The notes: generated from the sequence alone by a model not told the origin. A stretch of 63,266 nt of DNA from an uncultured Klebsiella sp. (GCA_964610955.1 CAZSYV010000004.1:2596-65861); one strand, 5' to 3'; shown: positions 1 to 63,266, counted from the first letter of the stretch. A program made the numbers and translations.

Positions 1-1821
1 AGTGCGTGGGCGATGCAGTTCGACACCCGGAATGATGATCTCGACATCCGCTGGGACAACACGCTCAAGTACAACCTGATGATGCGCACGGAGAAGCAGA
101 GCCGCGACGTGATCGCGAGCAAGAGCCCTGCCCTCTATGATGATGGCGATCTCAACTTCAACAGGGGCGTGGTCAGCAACCGGCTTGACCTCCTGAGCGA
201 GTTCGATCTGATCTGGAAGCGTGATTTCGGTTTCCGTATCAGTGGCGCCGCCTGGTATGACCACGCCTATCGCGGTCACAGTGATCATCCCGGCGTGAAC
301 AGGCGCTATCGCATCAACGGCAACTACACCGATACCTGGCACGGACTCAGTGTGCCGCCGGGCAAGTACCTCGATGCAACCGAGGACCTGCACTATCGCG
401 ACGCCGAACTGCTCGATGCCTTCGTGTTCGCAAACTTCAGGCTTGGAAAGACCGAACTCAGCACCCGTCTTGGGCGACATGCGCTCTACTGGGGACAGAG
501 CCTGTTCGTTGGTGGCGCGGTCAACGGCATCGCCGGCTCGATGGCACCGATCGATCTGGCGAAGGGCCTTGGGGTGCCCGGCTCCGAGGCACGGGAGCTT
601 TTCCTGCCAGGCAACAAGCTCTCGGCTTCGTGGCAGTTCACGCCGAACGCCGCGCTGGTTGGCTATTACTCGTTCGAGTTCGAGCCGACACGCTACCCGT
701 ATCCGGGGAGCTACCTTGCGCTGTCGGAGATTTCGATGGATCACGCGGAGTTCCTGACGCTGATCCCGGGACAGGTGAATCCGGTCACGGGTGCCCTGGT
801 TTCGCCGCGCACGGGTTTCGTCAGGCGTTCGTCGGAGAAGCCCGATGGAGGTGAATTCGGCCTTGGACTGCAGTACGTGTTTGCCGGCAGTGGGCTCGAA
901 CTCGGCGTCTATTACCTGAACTATCACGACAAGTACCCGCAGGGCCTGGTCGGTGCGCTGAATGTCGGGCAGTTCGCGACCGCGCGGGCGGCGACGGATC
1001 CGCTGGCTGCCTCACTGGTAAGCCTGTGGCCGCTGTTCTCCGGCGGTGGAACGCCTGAGCGCTTCGGTTATTACACCGGCGGTGGCTATCCGGCAATCGG
1101 GATCGGGCACTTCAAATGGACGTATCGTGAAGACAACGAGTTGTTCGGGATCAGTCTCGGCAAGGAAATCGCGGGGATATCGTTCGGCATGGATCTGGTC
1201 TATCGCCGTGACGTTGCGATCAACTTCGGAACCGCGGCGCTGCTGCATGCCGGACCGTACCCGAACTTCGGCCTGTACCAGGCGCTGGTCGAACAGACGC
1301 TCGCAAGCAGCGGTTTTCCCTCGGACAGCTTCGATTTTGCCCGTGCCGACGAGAGTCACTACCCGGGGCCGACCGGCGATACCTGGCATGTGGTCGTGAA
1401 CGCGCTCGGTTTCCTCGATCCGAATCGTCTGTGGGATGGTGGCAGCTACTCGGTCGAACTGACTTTCTCGACACTTGATCGCATCCGTCGCAATGCGGCC
1501 CTGGTGCACCCGGACGTCCACAAGAACCGGGTATTGTCGACGATTGCGGTGGCGTTTGCGCCGCAGTGGTATCAGGTGTGGCCGAGTCTCGACATGCGGC
1601 TGCCGTTCACGGTGTCCTATGGCATCGATGGCCAGACACCGATCTCGACCGGCGGCAACGAGGGGATCGGTTCGGGCAGCTTTGGCGTTTCCCTGGAGTA
1701 CGCACAGGTGTGGAACGTGGACCTGAAGTACAACTTTTATTTCGGTTCACAGGACAACGGCCCGGTGGGCAACCTGAAGGATCGCGACAACATCGCCTTC
1801 ACCGTCAAGCGCACATTCTGA
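1..1821 (+). CDS. DUF1302-family outer-membrane beta-barrel protein (5'-partial)
   Basis: Frame is open from base 1 (S-A-W-A-M-Q-F-D, resembling the end of a signal peptide), so the true start lies upstream. Motifs 'RLDLLSEFDL', 'DAFVF..GRHALYWGQSLF', 'P.DL.K...PGSE.RELFLP', C-terminal 'DRDNIAFTVKRTF' ending in Phe. First gene of the DUF1302-DUF1329-YCF48-RND arrangement. Confidence 0.85.
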   Translation, partial: SAWAMQFDTRNDDLDIRWDNTLKYNLMMRTEKQSRDVIASKSPALYDDGDLNFNRGVVSNRLDLLSEFDLIWKRDFGFRISGAAWYDHAYRGHSDHPGVNRRYRINGNYTDTWHGLSVPPGKYLDATEDLHYRDAELLDAFVFANFRLGKTELSTRLGRHALYWGQSLFVGGAVNGIAGSMAPIDLAKGLGVPGSEARELFLPGNKLSASWQFTPNAALVGYYSFEFEPTRYPYPGSYLALSEISMDHAEFLTLIPGQVNPVTGALVSPRTGFVRRSSEKPDGGEFGLGLQYVFAGSGLELGVYYLNYHDKYPQGLVGALNVGQFATARAATDPLAASLVSLWPLFSGGGTPERFGYYTGGGYPAIGIGHFKWTYREDNELFGISLGKEIAGISFGMDLVYRRDVAINFGTAALLHAGPYPNFGLYQALVEQTLASSGFPSDSFDFARADESHYPGPTGDTWHVVVNALGFLDPNRLWDGGSYSVELTFSTLDRIRRNAALVHPDVHKNRVLSTIAVAFAPQWYQVWPSLDMRLPFTVSYGIDGQTPISTGGNEGIGSGSFGVSLEYAQVWNVDLKYNFYFGSQDNGPVGNLKDRDNIAFTVKRTF

Positions 1822-1851
1822 GCCGTGGCCTGGACAAGGAGCAGCCATACC

Positions 1852-3228
1852 ATGAAAACGACGAGACTCCTGTTTGTCGCGGCACTGCTTGGTGTCGTTT
1901 CCCCCATCGCGCTGCAGGCGGCGGTGAGTGCCGGGCAGGCGGCACGCCTCGGTACGGACCTCACGCCGGTTGGTGCCGAGCGTGCCGCAAATGCCGATGG
2001 ATCGATTCCGGCCTGGGATGGCAAGGGCACCCCGGTACCTGCCGGCTGGAAACCGGGCGATGGCTATCACAACCCCTTCGCTGCCGAGCAGCCACTGTAC
2101 TCCGTTGGCGTGGAGAACATGGCCCGGCATGAGCGCTTCCTTGCCGAAGGTGTTGCCGCATTGCTGGACAAGTGGGGAAAGGACGGATTCAGGCTCGATG
2201 TGTATCCGACACATCGCAACTCAATCCAGCCACAGTGGTTCTACGACGGCACGCGCCAGAACGCCACCGGCGCAGCACTGGTCGCCGACGGGCAGAAGAT
2301 CGAGGGCAACGTTGCCGGCGTGCCGTTCCCGCTCCCGCAGAACGGCATCGAAGCGCTGTGGAACCACATGCTGCGCTTCCAAGGCTATCAGACGTACTAC
2401 AAGTACAACAGCTATTACGTCGATGCCAACGGCAAGCCGGTACTGTCGACGACAGCCGAGAACTACATCGACTACCCGATGTACATCGACCATCTGAAGA
2501 AGCGCAACTACGGCACCCAGGACCTGCGTTACTCCTTTCTGCGCGTCAACTATCTGGCACCCGCACGCCGTGCGGGCGAGATCCTGCTGGTGCATGAGCC
2601 GGGTGCCGACTACACCGCAGGGAAGGGGCGCGATGCATGGCAGTACCTGACCGGGCAGCGGCGGGTGCGCAAGGCGCCAGCCGTCTCTTTCGACACGCCG
2701 AACCCGGCAACCGCAGGTATGTCGACCTACGATGACGCCTACATGTACAACGGCTCGCCGGAGCGCTTCGAATGGACTCTGGTCGGCAAGAAGGAAATCT
2801 TCGTGCCGTACAACAACTATGTGTTCAGTCTGGAGCGGACGGTCGAAGAGATGATGGACAGCCATTTCTTCAAGCCCGAGTTCGTGCGCTGGGAGAAGCA
2901 CCGGGTGTGGGTGGTCGAAGGCACGCTGAAGCCCGGCAGCCGGCATATCTACAGCAAGCGCCGCTACTACCTCGACGAGGATACCTGGGCGGGGCTGATC
3001 GGGGAGACCTGGGATGGACAAGGCAGGTTGTGGCGTGTGCAGCTGATGTACCCGCACCATGACTGGGACCTCCCCTCGCCGGCAAACACGGGCTACGGTG
3101 GTTACGACCTGATCAGCAACGTGTACAACATCAATTCCAAGCCGATCCCTGGCACTTACCGGAATCGTCATGACGCGTCGGAACAGTACTTCACGCCGCA
3201 GGGAATGGCGCGTACCGGCATTCGCTGA
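1852..3228 (+). CDS. DUF1329-family periplasmic protein (LolA-like fold)
   Basis: Signal peptide 'MKTTRLLFVAALLGVVSPIALQA', then 'AVSAGQAARLGTDLTPVGAERAANADGSIPAW'; 'YLTGQRRVRKAP', 'HIYSKRRYYLDEDTW'; AAGGAG RBS at 1836-1841. Confidence 0.9.
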   Translation: MKTTRLLFVAALLGVVSPIALQAAVSAGQAARLGTDLTPVGAERAANADGSIPAWDGKGTPVPAGWKPGDGYHNPFAAEQPLYSVGVENMARHERFLAEGVAALLDKWGKDGFRLDVYPTHRNSIQPQWFYDGTRQNATGAALVADGQKIEGNVAGVPFPLPQNGIEALWNHMLRFQGYQTYYKYNSYYVDANGKPVLSTTAENYIDYPMYIDHLKKRNYGTQDLRYSFLRVNYLAPARRAGEILLVHEPGADYTAGKGRDAWQYLTGQRRVRKAPAVSFDTPNPATAGMSTYDDAYMYNGSPERFEWTLVGKKEIFVPYNNYVFSLERTVEEMMDSHFFKPEFVRWEKHRVWVVEGTLKPGSRHIYSKRRYYLDEDTWAGLIGETWDGQGRLWRVQLMYPHHDWDLPSPANTGYGGYDLISNVYNINSKPIPGTYRNRHDASEQYFTPQGMARTGIR

Positions 3229-3324
3229 TGCCTGCGCTCGCGGTTTTTGACCGCGCTCGGGGTTGATGCCGTGCGAGTGCTGTGGCGAGCTCGTGAGCTG
3301 GTGAACCGAAACCCTGAGGCGGGC

Positions 3325-4443
3325 ATGAAGCAGGCTGTGGTGCTGGCGCTGGGGCTCACGCTTGCACTTGGTGCTGCTGCCCGGCCAGCGGCACCGCACT
3401 ACGATGTGCTCGAGTTGCCGGCGGCTCCATCGGCGATTGCAGAAAAATCGCTGCTTTTTTCACTGACCCGCGCGGGTGGGCGGCTGTTTGCCACCGGAAT
3501 CCGTGGTCATATCCTTTATTCCGATGACCAGGGTCGCAGCTGGATGCAGGCCAGTGAGGTGCCGGTGCGCTCCTCGCTGCTCGATGCGGGTTTTCCCACA
3601 CCCGAGCAGGGATGGGTGGTGGGACACGAAGGCGTGATCCTGCATACGGACGATGGCGGTCGGCACTGGGTGCGCCAGCTCGATGGTGCCGAGCTGGCGC
3701 GCATCGGGCTTGAGCACTACCGCGCGCTGAGCGAGCGCCACCCTGAGGATGCGCGCTACCCGGTGCTGGTCGACGAGATGCAGCTTGCGATCGACGGCAA
3801 TGCCGATCGACCACTGTTCAAGGTCCTGATGCGCAATGCTCGGGAAGGCATCGTCATTGGTGCCTATGGGCTGTTGCTTGCCACTGTCGATGGCGGCAGT
3901 TCGTGGCTGCCGATCATGGAGCGGCTCGAACTGGAGCAGTACGTGCACCTGTTCGACTGTGTCGAGCTGCCCGGTACGAGCGAAACCGGGGCGACACGGG
4001 TGATCGCCGGCGAGATGGGTACCGTGCTGATCGAGGATCCGGCGAGTGGCGAGTGGCGTCGTCAGGCCTTTCCCTACGAGGGTTCCATGTTCACGCTCGT
4101 TGTCACTCCCGATGGCGCGCTGCTCACTGGAGGGTTGCGTGGGCGCGTGTTTCGCTCCATCGACAGGGGAGCGAACTGGGTCGAGGTCGACAAGCCTTCG
4201 ACGCCTGCCGTCGTTGCCGGCACGGTGCTGGATGATGGTCGCGTGCTGCTTGGCACGCAGGATGGCGCCCTGCTGGCCAGTGATGATGATGGGCGCAGCT
4301 TTGCCTTGTTGGCACTCGATGCGCAGGGGCAACTCAGCGACCTGCTCGAGGCGCAGCCCGGGGAACTCGTCGTGAGCGGTACCTTCGGTGTGCAGGTCCT
4401 GGAGTTTCGCGAACCGCCCGGTTCTGCACCGATGTCACGATAA
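3325..4443 (+). CDS. YCF48-related / BNR (Asp-box) beta-propeller protein
   Basis: Signal peptide; repeated Asp-box motifs (SDDQGRSW, TDDGGRHW, TVDGGSSW, SIDRGANW, SDDDGRSF); operon context. Confidence 0.85.
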   Translation: MKQAVVLALGLTLALGAAARPAAPHYDVLELPAAPSAIAEKSLLFSLTRAGGRLFATGIRGHILYSDDQGRSWMQASEVPVRSSLLDAGFPTPEQGWVVGHEGVILHTDDGGRHWVRQLDGAELARIGLEHYRALSERHPEDARYPVLVDEMQLAIDGNADRPLFKVLMRNAREGIVIGAYGLLLATVDGGSSWLPIMERLELEQYVHLFDCVELPGTSETGATRVIAGEMGTVLIEDPASGEWRRQAFPYEGSMFTLVVTPDGALLTGGLRGRVFRSIDRGANWVEVDKPSTPAVVAGTVLDDGRVLLGTQDGALLASDDDGRSFALLALDAQGQLSDLLEAQPGELVVSGTFGVQVLEFREPPGSAPMSR

Positions 4444-4458
4444 CGGCAGGTGAAGCCC

Positions 4459-6885
4459 ATGGCCAATGCTGCAGGCAGCACGCAACTGCCCGTGATCGAC
4501 GACAAGGTGGAATTCGACCTCCGTTCGGGCTCATGGCTCGAGAATATCATCTTCACCAACCGCGCGCTGGTCGTCGTCGTCTGTGGACTCCTGACCCTGT
4601 TCTTCGGCTACTACGCCGTTGCCAATATGCGGTTGCAGTCCGAGTTTTCGAAGATGCTGCCGAAAAACCATCCGTACGTGCTGAATTACGAGGCGCACGC
4701 CGAAGAGTTGCGTGGTCTGGGAAACGTCCTGCGCATTGCGGTTGCGACCGACGGCCCGACGATCTACACGCCCGGGTACCTGCAGACGCTTCGCGAGGTC
4801 AACGAGGCGGTGTTTTTCATCCCGGGTGTGGCGCGCGAGAAGATGAAGTCGCTGTGGACGCCGAACACGCGCTACCGCGTGGTTACCGAAGAAGGCTTCG
4901 AGGGCGATACGGTGATTCCGCCAGACTATGATGGATCACCCGTCTCGATCGCACGCGTGCGCCGGAATGTGGCGAGCGCGGGCCTGCGCGGCAACCTGGT
5001 GGCAAACGACGAGCGTTCCGCGGCACTGCTGGTGCCATTGATGGACCGCGATCCCGATACCGGCGAGCGGCTCGACTACGCGCGTCTCGGTATGCAGCTC
5101 GAGGCGGTGCGTGCCCGCTTCGAGGCTGGCACCGGGGCTGTCGGAAAGCCGACGGGCAGTGGGATCAGCATGGAGATCATCGGCTTCGCAAAGATCGTCG
5201 CCGATCTGATCGCAGGCATGAAGAGTGTGGTGATGTTCTTCTTCATCGCCGTGCTGATCGCGACCTCGCTGCTTTACTGGTATGCGCGCTGCCTGCGCAG
5301 CACGCTGGTAGTGGTGGTGATCACGATCGGCGCGGTGGTCTGGCAGCTCGGACTGCTCACCCTGCTCGGCTTCGAGCTCGATCCTTACTCGATCCTGGTA
5401 CCGTTTCTGGTGTTCGCGATCGGCGTGTCGCACGGCGCACAGAAGCTGAACGGCATCCTCCAGGACACGGGCCGGGGCTGTCATCCCTACGTTGCGGCCC
5501 GTTATACGTTCAGGCGCCTGTTTCTCGCCGGCTTCACCGCGCTTGCCTCCGACGGCATCGGTTTCGCGGTGCTGATGATCATCCAGATCCCGGTGATCCA
5601 GGACCTCGCGATCACCGCCAGCATCGGCGTGCTGGTCCTTATCTTCACCAACCTGATCCTGATCCCGGTCGTGCTGTCATATATCGGGGTCTCGCTGTCG
5701 GCAGCCAGGCGCGCGCACCGGCAGGAGTGTGCGGACAGGGAGCCCCACGGCATCTGGCGCTTTCTGCTGAAGTTCACCGGGCGTCGCTGGGCGGGCGCTG
5801 CCATAAGTGTCGCCGTCGCGCTCAGCGTCGGTTCGCTGGTGGTTGCACAGGGCCTGCAGATCGGTGACCTCGACCCAGGTGCACCGGAACTGCGTCCCGA
5901 CTCGCGCTATAACCGCGATGTGAAGTTCATGATCGATCATTACTCGGTATCCAGCGATGTCTTCGCGGTGATCGTGGTGACTGCAAGCGATGGCTGCACC
6001 GATCCCGAGACACTCGCACTTGCCGATGAACTCGAGTGGCGCTTTCGCCAGATTCCCGAAGTCGAGGATGTCGTCGGGATGAACTCCGGCACCCGGCGGC
6101 TGCTTGCCGGACTCAACGAGGGCTACATCAAGTGGCTGTCGCTGAACCGCAACCAGGCCTCGATCAACTATGCGGCAGTCGAGATGGTCGACATGGGACT
6201 GGTCAATCCCGAATGTTCGGTATGGCCGATGCTGGTCTACCTCGCCGATCACAAGGCGAAGACGCTGCAGGCGGTGGTGGATGCGCTCGAGCGCTTCGAT
6301 CGTGAGTGGCCAAGTGACAAGGTGCAGTTCCTCGGTGCAGCGGGCAACGCGGGCTTCGAGGCCGCGACCAATATCGTGGTCGGCAAGGCCAATCGCGAAA
6401 TGATGCTCTGGGTCTACGCTGCGGTGATTGCGTTGAGCTATGCGACGTTCCGTTCACTGGCAGGTGTGGTCTGTGCGGTGCTGCCGCTGATGCTGACCTC
6501 TGTGCTTTGCGAGGCGCTGATGGTGATGCTCGGCATCGGTGTCAAGGTTGCCACACTGCCCGTGATTGCCCTTGGTGTGGGAATCGGCATCGACTATGCG
6601 CTTTACGTACTCACGGTGGTGCTGGCGAAAACGCGTGCAGGCCTGTCGTTGCGCGATGCGTACTACGCCGCACTCACGTTCACCGGGCGTGTGGTCGCGC
6701 TGATCGGTGTCACGCTCGCTGCGGGAGTGATCACCTGGGCCTTCTCACCGATCAAGTTCCAGGCCGACATGGGGATCCTGCTGGCCTTCATGTTCCTGTG
6801 GAACATGGTTGGTGCGCTGGTGCTGATGCCTGCGCTGGCGTGTTTCCTGTTGCCTGGGCCTCAGGCCAGGTGTTCGTCCAGGTAG
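4459..6885 (+). CDS. MMPL/RND-family (SSD-like) transporter
   Basis: About 808 aa with two repeats of 1 TM + periplasmic loop + 5 TM; 'GAPELRPDSRYNRD', 'GVGIGIDYALY', 'IKFQADMGILLAFMFLWNMVGA'. Confidence 0.9.
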   Translation: MANAAGSTQLPVIDDKVEFDLRSGSWLENIIFTNRALVVVVCGLLTLFFGYYAVANMRLQSEFSKMLPKNHPYVLNYEAHAEELRGLGNVLRIAVATDGPTIYTPGYLQTLREVNEAVFFIPGVAREKMKSLWTPNTRYRVVTEEGFEGDTVIPPDYDGSPVSIARVRRNVASAGLRGNLVANDERSAALLVPLMDRDPDTGERLDYARLGMQLEAVRARFEAGTGAVGKPTGSGISMEIIGFAKIVADLIAGMKSVVMFFFIAVLIATSLLYWYARCLRSTLVVVVITIGAVVWQLGLLTLLGFELDPYSILVPFLVFAIGVSHGAQKLNGILQDTGRGCHPYVAARYTFRRLFLAGFTALASDGIGFAVLMIIQIPVIQDLAITASIGVLVLIFTNLILIPVVLSYIGVSLSAARRAHRQECADREPHGIWRFLLKFTGRRWAGAAISVAVALSVGSLVVAQGLQIGDLDPGAPELRPDSRYNRDVKFMIDHYSVSSDVFAVIVVTASDGCTDPETLALADELEWRFRQIPEVEDVVGMNSGTRRLLAGLNEGYIKWLSLNRNQASINYAAVEMVDMGLVNPECSVWPMLVYLADHKAKTLQAVVDALERFDREWPSDKVQFLGAAGNAGFEAATNIVVGKANREMMLWVYAAVIALSYATFRSLAGVVCAVLPLMLTSVLCEALMVMLGIGVKVATLPVIALGVGIGIDYALYVLTVVLAKTRAGLSLRDAYYAALTFTGRVVALIGVTLAAGVITWAFSPIKFQADMGILLAFMFLWNMVGALVLMPALACFLLPGPQARCSSR

Positions 6886-7139
6886 TGCTCGATCTCGGTC
6901 TTCAGCCGCTTTTTCATCATCGACATCAACATGCCGAGCTTCACGTCGACGAGGATGTCTTCCTCATTCAGCGTGAGCTGTGCGTCGAGTCCGCCGGAAT
7001 AGTTGTAATGCACGATGTCGCCTTCCCACTCGTAGCTGCCGCCGTATTTGGACTGCAGCGTCTTGACGAGTTTCTCTGCGCGCTTGCGCAATGTCTTGCG
7101 GTCGAGATCGTGCTCGCGTTCGATGCAGATGTGGCTCAT
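6861..7139 (-). CDS. Polyhydroxyalkanoic-acid-system protein (PHA_gran_rgn-like)
   Basis: 92 aa 'MSHICIEREHDLDRKTLRKRAEKLVKTLQSKYGGSYEWEGDIVHYNYSGGLDAQLTLNEEDILVDVKLGMLMSMMKKRL..EIEHYLDEHL' matches the family pattern. Confidence 0.85.
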   Translation of the reverse strand: MSHICIEREHDLDRKTLRKRAEKLVKTLQSKYGGSYEWEGDIVHYNYSGGLDAQLTLNEEDILVDVKLGMLMSMMKKRLKTEIEHYLDEHLA

Positions 7140-7205
7140 GGTGGGGCTCTCATGCTTTTGTGCCGATTGTGCGCGTTCGTTGCGCGCTTGCCAATCGCCA
7201 CTGCA

Positions 7206-7214
7206 TGCCATAAT
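7206..7214 (+). promoter_or_regulatory. Putative extended -10 (TGnCATAAT) for rubredoxin
   Basis: TGCCATAAT at 7206-7214, TTGCCA at 7188-7193 (short 15-nt spacer), about 40 nt upstream of the ATG. Confidence 0.35.
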
Positions 7215-7255
7215 GCCTGCGCGTATCAACGGGTGTCGTGGGGGCGAAGCAGGGG

Positions 7256-7429
7256 ATGAGTGGTTACAGGAAATGGGAATGCGTGATCTGCGGTTTCATC
7301 TACGATGAGGCCCTGGGTCTGCCGGATCACGGCATCGCAGCGGGGACGCGCTGGGAAGACGTTCCCGAGGATTTCGAGTGTCCCGAATGTGGTATCGGCA
7401 AGTCCGACTTCGACCTGCTGCCTGAATGA
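7256..7429 (+). CDS. Rubredoxin
   Basis: 57 aa with CxxC ('WECVICGFIYD') and 'W..VPEDFECPECG' motifs. Confidence 0.95.
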   Translation: MSGYRKWECVICGFIYDEALGLPDHGIAAGTRWEDVPEDFECPECGIGKSDFDLLPE

Positions 7430-7448
7430 GTCGGCGCCCCCGTGCGAT

Positions 7449-8588
7449 TCAGAACTCGCGCAGGCTTGCGTAGCGGTCGCGGTGGAAGTACGCATCACCG
7501 AGGATCTGCATCGTCACCCGGGCGCGTTTCAGGAACAGGCCGATATCGAGCTGGTCCGTGATGCCGATACCGCCGTGCATCTGCACGGCCTCGCTGCTGA
7601 CCAGTTCGAAGACATCGTTTGCACGGGCCTTGGCCAGGCTGGCGACCATCGGCAGCAGTGGCGAGGCGGTGTCGATCTTGATGCAACCGTCCATGACCAC
7701 GCTCTGCAGCAGCTCCAGCTCGGTGAACATCTGTGCGGCGCGGTGCTGCAGTGCCTGGAAGCTGCCGATCAGTGCACCGAACTGCTTGCGGGTCTTCAGG
7801 TACTCGATGGTCTGATCGAAGCACTCCCTGGCGCTGCCGTACATTTCCATCGCAATCATCGCACGCCCGCGATCCAGTACCTGCTCCAGCGCCGGCCACG
7901 CCTCGCCCTCGGTACCGAGAAGCGCGGAGACCGGGACCTCGACGTCATGGAACTCGATGCGAGCCGCATTGCGGCTGTCCATCATGATCGTGCGCCGACG
8001 CGAGACACCGGCCGTGGCGGGGTCGACCAGAAACAGGCTGAGCCCCTTGGCTGAGCCCGGCTCACCGGCGCTGCGCGCAACGACCACCAGGCGATCGGCA
8101 CTGTGACCGTCGAGCACGAACTGCTTGGTTCCGTTCAGGCGGTAGCCTTCACCGGTGCGCTCGGCACGCAGCTGCACACCGAGCGGGTCATGACGGTGTG
8201 ACTCCTCGAGAGCAAGCGCCAGGCAGACCTCTCCGCTGGCAACGCTTGGCAGAATCTCTTCCTTGTGGTGCTGCTCGCCTGCGATCAGGATCGCCGAGGC
8301 ACCCAGCACACAGCTTGCATACAGTGGTGATGCGCTGAGCGTGCGCCCCATTTCCTGCAGCACCACGCCAAGTCCGCCGAAGCCGAAGTCGAGCCCGCCG
8401 AACTCCTCGGGGATGGCGATCCCCGCCCAGCCCATTTCGGCCATTTCCACCCACAGCTCGCGCGAATAACCGAGCGGGTCGTGATCGTCACGCAGCGTGC
8501 GCAGCGCCGCGATGGGAGCCTTCTCCCTCAGGAACTCGCGCGCAGTCTCGCGCAGGTGCCGTTGTTCCTCATTCAGTGTCATTGGCAT
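7449..8588 (-). CDS. Acyl-CoA dehydrogenase, probable non-catalytic beta subunit of a heteromeric pair
   Basis: ACAD motifs 'RKQFGALIGSFQALQH', 'QMHGGIGIT'; has 'LDRGR' where catalytic subunits carry 'xHER'; adjacent to and co-oriented with a second ACAD. Confidence 0.85.
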   Translation of the reverse strand: MPMTLNEEQRHLRETAREFLREKAPIAALRTLRDDHDPLGYSRELWVEMAEMGWAGIAIPEEFGGLDFGFGGLGVVLQEMGRTLSASPLYASCVLGASAILIAGEQHHKEEILPSVASGEVCLALALEESHRHDPLGVQLRAERTGEGYRLNGTKQFVLDGHSADRLVVVARSAGEPGSAKGLSLFLVDPATAGVSRRRTIMMDSRNAARIEFHDVEVPVSALLGTEGEAWPALEQVLDRGRAMIAMEMYGSARECFDQTIEYLKTRKQFGALIGSFQALQHRAAQMFTELELLQSVVMDGCIKIDTASPLLPMVASLAKARANDVFELVSSEAVQMHGGIGITDQLDIGLFLKRARVTMQILGDAYFHRDRYASLREF

Positions 8589-8618
8589 CGATCGGTTCCC
8601 CGTATGCAGGCTTGGCGT

Positions 8619-9815
8619 TCAGATCACGCCGGGAAGTTCGAGGGCGCGCTTGGCGATGATGTTGAGCTGAATCTCCGACGTGCCACCGGCAATGCTGAGT
8701 GCCTTGTTGAACAGGCACTGCCGTGCCGTGGCAATTTCGGCTGCCGTGAAGTCATCGCCCTCCCAGCCAACTCCCTGGTTGCCCATCATTGCCATCATCA
8801 ACTCGTACTTGCGTTTCTCTTCCTCGGTTCCGCAGTACTTCATGATCAGCGGTGTCAGCCCGTTTCCGGCGCCAGCCCGGGTTTCCTCGAGGATGCGCAG
8901 CTGCGTCAGCCCGATCGCGTGGACCCGCATCTCGTGGCGAGCGAGAGCGTCACGCATCAACGGGTCGGCAATGTGTCCATCGACCATGGGCAGGTAGAGG
9001 CGGGCACACTCGATCGGCGTATGGGCGGCGATCGTCACCGTGTCGCCCATGTCCGACATCAGCTTGCGTTCGTGGCGCAGCAGCGCCTTGGCGACCGACC
9101 AGCCCTCGTTCTGGGCGCCGACCAGGTTTTCCTTCGGCACGCGCACGTTGTCGAAGAAGGTCTGGCAGAACTCCGAGTTGCCGTTGATCAGTCGAATCGG
9201 CGTGACCGAGACACCGGGCGTTGCCATGTCGATCAGCAGGAAGCTGATTCCCGATTGCTTGTTGCGCGCGCTGGGGTCGGTGCGTACCAGGCAGAAGATC
9301 CAGTCGGAATGGTCTGCGTGTGAGGTCCAGATCTTCGAGCCGTTGACGATGAAGTGATCACCGTGATCTTCGGCGCGTGTCTGCAGGCTCGCCAGGTCGG
9401 AGCCGGCATTCGGCTCGCTGTATCCCTGACACCAGCGCAGCCGCCCTTCGGCAATCGCCGGCAGGTGCACGCGCTTCTGTTCCTCGTTGCCGAACTCGAA
9501 CAGTGCCGGGCCGAGCATCCAGATGCCCAGGCCAAAGAGTGGCGCACGACAGCCGAGGCGCACCATTTCCTTGCGCAGGATGCGCGCCTGCTGGCCGCTC
9601 AGCCCCGCCCCGCCGTACTCGCGTGGCCATTCGGGGACGGTCCAGCCCCTTGCCAGCATGCGATCGAACCACAGGCGCGCGTCTTCGGAGGCGAACCTTG
9701 CGTTGCGCCCGCCCCAGTACTGCTCCTCGGGAGATGCGGGTGTGCGTTGTGACTGGGGACAATTGGCTTCGAGCCACTCGCGCACTTCGTTGCGAAACTG
9801 TTCGAGATCTTTCAT
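8619..9815 (-). CDS. Acyl-CoA dehydrogenase, catalytic alpha subunit
   Basis: 'WCQGYSEPNAGSDLASL', 'NGSKIWTS', 'LLRHER' (catalytic Glu position), 'SIAGGTSEIQLNII'. Confidence 0.92.
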   Translation of the reverse strand: MKDLEQFRNEVREWLEANCPQSQRTPASPEEQYWGGRNARFASEDARLWFDRMLARGWTVPEWPREYGGAGLSGQQARILRKEMVRLGCRAPLFGLGIWMLGPALFEFGNEEQKRVHLPAIAEGRLRWCQGYSEPNAGSDLASLQTRAEDHGDHFIVNGSKIWTSHADHSDWIFCLVRTDPSARNKQSGISFLLIDMATPGVSVTPIRLINGNSEFCQTFFDNVRVPKENLVGAQNEGWSVAKALLRHERKLMSDMGDTVTIAAHTPIECARLYLPMVDGHIADPLMRDALARHEMRVHAIGLTQLRILEETRAGAGNGLTPLIMKYCGTEEEKRKYELMMAMMGNQGVGWEGDDFTAAEIATARQCLFNKALSIAGGTSEIQLNIIAKRALELPGVI

Positions 9816-10044
9816 GGGATTGCCGGTTCAGCCCCCTTGATTCGGGATCGCGAAAGCTTAAGGCCTGTCAGCAGCATGGCAATGACAATAAGGATCGCCG
9901 CCGGTTAACAATAGAAGTCAGCAGCAGGTGGGGGAAACCACTGTCTGGCTTTCCGCAGGGGTGGCTGCGCACATAAGATAGCCGCGGTTTCGTGCTGTGT
10001 CTGCCGCCGGCGTTTCGCTGCCAGGGCACGATTGAGGATTGACT

Positions 10045-11607
10045 ATGTCATCGATGATCGAATCACTGTTGCGCCCCGGCGCGTTTCCAGGCTGCGCGCA
10101 GGCCGCACGGCTGATCGAGACACATATCTCCTGGGTGCTGCTTGCCGGGGAGTTCGCGTACAAGATCAAGAAGCCGGTGAATCTGGGTTTTCTCGATTAT
10201 TCGACGCCTGCGCGGCGCCATCGCTTCTGTGAGGAGGAACTGCGCGTCAACCGGCGTTATGCGCCGCAGCTCTATCTGGACGTGGTTGCAATAACCGCGG
10301 GTGATTCGGGTGCGGAAATCGCCGGATCCGGGCCGGTGCTCGATCATGCCGTGCGCATGCGGCGGTTCCCCGATGATGCGCTGCTCAGTGAGGTGGTGGC
10401 GCGTGGGCCGGTCGATATCGCGCTCTGGCACCAGCTTGGCGTCGATGTTGCGGCGGTACATGCCGAGCTTCCGCACGCTGGACCCGAGTACGAGGATGGG
10501 CGCGGGACGCCGCCGCAGTTGCGCGATGCGGTGCATCAGAATTTCCGTCAGACCCGTCCTTTCCTGCGTCGTGATGATGACATCGCTCTGCTCAATCGTC
10601 TCGAGGAGCTGGCGTGGGTTGCCTGCAAGGCACATGAGCGCCGGCTCTGGGAGCGCTACGAGAACGGCTGGGTACGCGAGTGTCATGGCGATCTGCACCT
10701 GGGCAATATCGTGCTGACCGAGGGCCGTGCGATCGCCTTCGATGCCATCGAGTTCAACCCGGCACTGAGCTGGATCGACCTGATGAACGAGCTTGCCTTC
10801 CTCGTCATGGACTGCGAGAGCCGTGGCGTCGCCGAGGGTGGCTTCGTGGCACTGAACGCGTGGCTCGAACACACGGGCGACTACGCAGGGCTCGAGTTGC
10901 TGGACTTCTTCTGCGCCTATCGCGCGATGGTGCGAGCGAAGGTCGCTGCGCTGCGTGTCGGGCGCCCACCGCTTGTCGAGGGATCACCCGCACACGGTGA
11001 ATGCCGTCGCTACCTCGAGCTGACCGCACGCTACACCGGGACACGCCGCCCGTTTCTCGCGATCACCTGCGGTGTGTCGGGCTCGGGCAAGTCGACGCTT
11101 GCGGAGAGGCTGCTCGGTAGCGCGCGGGCGATCCGGGTGCGCTCCGATGTCGAACGCAAGCGGCTGTTCGGAATTCCCCCACAGGGCGACAGCCGTGCGC
11201 TGCCTGCGGGTGAGGGACTCTACAGTGCCGAGGCCAGCCGGCGTACCTTCGCACGCCTGGCGCAGCTCGCGAGAGACATCATTGGCCATGGCTTGCCGGT
11301 GATCGTCGATGCGACATTCATCCAGCGTGCGCATCGCGACGACTTCCGCCAGCTTGCGCACCAGCTTGGTGTCCCGTTCCATATCCTGCTGTGTGATGCA
11401 CCACGTGCGGAACTGGAGCGGCGCGTGCGTGCGCGCAGTGCGGCGCGCAACGATCCCTCAGAGGCGGATGTCGATGTGCTCGCGGCACAGCTTGCCCGGG
11501 CCGAGCTTCCCGATCCCTTGACCGAGCCGGAAACCCTGGTCGCGGCGGGTATCGACGCACTGACGGTAGAGGCTCTGTCGGCACGCCTTGTTCGCGCCGA
11601 GGCGTGA
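10045..11607 (+). CDS. Bifunctional aminoglycoside-phosphotransferase-like / P-loop (AAA_33) kinase
   Basis: 'IETHISWVLL..AYKIKKPV..GFLDY', 'RECHGDLHLGNI', 'FDAIEFN', Walker A 'GVSGSGKST', 'VIVDATF'. Confidence 0.9.
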   Translation: MSSMIESLLRPGAFPGCAQAARLIETHISWVLLAGEFAYKIKKPVNLGFLDYSTPARRHRFCEEELRVNRRYAPQLYLDVVAITAGDSGAEIAGSGPVLDHAVRMRRFPDDALLSEVVARGPVDIALWHQLGVDVAAVHAELPHAGPEYEDGRGTPPQLRDAVHQNFRQTRPFLRRDDDIALLNRLEELAWVACKAHERRLWERYENGWVRECHGDLHLGNIVLTEGRAIAFDAIEFNPALSWIDLMNELAFLVMDCESRGVAEGGFVALNAWLEHTGDYAGLELLDFFCAYRAMVRAKVAALRVGRPPLVEGSPAHGECRRYLELTARYTGTRRPFLAITCGVSGSGKSTLAERLLGSARAIRVRSDVERKRLFGIPPQGDSRALPAGEGLYSAEASRRTFARLAQLARDIIGHGLPVIVDATFIQRAHRDDFRQLAHQLGVPFHILLCDAPRAELERRVRARSAARNDPSEADVDVLAAQLARAELPDPLTEPETLVAAGIDALTVEALSARLVRAEA

Positions 11608-11635
11608 TGCGTTCTCTTCCGTCCCTGTCGTACCT

Positions 11636-12292
11636 TCAAACCCGCTGCGCCGTCGCGGCCGAGGTGGAGCGTGCGTGGATCGTCAACGCGGTTTCCATGA
11701 ACTCGTGCTGCAGTGTGCCGACGTGTGGCGCCACCAGTGAGAGCACCTGCAGCACACCGTCGTGGATGAGGGTTTCCTCTCCTGCGCTGCGCTCGCCCAT
11801 GAGGTTGTCGAAGTTGAACCAGTAGGTGATCGTGAGCGTGATGGTGCGTGCGAGCAGCACGATCTGCCCGTCCTCGATCTCCATGATGCCGGCGTCACGC
11901 AACTGGGTGCAGATTGCGTGTGCGGCATCGCGCTTCATGTGCAGCAGGCGACGGAACGGCCGGCGGATGTGATCGTAGCGCTGCAGCAGCAGCGAGATGT
12001 TGCGATACAGGAATCGATAGGCGTGGATGTGTTCGAACACCACGACCAGATAGAACCAGTTGTCCTCCAGGCGCAGCGGGTTCTGCACCGGTGCGCGCAG
12101 GATCACGTTGAACTGTTCATAGAAGCGCGCAAACAGCTCGCCGACCAGTTCTTCCTTGCCCTTGAAATGGTAGTAGAGGTTGCCGGGACTGATATCGAGC
12201 TCGTTGGCGATATCGACGCTGGTGACGTTCGGTTCACCCTCGCGGTTGAAGAGCTCGAGGCTCACCTGGATGATGCGGTCGCGTGTTTTCAT
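11636..12292 (-). CDS. phaD: TetR/AcrR regulator, PhaD-like
   Basis: 'MKTRDRIIQVSLELFNREGEPNVTSVDIANELDISPGNLYYHFKGKE' closely follows Pseudomonas PhaD as recalled; divergent from a phasin. Confidence 0.8.
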   Translation of the reverse strand: MKTRDRIIQVSLELFNREGEPNVTSVDIANELDISPGNLYYHFKGKEELVGELFARFYEQFNVILRAPVQNPLRLEDNWFYLVVVFEHIHAYRFLYRNISLLLQRYDHIRRPFRRLLHMKRDAAHAICTQLRDAGIMEIEDGQIVLLARTITLTITYWFNFDNLMGERSAGEETLIHDGVLQVLSLVAPHVGTLQHEFMETALTIHARSTSAATAQRV

Positions 12293-12303
12293 CGGGGCGA
12301 ACA

Positions 12304-12313
12304 TTACTAGTAT
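12304..12313. promoter_or_regulatory. Palindrome TACTAGTA with overlapping divergent -10-like hexamers
   Basis: TTACTAGTAT in the 59-bp phaD/phasin gap: TAGTAT on the + strand and TAGTAA on the - strand. Confidence 0.4.
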
Positions 12314-12351
12314 GCTGTGCCACATTCCAGTGTCGTGCGGAGGCAGTGTCG

Positions 12352-13065
12352 ATGGCGAAGCCAGCCAGCGGAAAGGAACGAAGGAGCGGCGGGGCGGGGG
12401 CACGCGCAGGCAGGAAGGCGGGCGCCGAAACAGTCTCACGCAAGGCGAAGGACCAGGAGGGCGGTGAAACGACCGCACGCAAGATCTGGCTTGCCGGACT
12501 GGGTGCCTATGGCAAGAGCCTGGAGGATGCACACGAGCACATCGACAAGGCGAGCCAGGATGCCTCCAGGTTCTTCCACGACCTCGTCGACAAGGGACAG
12601 ACGATCGAAGAGCAGGGCCGCGAGGCGATCCGCGGTCGCATCAGCGAGGCACGCGAGAAGATTTCCGGTGCACGCGAGCGCATCAGCGAGGCTGCCGGCG
12701 CCAATACGCCTTCGGTCGAGGACATGATCGGCCGGGTGCGTCAGCGACTCGGCTTCGGTGATGATCCCGTCCAGGGGCGGCTCGACAACCTGGCGAAACA
12801 GGTGAATTCACTCGCACGCGCAGTCAGCGGGTTGACACGCCGGCGCAGCGCTGCAAAGGCCACCGGCGATGCGGAGAAGGAGGGTCGATCAGGTGGTGCG
12901 GGCGCGGCCGAGCGCACAGCGACGAAGCCTTCCCGAGGTGCGGCGCGCAAGGCAAAGGCACGAGCCAGGCCACAGGCGGGCGCAGAGCAGGTCACGGACG
13001 CAGGACGATCGGAGGGCGCCACCAGACCTCGCGAAACGGGGGCGCCGCGCAGGGGCAGCCGCTGA
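12352..13065 (+). CDS. Phasin-family (PhaF/PhaI-like) granule-associated protein with basic low-complexity tail
   Basis: 'ARKIWLAGLGAY..', 'SRFFHDLVDKG', 'RLDNLAKQVNSL', followed by an Ala/Arg/Lys-rich C-terminus. Confidence 0.85.
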   Translation: MAKPASGKERRSGGAGARAGRKAGAETVSRKAKDQEGGETTARKIWLAGLGAYGKSLEDAHEHIDKASQDASRFFHDLVDKGQTIEEQGREAIRGRISEAREKISGARERISEAAGANTPSVEDMIGRVRQRLGFGDDPVQGRLDNLAKQVNSLARAVSGLTRRRSAAKATGDAEKEGRSGGAGAAERTATKPSRGAARKAKARARPQAGAEQVTDAGRSEGATRPRETGAPRRGSR

Positions 13066-13082
13066 GCGAGATCGCCCGGTGT

Positions 13083-13856
13083 TCAGGGGGCTGTCGATGC
13101 GCTCAGGAAGGCGGGCGCCTCGCCGCCGCCGTGCACCGTGATTGCTGCGCCCGAGATGTAACTGGCCAGGGGTGATGCCAGGAACAGGCAGGTGTTGCCA
13201 ATGTCGGCGGGTACCGCCATGCGACCGAGCGGGATGGTGCGCCCGACTGCCGCGATTCCCTCGTCGTCACCGTAGTGCAGATGCGACTGTTCGGTCTGCA
13301 CCAGGCCGGCGATCACGGCGATGACACGCACCTTGGGTGCCCACTCGACGGCGAGCGAGTTGGTCAGGTTGACCAGCCCGGCCTTGGCTGCCCCGTAGGC
13401 AGCTGTCCCCGGTGAGGGACGAATCGCACTTACGCTGGCGATATTGATGATCGTGCCGCCCGTGTCCTGGCGCTGCATCACGCGGTTTGCGACCTGGGCG
13501 AAGTTGAGCGGCGCGAGCAGGTTGAGTCGGATGATCGATTCGGAGAAGCGCGGCGAGGCAGTCGCTGCATCGGCGTTCGGCGCGCCACCGGCGTTGTTGA
13601 CCAGCACGTCGATGCGACCGTAGTGGCTGACCATTGCATCGACGCAGGCGACGATCTGATCGTAGTCGCGCACGTCGGTCTGCCAGAAGCTGGCCTCGTT
13701 TCCTGCGCATGCGATCGGCTGTTCGGGTGCCGTGCGACCGACGATCGCCACCTGTGCCCCGGCTTCGAGGAAGCAGCGGCTGATTCCCGCGCCGACGCCT
13801 TTGGCGCCCCCGGTCACGATCACCACCTTGCCGTGCATGTTCAGCCTGTCCTGCAT
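13083..13856 (-). CDS. SDR-family oxidoreductase, Rv3549c-like (steroid C/D-ring cluster type)
   Basis: TGGAKGVG, NNAGG, YGAAK; 'RPSPGTAAYGAAKAGL.NLT.SLAVEWAPKVRV' and C-terminal 'VHGGGEAP' resemble M. tuberculosis Rv3549c as recalled. Confidence 0.85.
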   Translation of the reverse strand: MQDRLNMHGKVVIVTGGAKGVGAGISRCFLEAGAQVAIVGRTAPEQPIACAGNEASFWQTDVRDYDQIVACVDAMVSHYGRIDVLVNNAGGAPNADAATASPRFSESIIRLNLLAPLNFAQVANRVMQRQDTGGTIINIASVSAIRPSPGTAAYGAAKAGLVNLTNSLAVEWAPKVRVIAVIAGLVQTEQSHLHYGDDEGIAAVGRTIPLGRMAVPADIGNTCLFLASPLASYISGAAITVHGGGEAPAFLSASTAP

Positions 13857-13903
13857 GGGTTCCTCCGAAAATTCGGCATTTCACTTGCGACGCCGCTTGC
13901 GTC

Positions 13904-13923
13904 TAGAATGGCGCGCCATTATA
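13904..13923. promoter_or_regulatory. Back-to-back -10 elements around a perfect 14-bp palindrome
   Basis: TAGAAT (+, 13904-13909) and TATAAT (-, 13923-13918) flank AATGGCGCGCCATT (13907-13920) between the SDR and the F420 operon. Confidence 0.5.
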
Positions 13924-13989
13924 GCCACAGGCACGACGGTTCATGATGACCATGCACGCGGCGGCCGACACTGACACAGGGGAAGATGC

Positions 13990-14682
13990 ATGAGCGAAGC
14001 GAAGGTCTCGAGGAAGATCGCGATTCTGGGTGGTACCGGAGCACTCGGCACCGGTCTCGTACGACGCTGGACGCATGCCGGGCACTCCGTGATCATCGGC
14101 TCGCGCACGCTGGAGAAGGCGCAGGCGGCACTTGCAGACCTGCAGCAGACCATGGGCGAGTGGGGAGCTGCCGACTTCGATGTTGCAGCGATGGAAAACC
14201 TCGAGGCTGCGCGTGCTGCCGACATCGTCGTGCTGACGGTGCCCTTCGCGCACCAGAAGTCGACACTCGAACACGTGCGCCCCGCACTCGAGGGCAAGAT
14301 TCTCGTCGATGTGACCGTGCCGCTGGTGCCGCCCAAGGTCGGCACGGTGCAGATGCCACCGGAAGGCTCTGCGGGTGCTGCGGCGCAGTTGCTTCTTGGG
14401 GATGGGGTGCGAGTGGTGTCGGCGTTCCAGAATGTCGCTGCCTACCACCTGCAGGAGGGCCATGGCATCGCCTGTGATGTGCTGGTCAGCGGCAATGACA
14501 AGGAGGCGCGCCAGGAGGTGATCGGCCTGGTCGAGGCCTGCGGGATGCGCGGTTTCCATGCCGGACCGATCGCGAACTCTGCGGCGGCGGAGGCGCTGAC
14601 CTCGGTCATCATCAACATCAACCGGGCGTTCAAGTGCCATGCGGGAATCCGCATTACCGGGATCGAAGACCACGGTGAGTGA
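13990..14682 (+). CDS. npdG: NADPH-dependent F420 reductase (Fno)
   Basis: 'IAILGGTGALGTGL..RW..AGH.VIIGSR..EKA', 'VVLTVPF', 'VVSAFQNV', 'ALTSVII.IN'. Confidence 0.92.
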   Translation: MSEAKVSRKIAILGGTGALGTGLVRRWTHAGHSVIIGSRTLEKAQAALADLQQTMGEWGAADFDVAAMENLEAARAADIVVLTVPFAHQKSTLEHVRPALEGKILVDVTVPLVPPKVGTVQMPPEGSAGAAAQLLLGDGVRVVSAFQNVAAYHLQEGHGIACDVLVSGNDKEARQEVIGLVEACGMRGFHAGPIANSAAAEALTSVIININRAFKCHAGIRITGIEDHGE

Positions 14683-15436
14683 CACGCTGCAGCTGATACC
14701 GCTGACCGGGCTGCCGCTGGTCGAGCCCGGTGACGACGTGGCTGCGCTGCTGATCGATGCGGTGCAGCGGCTTGCTGGCGGCCTGCGTGACGGCGACCTG
14801 CTGGTGATCGCGCAGAAGATCATTTCCAAGGCCGAGGGACGCTATGTCGACCTGCGTGAGGTCGTGCCGTCGCAGCGCGCACTCGAACTCGCGGGTCCGG
14901 CCGACAAGGACCCGCGGCTGATCGAAGTGATCCTCGAGGAATCGAGCGAGGTGCTGCGCCAGCGGCCAGGGGCGCTGATCGTCGAGCACCGCCTTGGCTA
15001 CGTGCATGCAAACGCGGGCGTCGACCGCTCCAATGTCGCGGATCCGAACAAGGTGCTGTTGTTGCCCCTGGATCCCGATGCCAGCGCACGACGCCTGCGC
15101 GAGCGTGCGAGCCAGGCGACGGGTGCGACGGTCTCGGTGATCATCAACGACTCGGCAGGCCGGCCGTGGCGCAACGGCATCATCGGTTTCGCGATTGGCT
15201 GCGCGGGTTTTCGACCGGTGGTGAACCGGATCGGGGCACCGGATCTGTTCGGACGCAAGCTCGAGATCACCGAGATTGCCGTGGCCGACGAGCTTGCTGC
15301 AGCGGCGTCGTTCGTGATGGGGCAGGCCGACGAGTCAATCCCGGCGGTGCTGGTGCGTGGCGCCGCGCTCGAGCCTTCGAACGAGGGCATGGGGGCGCTG
15401 CTGCGTGCGCGCGAGCATGACCTGTTCCGGCAGTGA
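14675..15436 (+). CDS. cofE: Coenzyme F420-0:L-glutamate ligase (single domain)
   Basis: 'GLPLVEPGDD', 'GDLLVIAQKIISKAEGR', 'ANAGVDRSN', 'DS.GRPWR.G', 'VADELAAAA..VMGQ.DE'; GTG start overlaps the npdG stop. Confidence 0.93.
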   Translation: MSDTLQLIPLTGLPLVEPGDDVAALLIDAVQRLAGGLRDGDLLVIAQKIISKAEGRYVDLREVVPSQRALELAGPADKDPRLIEVILEESSEVLRQRPGALIVEHRLGYVHANAGVDRSNVADPNKVLLLPLDPDASARRLRERASQATGATVSVIINDSAGRPWRNGIIGFAIGCAGFRPVVNRIGAPDLFGRKLEITEIAVADELAAAASFVMGQADESIPAVLVRGAALEPSNEGMGALLRAREHDLFRQ

Positions 15437-16380
15437 ACACGACACGGCACGTCCTGGCGATCTCGGGGGGGGTTGGCGGTGCCAAGCTCGCCAGCGGACT
15501 CGCTGCGGTGCTTGCGCCGCAGGAACTGCTGATCGCTGCAAACACCGGTGACGATTTCGAACACCTTGGTCTGACCGTCTGCCCCGACCTGGACACGCTG
15601 GTGTACACGCTCGCCGGCTGTGCCGACCCGATTCGCGGCTGGGGGCTTGCGGGAGAGAGCTGGAACTGTCTGGAATCGCTTGTCCGGCTGGGCGGGCCCG
15701 ACTGGTTTCGTCTTGGGGATCGTGATCTGGCGATGCACCTGCGCCGCAGCGCACTGCTGCAGGCTGGCTACACCCTGAGTGAGCTGACGGCCGAACTGGC
15801 AGCTGCGCTTGGGGTGCGTCATGCGATCGTGCCGATGAGCGATGCACCGGTGCGCACCCTGGTCGACACCGAGCGCGGCACATTTGCCTTCCAGGAGTAC
15901 TTCGTGCGCGAACGCTGTGAGCCCGGGGTGCGCGCACTGCGCTATTCTGGAGCCGAGCATGCACAGCCGGCGCCCGTGCTGCGCGACTGGGTGATCGATC
16001 GGCAACCGTTGGTTGTCGTGTGTCCTTCCAATCCCTATCTCAGCATCGATCCCATACTTGCGGTCTCCGGCATGCGCGCGCTGCTGGAGCCGCTGACCGT
16101 GGTTGCAGTCTCTCCGATCGTCGGCGGCAGGGCGATCAAGGGGCCAGCAGCGAAGATGATGGCGGAGCTCGGCGTGCCCGTGTCGGCCCTCGAGGTCGCC
16201 AGGCATTATCAGGGGCTGTTGCAGGCGTTCGTGATCGATCGCGAGGACGAAGTGCACGCCGATGCGATCACTGCATTCGGCATGCGGGTACTGGTCACCG
16301 ACACCGTGATGCGAGTGGACGCGGATCGTGAACGTCTGGCACGCGAGTTGCTGCAGTTCATGCCAGGGCAGGCGCAATGA
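15433..16380 (+). CDS. cofD: 2-phospho-L-lactate transferase (CofD/FbiA)
   Basis: 'SGGVGGAKL', 'NTGDDF..GL.VCPDLDTL.YTLAG', 'WF.LGDRDLA', 'PSNPYLSI.PIL', 'VSPIVGGRAIKGPAAKMM'. Confidence 0.95.
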   Translation: MNTTRHVLAISGGVGGAKLASGLAAVLAPQELLIAANTGDDFEHLGLTVCPDLDTLVYTLAGCADPIRGWGLAGESWNCLESLVRLGGPDWFRLGDRDLAMHLRRSALLQAGYTLSELTAELAAALGVRHAIVPMSDAPVRTLVDTERGTFAFQEYFVRERCEPGVRALRYSGAEHAQPAPVLRDWVIDRQPLVVVCPSNPYLSIDPILAVSGMRALLEPLTVVAVSPIVGGRAIKGPAAKMMAELGVPVSALEVARHYQGLLQAFVIDREDEVHADAITAFGMRVLVTDTVMRVDADRERLARELLQFMPGQAQ

Positions 16381-17090
16381 GCATCGATGCACTCTGGGTT
16401 CTCGTGCCGCTGAAGAACCTCGACAGGGCAAAGGAGCGCCTGGCGAGAGTGCTCGATCCGCACGAGCGTCGCGAGTTGGTCGGGGCGATGGCGCGCGACG
16501 TGCTGGACGCGTTGCTCGGCGTTCCCCTGGCTGCAGGGCAGATCGTGCTGGTGTCCGACGATGCCGATGTTGCGGCGCTCGCACACGAGTTCGGTACGGG
16601 GATCCTGCGGCCTCGCCCGCTGATGCAGGATCCGCTGAACGCGGCGCTCGCCGAGGCGACCGACCACGTATTGCGGTGCGGTGCCAGGCATGTGCTGGTG
16701 CTGCACGCGGATCTGCCGTGTGCCACATCCGCGGAGCTCCGCGCGCTGATCGCGGGGCACCAGACACGCCTTGTCGATGACCGTGGCGCACATGCCACGC
16801 TGGTCAGTGATCGCGCGGGATCCGGTACCAACTGCCTGTTGAGCTCTCCTCCGGCAGCGTTCCCGTACCGCTTCGGTGCTGGCAGCCGGCGGCTGCACCA
16901 CGAGGCTGGCGCGACAGCGGGAGTCGTGATTGCCGAGTTCGACGCCGATGGCCTGCGACGCGATATCGATGAGCCGGCGGAGCTGGCCGAGCTTGTGGCC
17001 ACCCTGCAAAGTCTCCAGAATGGCTGCGGAGCGCACACCGCACGGTTGCTGCTGCGCCTGCGCCCACCGCCTTCACCAGATCGAGGTTGA
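16377..17090 (+). CDS. cofC: 2-phospho-L-lactate/PEP guanylyltransferase (CofC/FbiD)
   Basis: 'VPLK.L..AKERLA.VL...ER..LV.AMARDVL', 'LNAAL', 'HADLP', 'GSGTN', 'FG..S', 'DID'. Confidence 0.92.
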   Translation: MSIDALWVLVPLKNLDRAKERLARVLDPHERRELVGAMARDVLDALLGVPLAAGQIVLVSDDADVAALAHEFGTGILRPRPLMQDPLNAALAEATDHVLRCGARHVLVLHADLPCATSAELRALIAGHQTRLVDDRGAHATLVSDRAGSGTNCLLSSPPAAFPYRFGAGSRRLHHEAGATAGVVIAEFDADGLRRDIDEPAELAELVATLQSLQNGCGAHTARLLLRLRPPPSPDRG

Positions 17091-19540
17091 CCCCCGTGCA
17101 GATGTTGAGCAGAAATCCACTGGACGCGCTCGTCGATGCGGCACACTCCAGTGCCGGCCTTTCCGATGAGCAGGCACTGGCACTGGCCGGTATCGGCGAT
17201 ACGGCGGAACTGATGCGTGCTGCAGCGCAGATGCGCGACGCGACGCACGGCAAACTGATCACCTATTCACGCAAGGTCTTCCTTCCGCTCACGCAGCTGT
17301 GCCGCGATGTGTGTCACTACTGCACCTTTGCACAGACGCCGAAGAAGATCGATGTGCCATACATGAGTCTCGAGCGCGTGCTCGAAATCGCACGGGCGGC
17401 TGCTGACCTCGGCTGCAAGGAGGCACTGTTCACGCTCGGCGAGAAACCCGAGCTGCGCTACCGCGTCGCGCGCGAGGCGCTTGCGGCGATGGGCTTCGAG
17501 ACCACGCTCGAATACCTGGCGCACGTCGCTCGTGCGGTACGTGACGAAACCGGCCTGCTGCCGCACATCAATGCGGGAAACATGACCGCGGCTGAAATCG
17601 CCATGCTGCGTCCTTTCGCACCATCGATGGGCATCATGCTGGAATCGTCGTCGGAGCGTCTCTGTGCCAAGGGCATGCCGCACTACGGTTCACCCGACAA
17701 GGCTCCCGCAGTGCGTCTGCAGACGATGCGTCTTGCAGGCGAGGCGAGGGTGCCGTTCACTTCCGGGATACTGATCGGCATCGGCGAGACACGCGCCGAA
17801 CGTATCGAGTCGCTGCTCGCGCTGCGTGCGATCCACCGTGAGCATGGCAACCTGCAGGAAGTCATCGTGCAGAACTTCCGCGCAAAGCCGGGCACCCTGA
17901 TGGCGGATGCACCCGAGCCGGCCCTCGACGATCTGCTGTGGAGCATTGCGGTTGCGCGCCTCGTGCTTGGTCCGCAGATGAGCGTGCAGGCTCCGCCGAA
18001 CCTCAGCCCCGGCGTGCTGCCGCGCCTGGTGGATGCCGGGATCAACGACTGGGGCGGGGTGTCACCGGTCACGCCGGATTTCGTCAACCCGGAAGCGCCG
18101 TGGCCGCACCTGGATCTTCTTCGTGAGGAAAGCGCACGCAGTGGCAGATTCCTGCAGGAGCGTCTGACGATCTACCCACAGTACATCCTCGACTGCGAGC
18201 GCTGGGTGGATCCGGCGCTGCAGCCGCTGCTGCGCGCGGCAAGCGATGCCGAAGGCTACCCACGTGTCGATGGCTGGCTGACCGGCGCACCGACACAGTT
18301 GCCGCCGATCGAAAGCGGTCTGCTGGCCGGTACGCTTGCTGCAGGCGATGGCAGCACTCGTGTCGAGGCAGTGCTGGCGCGTGCACGGCGGGGCGAGGAT
18401 CTCGCTCTCGATGAGGTGGTGACGCTGCTCGCGGCGCGCGGCAGGGATTTCGTGCGCGTGTGCGAACTCGCCGACGAGCTCAACCGCAGCCTGCATGGCG
18501 AGCGTGTGAGCTACATCGTCAACCGCAACATCAACTACACGAACGTCTGCTACTTCAAGTGTCAGTTCTGTGCCTTCTCCAAGGGCAAGGCCCATGAGGC
18601 GCTGCGTGGCACACCCTACGACCTCGATGATCAGGAGCTGGCGCGACGGGTCGAGGAGGCATGGGAACGCGGGGCCACGGAAGTGTGCCTGCAGGGTGGC
18701 ATCCATCCGGCCTACACCGGACAGAAGTACCTGGACATCTGCCACATCGTCAAGCGCGTGGCACCGCAGATGCACATCCACGCCTTTTCGCCCCTCGAGA
18801 TCTGGCAGGGGGCAAAGACGCTCGGGGTGTCGCTGGGCGAGTTTCTCACCCGGCTGCAGGAAGCCGGCCTGGCGACCCTGCCGGGGACAGCGGCAGAGAT
18901 CCTGCACGATGAAGTGCGTGCAACGCTGTGTCCCGACAAGATTCGCAGTGCGGAATGGGCCGAGGTGATGACGGTTGCGCACGGGCTGGGCATCCGCAGC
19001 ACGGCGACCATGATGTACGGCCATATCGAGCGCCTCGAACACCAGGCGCACCATCTGCTGCTGATCCGTGAGCTGCAGCGTCGCCATGGTGGCTTCACCG
19101 AGTTCGTGCCGCTGCCTTTCGTCGCCGGCGAGGCGCCGATGTTCCTGCGCGGGCGCGCGCGGCGCGGACCGACGTTCCGTGAGGCGGTACTGGTGCATGC
19201 GGTTGCACGCATCGCACTGTTCCCTCTGGTTCCGAACATTCAGGCATCGTGGGTCAAGATGGGGCCAGAGGGTGTCGCTGCCTGCCTGCACGCTGGCGCG
19301 AACGACGTCGGCGGCACGCTGATGAACGAGTCGATCACCCGTGCGGCCGGGGCGGCGCATGGACAGGAATTTCCCCCAGCGGAACTCGAGGCACTGATTC
19401 GTGCTGCCGGACGTGAGCCGTGGCAGCGCACCACGCTCTATGGCGAGGCGCCGCCTGAACGTCGGCTTGCCTCGTACGATGCGGCCCCCCTTGCCGAGTA
19501 CGTCAACACGCCGATACGGCGTGGCGCGGCACATGGGTGA
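17087..19540 (+). CDS. fbiC: FO synthase, fused CofG-CofH (FbiC)
   Basis: Two radical-SAM CxxxCxxC motifs (CRDVCHYC; CYFKCQFC), 'YSRKVF.PLT', 'GINDWGGVSPVT', 'NRNINYTNVC', 'GANDVGGTLMNESITRAAGA'. Confidence 0.96.
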   Translation: MTPVQMLSRNPLDALVDAAHSSAGLSDEQALALAGIGDTAELMRAAAQMRDATHGKLITYSRKVFLPLTQLCRDVCHYCTFAQTPKKIDVPYMSLERVLEIARAAADLGCKEALFTLGEKPELRYRVAREALAAMGFETTLEYLAHVARAVRDETGLLPHINAGNMTAAEIAMLRPFAPSMGIMLESSSERLCAKGMPHYGSPDKAPAVRLQTMRLAGEARVPFTSGILIGIGETRAERIESLLALRAIHREHGNLQEVIVQNFRAKPGTLMADAPEPALDDLLWSIAVARLVLGPQMSVQAPPNLSPGVLPRLVDAGINDWGGVSPVTPDFVNPEAPWPHLDLLREESARSGRFLQERLTIYPQYILDCERWVDPALQPLLRAASDAEGYPRVDGWLTGAPTQLPPIESGLLAGTLAAGDGSTRVEAVLARARRGEDLALDEVVTLLAARGRDFVRVCELADELNRSLHGERVSYIVNRNINYTNVCYFKCQFCAFSKGKAHEALRGTPYDLDDQELARRVEEAWERGATEVCLQGGIHPAYTGQKYLDICHIVKRVAPQMHIHAFSPLEIWQGAKTLGVSLGEFLTRLQEAGLATLPGTAAEILHDEVRATLCPDKIRSAEWAEVMTVAHGLGIRSTATMMYGHIERLEHQAHHLLLIRELQRRHGGFTEFVPLPFVAGEAPMFLRGRARRGPTFREAVLVHAVARIALFPLVPNIQASWVKMGPEGVAACLHAGANDVGGTLMNESITRAAGAAHGQEFPPAELEALIRAAGREPWQRTTLYGEAPPERRLASYDAAPLAEYVNTPIRRGAAHG

Positions 19541-19555
19541 GGGCGGTGTGATCAG

Positions 19556-20287
19556 GTGAGCGAATTGGTCGGGCAGGCCGCGGGTTCCGACAGGCCCGGC
19601 AATGGCAAGTCGCGCATCGATCTCGAGGCTTCGTGGCTTGCCGCACTTGGTGCCGAATTCGAACAGCCGTACATGCGGGCACTGCGCGCGTTCCTGGTGG
19701 ATGAAGGACAGGCCGGCAAGACAATCTACCCAACTGCTGGCAACTGGTTTGCGGCGTTTCGTCATGCGCCGTTGCCGGCCGTGCGGGTGGTCGTGCTGGG
19801 TCAGGATCCCTATCACGGCCCGGGGCAGGCGCACGGGCTGTGCTTTTCCGTGCCGCGTGGTGTGGCGATACCTCCGTCGCTGCAGAACATCTTTACTGAG
19901 CTGCACCGGGATCTGGGTATCGCAATCCCGTCACACGGCTGTCTGGAACATTGGGCGCGCCAGGGTGTGCTGTTGCTGAACAGCGTGCTGACCGTCGAGC
20001 GCGGCAGGGCAGGTTCCCATCAGGGGCGTGGCTGGGAGACGTTCACGGACCGCGTGGTGGGCGTGCTGAACGGGCAGTGTCAGCATCTGGTATTCCTGCT
20101 TTGGGGCAGCTATGCGCAGCGCAAGGGCCGGATCATCGATCGTGCCCGCCACCTGGTGCTGTCGTCGCCGCACCCGTCGCCGCTGTCGGCCTACCGTGGC
20201 TTCATCGGCAACGGGCATTTTTCAGCTGTGAATGCCTATCTCGACCAGCACGGCCAGGCACCGATCGACTGGCGTCTTCCCGCCTAG
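19556..20287 (+). CDS. ung: Uracil-DNA glycosylase (family 1)
   Basis: '[18 protein letters not shown]', 'QGVLLLN', 'HPSPLSA'. Confidence 0.97.
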
Positions 20288-20342
20288 CTCTTCGCTCCGC
20301 AAAAGTGCCGTGCATCAGTGACCGGAATGCGTCGGATCGGAT

Positions 20343-21179
20343 CTACTGCAACGAGGCGATGCTTTCGCGCAGGGCTTCGCTGAGATCCTCCACTTCCATC
20401 GCATTGAACTCGGGTGCGAGCCCAAGGCGTGCGAACGCGCCGACTCCCTGCCAGTCCATCCGTGCCAGCGGGTGCTCGGTGCCAATCAGGCTCTGCAGGT
20501 TGGCAACCATGACTACGTCGGCATAATCGACCGAGGGCGGGGTGCGGTCGAAATTCAGGTAGTCGACTGGCACGCACGAGAGCTCCGGAGCGAATCCCCA
20601 GGTGTCGAGGATCAGCTGTCCCAGCTCACCGTGCAGCTCGGCGATGGACCGGTCGAGCAGCTGTGGGTCCTTCAGCATGCGCTGCTGCTCTTCTGCAAAG
20701 CGCAGCACCGGCAGTGCACCGATCTGGTGGACCAGCCCGGCGAGAGTCGCCTGATCGGGCTTCAGCCGGGTGTAGCTGCGCGCCAGCACGGCGCTGATGC
20801 CCGCAACCTCGGTGCTGTGGGCCCAGATGCTGCGCAGCCGTTCGTCGATCAGCCGCGATGTTGCCTGGAACATCTGCTCCATCGCCAGGCCAATCGCGAG
20901 GTTGCAGGTGTACTGCATGCCGAGTCGACCGATGGCCATCTTCAGATCGAGAATCGGGGCGGCGGCGCGCAGCAGGGGACTGTTGGCCACGCGGATGATT
21001 CGAGCCGACAGTGCAGCATCACCAGTGATCACACGGGTGATGCCCGTCACATCGGTGCGCGGGTCTTCGGCAGCATCGCGCACCTTCAGTGCGGCTTCGG
21101 GAAGCGTCGGCAGCACCATGCGGTTGCTGTGGATCGCATCGATGATCTGCTCGCGGACGTCCGCGACGATCTGGTCCAT
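20343..21179 (-). CDS. Stand-alone HDOD-domain protein
   Basis: 'LPTLPE.AL', 'D.ALSARIIRVANSP', 'W.HS.EVA', 'LAGLVHQIG'; the same position next to ygfZ is recalled from Pseudomonas. Confidence 0.9.
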   Translation of the reverse strand: MDQIVADVREQIIDAIHSNRMVLPTLPEAALKVRDAAEDPRTDVTGITRVITGDAALSARIIRVANSPLLRAAAPILDLKMAIGRLGMQYTCNLAIGLAMEQMFQATSRLIDERLRSIWAHSTEVAGISAVLARSYTRLKPDQATLAGLVHQIGALPVLRFAEEQQRMLKDPQLLDRSIAELHGELGQLILDTWGFAPELSCVPVDYLNFDRTPPSVDYADVVMVANLQSLIGTEHPLARMDWQGVGAFARLGLAPEFNAMEVEDLSEALRESIASLQ

Positions 21180-21209
21180 TGACTGCTCCCCGGACGGCTG
21201 TCGACAAAT

Positions 21210-22160
21210 TCACTCGAGGATAGCACAGGGGGCGGCGAGCACCTCGAATACACTGCCATCGGCACTGCGCAGCTCTCTTGCAGCCAGTGGCTCGGTGTCC
21301 TCGGACAGCACGGCGAGCACTTCGACGCGCCCTTCATCGCTGGCACTTGCCACCACGCTCCCAGCGGCGCGCGCGGCATCGCTGCCATATAGCACCTCGC
21401 CCGGTGCAGGGCAGTTCGTCGTGGTTGCACCAAGGTGGTACAGGCGGCGCTTGAGCGCACCCTTGTAATGCGCACGCGCCACGATCTCCTGCCCGGTATA
21501 GCAGCCCTTGCGGAAACTCACCGCCTCGCTGCGGTCGTACTCGAGCATCTGTGGCAGGAATTCGTCGCAGATCGCTGGCACGATGTCGACCTTGCGCTCC
21601 CTGATCAGGGCAAGCCGCCAGCTCATGGGCGGGATTATCGGGCAGTGTGCCGCCAGTGCCTCGCGCAGCCGTGGTGCAGACTCGGGCGGTGACCAGATTT
21701 CATGGCGCTGTCCTGCGTCGTCACACTGCAGCACGAGGTGTTCACCGACCGGGACGATCTGCAATCGATGCTGTGGCCAGTTGCCCAGCATCGTTCCTGC
21801 CGTTTCCGCCAACTTGCTGCCAAGCAGGCCGGTGCACACGAGCGCCTTGCGGGTGAGGCTGACACGCGACAGCGCGGCGTAGCGGGCCAGCACGGTGGCC
21901 GTCGGCTCGACGACGCTCGCGTGCATGCGCAGCAGCACGCGTCCGGAGTCGGCAGCCCAGAGCAGGAAGTTGCTGATCACTCGACCCTTGGGCGTGCAGT
22001 AGGCGCCCTCGATCAGGCGATCGGCGCTGGCGCGCTTCACATCGCAGGTGAGCTGCCCCTGCAACAGAGTCAATACCCGTGTGCCTTCGAGTTCAAGGAA
22101 CGCGTAATCGTCGAGCGCCACCATCGAAGCGGCTGCAGCGATCGGTAGCGCAGCACTCAT
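21210..22160 (-). CDS. ygfZ: Folate-binding Fe-S/tRNA-modification protein YgfZ
   Basis: 'KGCYTGQEIVAR' signature and 'LQGQLTCDV'. The 789-aa ORF call over-extends the start. Confidence 0.93.
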   Translation of the reverse strand: MSAALPIAAAASMVALDDYAFLELEGTRVLTLLQGQLTCDVKRASADRLIEGAYCTPKGRVISNFLLWAADSGRVLLRMHASVVEPTATVLARYAALSRVSLTRKALVCTGLLGSKLAETAGTMLGNWPQHRLQIVPVGEHLVLQCDDAGQRHEIWSPPESAPRLREALAAHCPIIPPMSWRLALIRERKVDIVPAICDEFLPQMLEYDRSEAVSFRKGCYTGQEIVARAHYKGALKRRLYHLGATTTNCPAPGEVLYGSDAARAAGSVVASASDEGRVEVLAVLSEDTEPLAARELRSADGSVFEVLAAPCAILE

Positions 22161-22237
22161 CGCGGAATCACCTTCATGGCTGACATGCGCCGCATAATAG
22201 CGCACACTCGCGGCCCACGATGGAATCCGGGAAGCCG

Positions 22238-22516
22238 ATGGAACAGGATGCCGAGAACCGCCGGGTCTACTGGCACAGCCGGCGTGGGATGCTCGAGCTC
22301 GATCTGATGCTGATGCCGTTCGCCGAGACGGTGTACCCGACACTCGACGCACCGATGCAGGCGCTGTATCGCGAGCTGCTTGGATGCGAGGATGCGGACC
22401 TGTTTGCCTGGCTGGTGCACCGTGCGCCACCGCAGGATCCGCGCTACATACCGCTGATCGACAGGATCCTCGGCAATGGAATGCCCCGAGATTCGCATTT
22501 CGCTCCAGCCATCTAG
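22238..22516 (+). CDS. sdhE: Succinate dehydrogenase assembly factor SdhE (YgfY)
   Basis: 'W.SRRGMLELD..L..F', 'LL.CEDADLFAW'. Confidence 0.93.
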   Translation: MEQDAENRRVYWHSRRGMLELDLMLMPFAETVYPTLDAPMQALYRELLGCEDADLFAWLVHRAPPQDPRYIPLIDRILGNGMPRDSHFAPAI

Positions 22517-22946
22517 GAGTCTTGCGGGCGTTTTGTGCGCGTTGTATCTGCTGGCAATCGTGTCGGTGGTGAACTCCACGCTGCCCGCGGCGGCCACGTG
22601 GACCGTCGTTGCCCTGCTGGTGCTCGACCTGGCCAGAAATCTGTGGGTGCACGTGCTGGCGAGGCGCGAACGCAGCTGTCTGCTCCGTGCGCGCGATGGT
22701 GACTGGTGGCACGAGCGTCGCGATGTGTGTCAGCCGGTCGTGGTCGATGGTGCCAGTGTCCTGATCGGTCCCGTCGTGGTGCTGGTCCTGCGTGGCCCGG
22801 GTCGCAGGCGAACCCACCTGCTGACACGCGATACGTTCACCGCGACCGACTGGCGGCGCCTGCGGGTTGCCTTGCGCCTCGGCGCGGACAAGTCTCAACC
22901 AGGCGTGAGGATCGTGTCCTCGGCTTCCGGCGCCAGATCGGGGTAG
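22476..22946 (+). CDS. ygfX: YgfX-family membrane protein
   Basis: Overlaps the sdhE 3' end; two TM segments; C-terminal 'D...[10 protein letters not shown]'. Confidence 0.75.
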
Positions 22947-24472
22947 TCGAGCGTGTAGTGCAGGCCACGGCTTTCGTGGCGTGTCAGTGCGCTGCGGATG
23001 ATCAGTTCCGCCACCAGGGCCAGGTTGCGCAGTTCGATGAGATCCGATGAGACGCGGTAGTTGCGGTAGTACTCGGCGATTTCCTGCTTGAGCAGATGGG
23101 CCCGGTTCAGCGCTCGCTGCAGCCGCTTCGTGGTGCGTACGATACCGACGTAATCCCACATGAAGCGCCGCAACTCGTCCCAGTTGTGCGAAATCACCAC
23201 GTCCTCGTCGGAATCGCGGACCTGCGATGCGTCCCAGTCGGGCGTGTCCTCGACGATCGCAGTGCCGATGTTCCTCGCAAGGATGTGCCGAGCCGCCGCA
23301 CGTGCGAAGACGAAGCACTCGAGCAGCGAGTTGCTGGCCATGCGGTTGGCACCGTGCAGGCCGGTGAATGCCGTTTCTCCGACGGCATAGAGTCCCGGCA
23401 CATCGGTGCAGCCATCGAGATCGATCACGACGCCGCCGCAGGTGTAATGCGCAGCCGGAACCACTGGCAGCGGCTCGTGGGCCATGTCGAGTCCAAGTTC
23501 CAGGCAGCGGCTGTAGATGGTCGGGAAGTGCCGGCGGACGAACTCCTCGCCCTTGTGGCTGATGTCGAGATAAACGCAATCGATGCCGAGCCGCTTCATT
23601 TCATGGTCGATCGCACGCGCGACGATATCGCGTGGTGCCAGGTCGGCCTGCGGGTGAAAGCGTGGCATGAAGCGTTCGCCGTCGGGAAGCAGGAGCACTC
23701 CGCCCTCGCCACGTACTGCTTCCGATACCAGGAAGGACTTGGCATTCGGGTGATACAGGCAGGTCGGATGGAACTGGTTGAATTCGAGGTTGCCGACCCG
23801 GCAACCCGCACGCCACGCCATGGCGATGCCATCACCGGTCGCGGTGTCGGGGTTCGTGGCATAGAGATACGCCTTGCTCGCGCCACCGGTGGCCAGCACC
23901 ACGCAGCGTGCGCTGAACAGATCGACCGAAGCGTGCTCCTTGTCCAGCACGTAAGCGCCGCGGCAGCGCCGGCCGGTGACGATCAGGTTGACGGCGATGT
24001 GCTGCTCGAAGATCTCGATGTTCGGATGCTGGAGCGCCTTCTCGATGAGTGTGCTGGCCACTGCGCGGCCGGTCGCATCGGCTGCATGGATGATGCGCCG
24101 GTGGCTGTGCCCGCCCTCCATCGTCAGGTGGAACTCGCCCTGGCCCTGTGGATTGACCAGGCGTGTGAAGCTGACACCGAGGTCGATCAGCCACTGGATG
24201 CTCTCGCGGCTGTGCTCGACGGTGTAGCGCACCACATCCTCGCGGCACAGACCCGCCCCGGCGCGCAGCGTGTCGGCGACGTGCGAGTCGATGCTGTCCG
24301 TGTCATCGAGCACGGCCGCGATGCCACCCTGTGCCCATGAGGTCGAACCATCGCCCAGCGCACCCTTGCAGAGCACTGCCACGCGTGCGCGGTCTGCCAC
24401 CTGCAGGGCGACGCTGAGGCCGGCCGCACCACTGCCTATCACGAGCACGTCATGAACATGGCGTTTTGGCAT
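22895..24472 (-). CDS. nadB: L-aspartate oxidase
   Basis: 'IGSGAAGL', 'WAQGGIA', '[16 protein letters not shown]', 'QFHPT', 'HYTCGG', '[15 protein letters not shown]'; divergent from rpoE. Confidence 0.97.
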
Positions 24473-24693
24473 GCGGTCGATCCGGAGTGAAGAGCGGGCA
24501 GGAATATAGCACAGCGGTCATTTTTCGATGGTGGCAGCTTTGTCTGTTTCCGCGCCAGCTCGTATAGTAGCGCGCCGATGCCACGGGCTGCCCTGCCGGC
24601 AGGATCCCCCCGGTTGCAGGGCGCGCGGATCGTACAGCCGGAGGATCCGGATGCGGGTGATGGAACCGAGCAACGAGTGATTGGAGTCCCGTG

Positions 24694-25278
24694 ATGCCGA
24701 CCGGCGAGGAGGCAGACCAGCAGCTGGTAGAGCGTGTACAGAAGGGCGATCGGCGCGCCTTCGACGTACTGGTGCTGAAATACCAGCACCGCATCTACTC
24801 GCTGGTGACCCGCTTCATGCGGGATCCGGACGACGTGCAGGATGTGGTGCAGGAAGCCTTCATCAAGGCGTACCGGGCACTGCCGGGGTTTCGTGGCGAG
24901 AGTGCCTTCTATACATGGCTCTACCGGATTGCGATAAACACGGCAAAGAACCACCTGGCGGCGCGAGCGCGTCGCCCGCGGGGAATCGATGTCGACGCCG
25001 AGGACGCCGAGCACATCATCAATGCAACGGTGCTGCGCGATCTGGCCGGTCCGGAGAGCCTGCTGATGACCGAGCAGCTGCGTGCAGTGATCGAGCAGGC
25101 GATCGCTGCACTGCCCGAGGATTTGCGCACGGCGCTGACCCTGCGCGAGTTCGATGGGCTCAGTTACGAGGAGATCGCCGAGGCGATGCAGTGCCCGGTC
25201 GGGACCGTGCGTTCGCGGATCTTTCGCGCGCGCGAGGCCATAGACCGTGAAATTCTCCCGTTGGTCGACGGGAACTAA
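24694..25278 (+). CDS. rpoE: ECF sigma factor RpoE/AlgU
   Basis: 'DQQLVERVQKGD..AFD.LV.KYQ', 'SAFYTWLYRIA.NTAKN', 'CPVGTVRSRIFRAREAID'. Confidence 0.97.
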   Translation: MPTGEEADQQLVERVQKGDRRAFDVLVLKYQHRIYSLVTRFMRDPDDVQDVVQEAFIKAYRALPGFRGESAFYTWLYRIAINTAKNHLAARARRPRGIDVDAEDAEHIINATVLRDLAGPESLLMTEQLRAVIEQAIAALPEDLRTALTLREFDGLSYEEIAEAMQCPVGTVRSRIFRAREAIDREILPLVDGN

Positions 25279-25331
25279 TCGGCGCGCAGGGAATCCGAGA
25301 GGGTGCGATTGCGGCTAGAGGAGGGTGGAGC

Positions 25332-25958
25332 TTGGGCCAGACGAATGTGCCACTGGGCGAAATGATCTCCGCCGTCATCGACGGTGAATCCAGCGAATTC
25401 GAAATGCGCCGGGTACTCGACAGTTGTGACGATGTACCGGTGCGAGCACTGATTGCGCGTCAGTTTGCGGTGCGCTCGGTGTTGCGCGGTGAAGCAACGG
25501 CGCTTTGTCCAGCACGAACGAGCGCGGCAATCTTTGCTGCCCTGGATGCCGAGGCGTCGTTCGAGCCTGTACATGCGCCGAAGCGCTGGCGTGTCCCGTT
25601 CGGCGGGATCGCGGTGGCCGCATCGGTGTGCATGCTTGCCGTATTCAGTCTGCGGACGCTGGCGCCGGCAACGACGGACACCGTGGGGGTACCGGCACTC
25701 GCCGCTTCGGGTGCGCAGCCGCTTGCCCCGCTGGGACCATCGGCCATGGTGGTGGGTGTCGTGCCAGCGGCAGCGGTTCCGGTCGGTTTCGATGCGACGC
25801 AGCGCATCACGCACGAGGCAGTGCTGGCAGCCGATGCCAATCGGCTGGCCGAGGATCGTCTGCACCTTTTCATGGGTGAGCATGTGCGCAATGCCGCATT
25901 CAATGTCAACCAGGGCATGCTGCCCTATGCGCGTGTCGTCAGTGATGAGTCGCGCTGA
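25332..25958 (+). CDS. rseA: Anti-sigma-E factor RseA/MucA
   Basis: 'E.ISA.IDGE', central TM 'GGIAVAASV', 'RL..FM..H'; follows rpoE. TTG start is uncertain. Confidence 0.85.
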   Translation: MGQTNVPLGEMISAVIDGESSEFEMRRVLDSCDDVPVRALIARQFAVRSVLRGEATALCPARTSAAIFAALDAEASFEPVHAPKRWRVPFGGIAVAASVCMLAVFSLRTLAPATTDTVGVPALAASGAQPLAPLGPSAMVVGVVPAAAVPVGFDATQRITHEAVLAADANRLAEDRLHLFMGEHVRNAAFNVNQGMLPYARVVSDESR

Positions 25959-25964
25959 GAGTCG

Positions 25965-26918
25965 ATGATCCTGTCGATGCGCCACAGCCTTCGGGTACTG
26001 TTTTCCCTGCTGGTGTCGACGGCAGTGATGGCCGGTGAGGCGCCACAGGCCCGTCTCGATGCGATGTCACGCGGATTCCGCACGCTCGACTACTACGGCG
26101 TATTTACCTACGAGCAGGGCCAGACACTGAGCTCGCACCGCATCGCGCACAAGGTCGTCGGTGGTGTCGAGCAGGAACGCGTGGTGCACCTCGATGGCGA
26201 CATGCGTGAATTTCACCGTGCCGGGCACACGAGTGACTGCGAGCATGCGGGGGATCGCCTGCTGCGCCTCGATCCCGTGAGACGCCTTGCGCGTGACGCG
26301 GGCACTGGATTCGCCGAAGGCATAGGGGCGTACTACGCCATCGAAAACGAAGGTCCGGAACGGGTGGCGAGCCGCATGGGGCAGAGACTGCGCATCATGC
26401 CGCGGGATCCCTACCGCTACGGCATGATCATGGTGCTCGATGACGAGAGCGCGTTGTTGCTGAAATCAGAGACGGTGGATGGCATCGGGCGGGTGCTGGA
26501 GCGATTCCAGTTCGTCGAGCTGCATGTCGGTGAAGCGGGGTCTGACGGTGATGTCGGTGCCGCTCGCATCGAGGAGGCGCACCTGGATGAACCGGCCTCT
26601 GCAGAGGCGCCCACCTTCGACTGGACCGTGTCGTGGTTGCCGGGCGGGTTCGTGCGCAGTGCCGAAGTGAGGCATCAACCTCCGATGGCGGCAGGGCCGG
26701 TCGAGATTCGCACCTACACCGATGGGTTGGCCGTGTTCTCGATCTTCGTCGAGAACTCGGTCAAGGATCCGAGCGGACCGGGCGTCGCCTCGCGTGGTGC
26801 AACGGTTTCGTACGTCGTGCCACGCGGGCGGGGGCACCTGGTCACCGTGGTTGGCGAGATTCCGGTCCAGACCGCCCAGCTGATTGCGAACGCAGTCAAT
26901 TTTCCGGATGAAAACTGA
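25965..26918 (+). CDS. rseB: RseB/MucB periplasmic regulator
   Basis: Signal peptide; 'LDY.GVF.Y', 'PRD.YRYG', 'LLLKSE', 'YTDGLA.FSIF', 'VTVVGEIP'. Confidence 0.92.
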   Translation: MILSMRHSLRVLFSLLVSTAVMAGEAPQARLDAMSRGFRTLDYYGVFTYEQGQTLSSHRIAHKVVGGVEQERVVHLDGDMREFHRAGHTSDCEHAGDRLLRLDPVRRLARDAGTGFAEGIGAYYAIENEGPERVASRMGQRLRIMPRDPYRYGMIMVLDDESALLLKSETVDGIGRVLERFQFVELHVGEAGSDGDVGAARIEEAHLDEPASAEAPTFDWTVSWLPGGFVRSAEVRHQPPMAAGPVEIRTYTDGLAVFSIFVENSVKDPSGPGVASRGATVSYVVPRGRGHLVTVVGEIPVQTAQLIANAVNFPDEN

Positions 26919-27376
26919 TGTTGACCGAGTGCGCCAGGGTCGTGCGTGTGGCCGGTGATGCCTGCTGGGTCGAGGCTCCTGGGGCAGCGGACTGCACCGC
27001 CTGTGCGAGTGGCAGGGGCTGCGGCGGCGGAACGATGAGTCGAATCTTCGGCGATCGCCGTGTCCCGCTGCGCGTCCGCCTGCCAGTGGATCTGGCACCG
27101 GTAGTCAGTGACATGGTCGAAATCGGCATGCCGGCCGGCGGTGTTGCCGGTGCTTCGCTGCTGGCGTACCTACCGCTGCTCGGCGGCCTGGTCCTTGGTG
27201 CCGTGCTTGGCAGTGCGCTTGGCGGTGGCGATGCAGGGGATGGTGCTGCGATCCTGGGTGGCGGCGGCGGTCTGTTGCTGGCCCTTGGCGTGCTGCGTGC
27301 ACTGGATGCCCCGGCACGACGCTTCCTTGGTGAGCCAACCGTGCTGCGGATCGTGCCAGCACAGGCTGACGTGTAG
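26918..27376 (+). CDS. rseC: RseC/MucC (SoxR-reducing system) family
   Basis: 'C..CAS..GCG', 'LAYL.PL.GL..GA'; start overlaps the rseB stop. Confidence 0.9.
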   Translation: MLTECARVVRVAGDACWVEAPGAADCTACASGRGCGGGTMSRIFGDRRVPLRVRLPVDLAPVVSDMVEIGMPAGGVAGASLLAYLPLLGGLVLGAVLGSALGGGDAGDGAAILGGGGGLLLALGVLRALDAPARRFLGEPTVLRIVPAQADV

Positions 27377-27407
27377 AGTCTGTCTCATGACCTCAAATGG
27401 AGATTCC

Positions 27408-28814
27408 ATGAAACGCAACTGGATGTTCGTACCCCTTGTGCTCGTCCTGTCGCTCGTCGTGGGCGATGTGGCGCGAGCGGCGTCGTTGCCTGATTTCACC
27501 ACCATCGTCGAACGCAACTCCGCTACGGTGGTCAAGATTCTCAGCACCCAGAAGGCCTCGGCTGCCGCCGACCTGCCGCCGGGTATCGATCCGCGGATGC
27601 TCGAACAGATGCCGGAGATATTCCGTCACCTGTTCCAGTACCGCGGGCAGCCCGAACAGCGCGAGCGCCAGTCGATGGGCTCGGGCTTCATCATCTCGTC
27701 CGATGGCTACATCCTGACCAACCACCATGTCATCGACGGAGCCGATTCGGTGCTGGTGCGCCTGCTCGACAGACGCGAGTTCGAGGCGAAGATCATCGGC
27801 AGCGATCGGTACTCCGATATTGCGCTGCTGAAGGTCGACGCGAAGGACCTGCCCGTAGTGACGATGGGTGATGCCGACAAGTTGAAGGTGGGCGAATGGG
27901 TGCTTGCTATCGGCTCACCCTTCGGACTCGACTACTCGGTCACCCAGGGCATCGTCAGCGCGCGCGGGCGCAGCCTGCCGAGCGAGAACAACGCCAACTA
28001 TGTGCCGTTCATCCAGACGGATGTGGCGATCAACCCGGGCAACTCGGGTGGACCACTGTTCAACCTTGCCGGTGAGGTCGTCGGCATCAACTCGCAGATC
28101 TACACGCGCAGTGGCGGTTCGATCGGGCTGTCGTTCGCGATTCCCATTTCGGTGGCCGTCAACGTCGTGGAACAGCTGAAGAGTTCGGGCCACGTGGTGC
28201 GCGGATGGCTGGGTGTCGGCATCCAGGATGTGGACCGTGGCCTTGCCGAGAGCTTCGGGCTCGACAAGCCCGCGGGGGCGCTGGTCTCGTTCATCGAAGC
28301 GGGTGGACCGGCCGAGAAGGCAGGCGTGCGTATTGGTGACATCGTGGTTGACTTCGATGGCAAGCCGATCGCCGAGTCAGCGGATCTGCCGCACATCGTT
28401 GGGCTGATCAAGCCGGGGACCCGGACGCAGATGCGTGTGATCCGCGAGGGCAAGCCCGTGGAACTGCGCATCAAGGTCGGCGAGCTGCCTGATGATGCGG
28501 ACAGCACATCAGTGGCGAAGGCATCGACCAGTGGTGGGCGGCTCGGGCTGGTGGTGGAGGACCTGGATGCGCGGCAGAAGTCACGCCTGCATGTCGATGG
28601 CGGCGTGGTGGTGCGCGAGGTGGTTCCTGGCAAGCCGGGCGAGCGGGCCGGGCTGATGCACGGGGATATCATCACCCAGATCGGCAGACAGGCGGTGCGA
28701 GATCAGGCAACGTTCCGCAGCATCGTTGCCAGCATGCCGGTCGGAGTGCATGTGCCGGTTCGCCTGTTGCGCAATGGCCAGGCCGGCTTCGTGGCGATCC
28801 GTATCGAGAATTGA
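27408..28814 (+). CDS. mucD: DegQ/MucD HtrA-family serine protease with two PDZ domains
   Basis: 'GSGFIIS.DGYILTNHHV', 'SDIALLK', 'IQTDVAINPGNSGGPL'; two PDZ repeats. Confidence 0.95.
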   Translation: MKRNWMFVPLVLVLSLVVGDVARAASLPDFTTIVERNSATVVKILSTQKASAAADLPPGIDPRMLEQMPEIFRHLFQYRGQPEQRERQSMGSGFIISSDGYILTNHHVIDGADSVLVRLLDRREFEAKIIGSDRYSDIALLKVDAKDLPVVTMGDADKLKVGEWVLAIGSPFGLDYSVTQGIVSARGRSLPSENNANYVPFIQTDVAINPGNSGGPLFNLAGEVVGINSQIYTRSGGSIGLSFAIPISVAVNVVEQLKSSGHVVRGWLGVGIQDVDRGLAESFGLDKPAGALVSFIEAGGPAEKAGVRIGDIVVDFDGKPIAESADLPHIVGLIKPGTRTQMRVIREGKPVELRIKVGELPDDADSTSVAKASTSGGRLGLVVEDLDARQKSRLHVDGGVVVREVVPGKPGERAGLMHGDIITQIGRQAVRDQATFRSIVASMPVGVHVPVRLLRNGQAGFVAIRIEN

Positions 28815-28958
28815 CGGAGCGAGCAGGGGGGTCGAGCTCCAACCGGTGATCGTGTAGTATTCCGTGCTTTTGCGAAGAGCCCCGGGTGGTGCGCCAGCGA
28901 ACGGCAGGCGTGCGCCCGAGTGGCATCGGAACTCCCAACGGCGCGTGGTACAGCACGG

Positions 28959-30761
<1,803 letters not shown>

Positions 30762-30773
30762 CGGGTGAAGGGT

Positions 30774-31613
30774 ATGGATATCGATTTTCCACTCATCCTG
30801 GTCGCCCTGACCGCGCTGGCCCTGCTGATCAGTGTTCTGGATGTGCTGCTCTGGCGCCCGCGTCGCAGGCATCGCGAGGCGGAGCTGCACGCGAACTTTC
30901 CGGCGTGGAACCAGCCGGGCAGTGCAGATGCGCTCGCCTATGCTGCGCAGGCCGAAGGCGCACTGCGTGTGCCGACGACCGTCGAGTACGCGCGCTCGTT
31001 CCTGCCGGTACTGCTGATCGTGCTGGTGCTGCGCAGCTTTCTCGTCGAACCGTTCCAGATTCCCTCGTCATCGATGGTGCCCACGCTGCTGGTCGGTGAC
31101 TACATCCTGGTCAACAAGTTCGCCTACGGGATCCGCCTGCCGGTGCTGAACACCAAGGTGATGGACATCGGCGAGCCGCAGCGTGGTGATGTCATGGTGT
31201 TCTTTCCGCCGAACGACCACCGTTATTTCATCAAGCGGGTGATCGGGCTGCCGGGGGATCACATCGCCTATCGGGACAAGGTGCTCTATGTGAATGGGGA
31301 GGAGGTGCCGCAGGTACTGATCGCTCAACTCCCGCCCCTGGCACCGACCTACCAGATCCTCGAGGAGGATCTTTCCGGCGTGACGCATGCAATACGCAAG
31401 GATCTGCGTCGATTCATCCCGGATGACTTCGAGACCACGGTGTCCCCAGGGCACTATTTCATGATGGGCGACAATCGTGACAACAGCAGCGACAGCCGGG
31501 TCTGGGGTGAGGTTCCCGAGCGCAACATCGTCGGCAATGCCTTCGCGATCTGGATGCACTGGGAAGGGCTGCTGAGCCTGCCGAGCTTCTCGCGCATGAG
31601 CGCGATTCATTGA
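30774..31613 (+). CDS. lepB: Signal peptidase I
   Basis: 'EPFQIPSSSM.PTL.VGD.ILVNKF', 'FIKRVIGLPGD', 'GDNRDNSSDSR'. Confidence 0.97.
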   Translation: MDIDFPLILVALTALALLISVLDVLLWRPRRRHREAELHANFPAWNQPGSADALAYAAQAEGALRVPTTVEYARSFLPVLLIVLVLRSFLVEPFQIPSSSMVPTLLVGDYILVNKFAYGIRLPVLNTKVMDIGEPQRGDVMVFFPPNDHRYFIKRVIGLPGDHIAYRDKVLYVNGEEVPQVLIAQLPPLAPTYQILEEDLSGVTHAIRKDLRRFIPDDFETTVSPGHYFMMGDNRDNSSDSRVWGEVPERNIVGNAFAIWMHWEGLLSLPSFSRMSAIH

Positions 31614-31663
31614 CACGGACTACACTTCTGCGCAATGAGATCAACCGGTAGAGGGAGACTCCC

Positions 31664-32077
31664 GTGAACGGTTTTGCAAGGTTGCACCAGGCGGGATACT
31701 CGATCTGGCAGTGGATGGTGATCGTGCTGGTGGTTGGGTTTTTTCTCACCATCGGCTTCAGTGTCGGGCCGCTTTACATAACGAACTATTCGGTGCAGGC
31801 GACAGTCAAGTCGCTGCGCAGCGATCCTGAACTGGCCACCAAGTCGATACCCGAGATTCGCAGCGCCATCGAGCGCAAGTTCGACGTGAACCAGATCAAT
31901 GTCGTCCAGGCGGTGTGTCGGGACAAGAACAAGCCGTGCATGAAGGTCGAGAAGACCATGAAGCATGTGATCATCGACGCCAGCTACGAGGCCCGTGTGC
32001 ATGTAATGGCCAACGTCGATGCAGTCGTGAGCTTTGACGGTAACCGCGTGGAGATTCCGATTCCCGGTGCTTCCTGA
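31664..32077 (+). CDS. DUF4845-family protein
   Basis: Pilin-like N-terminus 'QAGYSIWQWMVIV', position between lepB and rnc, C-terminal 'YEARV...NVDAVV.F'. Confidence 0.85.
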   Translation: MNGFARLHQAGYSIWQWMVIVLVVGFFLTIGFSVGPLYITNYSVQATVKSLRSDPELATKSIPEIRSAIERKFDVNQINVVQAVCRDKNKPCMKVEKTMKHVIIDASYEARVHVMANVDAVVSFDGNRVEIPIPGAS

Positions 32078-32765
32078 GAACGACCGCGCCATCGAGCAGT
32101 TCGAAACTCGTATCGGGCATGTGTTTGAGTCCCGCGATCTGCTGTTCACCGCGCTCACGCATGCGAGTGCGGGGCCGGACAACAATGAACGGCTGGAGTT
32201 CCTGGGCGACGCCCTGCTCGATCTGGCCATCGCCGCCGAGCTCTTCGGGCGTTTTCCGCAGCTGCGCGAGGGGCAACTGCACCGGTTGCGCGCCAGCCTG
32301 GTGTGCGGCGAGACACTGGCCGAGATCGCTCGCGAGCTGAGGGTCGGTGCCGTGTTGCGCCTTGGCGCCGGTGAGGCGGCAAGTGGTGGACGCGATCGCG
32401 ATTCGAACCTGGCCGATGCGGTCGAGGCGCTGCTCGGGGCGATCCTGCTCGATGCGGGAAGTGAGGCAGCGATAACGGTTGCCCGCAGCTGGTACGCTGC
32501 ACGTCTCGAGCACCTCGAGCCCGGTGTGTCGCTGAAGGATGCCAAGACTGCACTGCAGGAGTTCCTGCAGGCTCGCCGCCAGCCGCTGCCGCGCTACGAG
32601 CTGCTTGAATCGTCACCGTCATCAGCCGGCTTCGTGGCGTGCTGCCATGCGCAGGGACTGCAGACACCGACCACCGGCGAGGGGCGCACGCGGCGCATTG
32701 CCGAACAACAGGCTGCGGCCGCGGCGCTGCGTCGCCTGCAGGGTGACGAGGGGCGGCATTCATGA
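32067..32765 (+). CDS. rnc: Ribonuclease III
   Basis: 'ALTHAS', '[12 protein letters not shown]', '[13 protein letters not shown]', dsRBD 'KT.LQE.LQ..AEQQAA'. Confidence 0.97.
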
Positions 32766-33658
32766 GCACACGGCGTTGTGGCCTGGTCGCGATCGTGGGG
32801 CGACCGAACGTCGGCAAGTCGACCCTGCTGAATCACCTGCTCGGCCAGAAGATCAGCATCACCTCGCGCAAGCCCCAGACCACACGTCACCGGATTCTCG
32901 GCGTCAGTACGCGTGATGACGTACAGATCGTCTATGTCGATACACCGGGCCTGCATCGTGGCGAGGGCCAGGCGTTGAACCGCGCGATGAACCGTGCGGC
33001 GCTGAAGGCGATCCGTGACGTCGACGTGGTGCTGCTGGTGGTCGATCGTCTGGTGTGGAACACCGGTGACGAGGAGGCGCTCGAGGCGGTGCGTCGCTCG
33101 GACAAGCCGGTGCTGCTGGTGATCAACAAGACCGATCGGCTCGAGGATCGACAGGCGTTGCTGCCGCATATCGGCATACTGCGCGAGAAGCACGAGTTCG
33201 CCGCGATCGTGCCCGTCTCGGCGCTGCGTGGCAGCAATCTCGAAGCGTTGGAGCGCGAGATCGTGACACTGCTTCCCGAGGCGGCGCACCTGTTTCCCGA
33301 AGACCAGCTGACCGATCGCAGTGAACGATTCATGGTGGCCGAGATCGTGCGCGAGAAGCTCGTCCGTCAGCTCGGTGAAGAGCTGCCCTACGCCAGCGCC
33401 GTGCAGATCGAGGAGTTTCGCACCGAGCGTTCGGTGGTGCACATCGCCGCGCTGATCCTGGTCGACAAGCCTGGGCAGAAGGCAATCGTGATCGGCCAGG
33501 GAGGGGCGCGGCTGAAGCGGGTCGGGGCGGAGGCCCGTGCCGACATCGAACGCCTGCTCGGTGCGAAGGTGATGCTGCGGCTGTGGGTCAAGGTGCGCGG
33601 TGGGTGGGCCGATGACGAGCGTGCGCTTGCCAGTCTCGGCTACCAGGACGAGGACTGA
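32762..33658 (+). CDS. era: GTPase Era
   Basis: '[10 protein letters not shown]', 'DTPG', 'NKTD', KH motif 'IVIGQGG'. Confidence 0.98.
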
Positions 33659-33685
33659 GTAGGGCGTTTGTACGAGGTGGGCTTG

Positions 33686-34411
33686 ATGGGGGTGCGCATC
33701 GATCATCAACCGGCCTTCGTGCTGCACCGGCGTGCCTATCGCGAGAGCAGTTTCCTGCTTGAACTGCTGACGCGCGATCACGGTCGCGTTGTCGCGGTTG
33801 CACGAGGTGTGCGCAGCTCACGCCGCGCCGCAGTGGCGGAGTGCCAGCCACTGCAGCCACTGCTCGTTGCCTGGTCGGGTCGTGGCGAGCTGAAGACGCT
33901 TGCTTCGGCAGAGATTGCTGGAAGCACCCATGCGCCTGTCGGCGAGCGGCTCTACAGTGCGCTCTATGTCAACGAGCTGCTGCTGCGCCTGCTGCCGGTG
34001 CAGGACCCGCATCCGGTACTGTTCGACGCCTATGCGGTGCTGCTGGCGCAGCTCGCGGATGACCAGGCGCTGGAGCCATTGCTGCGCGGCTTCGAGCTGT
34101 TGCTGCTGCGCGAGCTCGGCTACGGCATCACGCTCGATCGCATCGCCGACGGCGATCAGGTGCTTGAGCCTGGCGTGAGCTATCGCTTCGACCCTGCTGC
34201 AGGGTTTCGGATCGCGGATCCTGCCGGGGGAGGCGATGCCTACTCCGGGCATGTGCTGGCAGCGATCGCACGTGAGGATTTCTCCGATCCCGTGACACGC
34301 CGTCAGGCGAAACAGCTGCTGCGTGCGGCGTTAGCGCAACTGCTCGGGCCGCGACCACTGTCGAGTCGCCGCTATTTTTTTCCTCGTCATGCCCGGTCGG
34401 CAACGGGATGA
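33686..34411 (+). CDS. recO: DNA repair protein RecO
   Basis: 'AFVLHRRAYRESS', 'LQP', 'LYVNELL.RLL', 'FELLLL.ELGYG'. Confidence 0.96.
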   Translation: MGVRIDHQPAFVLHRRAYRESSFLLELLTRDHGRVVAVARGVRSSRRAAVAECQPLQPLLVAWSGRGELKTLASAEIAGSTHAPVGERLYSALYVNELLLRLLPVQDPHPVLFDAYAVLLAQLADDQALEPLLRGFELLLLRELGYGITLDRIADGDQVLEPGVSYRFDPAAGFRIADPAGGGDAYSGHVLAAIAREDFSDPVTRRQAKQLLRAALAQLLGPRPLSSRRYFFPRHARSATG

Positions 34412-34475
34412 GATGATCTCCAAGGCGCCGTGTCGACGTATCATGCCTGCTGTGAGCGGGGAGGCAAATTCACGC

Positions 34476-35423
34476 ATGAACGGTCCAGAGCACGATCATC
34501 GCGCACAGGCGTGCGATGCGGGAAACGCAGGCGGTTTCGTGACCGTCGAGGCGACGGTTGGCGAGACGCCGCTGGTGCGCCTGCAGCGCATGCAGGCAGG
34601 CAACGGCAACACGATCCTGCTGAAGCTCGAGGGCAACAACCCGGCTGGTTCGGTCAAGGACCGCCCGGCGCTGGCAATGATTCGCGGCGCCGAGGAGCGC
34701 AACGAGATTCGCCCTGGCGACACGCTGATCGAGGCGACCAGCGGCAATACCGGCATCGCGCTGGCGATGGCTGCCGCGATCCGTGGCTACCATCTGATCC
34801 TGGTCATGCCGGAGCACATGAGTGCAGAGCGTGGCTACGTGATGCGTGCCTTCGGTGCAGAGCTGATCAACGTGCCGCGTGCGGGTGGCATGGAGGCTGC
34901 GCGTGATCTTGCGTTGCGCCTGCAGGCGCAGGGACGTGGACACGTGCTCGATCAGTTCTCGAACCCCGACAACCCACTGGCGCATTACCGCACGACGGGA
35001 CCGGAGATCTGGCGCCAGAGCATGCGGCGTGTCACGCATTTCGTTGCCGCGATGGGTACGACCGGAACGATCATGGGCGTGTCGCGCTACCTGAAGGAGT
35101 GTGATCCGGCGATCCGTGTGATCGGGCTGCAGCCGGCCGAAGGGTCGAGCATCCCTGGAATTCGTCGCTGGTCGCAGGCGTATCGACCGCAGATCTATGA
35201 GCCCGAACGGGTCGACGAACTGCTGGATATCTCGCAGCACGAGGCCGAGGCGACGATGCGCGAACTGGCGGCACGTGAGGGAATCCTCTGCGGTGTGTCC
35301 TCGGGTGGTGCGGTGGCTGGTGCCTTGCGTGTTGCCGAGCGCAGCCACGGAGCGGTGATCGCCACGATCGTTTGCGATCGTGGCGATCGCTACCTGTCTA
35401 CTGGAGTGTTCGATACGCATTGA
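34476..35423 (+). CDS. cysM: Cysteine synthase B
   Basis: 'KLEGNNPAGSVKDRPA', 'EATSGNTGIALA', 'GTTGTI', 'CDRGDRYLS'. An alternative GTG start lies at 34539. Confidence 0.96.
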   Translation: MNGPEHDHRAQACDAGNAGGFVTVEATVGETPLVRLQRMQAGNGNTILLKLEGNNPAGSVKDRPALAMIRGAEERNEIRPGDTLIEATSGNTGIALAMAAAIRGYHLILVMPEHMSAERGYVMRAFGAELINVPRAGGMEAARDLALRLQAQGRGHVLDQFSNPDNPLAHYRTTGPEIWRQSMRRVTHFVAAMGTTGTIMGVSRYLKECDPAIRVIGLQPAEGSSIPGIRRWSQAYRPQIYEPERVDELLDISQHEAEATMRELAAREGILCGVSSGGAVAGALRVAERSHGAVIATIVCDRGDRYLSTGVFDTH

Positions 35424-35430
35424 GGTCGTG

Positions 35431-37647
35431 ATGGTTGCGATCCGCCACGCTCATACCTTGCCCCAATCGCTGCCCATGGACGGCAAGGCATTGCTTGCAC
35501 GCCTGCCGCAGGCTGCGCTGATCGAAGGCGGCGAACGTGTCGCCACTGCCTTCGATACCCTGCTGAGTGCCTGTGCCGACGAGGGAGGTGTCGCGCTGCG
35601 CCGGCGTGTCGAGGCGGCGCTGGATATCGTCGAGACGCTGGCAGGCCTTGGCCTGGACACAGAGGCGCTGGTGGCGGGCGTGCTGTGCCAGATGCCTGCG
35701 GCAAGCGAGATCGAACCCGAGGCGGTGCGGCTGCGCTTTGGCGCGGAGGTTGCCGGCCTGCTGGAGGGCGTGTGGCGGATGGAGGTGCTCGGAGCCGGCG
35801 TTGGGGCACTCAGCGAGAACAGCTTTGCGAACCGGCGTGAGCAGGGTGAGAGACTGCGCCGGATGCTGGTGTCGATGATCGACGATCCACGCGTTGCGCT
35901 GATCCGGCTCGCAGAGCGCGTACAGGCGCTGCGGATCCTCGATCCGGCCGATCGCAGCGATGCTGCGTTGCGGGTCGCGCGCGCGGCAATGGATATCTAC
36001 GCGCCGCTTGCGCATCGCCTCGGTGTCGGGCAGATCAAGTGGGAGCTCGAGGATCTGGCGTTTCGCCAGCTGCAACCCGATGACTATCGCGGCATTGCCA
36101 GGCTGCTTGCCGAGCGACGCACCGATCGCGATCACTTCATCCAGGTGGCGATCGCGCGCCTCGACGAGGCACTCGCACAGGCCGGGCTGCACGCGGAGCT
36201 CTCGGGCAGATCGAAGCATCTCTACAGCATCTGGCGCAAGATGCAGCGCAAGGGCATCGGGATCGGCGAAGTCTACGACGCGCGCGCGCTGCGCGTGCTC
36301 GTCGATACGGTTGCACAGTGCTACTCCACGCTTGGTGTCGTGCACGGGCTGTGGCGCAATCTGCCGGGTGAGTTCGATGACTACATCGCCAACCCCAAGC
36401 CGAACGGCTACCGCTCGCTGCACACGGCGGTGATCGCCGACGATGGCAGGGTGCTCGAGGTGCAGATCCGTACACGTGCCATGCACGAGGAGGCCGAGCT
36501 CGGCATCTGTGCGCACTGGGCATACAAGGGTGGTGAACGCAGCACGGGGGGCAGCGGCTACGACGACAAGATAGCCTGGCTGCGGCAGGTGATCGAATGG
36601 GGTGGCGAGCTCGACGCGACAGAGACGATTGCCGAACACCTGCGTCGCGAAGTGGTTGCCGATCGGGTCTACGTGCTGACGCCCGAGGGACACGTCGTCG
36701 ATCTGGCGGCAGGGGCGACGCCGGTGGACTTTGCCTATCAGGTGCACAGCGAGCTGGGGCACCGTTGTCGTGGGGCGCGTGTCGATGGGCGCATCGTTGG
36801 CCTCGATCATGTGTTGATCACGGGGGAGCGTGTCGAGATCCTGCGCGGGCGTCATGCGGCGCCCAACCGTGACTGGCTGCGCCCGGGAAACGTGTTCGTG
36901 CACACGGCGCGTGCGCGCAGTCGCATTCGCCACTGGTTCCGCCAGCAGGATCGTGAGCAGCTGATCGTTGCCGGACGAGGACTCCTCGAACGGGAGCTGC
37001 GCCGGGTCAGGCTGTCGGCACCAGCGCTTCCGACGCTGGCGCGTGAGCTGGGCTTTGCCGATACGGCAGATCTGCTGGCTGCGCTGGGCAGTGGCGAGAC
37101 CGGGGTTGGCGAGGTCATCGCACACCTCGGCCCGGGGGAGCCGCCAGGAGAGCCGCTGGTGAAACCCGGCGTGGGGCGCAGGGGCGCACGCACGGGCAGT
37201 GAGGTCGAGGTTGCCGGGATAGACAACATCATGAGCACCCTGGCGCGCTGCTGCGCACCGCTGCCGGGTGATGCGATCGGCGGCTACGTGACCGCTGGCC
37301 GTGGGGTCAGCGTGCACCGTGCGGACTGCAGCAAGCTGCAGCGGCTGAGGCAGCAGAGTCCGGATCGCATCGTCGAGGTGCACTGGCTCCCGGGTGCAGT
37401 GCGTCTGCACGAAGTGAAGGTACGTGTCGTTGCGCACGATCGCCCGGGGCTGCTGCAGGAGCTGGTCACCTTGCTCGGCAACGAGCGCGTGAACGTGCTC
37501 GATCTTGCCACGACGGTCGATCGCAGGCAGCGCCTGGCGACGGTGCAGCTCATCATCGAGATCTCCTCGATCGAAACCCTCGGGCACATCCTTGGAAAGA
37601 TCGCCCGGCTCCGAGGGGTGCTCGATGCGCAGCGCCACATCGAATGA
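35431..37647 (+). CDS. relA: (p)ppGpp synthetase RelA
   Basis: Degenerate HD hydrolase region, 'YAPLAHRLG', 'R.KH.YSIWRKM', 'EFDDYIANPKPNGY.SLHT', TGS 'TPVDFAY.VH', ZFD 'LARCC.P.PGD', C-terminal ACT. Confidence 0.97.
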   Translation: MVAIRHAHTLPQSLPMDGKALLARLPQAALIEGGERVATAFDTLLSACADEGGVALRRRVEAALDIVETLAGLGLDTEALVAGVLCQMPAASEIEPEAVRLRFGAEVAGLLEGVWRMEVLGAGVGALSENSFANRREQGERLRRMLVSMIDDPRVALIRLAERVQALRILDPADRSDAALRVARAAMDIYAPLAHRLGVGQIKWELEDLAFRQLQPDDYRGIARLLAERRTDRDHFIQVAIARLDEALAQAGLHAELSGRSKHLYSIWRKMQRKGIGIGEVYDARALRVLVDTVAQCYSTLGVVHGLWRNLPGEFDDYIANPKPNGYRSLHTAVIADDGRVLEVQIRTRAMHEEAELGICAHWAYKGGERSTGGSGYDDKIAWLRQVIEWGGELDATETIAEHLRREVVADRVYVLTPEGHVVDLAAGATPVDFAYQVHSELGHRCRGARVDGRIVGLDHVLITGERVEILRGRHAAPNRDWLRPGNVFVHTARARSRIRHWFRQQDREQLIVAGRGLLERELRRVRLSAPALPTLARELGFADTADLLAALGSGETGVGEVIAHLGPGEPPGEPLVKPGVGRRGARTGSEVEVAGIDNIMSTLARCCAPLPGDAIGGYVTAGRGVSVHRADCSKLQRLRQQSPDRIVEVHWLPGAVRLHEVKVRVVAHDRPGLLQELVTLLGNERVNVLDLATTVDRRQRLATVQLIIEISSIETLGHILGKIARLRGVLDAQRHIE

Positions 37648-37660
37648 TGGGCTGCAGCAG

Positions 37661-38485
37661 ATGAGCCGTTACGGTATCGATGAGCTGCGCGAACTGGTGC
37701 GTCGACTGCGCGATCCGTGCAGTGGCTGCCCGTGGGATCTGCGTCAGGATCATGCATCGCTGCTGCAGCACATGCTGGAGGAAGTGTACGAATTCGTCGA
37801 TGCCGTCGGGCGCGAGGACGATCAGTCGATGTGCGACGAACTTGGTGATTACCTGTTTCAGGCGATCTTTCATGCTCAGGTCGCCGCAGAGCGAGGTGCC
37901 TTCGATTTCGATGATGTCACGCATGCCATCGTCAGCAAGCTGCTGCGTCGGCATCCACATGTGTTTCCCGATGGTACGCTGGGAACTGAGCGGGGCGCCG
38001 GTGTCCATGTCGATGAGCGCGCACTGCGCACCGACTGGGAGCGTGGCAAGCAGCAGGAGCGCCACCAGCGGGCGCAGCATGGTGTGCTCGACGAAGTGCC
38101 GATGGCGCTGCCTGCGCTGCAGAGGGCCGCGAAGCTGCAGCGCCGTGCTGCGAGCGTGGGCTTCGATTGGTCTGCAGTGGTGGCAGTCATCGGCAAGCTG
38201 CGCGAGGAGCTTGCCGAGCTCGAAGAGGCACACCACGCCCAGGATGGCGCTGCGATCGCCGAGGAGCTGGGTGATCTGCTGTTCAGCTGCGTCAACCTGG
38301 CGCGACATCTCGATGTGGATGCAGAGAGCGCCCTGCGTGGCGCGAATGCCAAGTTCGAGCGACGTTTTCGTGCACTGGAGCAGGAAGTGGATGACCGAGG
38401 CATCGCTCTGCAGGGCTGTGATGAGCGACTGCTCGATGACATCTGGGAGCTCGTGAAATGGCGCGAACGGGGCTCAGGGGGCTGA
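37661..38485 (+). CDS. mazG: Nucleoside triphosphate pyrophosphohydrolase MazG
   Basis: 'LRDP..GCPWD..Q', 'EE.YE', 'ELGD.LFQ', 'KL.RRHPHVF', 'EELGDLLF'. Confidence 0.96.
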   Translation: MSRYGIDELRELVRRLRDPCSGCPWDLRQDHASLLQHMLEEVYEFVDAVGREDDQSMCDELGDYLFQAIFHAQVAAERGAFDFDDVTHAIVSKLLRRHPHVFPDGTLGTERGAGVHVDERALRTDWERGKQQERHQRAQHGVLDEVPMALPALQRAAKLQRRAASVGFDWSAVVAVIGKLREELAELEEAHHAQDGAAIAEELGDLLFSCVNLARHLDVDAESALRGANAKFERRFRALEQEVDDRGIALQGCDERLLDDIWELVKWRERGSGG

Positions 38486-38585
38486 GTGTGCGATCTCCCT
38501 GGCTTGTTATCGTGGTTTCGGGTGTGTAATGTTCAGCGCCTTCAACAGAACCATTCGATTGGGGTCGTGCCGTGGAGCGGTCTGA

Positions 38586-39245
<660 letters not shown>

Positions 39246-39250
39246 ACCTC

Positions 39251-40318
39251 ATGCCGGTGCCGTTTCACACGGACGTGCAGATACCGGAAGATCAGGACGA
39301 GTTGCCGCAGTGGAAACCCTCCACTGCGGCAATCCTGGTCAATCTCGGTTCGCCCCGTGAACCGACACGTGCATCGGTCGCAGCGTTCCTTGCCGAGTTC
39401 CTCTCCGACAGGCGTGTCGTTGAAAGCTCGCCACTGCTGTGGCAACCGATACTGCGCGGCCTGGTCATTCCGCTGCGGGTGAAGCGCGTCACTCATGCCT
39501 ATGCCTCGATCTGGGATGGTGGCTCGCCGCTGCGCGAGATCTCGCTGCGTCAGCGCTGGCGGGTACAGCAGCAGTTGCGCGTGCGCTGTGCCGATGCGGC
39601 GCCTTGGGTGCGTCTGGCAATGAGCTACCAGGGACCGACGGTTGCGGCGACGATTGCCGATTGCCAGCGGTACGGGATCGATCGAATCGTCGTCCTGCCG
39701 CTGTTTCCGCAGTATTCCGCCACGACCACGGCTGTGGTGTTCGATCAGGTTGCACGTTACCTGGTGCACACACGTGCACTTCCCGAACTGCATCTGCTGC
39801 GCGACTACCATGACCATCCGGGCTATATCGCAGCATTGGCGTCGAGTGTTCGCGAGCATTGGCAACGCCACGGGCGTGCAGAGCACCTGCTGATGTCCTT
39901 CCATGGAATTCCCGAAATGAATGTCCAGAGGGGGGATCCGTATGCGCGCCAGTGCGAGCGGACTGCCCGCCTGCTTGCGCTCGAGCTGGGATTGCATGAG
40001 CGTGACTGGACCCTGACGTATCAGTCACGGTTCGGTCGCGCACGCTGGCTGATGCCGTACACCAGCGAGACACTGCGCAAGCTGCCAGGCCAGGGCGTGC
40101 GTTCGCTCGATGTGATCTGCCCGGCCTTTTCCGCCGACTGTCTGGAAACACTGGAAGAAATGGCCGTGGAGAATCGCGCGGTGTTCCTCGATGCCGGTGG
40201 AACCGGGTACCGCTTCATTGCGTGTCTGAACGATCGTGAGGATCACATCGCCGCACTGTGCGACATCGTGATGGCGAGCAATAGTGGCGATGCGTGCACA
40301 GTCGATGGCAGTGAGTGA
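39251..40318 (+). CDS. hemH: Ferrochelatase
   Basis: 'LVNLGSP', 'LPLFPQYSATT', 'SFHGIP', 'YQSRFG...WL.PYT', 'FSADCLETLEE'. Confidence 0.97.
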   Translation: MPVPFHTDVQIPEDQDELPQWKPSTAAILVNLGSPREPTRASVAAFLAEFLSDRRVVESSPLLWQPILRGLVIPLRVKRVTHAYASIWDGGSPLREISLRQRWRVQQQLRVRCADAAPWVRLAMSYQGPTVAATIADCQRYGIDRIVVLPLFPQYSATTTAVVFDQVARYLVHTRALPELHLLRDYHDHPGYIAALASSVREHWQRHGRAEHLLMSFHGIPEMNVQRGDPYARQCERTARLLALELGLHERDWTLTYQSRFGRARWLMPYTSETLRKLPGQGVRSLDVICPAFSADCLETLEEMAVENRAVFLDAGGTGYRFIACLNDREDHIAALCDIVMASNSGDACTVDGSE

Positions 40319-40443
40319 ATGGCTGATTGCACACACCGGCGCTGTTTTGTTGAACGCATCAGGTCGAAATGCTATTTTTCGGATGCGTTTTGCTGTGCGT
40401 TGATGACGTTCGTTTCGTTTCACTGAACACTAGGAGTTCAATA

Positions 40444-40830
40444 ATGGCTAAAGCAGCGACGAAAAAGGCTCCCGCAAAGAAGAAGGCAGCCGCTGGGGCA
40501 GGTGGCAAGAAGAAGCTGTCGCTTGGCGATCGTATCGCTCAGCTCGAAAAGGACATGACGAAGGACATCAAGGAGCTTACTGCGGCGCTCGAGAAGCGCG
40601 CAAAGGAAGATCTGCGCAAGGCGCGCGAGAAGTTCGAGAAGGACTGGATGAAGGGCCGCACCAAGAAGCAGGCGGAGCGCATCAGTGAAATGCGCAAGAA
40701 GTTTCAGGAGCGGATCGATTCCCTGAGGAAAAAGGCGACGGCAAAACCGGCGAAGAAGACAACGGCGAAAAAGAAGCCGGCTGCCAAGGCACGCAAGGCC
40801 TCGACGGAGAGTGCAGCAAAGGTGTCCTGA
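40444..40830 (+). CDS. Lys/Ala-rich basic protein (histone H1-like tails around a coiled coil)
   Basis: 128 aa with 33 Lys; AGGAG RBS at 40432-40436; followed by its own hairpin. Confidence 0.75.
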   Translation: MAKAATKKAPAKKKAAAGAGGKKKLSLGDRIAQLEKDMTKDIKELTAALEKRAKEDLRKAREKFEKDWMKGRTKKQAERISEMRKKFQERIDSLRKKATAKPAKKTTAKKKPAAKARKASTESAAKVS

Positions 40831-40848
40831 GCTCCCTCCTCTTTGGCT

Positions 40849-40897
40849 GACGGCGAAGCCCGCCTCCCGCAGCAGTGGGTGGCGGGCTTCGTCGTTT
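40849..40897 (+). terminator. Probable intrinsic terminator hairpin
   Basis: 16-bp stem 40849-40864 pairs with 40881-40896 (two G-U pairs), 19 nt after the stop of the Lys-rich gene; the U-tract is weak. Confidence 0.6.
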
Positions 40898-40950
40898 CAT
40901 GAGATGGGCTGCCAGTCGTTCACTCTCCCCGAAATCGGAACATATCGGCA

Positions 40951-41658
40951 ATGGCGTTTCTGCTTGGAATCGAAACCTCCTCGTCGCGCTGCTCCGTAGC
41001 GCTTGGTGACGGTGAGTCGATCGAGGAACTTGCCGAGGATCGACCGCGCGAGCACCACGCGATCATTCTGCCCATGGTTGCCGAACTGCTGCGCCGTGCG
41101 GACGCGAAGCTGCACGAGCTGGATGCAATCGCCTTTGGGCGCGGTCCGGGCTCGTTCACCGGTCTGCGCATTGCCGCCAGCATTACCCAGGGGCTGGCTT
41201 TCGGCGCCGGTCTGCGCGTGGTTGCGGTCTCATCGCTGCAGGCGCTCGCCGCGCAGGCGGGTGAGCGTTCGGGTTGCAGCGCCTGTGAGGTGCTGGTCGC
41301 GGTCGATGCACACCTGGGCGAGATCTACTGGGGGCACTATGTGTGGACTCCCGGCACACTGCAGGTCCTGCACGATGACGGACTTTCGCATACAGGGGAA
41401 TTCCGTGCTGCCGCACGTGGACTGGTCGGAACGATGATTCTCACCGGTGATGCGTGGAGCAAGTATCCGCAAATCCCGCTGCCCGATGCGACACCCGTCG
41501 TTGCAGCAGCCCCCGCGGCACGCGAGGTCGTGAGGCTGGCAGCGCGCATCGAACGCAGCCGCTGGGTCGATGCGTTTCACGCCGAACCCGTTTACGTGCG
41601 CAGTGCGTCGCTGTGGAAGAAGCGCACCGAGCAGGGCGGATCGAGCGGACCTGGATGA
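40951..41658 (+). CDS. tsaB: t6A biosynthesis protein TsaB (YeaZ)
   Basis: 'GIETSS..CSVAL', 'H...ILPMV..LL', 'AFGRGPGSFTGLRIA', 'P.YVR'. Confidence 0.96.
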   Translation: MAFLLGIETSSSRCSVALGDGESIEELAEDRPREHHAIILPMVAELLRRADAKLHELDAIAFGRGPGSFTGLRIAASITQGLAFGAGLRVVAVSSLQALAAQAGERSGCSACEVLVAVDAHLGEIYWGHYVWTPGTLQVLHDDGLSHTGEFRAAARGLVGTMILTGDAWSKYPQIPLPDATPVVAAAPAAREVVRLAARIERSRWVDAFHAEPVYVRSASLWKKRTEQGGSSGPG

Positions 41659-41742
41659 CTTCTTGCCGCTGCGGGTGCGTTGCTATACTCGCGATCGGCA
41701 CGTGACCACTGGGACAGGGATACGCGTTTCGGCTGATACGGC

Positions 41743-42051
41743 ATGCAGATCACACCGAATCTTTCCGTGGTTTCCACTCAGACAGCAGCGCCTGGTGGCA
41801 GGAGCGTGGCGCGCGCAGGCGTGGTGGCGGCACAGGCTCGCGATGACCGTCGGGGCGAGGCCGTTGTGGAGACCGGGACACGGGCTGCCGTGCACCGTGG
41901 AGATGCTGTGCAGTGGGCCCGCGTGCAGCGACTGGATGCGCTCGGACCGGTTCCTGGCCCCGCGCGCAACGCACTGGCGGCCTATCTGGCGGTTGCGCAC
42001 AGTGCGGATGCGGATGCTGTCGGACTGGCCGGCATCGATGTGACCATCTGA
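41743..42051 (+). CDS. Hypothetical small protein
   Basis: 102-aa ORF filling the tsaB-dehydrogenase gap; low-complexity middle; ends 'ALAAYLAVA....LAGIDVTI'. Confidence 0.55.
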   Translation: MQITPNLSVVSTQTAAPGGRSVARAGVVAAQARDDRRGEAVVETGTRAAVHRGDAVQWARVQRLDALGPVPGPARNALAAYLAVAHSADADAVGLAGIDVTI

Positions 42052-42096
42052 GGCACTTTGGCGCAGTACCGGTGTTTCATCGGTACGGGAGGATGC

Positions 42097-43002
42097 ATGA
42101 CACGGCTCGCTTTCATTGGTCTGGGCGTGATGGGCTATTCAATGGCGGGTCACCTCGCGCGGGCGGGGCACACAATGTGCGTATTCAATCGTACCGGCAC
42201 GCGCGCCGAACGCTGGGTGAACGAATTCGGCGGCGTGCGCGCCGATACGCCTGCGCAGGCGGCCGAGGATGCCGAGGTGGTGTTCTGCTGCCTTGGCAAT
42301 GATCACAGCGTGCGCGAGGTGGCATATGGCGAGCACGGTGTGCTCTCGACGCTGCGCCATGGTGCGCTGCTGGTCGACCATACGACCGCATCGGCGCAGC
42401 TTGCCCGCGAGCTCGCGGCGCGGGTCGAGGCCTGTGGTGGGGGCTTTCTCGATGCGCCGGTATCGGGCGGTCAGTCCGGTGCCGAACAGGGGATCCTGAC
42501 CGTGATGGCTGGGGGCAGCGCAGCGGATTTTGCACGCGTCGAACCACTGCTCGAGAGCTACGCGCGCCGGGCCCGCCTGCTTGGCGGTGTCGGTGCGGGG
42601 CAGCTTGCCAAGATGGTCAACCAGATCTGTGTTGCGGGCGTGTTGGCTGGCCTGTCGGAAGGGCTGCACTTTGCACGTCGTGCCGGCCTCGATGCACAGG
42701 CGGTGGTCGAGGTGATCTGCAAGGGCGCCGCCCAGTCCTGGCAGATGGACAATCGCCACTGCACGATGCTGAGCGGGGAATACGAACACGGTTTTGCAGT
42801 CGACTGGATGCGCAAGGATCTTGCCATCGTGCTGGATGAGGCGCGTCGCAACGGGGCAAGCCTGCCGGCCACGGCGCTGGTCGATCAGCTGTACGCCGAA
42901 GTCCAGGCGATGGGCGGTGGACGCTGGGATACCTCGAGCCTGCTTGCGCGCCTTGAACGTGATGTGGAGGGGGGTGATGCCCGAAACCGATCTCACGCGT
43001 GA
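42097..43002 (+). CDS. NAD(P)-dependent beta-hydroxyacid dehydrogenase (HIBADH family)
   Basis: 'FIGLGVMG..MA..L', 'DAPVSGGQ', 'GQLAKMVNQ', 'WMRKDL'. Confidence 0.93.
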   Translation: MTRLAFIGLGVMGYSMAGHLARAGHTMCVFNRTGTRAERWVNEFGGVRADTPAQAAEDAEVVFCCLGNDHSVREVAYGEHGVLSTLRHGALLVDHTTASAQLARELAARVEACGGGFLDAPVSGGQSGAEQGILTVMAGGSAADFARVEPLLESYARRARLLGGVGAGQLAKMVNQICVAGVLAGLSEGLHFARRAGLDAQAVVEVICKGAAQSWQMDNRHCTMLSGEYEHGFAVDWMRKDLAIVLDEARRNGASLPATALVDQLYAEVQAMGGGRWDTSSLLARLERDVEGGDARNRSHA

Positions 43003-44269
43003 GCTGCTGGACTTCCTGGCAGCGTCGCCAACACCGTTTCATGCCGTGGACGCGCTGAGTGCCGTGCTTGCTGCACACGGGTTCACCGAACTTGCCGAGA
43101 CCGAGCGCTGGCACTGTGTTGCCGGTGGGCGCTACTTTCTGCGCCGCAACGGTTCCTCGTTGATTGCGTTCGTGAAGGGCCGCAAGCCGGCGACCGAGAC
43201 GGGAATCCGCCTGATCGGAGCGCATACCGACAGCCCCTGCCTGAAGCCCAAGCCGCAACCCGAGCTGCGTCACGCGGGTTATCTGCAGCTTGGCGTCGAG
43301 GTGTATGGCGGGGCCTTGCTGGGCACCTGGTTCGATCGCGAACTGTCGCTGGCTGGGCGCGTGAGCTACGCCACGGCACATGGTGTGCAGCACGCACTGA
43401 TCGATTTCCGTTCACCGCTGGCGGTGATCCCGAGCTTGGCGATCCATCTCGATCGGGAGGTGAACAAGGGCCGTGCGATCAACGCGCAGACTCACCTGCC
43501 GCCGATACTGGCACTTGCTGCGACGGACTCGCGTGATTACGCCACGCTGGTGCTCGATCGCTTGCTCGAAGAGCACCCGCAGTGCGGGGCGCAGCGGGTG
43601 CTCGGCTGCGATCTGTCGTTCTACGATACCCAGCCGGCACGACTTGTCGGACTGCACGATGAGTTCATCTGCGGTGCGCGCCTCGACAACCTGCTGAGCT
43701 GCTTTGCGGCGGTACACGCGCTGCTGGGCAGCAGTGGCGAGCATGGCGCAATCGTTGTGTGCAATGACCATGAGGAAGTGGGCAGCGTATCGATGGTGGG
43801 CGCCCAGGGTCCGATGTTGCCCGCGATGCTGGCACGACTGTACCCCGAGCGCGAGGACCGTGAACGTGCGCTTGCGCGCTCGTTGCTGGTGTCGACGGAC
43901 AATGCGCATGCGGTACACCCGAACTTTGCCGACAGGCACGACGCCAACCATGCACCGCTGCCCAACGCAGGGCCGGTGATCAAGGTGAACTCCTCGCAGC
44001 GCTATGCAACCAGCAGCGATACGGCGGCGATCTTCCGCTGGTTCTGCGAGCAGGAGGGAGTCCCAGTGCAGAGTTTCGTGGTCCGCAGCGACATGGCCTG
44101 CGGCAGCACGATCGGCCCGCTGACGGCAGCGAACATCGGCGTGCGCACGGTCGATGTCGGTGTGCCGACCCTGGCGATGCACTCGGCGCGCGAACTGGCC
44201 GGTGCCCATGACGTACAGGCACTGGTGCGCGTCCTGCGACGATTCTGTAACGCGTCCAGAGTGTGCTGA
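42977..44269 (+). CDS. M18-family aspartyl aminopeptidase
   Basis: 'SPTPFHAV', 'GAHTDSPCL', 'RLDNL.SC', 'DHEEVGS', 'DNAH..HPN', 'CGSTIGP', 'MHSARE'. Confidence 0.95.
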   Translation: MPETDLTRELLDFLAASPTPFHAVDALSAVLAAHGFTELAETERWHCVAGGRYFLRRNGSSLIAFVKGRKPATETGIRLIGAHTDSPCLKPKPQPELRHAGYLQLGVEVYGGALLGTWFDRELSLAGRVSYATAHGVQHALIDFRSPLAVIPSLAIHLDREVNKGRAINAQTHLPPILALAATDSRDYATLVLDRLLEEHPQCGAQRVLGCDLSFYDTQPARLVGLHDEFICGARLDNLLSCFAAVHALLGSSGEHGAIVVCNDHEEVGSVSMVGAQGPMLPAMLARLYPEREDRERALARSLLVSTDNAHAVHPNFADRHDANHAPLPNAGPVIKVNSSQRYATSSDTAAIFRWFCEQEGVPVQSFVVRSDMACGSTIGPLTAANIGVRTVDVGVPTLAMHSARELAGAHDVQALVRVLRRFCNASRVC

Positions 44270-44281
44270 TGTGCGGATGTC

Positions 44282-45073
44282 TCAGCTGCCCGTGTAGACC
44301 GCAGCTCGCTTGCCAAGGAACGCGCTTACGCCTTCGCGTCCGTCCGTGGTGACGGCGGCGGCGGCGATCTCGCTGCCTTCGAGATCCATCTGTGATTCGA
44401 GCGTGTTGTGGTAGGTCGAGACCAACAGCCGCTTGACCGAACCATAGGCGAGGGTCGGGCCATTGGCGATCTGGGCAGCCAGTGCCGAGGTCGCCGTGGA
44501 CAGCTCGGCATCGTCGACGACGCGGGTGACGATGCCCCACTCGAGGGCTTCCTCGGCTCCCAGCCTGCGGTTGGTCAGGATCAGCTCCTGGGCGCGGCGC
44601 AGGCCCACGATGCGTGGCAGGAAATAGGTGGCGCCACCGTCGGGCACCAGCCCGGCCGCCGTGTAGGCGAGGGTGAATTTCGCCGAGCGCGCCGCGAGGA
44701 CCAGATCGCCACCCAGCGCAAGGCTGAACCCTGCGCCTGCGGCTGCACCGTTGACCGCGACGATCAGCGGCGCACGCATGCGTGCCAGGTTCGAGATTGC
44801 TGCATGCAGCAGCAGCGTCAGCTCCTTCATGTGGCTCTGCAGCCGCGCCGAGTTGCTCACGAAACTGTTCAGGTCACCACCGGCACAGAACATGCGCCCA
44901 TTGGCGTCAAGCACGACGGCTCGCAGCGAGTCGTCGTGCCGGCACTCGAGCGAGACCTGCAGCAGATCGCGCGCCATCGCGAGATTGATGCCGTTTGCTG
45001 CCTCGGGGCGATTCAGCGTGATGCGCGCAATCGGCGCTTCCCGGACGAATTCGATGGTATCGAAAGTGCTCAT
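44282..45073 (-). CDS. Enoyl-CoA hydratase/isomerase (PaaG-like)
   Basis: 'ITLNRPE..N', 'FCAGGDL', 'VNG.AAGAG.SLA' (lacks the first Glu), 'GLVPDGG.TYFLPR'. Confidence 0.88.
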   Translation of the reverse strand: MSTFDTIEFVREAPIARITLNRPEAANGINLAMARDLLQVSLECRHDDSLRAVVLDANGRMFCAGGDLNSFVSNSARLQSHMKELTLLLHAAISNLARMRAPLIVAVNGAAAGAGFSLALGGDLVLAARSAKFTLAYTAAGLVPDGGATYFLPRIVGLRRAQELILTNRRLGAEEALEWGIVTRVVDDAELSTATSALAAQIANGPTLAYGSVKRLLVSTYHNTLESQMDLEGSEIAAAAVTTDGREGVSAFLGKRAAVYTGS

Positions 45074-45218
45074 CGATGGGTCTCCTGACGGGGGCTCGTG
45101 GTGCAGGCGCGAGTATGGGCAAGCGCCACCGGACGGGTCAATCGAGATGCCCCGTCACGGATTGGCGGTGACTTGCCGCGCCACGTATCATTGGCGGCCT
45201 CGCGCGGGATGAGCAGGC

Positions 45219-46229
45219 ATGAGACAGCACCGAATTCTGACGGGAATCACCACCACCGGTACGCCGCACCTTGGCAACTACGTCGGTGCGATACGCCCGG
45301 CGATCGAGGCGAGCAGGCAGCCCGATACGTTGTGCTTCTATTTTCTGGCCGACCTGCATTCGCTGATCAAGAACCAGGACCCGGGACTGCTGCGCCGCTC
45401 GACGGGTGAGATCGCGGCGACCTGGCTCGCCTGCGGGCTGGATGCCTCGCGCGTGGTGTTCTACCGCCAGTCGGACATCGCCGAGATTCCCGAGCTCTGC
45501 TGGTTGCTGAGCTGCATGACGGCAAAGGGTCTGATGAACCGCGCGCATGCCTACAAGGCTGCCGTACAGTCGAACCTGGATGCCGGACAGGATGCCGATT
45601 TCGGCATCACGATGGGGCTCTACGGCTATCCGGTGCTGATGGCGGCAGACATTCTGATGTTCGGCGCCGATCGTGTGCCGGTCGGTCGTGACCAGATTCA
45701 GCACGTCGAGATGGCGCGTGACATCGCGCAGCGTTTCAACCATCACTATGGAGAGCACCTGGTGCTACCCAGTGCGGTGGTCGACGACGATGTGGCCGTG
45801 CTCTCGGGGCTCGACGGGCGCAAGATGAGCAAGAGCTACGGCAATACGATTCCGCTGTTCCTGCCGGAGAAGCAGCTGCAGAAGCACATCAACCGCATCA
45901 AGACCAACCTGCAGGTGCCCGGAGAGCCCAAGAACCCGGATGATTCGACGGTCTTCGAGATATGGCAGGCGTTTGCGAGCGTGGAGCAACGCGAGGAGAT
46001 GCGCCGTGAGTTTGCTGCCGGCATTGCCTGGGGCGAGGCAAAGCAGCGACTGTTCGAACTGCTGAACGGGCAGCTGTGCGAACCGCGCGCACGCTACGAG
46101 GAGCTGATGGCGCAGCCGGCGCTGATCGAGAAACTGCTGCGTGAAGGTGCCGAACGTGCCCGCAGCTACAGCCGGCCGCTGCTGGAGCGTTTGCGCGAGG
46201 CTGTCGGTCTGCAGCGAGTCGACGTGTGA
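45219..46229 (+). CDS. trpS: Tryptophanyl-tRNA synthetase
   Basis: 'TGITTTGTPHLGNY', 'YPVLMAADIL', 'VPVGRDQ.QH.E', 'KMSKS'. Confidence 0.98.
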   Translation: MRQHRILTGITTTGTPHLGNYVGAIRPAIEASRQPDTLCFYFLADLHSLIKNQDPGLLRRSTGEIAATWLACGLDASRVVFYRQSDIAEIPELCWLLSCMTAKGLMNRAHAYKAAVQSNLDAGQDADFGITMGLYGYPVLMAADILMFGADRVPVGRDQIQHVEMARDIAQRFNHHYGEHLVLPSAVVDDDVAVLSGLDGRKMSKSYGNTIPLFLPEKQLQKHINRIKTNLQVPGEPKNPDDSTVFEIWQAFASVEQREEMRREFAAGIAWGEAKQRLFELLNGQLCEPRARYEELMAQPALIEKLLREGAERARSYSRPLLERLREAVGLQRVDV

Positions 46230-46317
46230 GGGGCCTGTAAGTGGAATCTGCCTTCGTCGCTATACTTGAGCAAGATGGCCATCCGCGTGCACGGTCGCAG
46301 CGACAGGAGGCATTTGC

Positions 46318-46755
46318 ATGACATGGGGAGTCATTCTGATTCTGCTGTTCGCCGGAATCTATGTCGGCCTGCGCCTGCATCACGGGTCCAGAAAGACACG
46401 ACGGACGACGAGGCGCGTGCGCGTGGAGGACGGCCGTCGCCACCCGGTGCGCAGCGCCCCCGCAGCTACGACAAAGGACGGTTTCCAGGGCAACCTGGTG
46501 ATGCCGCAGAGAGACAGTTGCGAGGCGGTCCAGCGCTTGCGTGGACGGACATTTCCTGCCGATCGCGTCATCGAGCTCCCGGTCAATGGCTGCGATCGCA
46601 CATCCTGCGGTTGCCACCTGCATCGCATCATGGGGCGGCGACTGTCTTTGCGTCGCGCCCAGTCGGATCGGCGAACCGATGTGCGCTTCGATCTCGATCG
46701 CCGCACGGGGCGCGATCGGCGCAAGGGTGCGGATACCTGGAGAAGCGATGCATGA
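46318..46755 (+). CDS. Hypothetical membrane-anchored Cys4 protein with an Arg-rich DRR-repeat tail
   Basis: AGGAGG RBS; N-terminal TM; C...CxxxxCxC; tail 'SDRR..RFDLDRRTGRDRR'. Confidence 0.7.
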   Translation: MTWGVILILLFAGIYVGLRLHHGSRKTRRTTRRVRVEDGRRHPVRSAPAATTKDGFQGNLVMPQRDSCEAVQRLRGRTFPADRVIELPVNGCDRTSCGCHLHRIMGRRLSLRRAQSDRRTDVRFDLDRRTGRDRRKGADTWRSDA

Positions 46756-46765
46756 GTCGGGGCGT

Positions 46766-48076
46766 ATGGCAAGAACGCTGAGATCGAAGCGCAGCTTTCC
46801 ACAGCGTGGACTGCGCAACATCATGCACCGCATCACGGTGGTGCCCGATCTGGATGAGGTGACGCAGATCGACCACGACAACGAGTGCGATCCGCGCGAG
46901 GCAGGCATTGAACCGCAGCGTACGCAGGCGATCTGGGATGCCGTGCGCACGCTTTATCGCAGTGGCTATTACCCGGCGATCATGTTCAGCCTGAGACGCG
47001 GCGGGCGCACGGTGTTCAGTCGTGCGATCGGACACTCATGCGGCAATGCGCCGGGTGCGTCCGAGGATCAACCCAAGCGTCTCGCGACGATCTCGACACC
47101 AAGCTGTATCTTCTCGGCCTCGAAGGCACTCACCGCAGTGCTCATCCACCGCATGGAGGAGCGGGGGGATCTCGTGCTGCAGAACCCCATCGCCTACTAC
47201 CTGCCCGAGTTTGCCCGCAAGGGCAAGGACCGCATCACGATTCAGCATCTCCTGACACATCGAGCAGGTATCCCGAGCATCGGTGGTGTCGAGGATCCGC
47301 GTGTCGTGCTCGACCACGAGCAGTGCCTGCAGTTGCTCTGCGAGGTGCAGCCGCGCTATCCGTGTGGGCAGCGGCAGGCGTATCACGCGATCACCGGTGG
47401 CGTGATTCTTGCGGAAGTCGTCCGTCGTGTTGCCGGGATGGATATCCGCGAGGCGTGGCGCAGCTGGTTCAAGGAGCCGATGGGTTTCGGTGTGCTGGAT
47501 TATGGGGCGAGTGAGGCGATACGTTCACGGCTTGCAGCGCAGTCACTCACGGGTATCCATGGCGTGCGCTGGGTCGATGAACTGGGGCGTCGACTGATCG
47601 GCGTGCGTTTCGAGGACGTGCTTGAACTGGCTGCCGATCCGGCTTTCTATCGTGCGGTGATTCCTTCGGCCAACATGGTCGCCACCGCCGGGGAAATGAC
47701 TGCGTTCTACCAGATGCTGCTCGATGGGGGGAGATGGAATGGCCGACAGATCCTGCAGCCGGAGACGATCATGCGTGCAACGATGGCCGCGGGGCCGTCG
47801 GCGCGTGACGCCACGATCGGTGTGCCGATGCGCTACAGCCCCGGCTTCATGCTCGGTGGCTCACCGTTCGGACTGTTTGGTGCAAACTCGTCGCGTGCGT
47901 TCGGACATGTCGGATTGTCGAACAACCTGACCTGGGCCGACCCCGAGCGTGGCATCTCGGTAGCCCTGCTGCTCAACGGAATACCCATCGTGGCAAACAA
48001 TCTGCTTGCATTGCTGCGCCTGCTCACCCGTATCACCGCAGGGTGTCCACGTGTCCGTGCACGGCGCAGAAAATGA
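46766..48076 (+). CDS. Serine hydrolase, beta-lactamase/esterase family (mycobacterial LipE-like)
   Basis: SxxK 'FSASKA', 'LLTHRAG', 'YHAITGG', 'FGHVG'; 'IWDAVR.LYRSGYYPAI..RAIGH..GNAP' resembles LipE as recalled. The start codon is uncertain (46748, 46766 or 46823). Confidence 0.88.
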   Translation: MARTLRSKRSFPQRGLRNIMHRITVVPDLDEVTQIDHDNECDPREAGIEPQRTQAIWDAVRTLYRSGYYPAIMFSLRRGGRTVFSRAIGHSCGNAPGASEDQPKRLATISTPSCIFSASKALTAVLIHRMEERGDLVLQNPIAYYLPEFARKGKDRITIQHLLTHRAGIPSIGGVEDPRVVLDHEQCLQLLCEVQPRYPCGQRQAYHAITGGVILAEVVRRVAGMDIREAWRSWFKEPMGFGVLDYGASEAIRSRLAAQSLTGIHGVRWVDELGRRLIGVRFEDVLELAADPAFYRAVIPSANMVATAGEMTAFYQMLLDGGRWNGRQILQPETIMRATMAAGPSARDATIGVPMRYSPGFMLGGSPFGLFGANSSRAFGHVGLSNNLTWADPERGISVALLLNGIPIVANNLLALLRLLTRITAGCPRVRARRRK

Positions 48077-48099
48077 CCGGTTTGCGGGGCGGTGCCGTC

Positions 48100-48750
48100 T
48101 CAGCCCTGTGGCATGCCCAGCCACGACCGAATGCGTGAGTCGCGCCGCAGACCGATCACCAGTGATGCACCGGCATCGCGCAGCGCGATCACCGTTGCGG
48201 CACGGATCGCGTCCTCATCCGAGGTCAGTGCCGCAGTAGGCGTTTTGCCGTAGGCGGTGAAGTTCCAGTGGGCGATCGACTCCCCCGAGACGTCGAGGAT
48301 CTCCAGATCGTACTTGACCCAGATCTCGAAGATCTTCGCACGGGTATCGGCTGGCAGCGCAAACTGGAATTCGCTGACGCGCGGCACGATGATCGCCTGC
48401 ATGCCTGCAGGGCCACCGTGCGGCCCGGACAGCTCGTGCAGTTCGCGAAACGTGCTGGAGAACACGCTGCGAAATGCCTGCACCTGCGGATTTCCCAGGT
48501 TGATCGTCCATTCCTGCGCGGACGGAGCCGGGCGCTTTTCCTGGTGCGAGAACGTGCTGAATTCAGGAGGAAAATACACACCGATCGAAAGCTCCAGGGG
48601 ATCGACGAGTGCTGCCGGAAAGTCGTCGAGCGCGCGAACGTCGACGATGTGTGGACCACAGGCTGCAAGCAGCAGGGTGAGCAGCATGGGCACGATTGCC
48701 CTCAGTCGCAGCAGATCAGCCGGTGGTGAATGCCGAGGTTTCCAAGTCAC
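48100..48750 (-). CDS. Hypothetical lipoprotein (last gene of the TonB/vWA operon)
   Basis: Lipobox 'LLLAAC'; GTG start overlaps the upstream TGA, with GGAGG 7 nt upstream. Confidence 0.75.
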   Translation of the reverse strand: MTWKPRHSPPADLLRLRAIVPMLLTLLLAACGPHIVDVRALDDFPAALVDPLELSIGVYFPPEFSTFSHQEKRPAPSAQEWTINLGNPQVQAFRSVFSSTFRELHELSGPHGGPAGMQAIIVPRVSEFQFALPADTRAKIFEIWVKYDLEILDVSGESIAHWNFTAYGKTPTAALTSDEDAIRAATVIALRDAGASLVIGLRRDSRIRSWLGMPQG

Positions 48751-49742
48751 CTGTAATCCTCCAGTCCGACGAAGGTACCGTCGTTGCGCCATGTCAGCTC
48801 GCGCATCAGCGATGCGAAGCGCACCCCGGTGAAATCCTGATTCGGAGCAAGTGCAAATACCGTCGGGAAGCCGATGGCGTGGATGCGAACCAGCCGCTCG
48901 CCGCCGGTTTCGGCGTTGATGCGATCGACCTCGTTGATCACGCTGGCAATCGATTTCCCGGTGAATTCGTCACCGAGCACGTAGATGCTGATGCGTCGTC
49001 CCGGACGGTGGAAGGTACGGATCGCCGCCACGATGCCCTCGACCGGGCTGCTGTTGCTGTAAGGGTTCCAGTTGGCAAAGCGGCTGATGATCGCGTGCCG
49101 GCGCGCCGGGGTGTCGGGAATCCACTGCCCCCGGTAGCTGGAGAACATGTAGTCCCCCATGTCGTTCATCACCTGGATGCCCTTCAGCTTTGGATAGATG
49201 TCGAGGATGTGGATCATCTCGCGCTGCGTGCGCGGCCAGGCGTTGTAGAACATGCTTCCCGAAGTGTCGATCACGAAGATCACGTATTCGCTGTCGATCG
49301 GTATGCCGCCGATCGTGTCGTCACGGCGTTTTCCCTGCGCGCCGAGCAGGCGCTTCATCTCGGCGGTGAGGCGTTGCTTCGCGCTCTCGAGCTGTCCGGT
49401 GAGGCGGTCCTCGACCGTGTCGGTGCTGTGTGAGGCGGCGTGTTCACCACGGATCGTGGAGAGATCGCCCTGCAGGCGTGCCACCGCATCCAGCGTCTCG
49501 GAGAGCTGCTCGCGACGCGCATCGAGGTCGCGCTCGAACCGTATCGACTCACCGCGCAACTCCTGCAGTTCCTCCTGGAGTGCCGCGATGCGCCCGTGCA
49601 GGTCCTGTGTGCTGCGCTCCAGTGCCCGTGGCGCACCAATGCGCGTGATCATCATCAGCAGGATGATTGCTCCGAAGCCACAGCAGATCACGTCGAGAAA
49701 CGACAGGCTGAACGCCTCACTCGCGCGCCGGTTGAATCTCAT
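48747..49742 (-). CDS. Membrane-anchored vWA-domain protein 2
   Basis: TM 'FSLSFLDVICCGFGAIILLMMI', coiled coil, MIDAS 'IDTSGS', 'VLGDEF'. Confidence 0.85.
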   Translation of the reverse strand: MRFNRRASEAFSLSFLDVICCGFGAIILLMMITRIGAPRALERSTQDLHGRIAALQEELQELRGESIRFERDLDARREQLSETLDAVARLQGDLSTIRGEHAASHSTDTVEDRLTGQLESAKQRLTAEMKRLLGAQGKRRDDTIGGIPIDSEYVIFVIDTSGSMFYNAWPRTQREMIHILDIYPKLKGIQVMNDMGDYMFSSYRGQWIPDTPARRHAIISRFANWNPYSNSSPVEGIVAAIRTFHRPGRRISIYVLGDEFTGKSIASVINEVDRINAETGGERLVRIHAIGFPTVFALAPNQDFTGVRFASLMRELTWRNDGTFVGLEDYR

Positions 49743-50827
49743 GGCCAGTCCCGTGCGGGGGAGAGGAAGGCGCCACGGGTTCTGATCGCCAGTTGCCAGA
49801 ACGCCGATGCGGCCATTGGGTCGCCTTCCATCGGTGCCAGGATCACGTTGACCGGTACCCCGCGAGGCAGTGCCGCAAGCGCCTGATTGAAGTACTTCAT
49901 GCGATCGCGGCCACTGACCTTGGACGGTGGGCTGCCACTGCCCTGCGTCGGCAGACCGTCGGTGATCAGGTAGATATTGTCGGGTGCAGGCTTCATTGCC
50001 GCGACAGCCTCGAATGCGGCAAGGAGGCTGGTTCCGCCACTGGGGGTGATCATATCCAGAGCGGCAATCGCCCGCCCGAGCTGCTCGCGGTCGCTGACCG
50101 GGAGCCACTTGCCGGCAGTGTCCGGCAGCAGCGTTTCGGCACGGGTGGAGAATGACAGGATCTGATACTCGGCATCGGACGGAAACCGGGCGCTGATCCA
50201 GTTGACCGTGGCAAGCGCACGTTGCCATTTTGCTGCCCGTCGCCGCACCGGTTCAGGCATGTTGCGCAGCCGGATGATGTTGACCAGCGAGTGATCGAGC
50301 ATGCTTGCCGAGCGGTCGAGCAGCACGACGATGCGCCGTCCACCGAGCTTCAGCCCGGTGAGGTACTGACGGTCGCCATCGCCGATGAAGCGGCGCACAT
50401 CGCTGCCCGAATGACGTTCGGTCTCGGCGCGCAGCTGCTCGTTGCGCTGTTCGAGCTCGCGCAGGTCGGCCTTGAGCTGGTTCAGATGCTCGTTGCGCGC
50501 ACTGCTGTCGTGGCGGTTCCTGGCGAGTTCCTCGCGCCGTTCGCGGATCTCGCGCAGCAGCTCCCGTGATCGCCCACGTGCCTCGACGGTGGAGTCGTCG
50601 ATCATCGAGATGGTGTTGTGCAGCACAGCGAGCTTCTCGTGCTCCTCGCGTACCTCGCGGTCGTAGAACTCCACTTCGGCGAGCAGTTCGCGACTCGCAT
50701 CCTGCGCACGCAGCTCGCCGGAGTGATCGATGATCAGGAATACCAGAATCGTTGCACCGAAGCCACACGACATGATGTCGAGGAACGACAGGCTGAAGAT
50801 GGAAAATTCGCGGCGTTTACGGGCCAT
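49739..50827 (-). CDS. Membrane-anchored vWA-domain protein 1
   Basis: TM 'FSLSFLDIMSCGFGATILVFLI', coiled coil, MIDAS 'LDRSAS', 'GGTS', 'LITDGLP'. Confidence 0.85.
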   Translation of the reverse strand: MARKRREFSIFSLSFLDIMSCGFGATILVFLIIDHSGELRAQDASRELLAEVEFYDREVREEHEKLAVLHNTISMIDDSTVEARGRSRELLREIRERREELARNRHDSSARNEHLNQLKADLRELEQRNEQLRAETERHSGSDVRRFIGDGDRQYLTGLKLGGRRIVVLLDRSASMLDHSLVNIIRLRNMPEPVRRRAAKWQRALATVNWISARFPSDAEYQILSFSTRAETLLPDTAGKWLPVSDREQLGRAIAALDMITPSGGTSLLAAFEAVAAMKPAPDNIYLITDGLPTQGSGSPPSKVSGRDRMKYFNQALAALPRGVPVNVILAPMEGDPMAASAFWQLAIRTRGAFLSPARDWP

Positions 50828-52196
50828 CGTCGTCGACAGCCGATTCGGCGACCAGCCGCAGCGTATCGTCTCCGTCGTCAGGCTGCAGATGCTGGCCCGC
50901 CTGCACTGGCAGCGGTGCACTCACCGGGACGCCGTCGAGGCGCAGCATGGTGCCTGGTGCGGGAACCAGCAGCCAGCGCGAACCGTCCCAGCGCAGCGTG
51001 CCGGCGTAGGTCTGTGGCATGCGCTGAGACAGAGTCCAGCCGTCACGGTCGTGGCACAGGTAAAGACTGCTCGGCCGAAGTCGCAGGGCGCGCCCGCCGA
51101 TCACGAGGTGGCTGGGCAGGACTGGACTGGCCAGCAGAGGAGGGGGGTCGGGTGGCGCGTCGAGCTGGTCTGCGGGCTGGCCGTTGCCGTCGGGCGATGC
51201 CTCGCTGGCCGGGAGCCGGGTGACGAAGCGCAGAGTGGTGTCATTGCTGCCGATCAGTGCCTCGTGGTGCAGGCAGCCACGGATCGCTGCCTGTTCCTCG
51301 AGTGATGTGAATGCGGGCAACAGCTCTCCGATGCCCGGCAACGCCGCGAAGCGCGCGCTGGCGAGCAGCAGTACATTCTCGGCTCCGAGTTCGCGCTGCA
51401 CGGCCTGCACGATCTGGGTGTAGATCGGTCGGGCCGCATCGAGCACATCGGGTGCGCGCAGCTTCGCGTGGTAGACGCTTGCGTTGCTGTGGATTTCGAC
51501 AGCGGCATCTTCGCTGCCGTGCAGCATGTCCAGCCAGTCGGGAATGCGGTCGTAGAGCTGCTGCTCGCTTGCGGCGGCGTGCATCGGGTCGAAGCGGCTT
51601 TGTTGGATGAAGCGCCGTGCCAGCAGCTGTGCCCAGCGCTCGTACAGCTGCACCAGCCCGCAGCCCGGCAGGGTACGCACCGATTCGCGTGTGAGCATGT
51701 CGGCCTCGTGCCCGATGCGTGTCAGCACGCACTGGTGAAGCTGCAGGTCGAGGTGCAGCGTTGCGCCGCGGGTTGTCACCGTGCTGGCGGCGGCGAGCGC
51801 GCTGTCGACCAGCCCGGTGGCGCGAAATGCAGTGCGCTGTACGACTCCGAGCAGCACTGCGAGCTGTTCGCGGGTGAAACTTCCAGGGACGGCCAGGATG
51901 AGCTGTTGCGCTCCGTTCGCGGCAGTGGCGAGCTGCTGCAGTTGGGCCCAGGCCAGGTCGGCATGATGGCGTGCATGGTCGTGAGCCTCGTGCAGCGCTT
52001 CGGTGCCGAGGCGCAGCCAGAACTGGTTCAGCGTCTGGCGCGGTTCGCGGCGTGCACGTGCGCGTGCCGCCTCGCCGGTGATCACCCCATTGCGTGTGAT
52101 CGTCGCGTAGCCCGGACTGCGCAGTGGTGCTGCCTTGCCGTCGCCGAGCAGCAGCGCCGTGTCGTTGAGCTCGAGCACCCGGCTGTGTGTGTTCAT
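50817..52196 (-). CDS. Hypothetical cytoplasmic protein: degenerate Hsp70/actin-like NBD plus FHA-like domain
   Basis: DnaK-like spaced motifs ('SPGYA..GEAA...P..T..', 'ILAVPGSF..EQ..', 'VDSALAAA', 'LHLDL'); C-terminal 'LDGVPV...V.AG..L'. Confidence 0.6.
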   Translation of the reverse strand: MNTHSRVLELNDTALLLGDGKAAPLRSPGYATITRNGVITGEAARARARREPRQTLNQFWLRLGTEALHEAHDHARHHADLAWAQLQQLATAANGAQQLILAVPGSFTREQLAVLLGVVQRTAFRATGLVDSALAAASTVTTRGATLHLDLQLHQCVLTRIGHEADMLTRESVRTLPGCGLVQLYERWAQLLARRFIQQSRFDPMHAAASEQQLYDRIPDWLDMLHGSEDAAVEIHSNASVYHAKLRAPDVLDAARPIYTQIVQAVQRELGAENVLLLASARFAALPGIGELLPAFTSLEEQAAIRGCLHHEALIGSNDTTLRFVTRLPASEASPDGNGQPADQLDAPPDPPPLLASPVLPSHLVIGGRALRLRPSSLYLCHDRDGWTLSQRMPQTYAGTLRWDGSRWLLVPAPGTMLRLDGVPVSAPLPVQAGQHLQPDDGDDTLRLVAESAVDDDGP

Positions 52197-52999
52197 GGCT
52201 CGCGTGTGACCTTCAGGTGTCCGAGCAGGCGGCGGTCGGAGTAGGCCTGTGCGTCGAGCACGAGGCGTTCCTGCTGCAGTTGCAGCTGGTGCATCAGGAA
52301 CATGAGCAGGATGCTGATCACCAGTGCGACGAAGGTCGAGTTGAACGCGACACCAAGCGCTGCGGTAACGCCGGTGATGTCGCCTTCGACGGCGCGGTGC
52401 GCCTGCGTCAGCGCCATGCCGATGCCGCGCACGGTGCCGATGAAGCCAAACGAGGGGATGGCCCACGCGATGTAGCGCACCATCGAGAGCTCGGACTCGA
52501 GCCGCTCTCCCTCGGTTTCGCAGACCTCGTGGATCGCATTCGCGGTGTCCTGGATGCTGCGTGTGGCAGCAAAGCGCTGCAGCCCTGCAACCAGGGCGCG
52601 TGGCAGCAGTGCACGCGCCGTTTCAGGTGGCAGCGCCTGGATCGGGCGCAGGTACTCGCGCGCGTCTTCCGGCAGGATGCTGGTTCCCTCGGGAACCTGT
52701 ACCAGCGGCTGTTCGAGCAGGCGTTTTTCGACGCGCAGCGCCATTCCCTTGTAGCCCATGATGGCGAAGGACCAGAACATCAGCACAAAGCAGATCTCCT
52801 GTTCGTAGTCCTTCACGATCACCCACACGGAGGGTGCATGTGCGCTGGTGTCACCGAGCGCGAGTCGTGCCTGCTCGGCGGCCAGTACGGCCTCGGCCTC
52901 TGGCGCCACCACGGCGACGTAGAAGGCATGAACCACGATCAGCGCAATCAGCAGCGCGACCAGCTGAAAGAGAAACTCGGAGGCAAACAGGCGTTTCAT
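52193..52999 (-). CDS. MotA/TolQ/ExbB proton-channel family protein
   Basis: 'AIPSFGFIGTVRGI', 'LGVAFNSTFVAL', three to four TM segments. Confidence 0.92.
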   Translation of the reverse strand: MKRLFASEFLFQLVALLIALIVVHAFYVAVVAPEAEAVLAAEQARLALGDTSAHAPSVWVIVKDYEQEICFVLMFWSFAIMGYKGMALRVEKRLLEQPLVQVPEGTSILPEDAREYLRPIQALPPETARALLPRALVAGLQRFAATRSIQDTANAIHEVCETEGERLESELSMVRYIAWAIPSFGFIGTVRGIGMALTQAHRAVEGDITGVTAALGVAFNSTFVALVISILLMFLMHQLQLQQERLVLDAQAYSDRRLLGHLKVTREP

Positions 53000-53009
53000 G
53001 GTGTGGTGT

Positions 53010-53246
53010 TCAGATATCGGACGGGAATGATACGGAGAGATCCTCCGCAATGCTCTCGCTGGGAATGAAGCGCTCATCTTCCGGGTTGCGCGTTGTCTGG
53101 TGTGTTGCGGTGCCTGCCTTCTCGGTGTCGGTATCGACCACTGGCGGAGCCGTGGGCGGCGGTGTGCCTGTCTGCGGCATGTCCTGCGTGTGTGCTGCTA
53201 CGGTGAATGCCAGCAGTGCGAACATCGATGCAGCGGAGTGTTTCAT
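53010..53246 (-). CDS. Small secreted protein with an acidic C-terminal motif
   Basis: Signal peptide 'MKHSAASMFALLAFTVAA', Pro/Thr linker, 'DERFIPSESIAEDLSVSFPSDI'; ATGA overlap with the upstream gene. Confidence 0.7.
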   Translation of the reverse strand: MKHSAASMFALLAFTVAAHTQDMPQTGTPPPTAPPVVDTDTEKAGTATHQTTRNPEDERFIPSESIAEDLSVSFPSDI

Positions 53247-55306
53247 TCGGCGTACCTTGCAATGCGGAAACCGAGGTCGGGGCGAGGCCCCTTTCCGTAG
53301 TCGCGAAACGCCAGGCGCAGTGTCGTGACATCGCCATTGCGCCAGCTGGCGCCACGGATCGTGTGCAGCTCGCCCGACTGCGGGCCGAGTGGGTCACTGG
53401 AGCTCGCACCAGGCAGCGGCTCGTAGGCATCGTGCATCCATTCTGCCACGTTGCCGTCGAGATCGAAGATGCCGTGGCGGTTCGCCTTGAAGCTGCGTCG
53501 TGGTGCGGCGACGGGGAAACCGTCGTCGTAGTTCGCGAGGATCTCCCCGAGCAGCGTCGCACCGCTGCGATCGGCGAAGTTGCCGGCCCCGCGCGGTGGC
53601 GGCAGATCCTGTCCCCAGGCGAATCGCAGCGTCGAACCGTCGGCCATCACGCCAGCCGCCCACGCCCACTCGGCCTCGCTCGGCAGGCGATAGCCGCGGC
53701 TGTTCGGGTCGAAGCCAACGACGTGGCCACCCTGCACGCGGTAGAAGGGCTCGAGCTTGTCCCGGGCGCTCAGCCAGTTGCAGTAGAGGGCTGCATCCTC
53801 CCAGCCGAGGTTCACCGCAGGCAGCGTGTCGGCATCGAGCGCCTTGCCCTTGAACTCCCCCGATGCATGTGCGGGACGGAAGCGGCGGAACTCGCCATTC
53901 CCGACCTCGGCAACACCGATGAAGAAGGGTCGCCGCATGCGGACTTCGTGCAGCGTTTCGTTGGCTCGCCGGCCGAGCTCGCGGCGCGAGGAGCCCATTG
54001 TGAAGGTGCCTGGTCGCAGCAGCACCAGTTCCTGGCCCTCGGAGCTGGTGATGCGCTCCTCGCGCGGTGCCGCAGCGGCCTTTGGGGTCGTCAACGGGCG
54101 CAGTTTCACCTCGATGCGCTGCGCAAAGCCTGGGCGCGGAGTGAAGCGCAGCTCGTGCGTCTGGTAGCCGCTGCGCTGGACGCGCAGCGTATGCTCGACT
54201 CCGGGTAGCGTGAGGCTGCGCGTGCCGCGCGACACGGGGCGCGCATCGAGCAGCACATCGGCATCCGCAGGTTCGATCGCGAGCTGTACCTCACCATTCT
54301 GGGGTGCCAGCTTCAGCGTCAGTGTCTGGGTGCCGGAGTTCGCCGGCAGGGAGCGGACGACGCGTTCATGACCGGCCTTGAAGGCGATCAGCTCATGTAC
54401 CTGACTCGAGTCGATTGCGAGCTCCAGTGGTGCACGTCCCTGGAATACGCCATCGAGCGTGATGCTTGCCCCTTCGGGGTGGGTGGTGATGCGCAGCACG
54501 GCATCGGCGCGTTCGAGAGTCAGCGGCTCGAGCGTGCGTTCCTCGCCGGCGTTGGCGTCGATCATCAGGACGCCATCGCGGTGACCATCCAGGCGAAGGC
54601 GCAGGTGGTGGGTGCCAGCCAGCAGCTCGATGCGTGCCGGCGTGCTCGCCACTGCGGCGTCATCGACCAGGATGGCTGCACCCGGAGGCTGGGAATCGAT
54701 GTCGTAGCTACCCCAGCCCGGGGCGAGCGTGACGTCCAGCGTCTGCAGTTCGCCCCTTCCGATAATGGAGATCGTCTGTTCGTGTGTGAGAAATCGATCT
54801 GCCTCGATGCGCAGTCGGTGGTCTCCGGCGGCGAGCCCGATAGGCGCTCCATTGCTGTCGCCAACTGGATTGTCGTCGATCACGATGTGTGCGATGACCG
54901 GCGTGGTGTGCACGGCAATGCGCCCCGGCAGCGGCATCAGCTGGATGGCGAGCTGCTGGTCGCGACTGGCGTCGATCCGTACCTCGCGCTGGGTGGCAGC
55001 GTATCCCGGGGCTGTTGCGTGCACCGTGTAGTCACCCGGGTGCAGCAGGACCCGTCGGCCGAAGGGAACTGTCGGTCCGCCGGAAACCGTCACCTGGGTG
55101 TTGCTGGGGTCGAGCTGCAGCACGAGCACTCGTGCACCGAGCACGAACCAGGTGACTGTCGCCAGAGCGACCAGCACCGCGCCAAGTGCAAACCAGTGTC
55201 CGCGTGGTCCGGTCCGGTGCCCACGTCGCGCTGCGGGTGGCGTATAAGCGAGTGGTGCGATCGGTTCATCGATACCCGTATCGCTTGCCTGATCGTGCCG
55301 ACTCAC
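53243..55306 (-). CDS. Membrane-anchored multi-PEGA plus FGE-sulfatase (SUMF1)-fold protein
   Basis: N-terminal TM; several PEGA repeats ('TTPV.A.I.ID', 'SQPPGA.I.VD', 'THPEGA.I.LDG'); C-terminal 'FTMGS', 'P.V..WEDA..YC.WLS', 'RLPSEAEW', 'GNVAEW', 'RGASW', 'GFR'. Confidence 0.9.
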   Translation of the reverse strand: MSRHDQASDTGIDEPIAPLAYTPPAARRGHRTGPRGHWFALGAVLVALATVTWFVLGARVLVLQLDPSNTQVTVSGGPTVPFGRRVLLHPGDYTVHATAPGYAATQREVRIDASRDQQLAIQLMPLPGRIAVHTTPVIAHIVIDDNPVGDSNGAPIGLAAGDHRLRIEADRFLTHEQTISIIGRGELQTLDVTLAPGWGSYDIDSQPPGAAILVDDAAVASTPARIELLAGTHHLRLRLDGHRDGVLMIDANAGEERTLEPLTLERADAVLRITTHPEGASITLDGVFQGRAPLELAIDSSQVHELIAFKAGHERVVRSLPANSGTQTLTLKLAPQNGEVQLAIEPADADVLLDARPVSRGTRSLTLPGVEHTLRVQRSGYQTHELRFTPRPGFAQRIEVKLRPLTTPKAAAAPREERITSSEGQELVLLRPGTFTMGSSRRELGRRANETLHEVRMRRPFFIGVAEVGNGEFRRFRPAHASGEFKGKALDADTLPAVNLGWEDAALYCNWLSARDKLEPFYRVQGGHVVGFDPNSRGYRLPSEAEWAWAAGVMADGSTLRFAWGQDLPPPRGAGNFADRSGATLLGEILANYDDGFPVAAPRRSFKANRHGIFDLDGNVAEWMHDAYEPLPGASSSDPLGPQSGELHTIRGASWRNGDVTTLRLAFRDYGKGPRPDLGFRIARYAE

Positions 55307-56886
55307 ACCTTCTCCACGCACTGCACGAGCACTTCGGCGGGAGTCTGTCCGGCACGTACGCGGAACTCGATGCGCACGTCGCGAAAGCCGTTGCGACGAC
55401 CGACGGCGACGTAATTCCCCGGCAGCAGTTCCAGGGTTCTTTCCACCAGCGTGCCGTAGCTGCCGACGCGCAGCACGCTGACCTCGGTCTGCCCGTCGGA
55501 GCGCAGCTGCAGCGTGAGGGGTGTGCTGTAGGTCCTCAGCAGGCCGCGTACCGCTGCCAGGCGTGCCTTCAGCCGGGGCCCCGGGTCGCTGATCGCGGCG
55601 GCACGGGCGAGCAGTTCGCCGGCACGGCTGCGTGTGCCCGGCTCGAGCAGGCGATCGGGTGTGTGTTCGAGTTCTGTCAGCGCCTCGTCGAGTGCGATGC
55701 GCCGTGCTGCCTCCCGGCTGCCTTCGATCGCGGGGCCGAGTGTCGCGTCGATCGTCAGTGCCGCATCGAAATCACGCCTTGCCTTCACCCAGTCCTCGGC
55801 GTGTGCCGCCTGGCGTGCGCTGCCGAGCAGCTCGGCAATGCGCTGCTGGCTGAGCTGGAACTGCGCCTGCTGCAGTCCTTCGCGTGCCTCCGTGCCCGTC
55901 CCGTGCAGCGCCAGTGCCGCGCGGAATTCCTTCGCTGCGCCTGCATTGTCGGCCCGTGCGAGTGCCCCGAAGCCGGCAGAAAGGTGCTCCCTGTAGCGTT
56001 GCCCGGCGATGCGTGAGCGCAGATCGTCGAGCGCCTTGCGCGCTGGCGCGTACTCGCCATCGAGCGCCAGCGCCTGCTCGTAGTTCTGTTGTGCCAGCGC
56101 TGTGTCGCCCGCTGCATCGGCAACGGTGGCCCGTGTGCTCAGTTCGAGCACCTGATCCAGCGTGGCGGCGCGCTGCAGTCCGTGGCGTGCTGCGGCGTTT
56201 TCCTGATCGATCGCCAGTGCTTCGGCAAACAGTGCGGTTGCCTGGGCGGAATCACCTGCCGCAAGCGCAGCGGAGCCGCGGGTGAGCCGATCCTGCAGCC
56301 GTGTGCCGATGCCGTCGAGCGTTGCCTGCAGGATGGCAGTTGCCTCGCGGTAGCGTGTCTGCGCCGTTTCATGATCCCCCTCACGGTATGCTGCATCGCC
56401 CTCGGCCGCGAGCGAGGACGCCTGCTCGAGTTCCGGCTTCGCCCAGTCGCCTGCCCGACGTTCCTGCAGTTCGTGCTGGAGCATGAGCAAGGTGTCCAAT
56501 GCCTTCTTTGCTGCCTGGCGCTGCTGTTCGTCGACCATCCGCGCGTAGGGTGACTCCGTGGCGGGGGGCTGGGCTTCGATCGGGGGCGCTGGCGGTGTGG
56601 CGTCGGTCGTCTGTGCCGATCCTGCCGTTGCAGAAGTTTCCGGGGTCATCGTCTGTGTCGCTGCTGCGTGCTGGCGGGCGACATAGTCGGGGAGCAGGAA
56701 GAAGACGCCAGCGGCAAGGGCGAGCAGGGCGCCGATCAGCAGTGCCGGCAGCGGCAACGGTCTGCGTTGAACGGCATTCGGGATGGGGCTCGCTGCCTGC
56801 GAGATATCGACTTTCGCTGGCAGGATGCGGTCGAACTCCTTGCCGCCCATCAATGGTGTTCCCGTCCCCGATCGAGGTGGATGCAC
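55303..56886 (-). CDS. Membrane-anchored TPR/coiled-coil protein with a C-terminal PEGA-like domain
   Basis: TM 'LLIGALLALAAGVFFLLP', Pro/Ala linker, TPR-like helices ('A..LF.EAL.ID.EN..A..GL'), beta-rich tail 'LLPGNY.A.G.R.GFRD'. Start is either GTG 56886 or ATG 56850. Confidence 0.75.
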   Translation of the reverse strand: MHPPRSGTGTPLMGGKEFDRILPAKVDISQAASPIPNAVQRRPLPLPALLIGALLALAAGVFFLLPDYVARQHAAATQTMTPETSATAGSAQTTDATPPAPPIEAQPPATESPYARMVDEQQRQAAKKALDTLLMLQHELQERRAGDWAKPELEQASSLAAEGDAAYREGDHETAQTRYREATAILQATLDGIGTRLQDRLTRGSAALAAGDSAQATALFAEALAIDQENAAARHGLQRAATLDQVLELSTRATVADAAGDTALAQQNYEQALALDGEYAPARKALDDLRSRIAGQRYREHLSAGFGALARADNAGAAKEFRAALALHGTGTEAREGLQQAQFQLSQQRIAELLGSARQAAHAEDWVKARRDFDAALTIDATLGPAIEGSREAARRIALDEALTELEHTPDRLLEPGTRSRAGELLARAAAISDPGPRLKARLAAVRGLLRTYSTPLTLQLRSDGQTEVSVLRVGSYGTLVERTLELLPGNYVAVGRRNGFRDVRIEFRVRAGQTPAEVLVQCVEKV

Positions 56887-56887
56887 A

Positions 56888-58072
56888 TCATGGCATGCCG
56901 GATTCTGCGGCGTAGATGTCACGCAGCACACCGCGCCACTGGCGGTACTGCTCCTCTGCAGTGCCGCTCAGTGTGACACGCCGCTCGTCGAGGTCGATGA
57001 CCCGTGGCTGGACTTCGGCACCCAGCGATGCACCGAGCTCCTTCAGTGTTTCCGCGTGCATCTTCGACTCCTCGCGCTTGTCCATGCCGCTCTTCACCAT
57101 GACCGCGCCGCCGATGATGCCCACGGATCCGGCCGCACGCGTTCGGGCGTTGTCACTGCCCTGCGCGGCGATGCCTCCGATGATCGCGGCAATTCCCGCC
57201 ACCGTGCGCAGGGTCGCCTGGCGACGCATCTCCTGGTATGCCAGGGCTTCGCCGTGGGTCTCGCGCCGCCAGTCCTGGTACGGTCGTGACATCTGTCGGG
57301 CAAAGGCGTCGTACTGATCCTGCAGCGTGTCGATGAACAGTGCGTCGCGTTCGCGGATGCGCCGCACTCGCTCGAGCATCGGATCGCTTTCTGCCGGCAG
57401 GCGAACGATGTGCGTGATTCCCTTGCGGTCGGTGTCGAGGTAGCCGTCGAAGGCCTGCGGCGAGAATGTGGCGGCGAACTTCAGCTCGGCGATGGTGCGC
57501 AGTTCACGTACGTGGCGGGGCTCGATCTCCGCACGATAGGCAGCCAGGTCGTTCGCGATGCGGTTGTATACGTCCTGAAAGGGGTCGAGGGCTGGTGCAC
57601 CCGCCGCGCTGTCGTAGCTGTAGCGACTTGCGGTGCCTTCATAGCGGCGGGTGTACCACCGGGCGCCGCTGACGTCGCTCGCGGTGATCTCGAGTTCGAG
57701 TTCGAGCCCGGTCGACTTGAGGATCCGTCCCTGCACGATCACATCGCTCACGGCAGTCTGGTCGGGAATCACGCGCACCGCGCCCCAGTGGCCGCTGCCC
57801 TGCAGGGTGGTGGCGAGCACCACCGGCATGTAGCGTGCCTCGGCCTCACGGATCTCGGGGGCGGTCAATATCTCGTTTTCGCCGAGCCGCTCCACGCCTG
57901 GGGCGAAAGGGCGCACGGCGACGTCCAGCAGTTCCTCTTCCGGGCGTGTGGGGTCGCCCTTGTTTACCGGTGTCACGGTCGTGGTGCGCACCGTGTTGGC
58001 GCCACAGGCACAGAGCAGCGCGAGCACACAGCTCAGCAGCGTGAAGCGGATCAGCAGTTGCAGCTGCCTCAT
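56888..58072 (-). CDS. Hypothetical lipoprotein with an alpha/beta domain and glycine-zipper hairpin
   Basis: Lipobox 'LLCAC'; 'VAGIAAIIGGIAA...AAGSVGIIGGAVMVKSG'. Confidence 0.75.
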   Translation of the reverse strand: MRQLQLLIRFTLLSCVLALLCACGANTVRTTTVTPVNKGDPTRPEEELLDVAVRPFAPGVERLGENEILTAPEIREAEARYMPVVLATTLQGSGHWGAVRVIPDQTAVSDVIVQGRILKSTGLELELEITASDVSGARWYTRRYEGTASRYSYDSAAGAPALDPFQDVYNRIANDLAAYRAEIEPRHVRELRTIAELKFAATFSPQAFDGYLDTDRKGITHIVRLPAESDPMLERVRRIRERDALFIDTLQDQYDAFARQMSRPYQDWRRETHGEALAYQEMRRQATLRTVAGIAAIIGGIAAQGSDNARTRAAGSVGIIGGAVMVKSGMDKREESKMHAETLKELGASLGAEVQPRVIDLDERRVTLSGTAEEQYRQWRGVLRDIYAAESGMP

Positions 58073-59238
58073 CGCCCTTTCTCCTTCCTCGTCAGACCCG
58101 TGTACTTGCGGTATTCGTCCCACAGTCTTTCACGCAGCTCGGGATCCTTCTCCTTCATTGCCGCTTCGCGTATCTGACGTGCGACCACATCGTCCGCGCT
58201 GCCGTCGGGAATGTCCGCAGGCACGGCGGCGCTCGCCTGTCGGGCTGCACCCGGGCCACTGCGGCCCGAGGTGCCGTTCTGCGTCGTGGCGGTGCTCACT
58301 CCGCCTGGGGTGGCTGCCCCTGCAGAATCTGTTTCGCTGGTGACATCCGCTGTCCCGTATCCGGGCGAATCCTCGTTGCCGTCCTCGGGTGCGGAGGCGC
58401 CTTGTTCCATGCCCGCATGGCTTCCAGCCTTCTCTGCGCGCTCCATTGCGCGCGCACGCTCGCCGGCCAGCGTGTCATCGAAGCGTCCGAGCGATACGCC
58501 GAGTTCACGTTCGAGGCGGGCGACTTCGAGGGCTGCCGTACCCTGGGCACCGCTGCCGCTCGTGCCGACTTGCTGTGGGCTGCCCGTGCCAGCGCCAGTA
58601 TTCGTGCCTGCACTCGTGTGCCGTTGTGCCTCCGTGTCCTGCTGTCCGCCAGCCGTGCCTCGATGTCCACCAGCGGTGCCCTGTTGTCCGTCGGGTCCCT
58701 GCTGGTTGCGGTCATTCTCCACCCCAACTGCCGCTGTGTCGTTTCCTGACGTATTCCCGTCTGCCTGCGCTGGCGTTCCCGCGGCCGAGGTTGACTGGTG
58801 CTCGCGCATCGCCTCGAGTGCGGCGTCGAGCACATCCTGTTCGGCTTCGGCTTCAGTAGTACGCGAGGGGTGCTCCGGATCCTCCAGGGTGATCTCCTGA
58901 CTGTTCCCTGTATCGCTGTCTGCTGCCGCGGCAGTCGTTGCATTGGCTTCTGGCTGGTTCACTGGAGCCTGTGTGGCATCCCGTGATGACTCACCAGATG
59001 GTGAACCACGCTTGCCCTTGTCGCCTGCAGCGCCAGCCGATGGCGATGTGGAGGCGGCACTGCCTTGCTGAGACGGTGTTGGCGCCGGTGCAGATGACGA
59101 AGCCGAAGATGAAGCCCCGGCCGTTGGTGGTGTGGGTATTGAGGGTGCGGTACTGGTCGTCTTGCAGCCACCGAGCACGAGCAGGCAAAGCAGTCCTGCA
59201 AGGCGTGCGGACACGCAGTTCATCGGCCACTTCCTCAT
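58069..59238 (-). CDS. Low-complexity lipoprotein with a short helical C-terminal domain
   Basis: Lipobox 'VLGGC'; about 300 aa rich in Ala/Gly/Ser/Thr/Gln; ends 'DIPDGSADDVVARQIREAAMKEKDPELRERLWDEYRKY'. Confidence 0.75.
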   Translation of the reverse strand: MRKWPMNCVSARLAGLLCLLVLGGCKTTSTAPSIPTPPTAGASSSASSSAPAPTPSQQGSAASTSPSAGAAGDKGKRGSPSGESSRDATQAPVNQPEANATTAAAADSDTGNSQEITLEDPEHPSRTTEAEAEQDVLDAALEAMREHQSTSAAGTPAQADGNTSGNDTAAVGVENDRNQQGPDGQQGTAGGHRGTAGGQQDTEAQRHTSAGTNTGAGTGSPQQVGTSGSGAQGTAALEVARLERELGVSLGRFDDTLAGERARAMERAEKAGSHAGMEQGASAPEDGNEDSPGYGTADVTSETDSAGAATPGGVSTATTQNGTSGRSGPGAARQASAAVPADIPDGSADDVVARQIREAAMKEKDPELRERLWDEYRKYTGLTRKEKGR

Positions 59239-60479
59239 GGTGTGTACGAGTACTGGTAGTCAACGTTTTCGGTCGCTACCGGTTGACCGTTCTCGAAGCG
59301 CGGACGAAAGGTCGTGGTGGAGATTCGCCTGCGCAGGCGCTGCACTTCCCGCTCGCTCGCAGGAGGGGAGGACTCGAGAACCTGCATGCCGCTCGCCCTG
59401 CCGTTCTCGTTCACGCTGAAGCGCACGCTGATCCACCCCGTGTCGTCGTGCGGCATCGGCACCGCGCTGATGTCGGCCGGAAGCAGTGGCAGTGGACGCG
59501 GCTTGCCGAACACGACATCGCGTATCTGCGCCGCCTCGCTGCCGGAGCGTTCGCCGTGCGCCCAGGCTTCCTGATAGAGGCGCAGCGCGCTCTGGCGCCG
59601 AGCGAACAGCTGGTGCCAGTCGGCAAGTTCGGCAAGCGCCTCGCTGCGCTCGAGGGGGTTGCTCGTGGTGTCGCGATCAAGCAGGTCGGCAGCGCGGCGC
59701 AGCGCATCGCGCCCCGAGGCGAAACTGTTGGCGATTTGCGCCTGAATCGCCATCTGCTCGTTCTGCTCGCTGCCAAACCCCGTGCTTTCGCGCACCAATG
59801 GCGCCTGACCCGCGACGTAATAGTCGACCAGCGCGCGGCGGCGCAGTGCTTCGGCGATGCGTCGTTCCTGCGGGCCGTGGTTCGTCTCGAGGATGGTGAC
59901 CGCCGAGTCGTAGAACTGGCGCGCGCTCAACAGGTGCTGCACGGGATCCTTGCCGATCCCGTCGAGGTAGGCACGCATATGCCATGCGGAGAGCCGGTTG
60001 AGTACCGGCACCAGCCGTTCATCGTTGTCGCCGTAGTTGCGTCGATAGATGACGAATACCTGACGGTAGCGGTTCTGCACCTTTTCCCAGTCGCCAAGTG
60101 CCGCGTGGCTTTCGATCAGCCGCTCCAGTACCGGCAGGTCTGCGCGGCTGTACAGGCCTTCATTGATGCGTGTGATGTGTTCCGCGCGGCTCAGCGCAGC
60201 TACAGCCTCGGCGTGGCGACCCTGCTGCTGATACACGAGTCCGAGTCCGAGCAGTTCCTGCTGCAGCGCGGCAGCCCAGGCGCCGCCCTCGGCCTCGAGT
60301 GCCTGCACGCTGTCGAGATAACGCTGAACGGGTGCGGGCGCTTCCTGCTGGATGCGATCGCCCGCGGCGTCGGCAGCTCCTGCAATGGCGCCAGCCGACT
60401 GGAGCACGAGAGCGCAACCGACCGTGAGCGTGACCCACCGTCCGACACCACCAGGCGTACTGCGTTCGCCGCGAGACAT
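59235..60479 (-). CDS. TPR plus TonB C-terminal domain (energy transducer-like) protein
   Basis: N-terminal hydrophobic segment, TPR repeats, C-terminal 'GWISVRFSVNENGRAS.MQVLES.P..F.PRFENG.PV'. Confidence 0.85.
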   Translation of the reverse strand: MSRGERSTPGGVGRWVTLTVGCALVLQSAGAIAGAADAAGDRIQQEAPAPVQRYLDSVQALEAEGGAWAAALQQELLGLGLVYQQQGRHAEAVAALSRAEHITRINEGLYSRADLPVLERLIESHAALGDWEKVQNRYRQVFVIYRRNYGDNDERLVPVLNRLSAWHMRAYLDGIGKDPVQHLLSARQFYDSAVTILETNHGPQERRIAEALRRRALVDYYVAGQAPLVRESTGFGSEQNEQMAIQAQIANSFASGRDALRRAADLLDRDTTSNPLERSEALAELADWHQLFARRQSALRLYQEAWAHGERSGSEAAQIRDVVFGKPRPLPLLPADISAVPMPHDDTGWISVRFSVNENGRASGMQVLESSPPASEREVQRLRRRISTTTFRPRFENGQPVATENVDYQYSYTP

Positions 60480-60509
60480 ACGTTTTGCCTGCCACCCTGT
60501 CATGGCCGC

Positions 60510-60515
60510 ATTCTA
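60510..60515 (-). promoter_or_regulatory. Putative -10 (TAGAAT) of the TonB/vWA operon
   Basis: TAGAAT on the - strand 30 nt upstream of the ATG, followed by a GC-rich discriminator; a divergent TATAGT lies at 60578-60583. Confidence 0.35.
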
Positions 60516-60618
60516 GCGCCAGTGCACGGGTGCGGCGAGCACGTCGCTGCGCTGTGGTTCAGTCTCTGGTGAGGCGCTATAGTCGTTGCCTGTCCGGGTG
60601 TGAGTGGGGCGAGGATCG

Positions 60619-61032
60619 ATGCGGGTCGAAGAAGTCAACAAGGAACGGGTGCGGCGTTTTTTCGCCGCAATGAGTGCCGGTGACGTTGCTGCGCTGATCG
60701 ATGCCTATGACGATGAAGGTGCGGTATGGACCAGTGGACACACCCTCATTTCGGGCACCTTTCCGAAGGTGCGTATTCGCGAGGCGGCCGGGCGCATCTT
60801 CGAGGCCTTTCCTTCCGGGATCGAGTTCGTCATTCATGCGATGACGGCAGAGGGGGACCGGGTGGCGGTCGAGGCCGAATCGCGTGGACTGCACATCAGC
60901 GGCAAGCGGTACAACAATCTCTATCATTTCCTGTTCCGTTTTCGCGACGGGCGGGTGCTGAGCCTGCGTGAGTACATGGATACCGAGATGGTGACCGACG
61001 TACTATGCGGCGGACAGCGTCCGGCTCGCTGA
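60619..61032 (+). CDS. NTF2/SnoaL-like (ketosteroid-isomerase-like) protein
   Basis: 'N...VRRFF.A...GD', 'AEGDRVAVE', 'G..YNN.YHF.F..RDG.....REY.DT'. Confidence 0.9.
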   Translation: MRVEEVNKERVRRFFAAMSAGDVAALIDAYDDEGAVWTSGHTLISGTFPKVRIREAAGRIFEAFPSGIEFVIHAMTAEGDRVAVEAESRGLHISGKRYNNLYHFLFRFRDGRVLSLREYMDTEMVTDVLCGGQRPAR

Positions 61033-61082
61033 AGGGCGCGGATCGGTCGACACGAACCTTTGACAAACTGGAGAATCCTGCA

Positions 61083-61985
61083 ATGGCGAAATTCGGCCTC
61101 GCGCTGGGCATGTTCGGGGTGCACAACTACTTTGGCGGCGATGCCCGTGGCTACATCGAAGCCGCACGCCTCGCTGATGCGGCGGGCATCGACCAGGTGG
61201 TGTTCACCGACCACGTCGTGATGGGTGAGCAGACCGATCGCTACCCTTATGGCGCCTTTCCGCTGCCACCTGAAGCGCCCTGGTTCGAGCCGTTGACGCT
61301 GCTCTCGGCCATTGCGGCCGTGACCACGCGCATCGAGCTGGCGACCGGCATTCTGATCGCGCCGCTCAGGCCAGCCGCGCTGCTGGCGAAGATGCTTGCG
61401 ACCCTGGACACCCTTGCTCCCGGGCGGTTGCAGATCGGCATCGGCATTGGCTGGCAGCGTGAGGAGTTCGAGGCCGAGGGTCTCGATTTCGATCAGGCGT
61501 GGACGCTGCTCGACGATGGGGTGCGCGCGATGCAACTGCTGTGGCGTGAGGCACCGGCAAGCTTCCAATCGCAAACGGTGAACTTCAAGCGTATCTACAG
61601 CGTGCCATTCCCGCGAGATCGTTCGATTCCGCTGTGGTACGGCGTGAAGCCGACCGAGCGTCAGGCACGGCGCATCGCCGAACTCGGCGCGGGTTGGGTG
61701 CCGATCTCGACCGATGCGCAGTATGTGCGTGACGGTGTGCAACGCATCCGTGCCGCCTTTGTGGCCGCGGGGCGCGATCCGGCAACGCTGCGGGTGCGTG
61801 CCCACGTGCCGGTTCACTACGACGCCGGGCATCGTGGTGATTTCGAGCGTGCGGTTGCTGCGATTCCCGATCTGCTCGATGCCGGTGCCACCGTGATCGA
61901 GTTCGAGCACCATCCCTTCGTTCGCGACAAGGGCGAACTGGTGGAATTCTACGCGCGCCTCGCAGCGATCAAGGCGCGCTTCTGA
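61083..61985 (+). CDS. LLM-class F420-dependent oxidoreductase (TIGR03619-like)
   Basis: 'A..AD.AG.D....DHVV', 'EPL..LSAIAA.TTRIEL.TGILI.PLR', 'AK..ATLD....GRL..G.G.GW..EEF'; F420 biosynthesis genes occur in the same window. Confidence 0.85.
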   Translation: MAKFGLALGMFGVHNYFGGDARGYIEAARLADAAGIDQVVFTDHVVMGEQTDRYPYGAFPLPPEAPWFEPLTLLSAIAAVTTRIELATGILIAPLRPAALLAKMLATLDTLAPGRLQIGIGIGWQREEFEAEGLDFDQAWTLLDDGVRAMQLLWREAPASFQSQTVNFKRIYSVPFPRDRSIPLWYGVKPTERQARRIAELGAGWVPISTDAQYVRDGVQRIRAAFVAAGRDPATLRVRAHVPVHYDAGHRGDFERAVAAIPDLLDAGATVIEFEHHPFVRDKGELVEFYARLAAIKARF

Positions 61986-62016
61986 GGGGGAGGGGTGCTG
62001 GCGTGTGCCGGCGCGC

Positions 62017-63198
62017 TCAGCGCCGGCTGTACGCCGACATGCCGAGGCCGAACTGGGCGATCAGGTCGCGCATGACCTCGGCGACACCACCGCCGAAGGT
62101 GTTGATCTGGCACTTGCGGTAGTTTTCCTCGAGATCCCCGCCAATTGCGCCACCCGGTGAGCCACGACGCAGGCCTCCCGGCATTCCGGTCACGTTCAGC
62201 ATCAGCTTGTCCACCGCAATCAGGCACTCGGTGCTGTAGGCCTTGATCGCCGAAGCGAAGGCCGGATCCGGTTCACCGGTATCGAGCTGCCACGCCATGC
62301 GCCAGTTCATCAGCCGCATCGCCTCGAGCCGCGCATACACCTCGGCGAGTGTCGACTGGATCCACGGCAGCTCGGCAATGCGCTTTCCGCCCCCGGCGTC
62401 CGTGTTCTGTGCCCAGTTCAGCACACGCTGCAGCAGCCCCCAGCCCTGGATGCCGATGGCCGCCAGGCCGACGCGCTCGTGGTTGAGCTGTGAGGTGATC
62501 AGCTTCCAGCCGCCATTCAGCTCCCCGGCGATCATCGACGCGGGGCAGCGCACGTTGTCGTAGTAGCTGGCGTTGCTGCGCACGCTGCCGACCGTGTAGA
62601 GCGGCGTGAAGGAGAAGCCGGGCTCCCTTGCATCGACCATGAAGATCGTGATGCCCTTGTGCGGGGGCTGGACCTGGGGATCGGTGCGCGCGGCAAGCCA
62701 GATGTAGTCGGCCGCCTCGGCGCTGCTGGTCCATACCTTGCTGCCATTGATGATGTAGTCATCGCCTTCGCGTACGGCGGAGGTCTTCAGCGAGGCGAGG
62801 TCGGTCCCGGCACCGGGCTCCGTGTAGCCGATCGCGAAGTGCAGCTCGCCAGCGGCGATCTTCGGCAGAAAGAACGCCTTGTGTTCTTCGGAGCCTCTGG
62901 CGATCAGCGCCGGGGCGACCGTGTTGATCGTCACGAAGGGCAACGGAACCTCGGCCAGTTGTGCCTCTTCGAAGAACACCAGCTGTTCCGAGCTCTTTCG
63001 GCCCTGGCCACCGTATTCCCTGGGCCAGCCGAGCGCGAGCCAGCCGTCCTCGCCGAGACGGCGGATCACGCTCTTGTAGGCATCTCCGCCCTCGTTGCCG
63101 CGCGTCGCCTCGCGCAGCTCGGGCGTCATCAGCTGGCTGAAGTAGGCGCGCAGTTCGTGGCGCAGCTCTTTCTGTGCGTCGGTGTAATCGATGTGCAT
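62017..63198 (-). CDS. Acyl-CoA dehydrogenase, FadE26/ChsE4-like steroid side-chain type
   Basis: 'M.I.YT..Q.ELR.ELR.YF..LMTPE.RE', 'HF.IGY.EPGAGTDLA', 'QLNHERV.L', 'TFGGG..EV.R' follow M. tuberculosis FadE26 as recalled. Confidence 0.88.
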   Translation of the reverse strand: MHIDYTDAQKELRHELRAYFSQLMTPELREATRGNEGGDAYKSVIRRLGEDGWLALGWPREYGGQGRKSSEQLVFFEEAQLAEVPLPFVTINTVAPALIARGSEEHKAFFLPKIAAGELHFAIGYTEPGAGTDLASLKTSAVREGDDYIINGSKVWTSSAEAADYIWLAARTDPQVQPPHKGITIFMVDAREPGFSFTPLYTVGSVRSNASYYDNVRCPASMIAGELNGGWKLITSQLNHERVGLAAIGIQGWGLLQRVLNWAQNTDAGGGKRIAELPWIQSTLAEVYARLEAMRLMNWRMAWQLDTGEPDPAFASAIKAYSTECLIAVDKLMLNVTGMPGGLRRGSPGGAIGGDLEENYRKCQINTFGGGVAEVMRDLIAQFGLGMSAYSRR

Positions 63199-63235
63199 GG
63201 CGTTCGGTGCTCCGGTCGATCGTTGTGCGACATGA

Positions 63236-63261
63236 TATTGAAACTGGATTCAATTTCAATA
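63236..63261. promoter_or_regulatory. AT-rich nested palindromes upstream of the FadE26-like gene; KstR-box-like
   Basis: TGAAACTGGATTCA (63239-63252) matches TnnAACnnGTTnnA at 7 of 8 positions; ATTGAA..TTCAAT arms at 63237-63254; TATTGAAA-N10-TTTCAATA at 63236-63261. Confidence 0.5.
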
Positions 63262-63266
63262 AGAAT

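Follow-up and report, generated by a model that had tools for sequence, protein, structure and literature searches.

An Hsp70-like domain with a remodelled cleft joined to a degenerate FHA domain in a predicted cytoplasmic subunit of a putative envelope motor

The 5:2 motors of the TolQ/ExbB/MotA type act on periplasmic or flagellar partners, and we know of no dedicated soluble cytoplasmic subunit for their Ton/Tol branch. In other envelope machines, roles comparable to the one considered here are played by the ASKHA-fold proteins PilM and GspL and by the phospho-independent FHA domains of YscD and EssC; PilM grips PilN by its conserved N-terminal tail, and no nucleotide is bound by the cytoplasmic domain of GspL. 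The Hsp70 NBD, as in DnaK, Hsc70 and BiP, has degenerate relatives in Ssz1 and Hsp110. The GltG FHA domain was predicted to bind the AglR pentamer from the cytoplasmic side (PMC11761067). A TolQ-like gene that lacks tolR or exbD and adjoins genes for two different vWA proteins was recently proposed to encode a "TPH-vWA" motor, at which the proton-binding Asp sits in the N-terminal helix of the vWA proteins (Mol Biol Evol 2025, PMC12204202).

We analysed a window of 63,266 nt from an uncultured Klebsiella sp. (GCA_964610955.1 CAZSYV010000004.1:2596-65861), which holds an 11-gene operon (Table 1). As in the motor proposed in PMC12204202, a TolQ-like channel gene and two vWA proteins with Asp helices were identified, with no ExbD/TolR gene. 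Vwa protein 1, which fits the "TPH-vWA" class of that study, has a basic N-tail, an ExbD/TolR-like helix with Asp (SLSFLDIMSCGFGA), a coiled coil and a vWA domain with DRSAS (DxSxS), while vWA protein 2 has a helix with Asp (SLSFLDVICCGFGA), a coiled coil and a vWA-like domain with DTSGS. The helix pattern [SN][LI]SFLD[VI]..CGFGA was found in both vWA proteins in the loci listed, and the ExbD and MotB Pfam models matched none of the operon proteins. The text and two supplementary files of PMC12204202 mention neither a gene between the channel and vWA genes nor any Hsp70-like or FHA protein, and they do not describe the remainder of the operon; when the literature was searched for the domain combination, no account of the protein studied here came up. 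The vWA/Hsp70/FHA/PEGA combination was also sought among biological-conflict systems (eLife 2020, PMC7159879), where nothing resembled the operon. A defence-system reading was rejected, as PADLOC gave a weak ZorA-like similarity of the channel protein and nothing more.

Table 1 Genes of the operon, and domains of the Hsp70/FHA protein, by position in the window
Feature	Position	Strand	Basis or remark
Secreted TPR protein, weak TonB_C-like end	59235-60503	-	Pfam TPR_12 9.4e-9; TonB_C 8.8e-4, under cutoff
Low-complexity lipoprotein	58069-59238	-	
Lipoprotein	56888-58123	-	
The three upstream genes above, together	56888-60503	-	Order and strand identical in all long loci
Bitopic TPR protein	55303-56931	-	Pfam TPR_2; synteny
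Bitopic inner-membrane PEGA/FGE protein	53243-55321	-	Pfam PEGA 4.3e-36, FGE-sulfatase 1.6e-34
Small secreted protein, 78 aa	53010-53246	-	Signal peptide, conserved C-terminus ERFIPSESIAEDLSVSFPSDI; ATGA overlap with PEGA/FGE gene
TolQ/ExbB/MotA-like channel subunit	52193-52999	-	Pfam MotA_ExbB E 1.1e-14; stop overlaps start of Hsp70/FHA gene (ATGA)
Hsp70/FHA gene: degenerate Hsp70-type NBD, flexible linker, FHA domain	50817-52196	-	459-aa soluble protein, stop codon included
Hsp70-like NBD fold, remodelled cleft (residues 1-330)	51207-52196	-	Foldseek, hhalign, conservation in 251 members
Linker, proline-rich, variable length (residues 331-360)	51117-51206	-	pLDDT below 50 at residues 338-355
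FHA beta-sandwich, 11-stranded (residues 361-450)	50847-51116	-	Separate model, Foldseek, hhalign
vWA protein 1, 362 aa	49739-50827	-	Pfam VWA_2 E 1.1e-8; start overlaps end of Hsp70/FHA gene by 11 nt
vWA protein 2, 331 aa	48747-49742	-	ATGA overlap with vWA protein 1
Lipoprotein, ~216 aa, last gene of the operon	48100-48750	-	GTG start overlaps vWA protein 2 stop (GTGA)

The channel gene likely starts at 52999 (MKRLFASEF, from homologues), and its automatic ORF extends to 53077. Upstream of it, the PEGA/FGE protein has a cytoplasmic tail with IAPLAYTPP, a TM helix, five PEGA domains and an FGE-sulfatase-like domain, and its best NCBIfam resemblance was to GldK/PorK (GldK 3.1e-20, far under the cutoff). 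The TPR protein, whose true start is uncertain and may be a Met at ~56850, has a cytoplasmic tail with FDRILPAKVDI, a TM helix, TPR repeats and, by eye, a C-terminal PEGA-like beta domain. The 78-aa secreted protein is shorter than the threshold of the ORF list and was found by translation; its C-terminal motif recurs upstream of the channel gene in loci L009, L011 and L012, and ORFs of 92-110 aa are present at its position in L001 and L084. The position of the terminal lipoprotein gene is kept in nearly all loci. The initial annotation had placed the gene between the channel and its partners and named two PEGA proteins for interaction tests; the downstream neighbours are not PEGA proteins but the two vWA proteins with ExbD/TolR-like Asp helices, and the PEGA-containing pair lies upstream of the channel gene.

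The automatic ORF of the Hsp70/FHA gene extends to a GTG at 52466 (549 aa). However, all homologues begin at the ATG at 52196 (M..VLELND), which shares the tetranucleotide ATGA with the stop of the MotA/ExbB-like gene; the common start and this junction indicate that the initial annotation was right in placing a 459-aa product at 50817-52196. It had also described a protein with neither signal peptide nor TM helix, which agrees with our finding of no signal peptide and of a top 19-residue Kyte-Doolittle mean of 1.59. As read from its sequence, the protein is soluble and cytoplasmic. The strings that had been quoted from it were all located: RVLELNDTALLLG at the phosphate-1 position, LHLDLQLHQ at the phosphate-2 position, SPGYAT..GEAARARARREPRQT, VPGSFTREQL, VDSALAAAS and FIQQSRFDPMHAAASEQQL.

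The Hsp70/FHA gene overlaps the channel gene by 4 nt and the first axle gene by 11 nt, and the 11-nt overlap recurs in Microbulbifer, at which protein identity is 34%. In all ~80 sufficiently long loci the gene lies between the TolQ/ExbB-like channel gene and the two vWA genes, with identical operon order and strand, so that its place between the channel and its partners, as first described, holds across ~80 genomes. These overlaps and the strict synteny support a predicted cytoplasmic location beside the motor. Among the motor-proximal genes, the Hsp70/FHA protein is the least conserved (32-68% identity across loci), compared with 53-88% for the channel protein and 50-80% for vWA protein 2, the best-conserved axle protein. 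Relatives were detected in 284 species genomes with a profile built from a 13-sequence alignment, and the family comprises 2,243 cluster representatives at 50% identity, a count that includes a weak tail. The hosts are marine and wastewater Gammaproteobacteria (Microbulbifer, Porticoccus and relatives). Contigs of sludge metatranscriptomes cover the Hsp70/FHA gene as well as its boundary with the channel gene; they are shallow, and contaminating DNA may be among them.

Scans of the 459-aa protein against Pfam, NCBIfam and PADLOC gave zero matches, and neither the HSP70 (PF00012) nor the FHA (PF00498) model matched any of 59 aligned family members at E<=1. A PDB search with the sequence alone returned one irrelevant match (E 0.63). 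The AlphaFold2 model (pLDDT 92.6) has a two-lobed ASKHA fold with subdomains IA, IB, IIA and IIB, as does the NBD of Hsp70. When the full model was compared with the PDB by Foldseek, the best 50 matches were all Hsp70/Hsp110 (lowest E 2.8e-16), as would be expected from the initial reading of an Hsp70-type ASKHA fold; NBD-only entries gave target-normalised TM of 0.66-0.75 and rmsd of 3.5-4.8 A. In a PDB profile search, the only Hsp70 match was SSB1 (E 0.44-0.88).

A global hhalign profile alignment to E. coli DnaK and Hsc70 was collinear across the whole NBD (E 0.0016), in line with the DnaK-like spacing of motifs noticed earlier, and the profile against DnaK alone gave a 33-residue local match (E 0.034); the DnaK reference sequence was checked against the PDB. 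The global alignment misplaces strand 1, and thus the mapping of phosphate-1 rests on a manual alignment to the predicted hairpin. Identity to DnaK is 12-14%. Landmarks common to the protein and DnaK are P28~P37, G41~G51, A44~A54, P52~P62, VPGSF~VPAYF, P287~P347 and A..RGCL~AVAIGAA, and the Hsp70-specific TPS, G..A...NP..T, VPxxF and subdomain-IIB helix are kept. The NBD is ~50 residues shorter than that of Hsp70, chiefly in subdomain IB, and the linker and the FHA domain stand where Hsp70 has its substrate-binding domain and lid. Its own motifs are E9-L-N11-D12, W60, R76-H-H-A-D80, VPGSF, D131, D150-L-Q-L-H154-Q155, R201..E211-Q212 and S280-x-R282..P287.

At the phosphate-1 position, DnaK G10-T11 is replaced by N11-D12 (E-L-N-D-x in the family vs D-L-G-T-T), at phosphate-2, G196-G-G-T199 by Q-L-H-Q (D-L-Q-L-H-Q vs D-L-G-G-G-T), and in the adenosine loop, G341-G342 by S280-x-R282 (L-S-x-R vs G-G-x-x-R), while W60 takes the place of the catalytic lysine K70. 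Of the Hsp70 catalytic loop features, the acidic residues alone are kept; they align with the DnaK D8, N170/E171 and D194 positions. On these alignments, the canonical elements of ATP binding and hydrolysis are lost, and the degeneracy of phosphate-1 and phosphate-2 pointed out in the initial annotation is seen both in hhalign and across 251 family members. The same annotation called the domain probably dead, which is too strong, since the replacement residues are among the best conserved of the family: E/D9 in 246 of 251 members, D12 in 249, W60 in all 251, D131 in 235, D/E150 in 249 and H154 in 248, with N11 and Q155 near-invariant. In the sequence alignment, the conserved cleft residues occupy five classical ASKHA motif positions. 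As the replacements are almost invariant, the cleft appears remodelled rather than decaying; it is under selection and probably serves another function, and the conservation would suit a ligand or metal site no less than an inert scaffold.

The linker has a mean majority-residue frequency of 0.07 over the 251 members, vs 0.48 for the NBD, and in the model it is disordered and joins the NBD to the FHA domain. Modelled alone, the C-terminal 109 residues (pLDDT 92.8) formed 11 strands, and each of the best 50 Foldseek matches was an FHA domain or a protein containing one (E between 1.3e-3 and 4e-2; target-normalised TM 0.69 at most), which bears out the beta-sandwich expected of the FHA-like C-terminus. 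The domain aligned by hhalign with three canonical FHA domains (GarA/OdhI/Ki-67) at 92% probability and E 5.6e-7, and a PDB profile search listed the FHA domains of EssC, KIF13B and Ki-67 (E 0.015-0.16). The phosphothreonine residues (Arg of GR, Ser and His of SxxH, Asn of NG) are absent from it, and the aligned positions C381-H382, Q395..A398 and T416 are not conserved, with residues 383-385 variable or gapped, so the loss of GR/SxxH proposed at the outset extends to the family. Kept are the structural x-N/D-G and G-D-x-I only, and H363 and A370 (strands 1-2) and G434 are conserved instead. Of the folded parts, the FHA domain shows the lowest conservation (mean majority frequency 0.29 vs 0.48 for the NBD), and, judging by these residues, it is blind to phosphothreonine.

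The constant place of the gene between channel and axle genes makes a cytoplasmic docking or regulatory subunit of the envelope machine the most likely role, and we infer, with moderate confidence, that the protein is a non-ATPase subunit of this kind in a proton-driven motor. The initial annotation's putative scaffold role becomes more concrete with a conserved short motif in the cytoplasmic tail of each PEGA-containing protein: the candidate ligands are I-x-P-x-x-Φ motifs, conserved in the tail of the PEGA/FGE protein in 71 of 72 loci and in that of the TPR protein in 41 of 51. The folds, motif loss, conservation, synteny and gene overlaps are shown by the analysis above, and the following model is proposed. 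The 11 genes would encode a conserved envelope system driven by the proton motive force, with the Hsp70/FHA protein as its only soluble cytoplasmic subunit. Its motor would be a TolQ/ExbB-like pentamer, an architecture predicted from the literature (PMC12204202), with a vWA heterodimer as axle whose ExbD-like aspartate helices would be inserted in the channel. The Hsp70/FHA protein probably derives from an Hsp70 NBD which shed its substrate-binding domain, together with the canonical elements for binding and hydrolysing ATP, and acquired a flexibly tethered FHA domain not reading phosphothreonine. Co-produced with the channel and axle subunits, it would dock on the cytoplasmic face of the motor and capture the I-x-P-x-x-Φ peptides in the tails of both bitopic PEGA-containing proteins, so that periplasmic parts would be held around the motor or motor activity gated. 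The channel's own cytoplasmic domain could be an alternative binder of the tail motifs. The low conservation of the FHA domain within the protein, and of the protein among the motor-proximal genes, also speaks against this model.

Such a subunit would be similar to PilM, GspL and FtsA in being a soluble or peripheral ASKHA protein encoded with bitopic membrane partners, and the two partners with conserved cytoplasmic tail motifs parallel PilM-PilN as candidates for binding. However, PilM, GspL and FtsA belong to the actin/FtsA branch of ASKHA proteins, whereas all best 50 Foldseek matches listed place the protein in the Hsp70 branch, and its predicted partner machine is a proton-driven 5:2-type motor without a secretion ATPase, unlike PilM and GspL systems. 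With YscD/EscD, EssC/YukB and GltG it shares an FHA fold without phosphothreonine residues at the cytoplasmic face, here predicted, of an envelope machine, and EssC, YukB and one type III secretion protein were among the structural or profile matches to its FHA domain. Their FHA domains are fused to the membrane protein itself, whereas the one described here is tethered by a flexible linker to an Hsp70-like domain that is soluble.

Some other explanations were weighed against a docking or regulatory subunit. The remodelled cleft may be a working sensor for a metal, a ligand other than Mg-ATP or a non-canonically bound nucleotide, with lobe movement that switches the motor as a clutch or brake, a reading that we put forward only tentatively. 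Acidic residues at the DnaK D8, N170/E171 and D194 positions, together with near-invariant N11, D12, W60, H154 and Q155, favour it, as such conservation is unexpected in a decayed site; on the other hand, no glycine-rich loop is left for phosphates, D12 would repel a phosphate without a bridging metal, and no neighbouring gene hints at a ligand. It is unlikely that the FHA domain is a phospho-dependent adaptor; in this reading a Ser/Thr kinase encoded elsewhere would phosphorylate the F-T-P threonine of the PEGA/FGE tail, and assembly would be regulated by the FHA domain recognising this mark. The C-terminal domain does have the FHA fold, and the tail usually has Thr or Ser before Pro, sometimes Glu as a possible phosphomimic, but the canonical residues for phosphothreonine binding (Arg, Ser/His and Asn) are missing, at positions variable or gapped in the family, the tail position is Q, V, A, L or I in some genomes, and neither a kinase nor a phosphatase gene was found in the 10-kb flanks of L001, L083 and L084.

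An actin- or MreB-like polymer, serving as a cytoplasmic track or cytoskeletal anchor as MreB does in the Myxococcus gliding machinery, is very unlikely. The ASKHA fold and the motor context would fit it, and the initial annotation had drawn the analogy with MreB in gliding, which we could not support, since the best 50 structural matches listed were all Hsp70/Hsp110, with no actin, MreB, ParM or FtsA among them, and the NBD keeps Hsp70-specific sequence landmarks; to our knowledge, Hsp70 NBDs do not form filaments. Descent from an Hsp70 NBD could suggest an ATP-driven chaperone or assembly factor of Hsp70 type for the membrane proteins of the machine. This we regard as extremely improbable, as the protein has no substrate-binding domain, the operon encodes neither a J-domain protein nor GrpE, other residues stand in place of K70 and of the glycines of the phosphate-1, phosphate-2 and adenosine loops, and the Pfam HSP70 model matched none of the 59 members.

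The docking or regulatory subunit proposed here belongs to a large, wholly unannotated family whose genes invariably lie between those for the channel and the axle of a motor class first proposed in 2025. Judged from the alignments, it offers a clear example of an Hsp70 domain under strong selection despite the loss of every canonical ATP-binding element. A bolder possibility, which we consider doubtful but worth stating, is that the Hsp70 NBD was rebuilt as a metal- or ligand-operated clamp (cleft E/D9, N11, D12, W60, D131, D/E150 and H154) and belongs, as an integral cytoplasmic subunit, to a proton-driven 5:2 rotary motor of a new class, coupling or gating rotation through the FHA domain and the I-x-P-x-x-Φ tails; if true, this would be the first description of a cytoplasmic clutch or load in a motor of the TolQ/ExbB type. 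With a fold, a list of residues that were lost or gained and two peptides as candidate ligands, what was a "hypothetical protein" is now open to direct experiments, which would address the assembly or control of an uncharacterised envelope machine in marine and wastewater Gammaproteobacteria.

The gene of the Hsp70-like/FHA protein ends at 50817 on the minus strand. All homologues start at the ATG at 52196 (M..VLELND), which forms an ATGA overlap with the stop codon of the MotA/ExbB-like gene upstream; thus, in line with the initial annotation, the gene lies at 50817-52196 and its product has 459 aa. The mechanical ORF (50817-52466) opens with a GTG at 52466 and encodes 549 aa, with 90 codons 5′ of the true start that overlap the channel gene in a different frame; this N-terminal extension is unconserved and should not be annotated. 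The sequence strings cited initially were all found in the protein, which has neither a signal peptide nor a transmembrane helix (highest 19-residue Kyte-Doolittle mean 1.59, below transmembrane values). The protein had no match in Pfam, NCBIfam or PADLOC, and its 59 aligned relatives did not match the Pfam HSP70 and FHA models even at E ≤ 1.

An AlphaFold2 model, built from a 59-sequence alignment, was very confident (mean pLDDT 92.6, pTM 0.74) and consisted of an alpha/beta domain (1-330), a disordered stretch (338-355) in which pLDDT falls below 50 and, at about 360-450, a beta domain. In Foldseek searches against PDB, the best 50 matches of the N-terminal domain were all Hsp70 or Hsp110, with DnaK 2v7y at the top (E 2.8e-16), and entries holding only the nucleotide-binding domain (NBD) gave target-normalised TM of 0.66-0.75, rmsd of 3.5-4.8 Å and 12-14% identity. 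Modelled by themselves (pLDDT 92.8), the C-terminal 109 residues formed 11 strands, and their best 50 matches were all FHA domains or FHA-containing proteins, including KIF1A, Rv0020c, EmbR, Ki-67, KIF13B, CT664, a type III secretion protein and the type VII YukB (E 1.3e-3 to 4e-2, target-normalised TM up to 0.69). Among PDB sequences, the family profile picked up FHA domains (those of EssC, KIF13B and Ki-67) and, with a weak match, the Hsp70 SSB1. When the C-terminal region was aligned by profile with GarA, OdhI and Ki-67, the probability reached 92% (E 5.6e-7). From these Foldseek and profile matches, the initially proposed fusion of an ASKHA fold with an FHA fold held.

Global profile alignment of the family to Hsc70 and E. 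coli DnaK, whose sequence and numbering were confirmed against PDB chains, was collinear across the whole NBD (E 0.0016), with P28, G41, A44, P52, VPGSF, P287 and A..RGCL falling on DnaK P37, G51, A54, P62, VPAYF, P347 and AVAIGAA. By profile alignment and conservation, catalytic K70 of DnaK is replaced by W60 (251 of 251 members), the phosphate-2 hairpin D194-L-G-G-G-T199 by D150-L-Q-L-H154-Q155, and the adenosine motif L-V-G341-G342-Q-T-R by L-L-S280-x-R282. As hhalign misplaces strand 1, phosphate-1 (D8-L-G10-T11, here E9-L-N11-D12) was aligned manually to the predicted strand1-loop-strand2 hairpin; both phosphate motifs are replaced, as noted initially. None of the phosphate-gripping glycine loops of Hsp70 is left, the lysine is likewise lost, the substrate-binding domain is absent, and canonical ATP binding and hydrolysis are, on sequence grounds, very unlikely.

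The 251 members, most of them representatives that share no more than 50% identity, have E or D at position 9 in 246 cases, N11 in 234, D12 in 249, D80 in all, D131 in 235, D or E at position 150 in 249 and H154 in 248, and R201, P204, E211 and Q212 in about 100%. Acidic residues are kept at or beside the positions of DnaK D8, N170/E171 and D194 (the register near D131 and D150 being uncertain by one residue), and new polar residues are fixed in the former nucleotide loops. The earlier description of the site as dead stands for the lost Hsp70 ATPase elements, but not for the site itself, which has not drifted, its replacement residues being near-invariant. Because of these fixed residues, the protein is better described as no longer an Hsp70 ATPase, with a cleft that, judging from conservation, is remodelled and under selection.

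The strands of the C-terminal model map one-to-one onto FHA topology. The phosphothreonine-binding residues of canonical FHA domains (Arg of G-R, Ser and His of S-x-x-H, Asn of the S-x-N-G loop) have no conserved counterpart, as initially recognised for G-R and S-x-x-H: in the alignment they fall on C381-H382, Q395..A398 and T416, with 383-385 variable or gapped across the family. The family retains no more than the x-(N/D)-G and G-D-x-I elements, which are structural, and H363 and A370 (strands 1-2) and G434 are conserved specifically in this family. Since the proline-rich linker (331-360) is variable in length and essentially unconserved, the FHA domain is a tethered module.

The gene belongs to a set of 11 that run in one direction (48100-60503, minus strand) and are tabulated below. 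The overlaps are 4 nt at channel/Hsp70-like, 11 nt at Hsp70-like/vWA1, and 4 nt each at vWA1/vWA2 and vWA2/lipoprotein; the 11-nt overlap is also found in Microbulbifer at 34% protein identity. By tblastn of 82 loci, the ten larger genes share order and strand on every contig of sufficient length, and two additional, distant members have the identical arrangement. The operon is conserved in order and strand in about 80 gammaproteobacterial genomes. Identity across loci is highest for the channel (53-88%) and vWA2 (50-80%) and, among the motor-proximal products, lowest for the Hsp70-like/FHA protein (32-68%). Downstream of the operon, Microbulbifer (L001, 14186-16355) and a distant metagenomic relative (L083, 14310-16533) carry a gene of ~223 aa followed by a Peptidase_M48 gene.

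Operon genes, tail motifs and downstream neighbour in the window
Feature	Position	Strand	Description
Gene 1	59235-60503	-	secreted TPR protein, weak TonB_C-like end (Pfam E 8.8e-4, below cutoff)
Gene 2		-	low-complexity lipoprotein
Gene 3		-	lipoprotein
Gene 4	55303-56931	-	bitopic TPR protein
Gene 5	53243-55321	-	bitopic, five PEGA domains and FGE-sulfatase-like domain
Gene 6	53010-53246	-	secreted, 78 aa, between PEGA/FGE and channel genes; absent from ORF list
Gene 7	52193-52999	-	TolQ/ExbB/MotA-like channel protein (Pfam E 1.1e-14)
Gene 8	50817-52196	-	Hsp70-like/FHA protein
Gene 9	49739-50827	-	vWA protein 1
Gene 10	48747-49742	-	vWA protein 2
Gene 11		-	lipoprotein
PEGA/FGE protein tail	55200-55321	-	I-x-P-Φ-x-[FY]-[TSE]-P, 71/72 loci; IAPLAYTPP in the window
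TPR protein tail	about 56780-56850	-	F-x-x-I-x-P-A-[DE]-Φ-x-Φ, 41/51 loci; FDRILPAKVDI in the window
Downstream neighbour	46541-48076	+	beta-lactamase-fold gene, opposite strand

From its end, the gene 1 product may contact a partner in the outer membrane or the peptidoglycan. The FGE-sulfatase-like domain of gene 5 most resembles GldK/PorK among NCBIfam models (E 3.1e-20), at 72.9 bits far below the cutoff of 350. GldK/PorK is the ring lipoprotein of type IX secretion and gliding machinery, likewise driven by a 5:2-type motor. The product of gene 6, which is in ATGA overlap with the PEGA/FGE gene, carries a signal peptide and, at its C-terminus, the conserved sequence ERFIPSESIAEDLSVSFPSDI. 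This C-terminal motif recurs at the equivalent place in three related loci (L009, L011 and L012), and in L001 and L084 the position is taken by ORFs of 92-110 aa. We speculate that the acidic C-terminus could be a ligand for the vWA DxSxS sites.

Models of ExbD, TolR and MotB matched none of the operon proteins. Both vWA proteins have a short basic tail, a near-invariant helix [SN][LI]SFLD[VI]..CGFGA, a coiled coil and a vWA domain with DxSxS (DRSAS and DTSGS), and their Asp-bearing N-terminal helices, SLSFLDIMSCGFGA and SLSFLDVICCGFGA, are ExbD/TolR-like. The same arrangement of channel and two vWA proteins is found in the TPH-vWA class, where a TolQ-like gene without tolR/exbD is tightly linked to a heterologous vWA pair, whose Asp-bearing helix is predicted inside the pentamer (PMC12204202, Mol Biol Evol 2025). 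Neither the text nor two supplementary files of that study refer to any Hsp70-like or FHA gene, and we found no description of the protein in the literature.

Relatives were detected in 284 species genomes, almost all Gammaproteobacteria among the matches listed (including Microbulbifer, Porticoccaceae, Cellvibrionaceae and some Lysobacterales), and the family had 2,243 members in a search of 1.84 billion representatives. The window's own sequence was found in activated-sludge, wastewater and soil metagenomes. Sludge metatranscriptome contigs (X25, X26, X27, X28) cover much of the operon (47800-60700), the Hsp70-like/FHA gene among it, at low depth and at least 95% identity, and one spans the channel/Hsp70-like junction (52063-52427); DNA carry-over is possible in both cases.

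In the two bitopic PEGA-containing proteins, the cytoplasmic tails, which the initial annotation had suggested testing for interaction, are unalignable apart from one conserved motif each, just before a basic stretch and the transmembrane helix, with the common core I-x-P-x-x-Φ. Motifs of this kind point to a partner that binds them in the cytoplasm, where the Hsp70-like/FHA protein is the operon's sole soluble product, which makes these tails a concrete candidate target.

Perhaps the conserved cleft instead binds a metal or another ligand and the protein acts as a switch; this is the main alternative, which we consider rather unlikely. Phospho-dependent FHA signalling is improbable, as the phosphothreonine-binding positions are unconserved or gapped. 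The best 50 Foldseek matches, all Hsp70/Hsp110, contradict the MreB analogy drawn initially, and an MreB-like polymer is accordingly a very slim prospect. Slimmer still is that of a working chaperone, for which no Pfam HSP70 match appeared among the 59 relatives and K70 and the glycine loops are replaced, as seen in the DnaK alignment and in the conservation across 251 members.

We slightly favour a docking subunit over these: on a motor predicted in the literature to be a pentamer with a vWA axle, the protein would dock on the cytoplasmic face and capture the tail motifs, and would in this way organise the machine or gate it. PilM and GspL are ASKHA scaffolds, PilM binding the PilN tail, and offer a precedent for such a role, as do the phospho-independent FHA domains of YscD and EssC. 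Docking on the motor has a precedent in GltG, whose FHA domain is predicted to bind the AglR pentamer on its cytoplasmic side (PMC11761067). Degenerate Hsp70 NBDs, phospho-blind FHA domains and ASKHA-type scaffolds are each of a known kind; new and previously undescribed are their fusion and its fixed place inside a TolQ/vWA motor operon.
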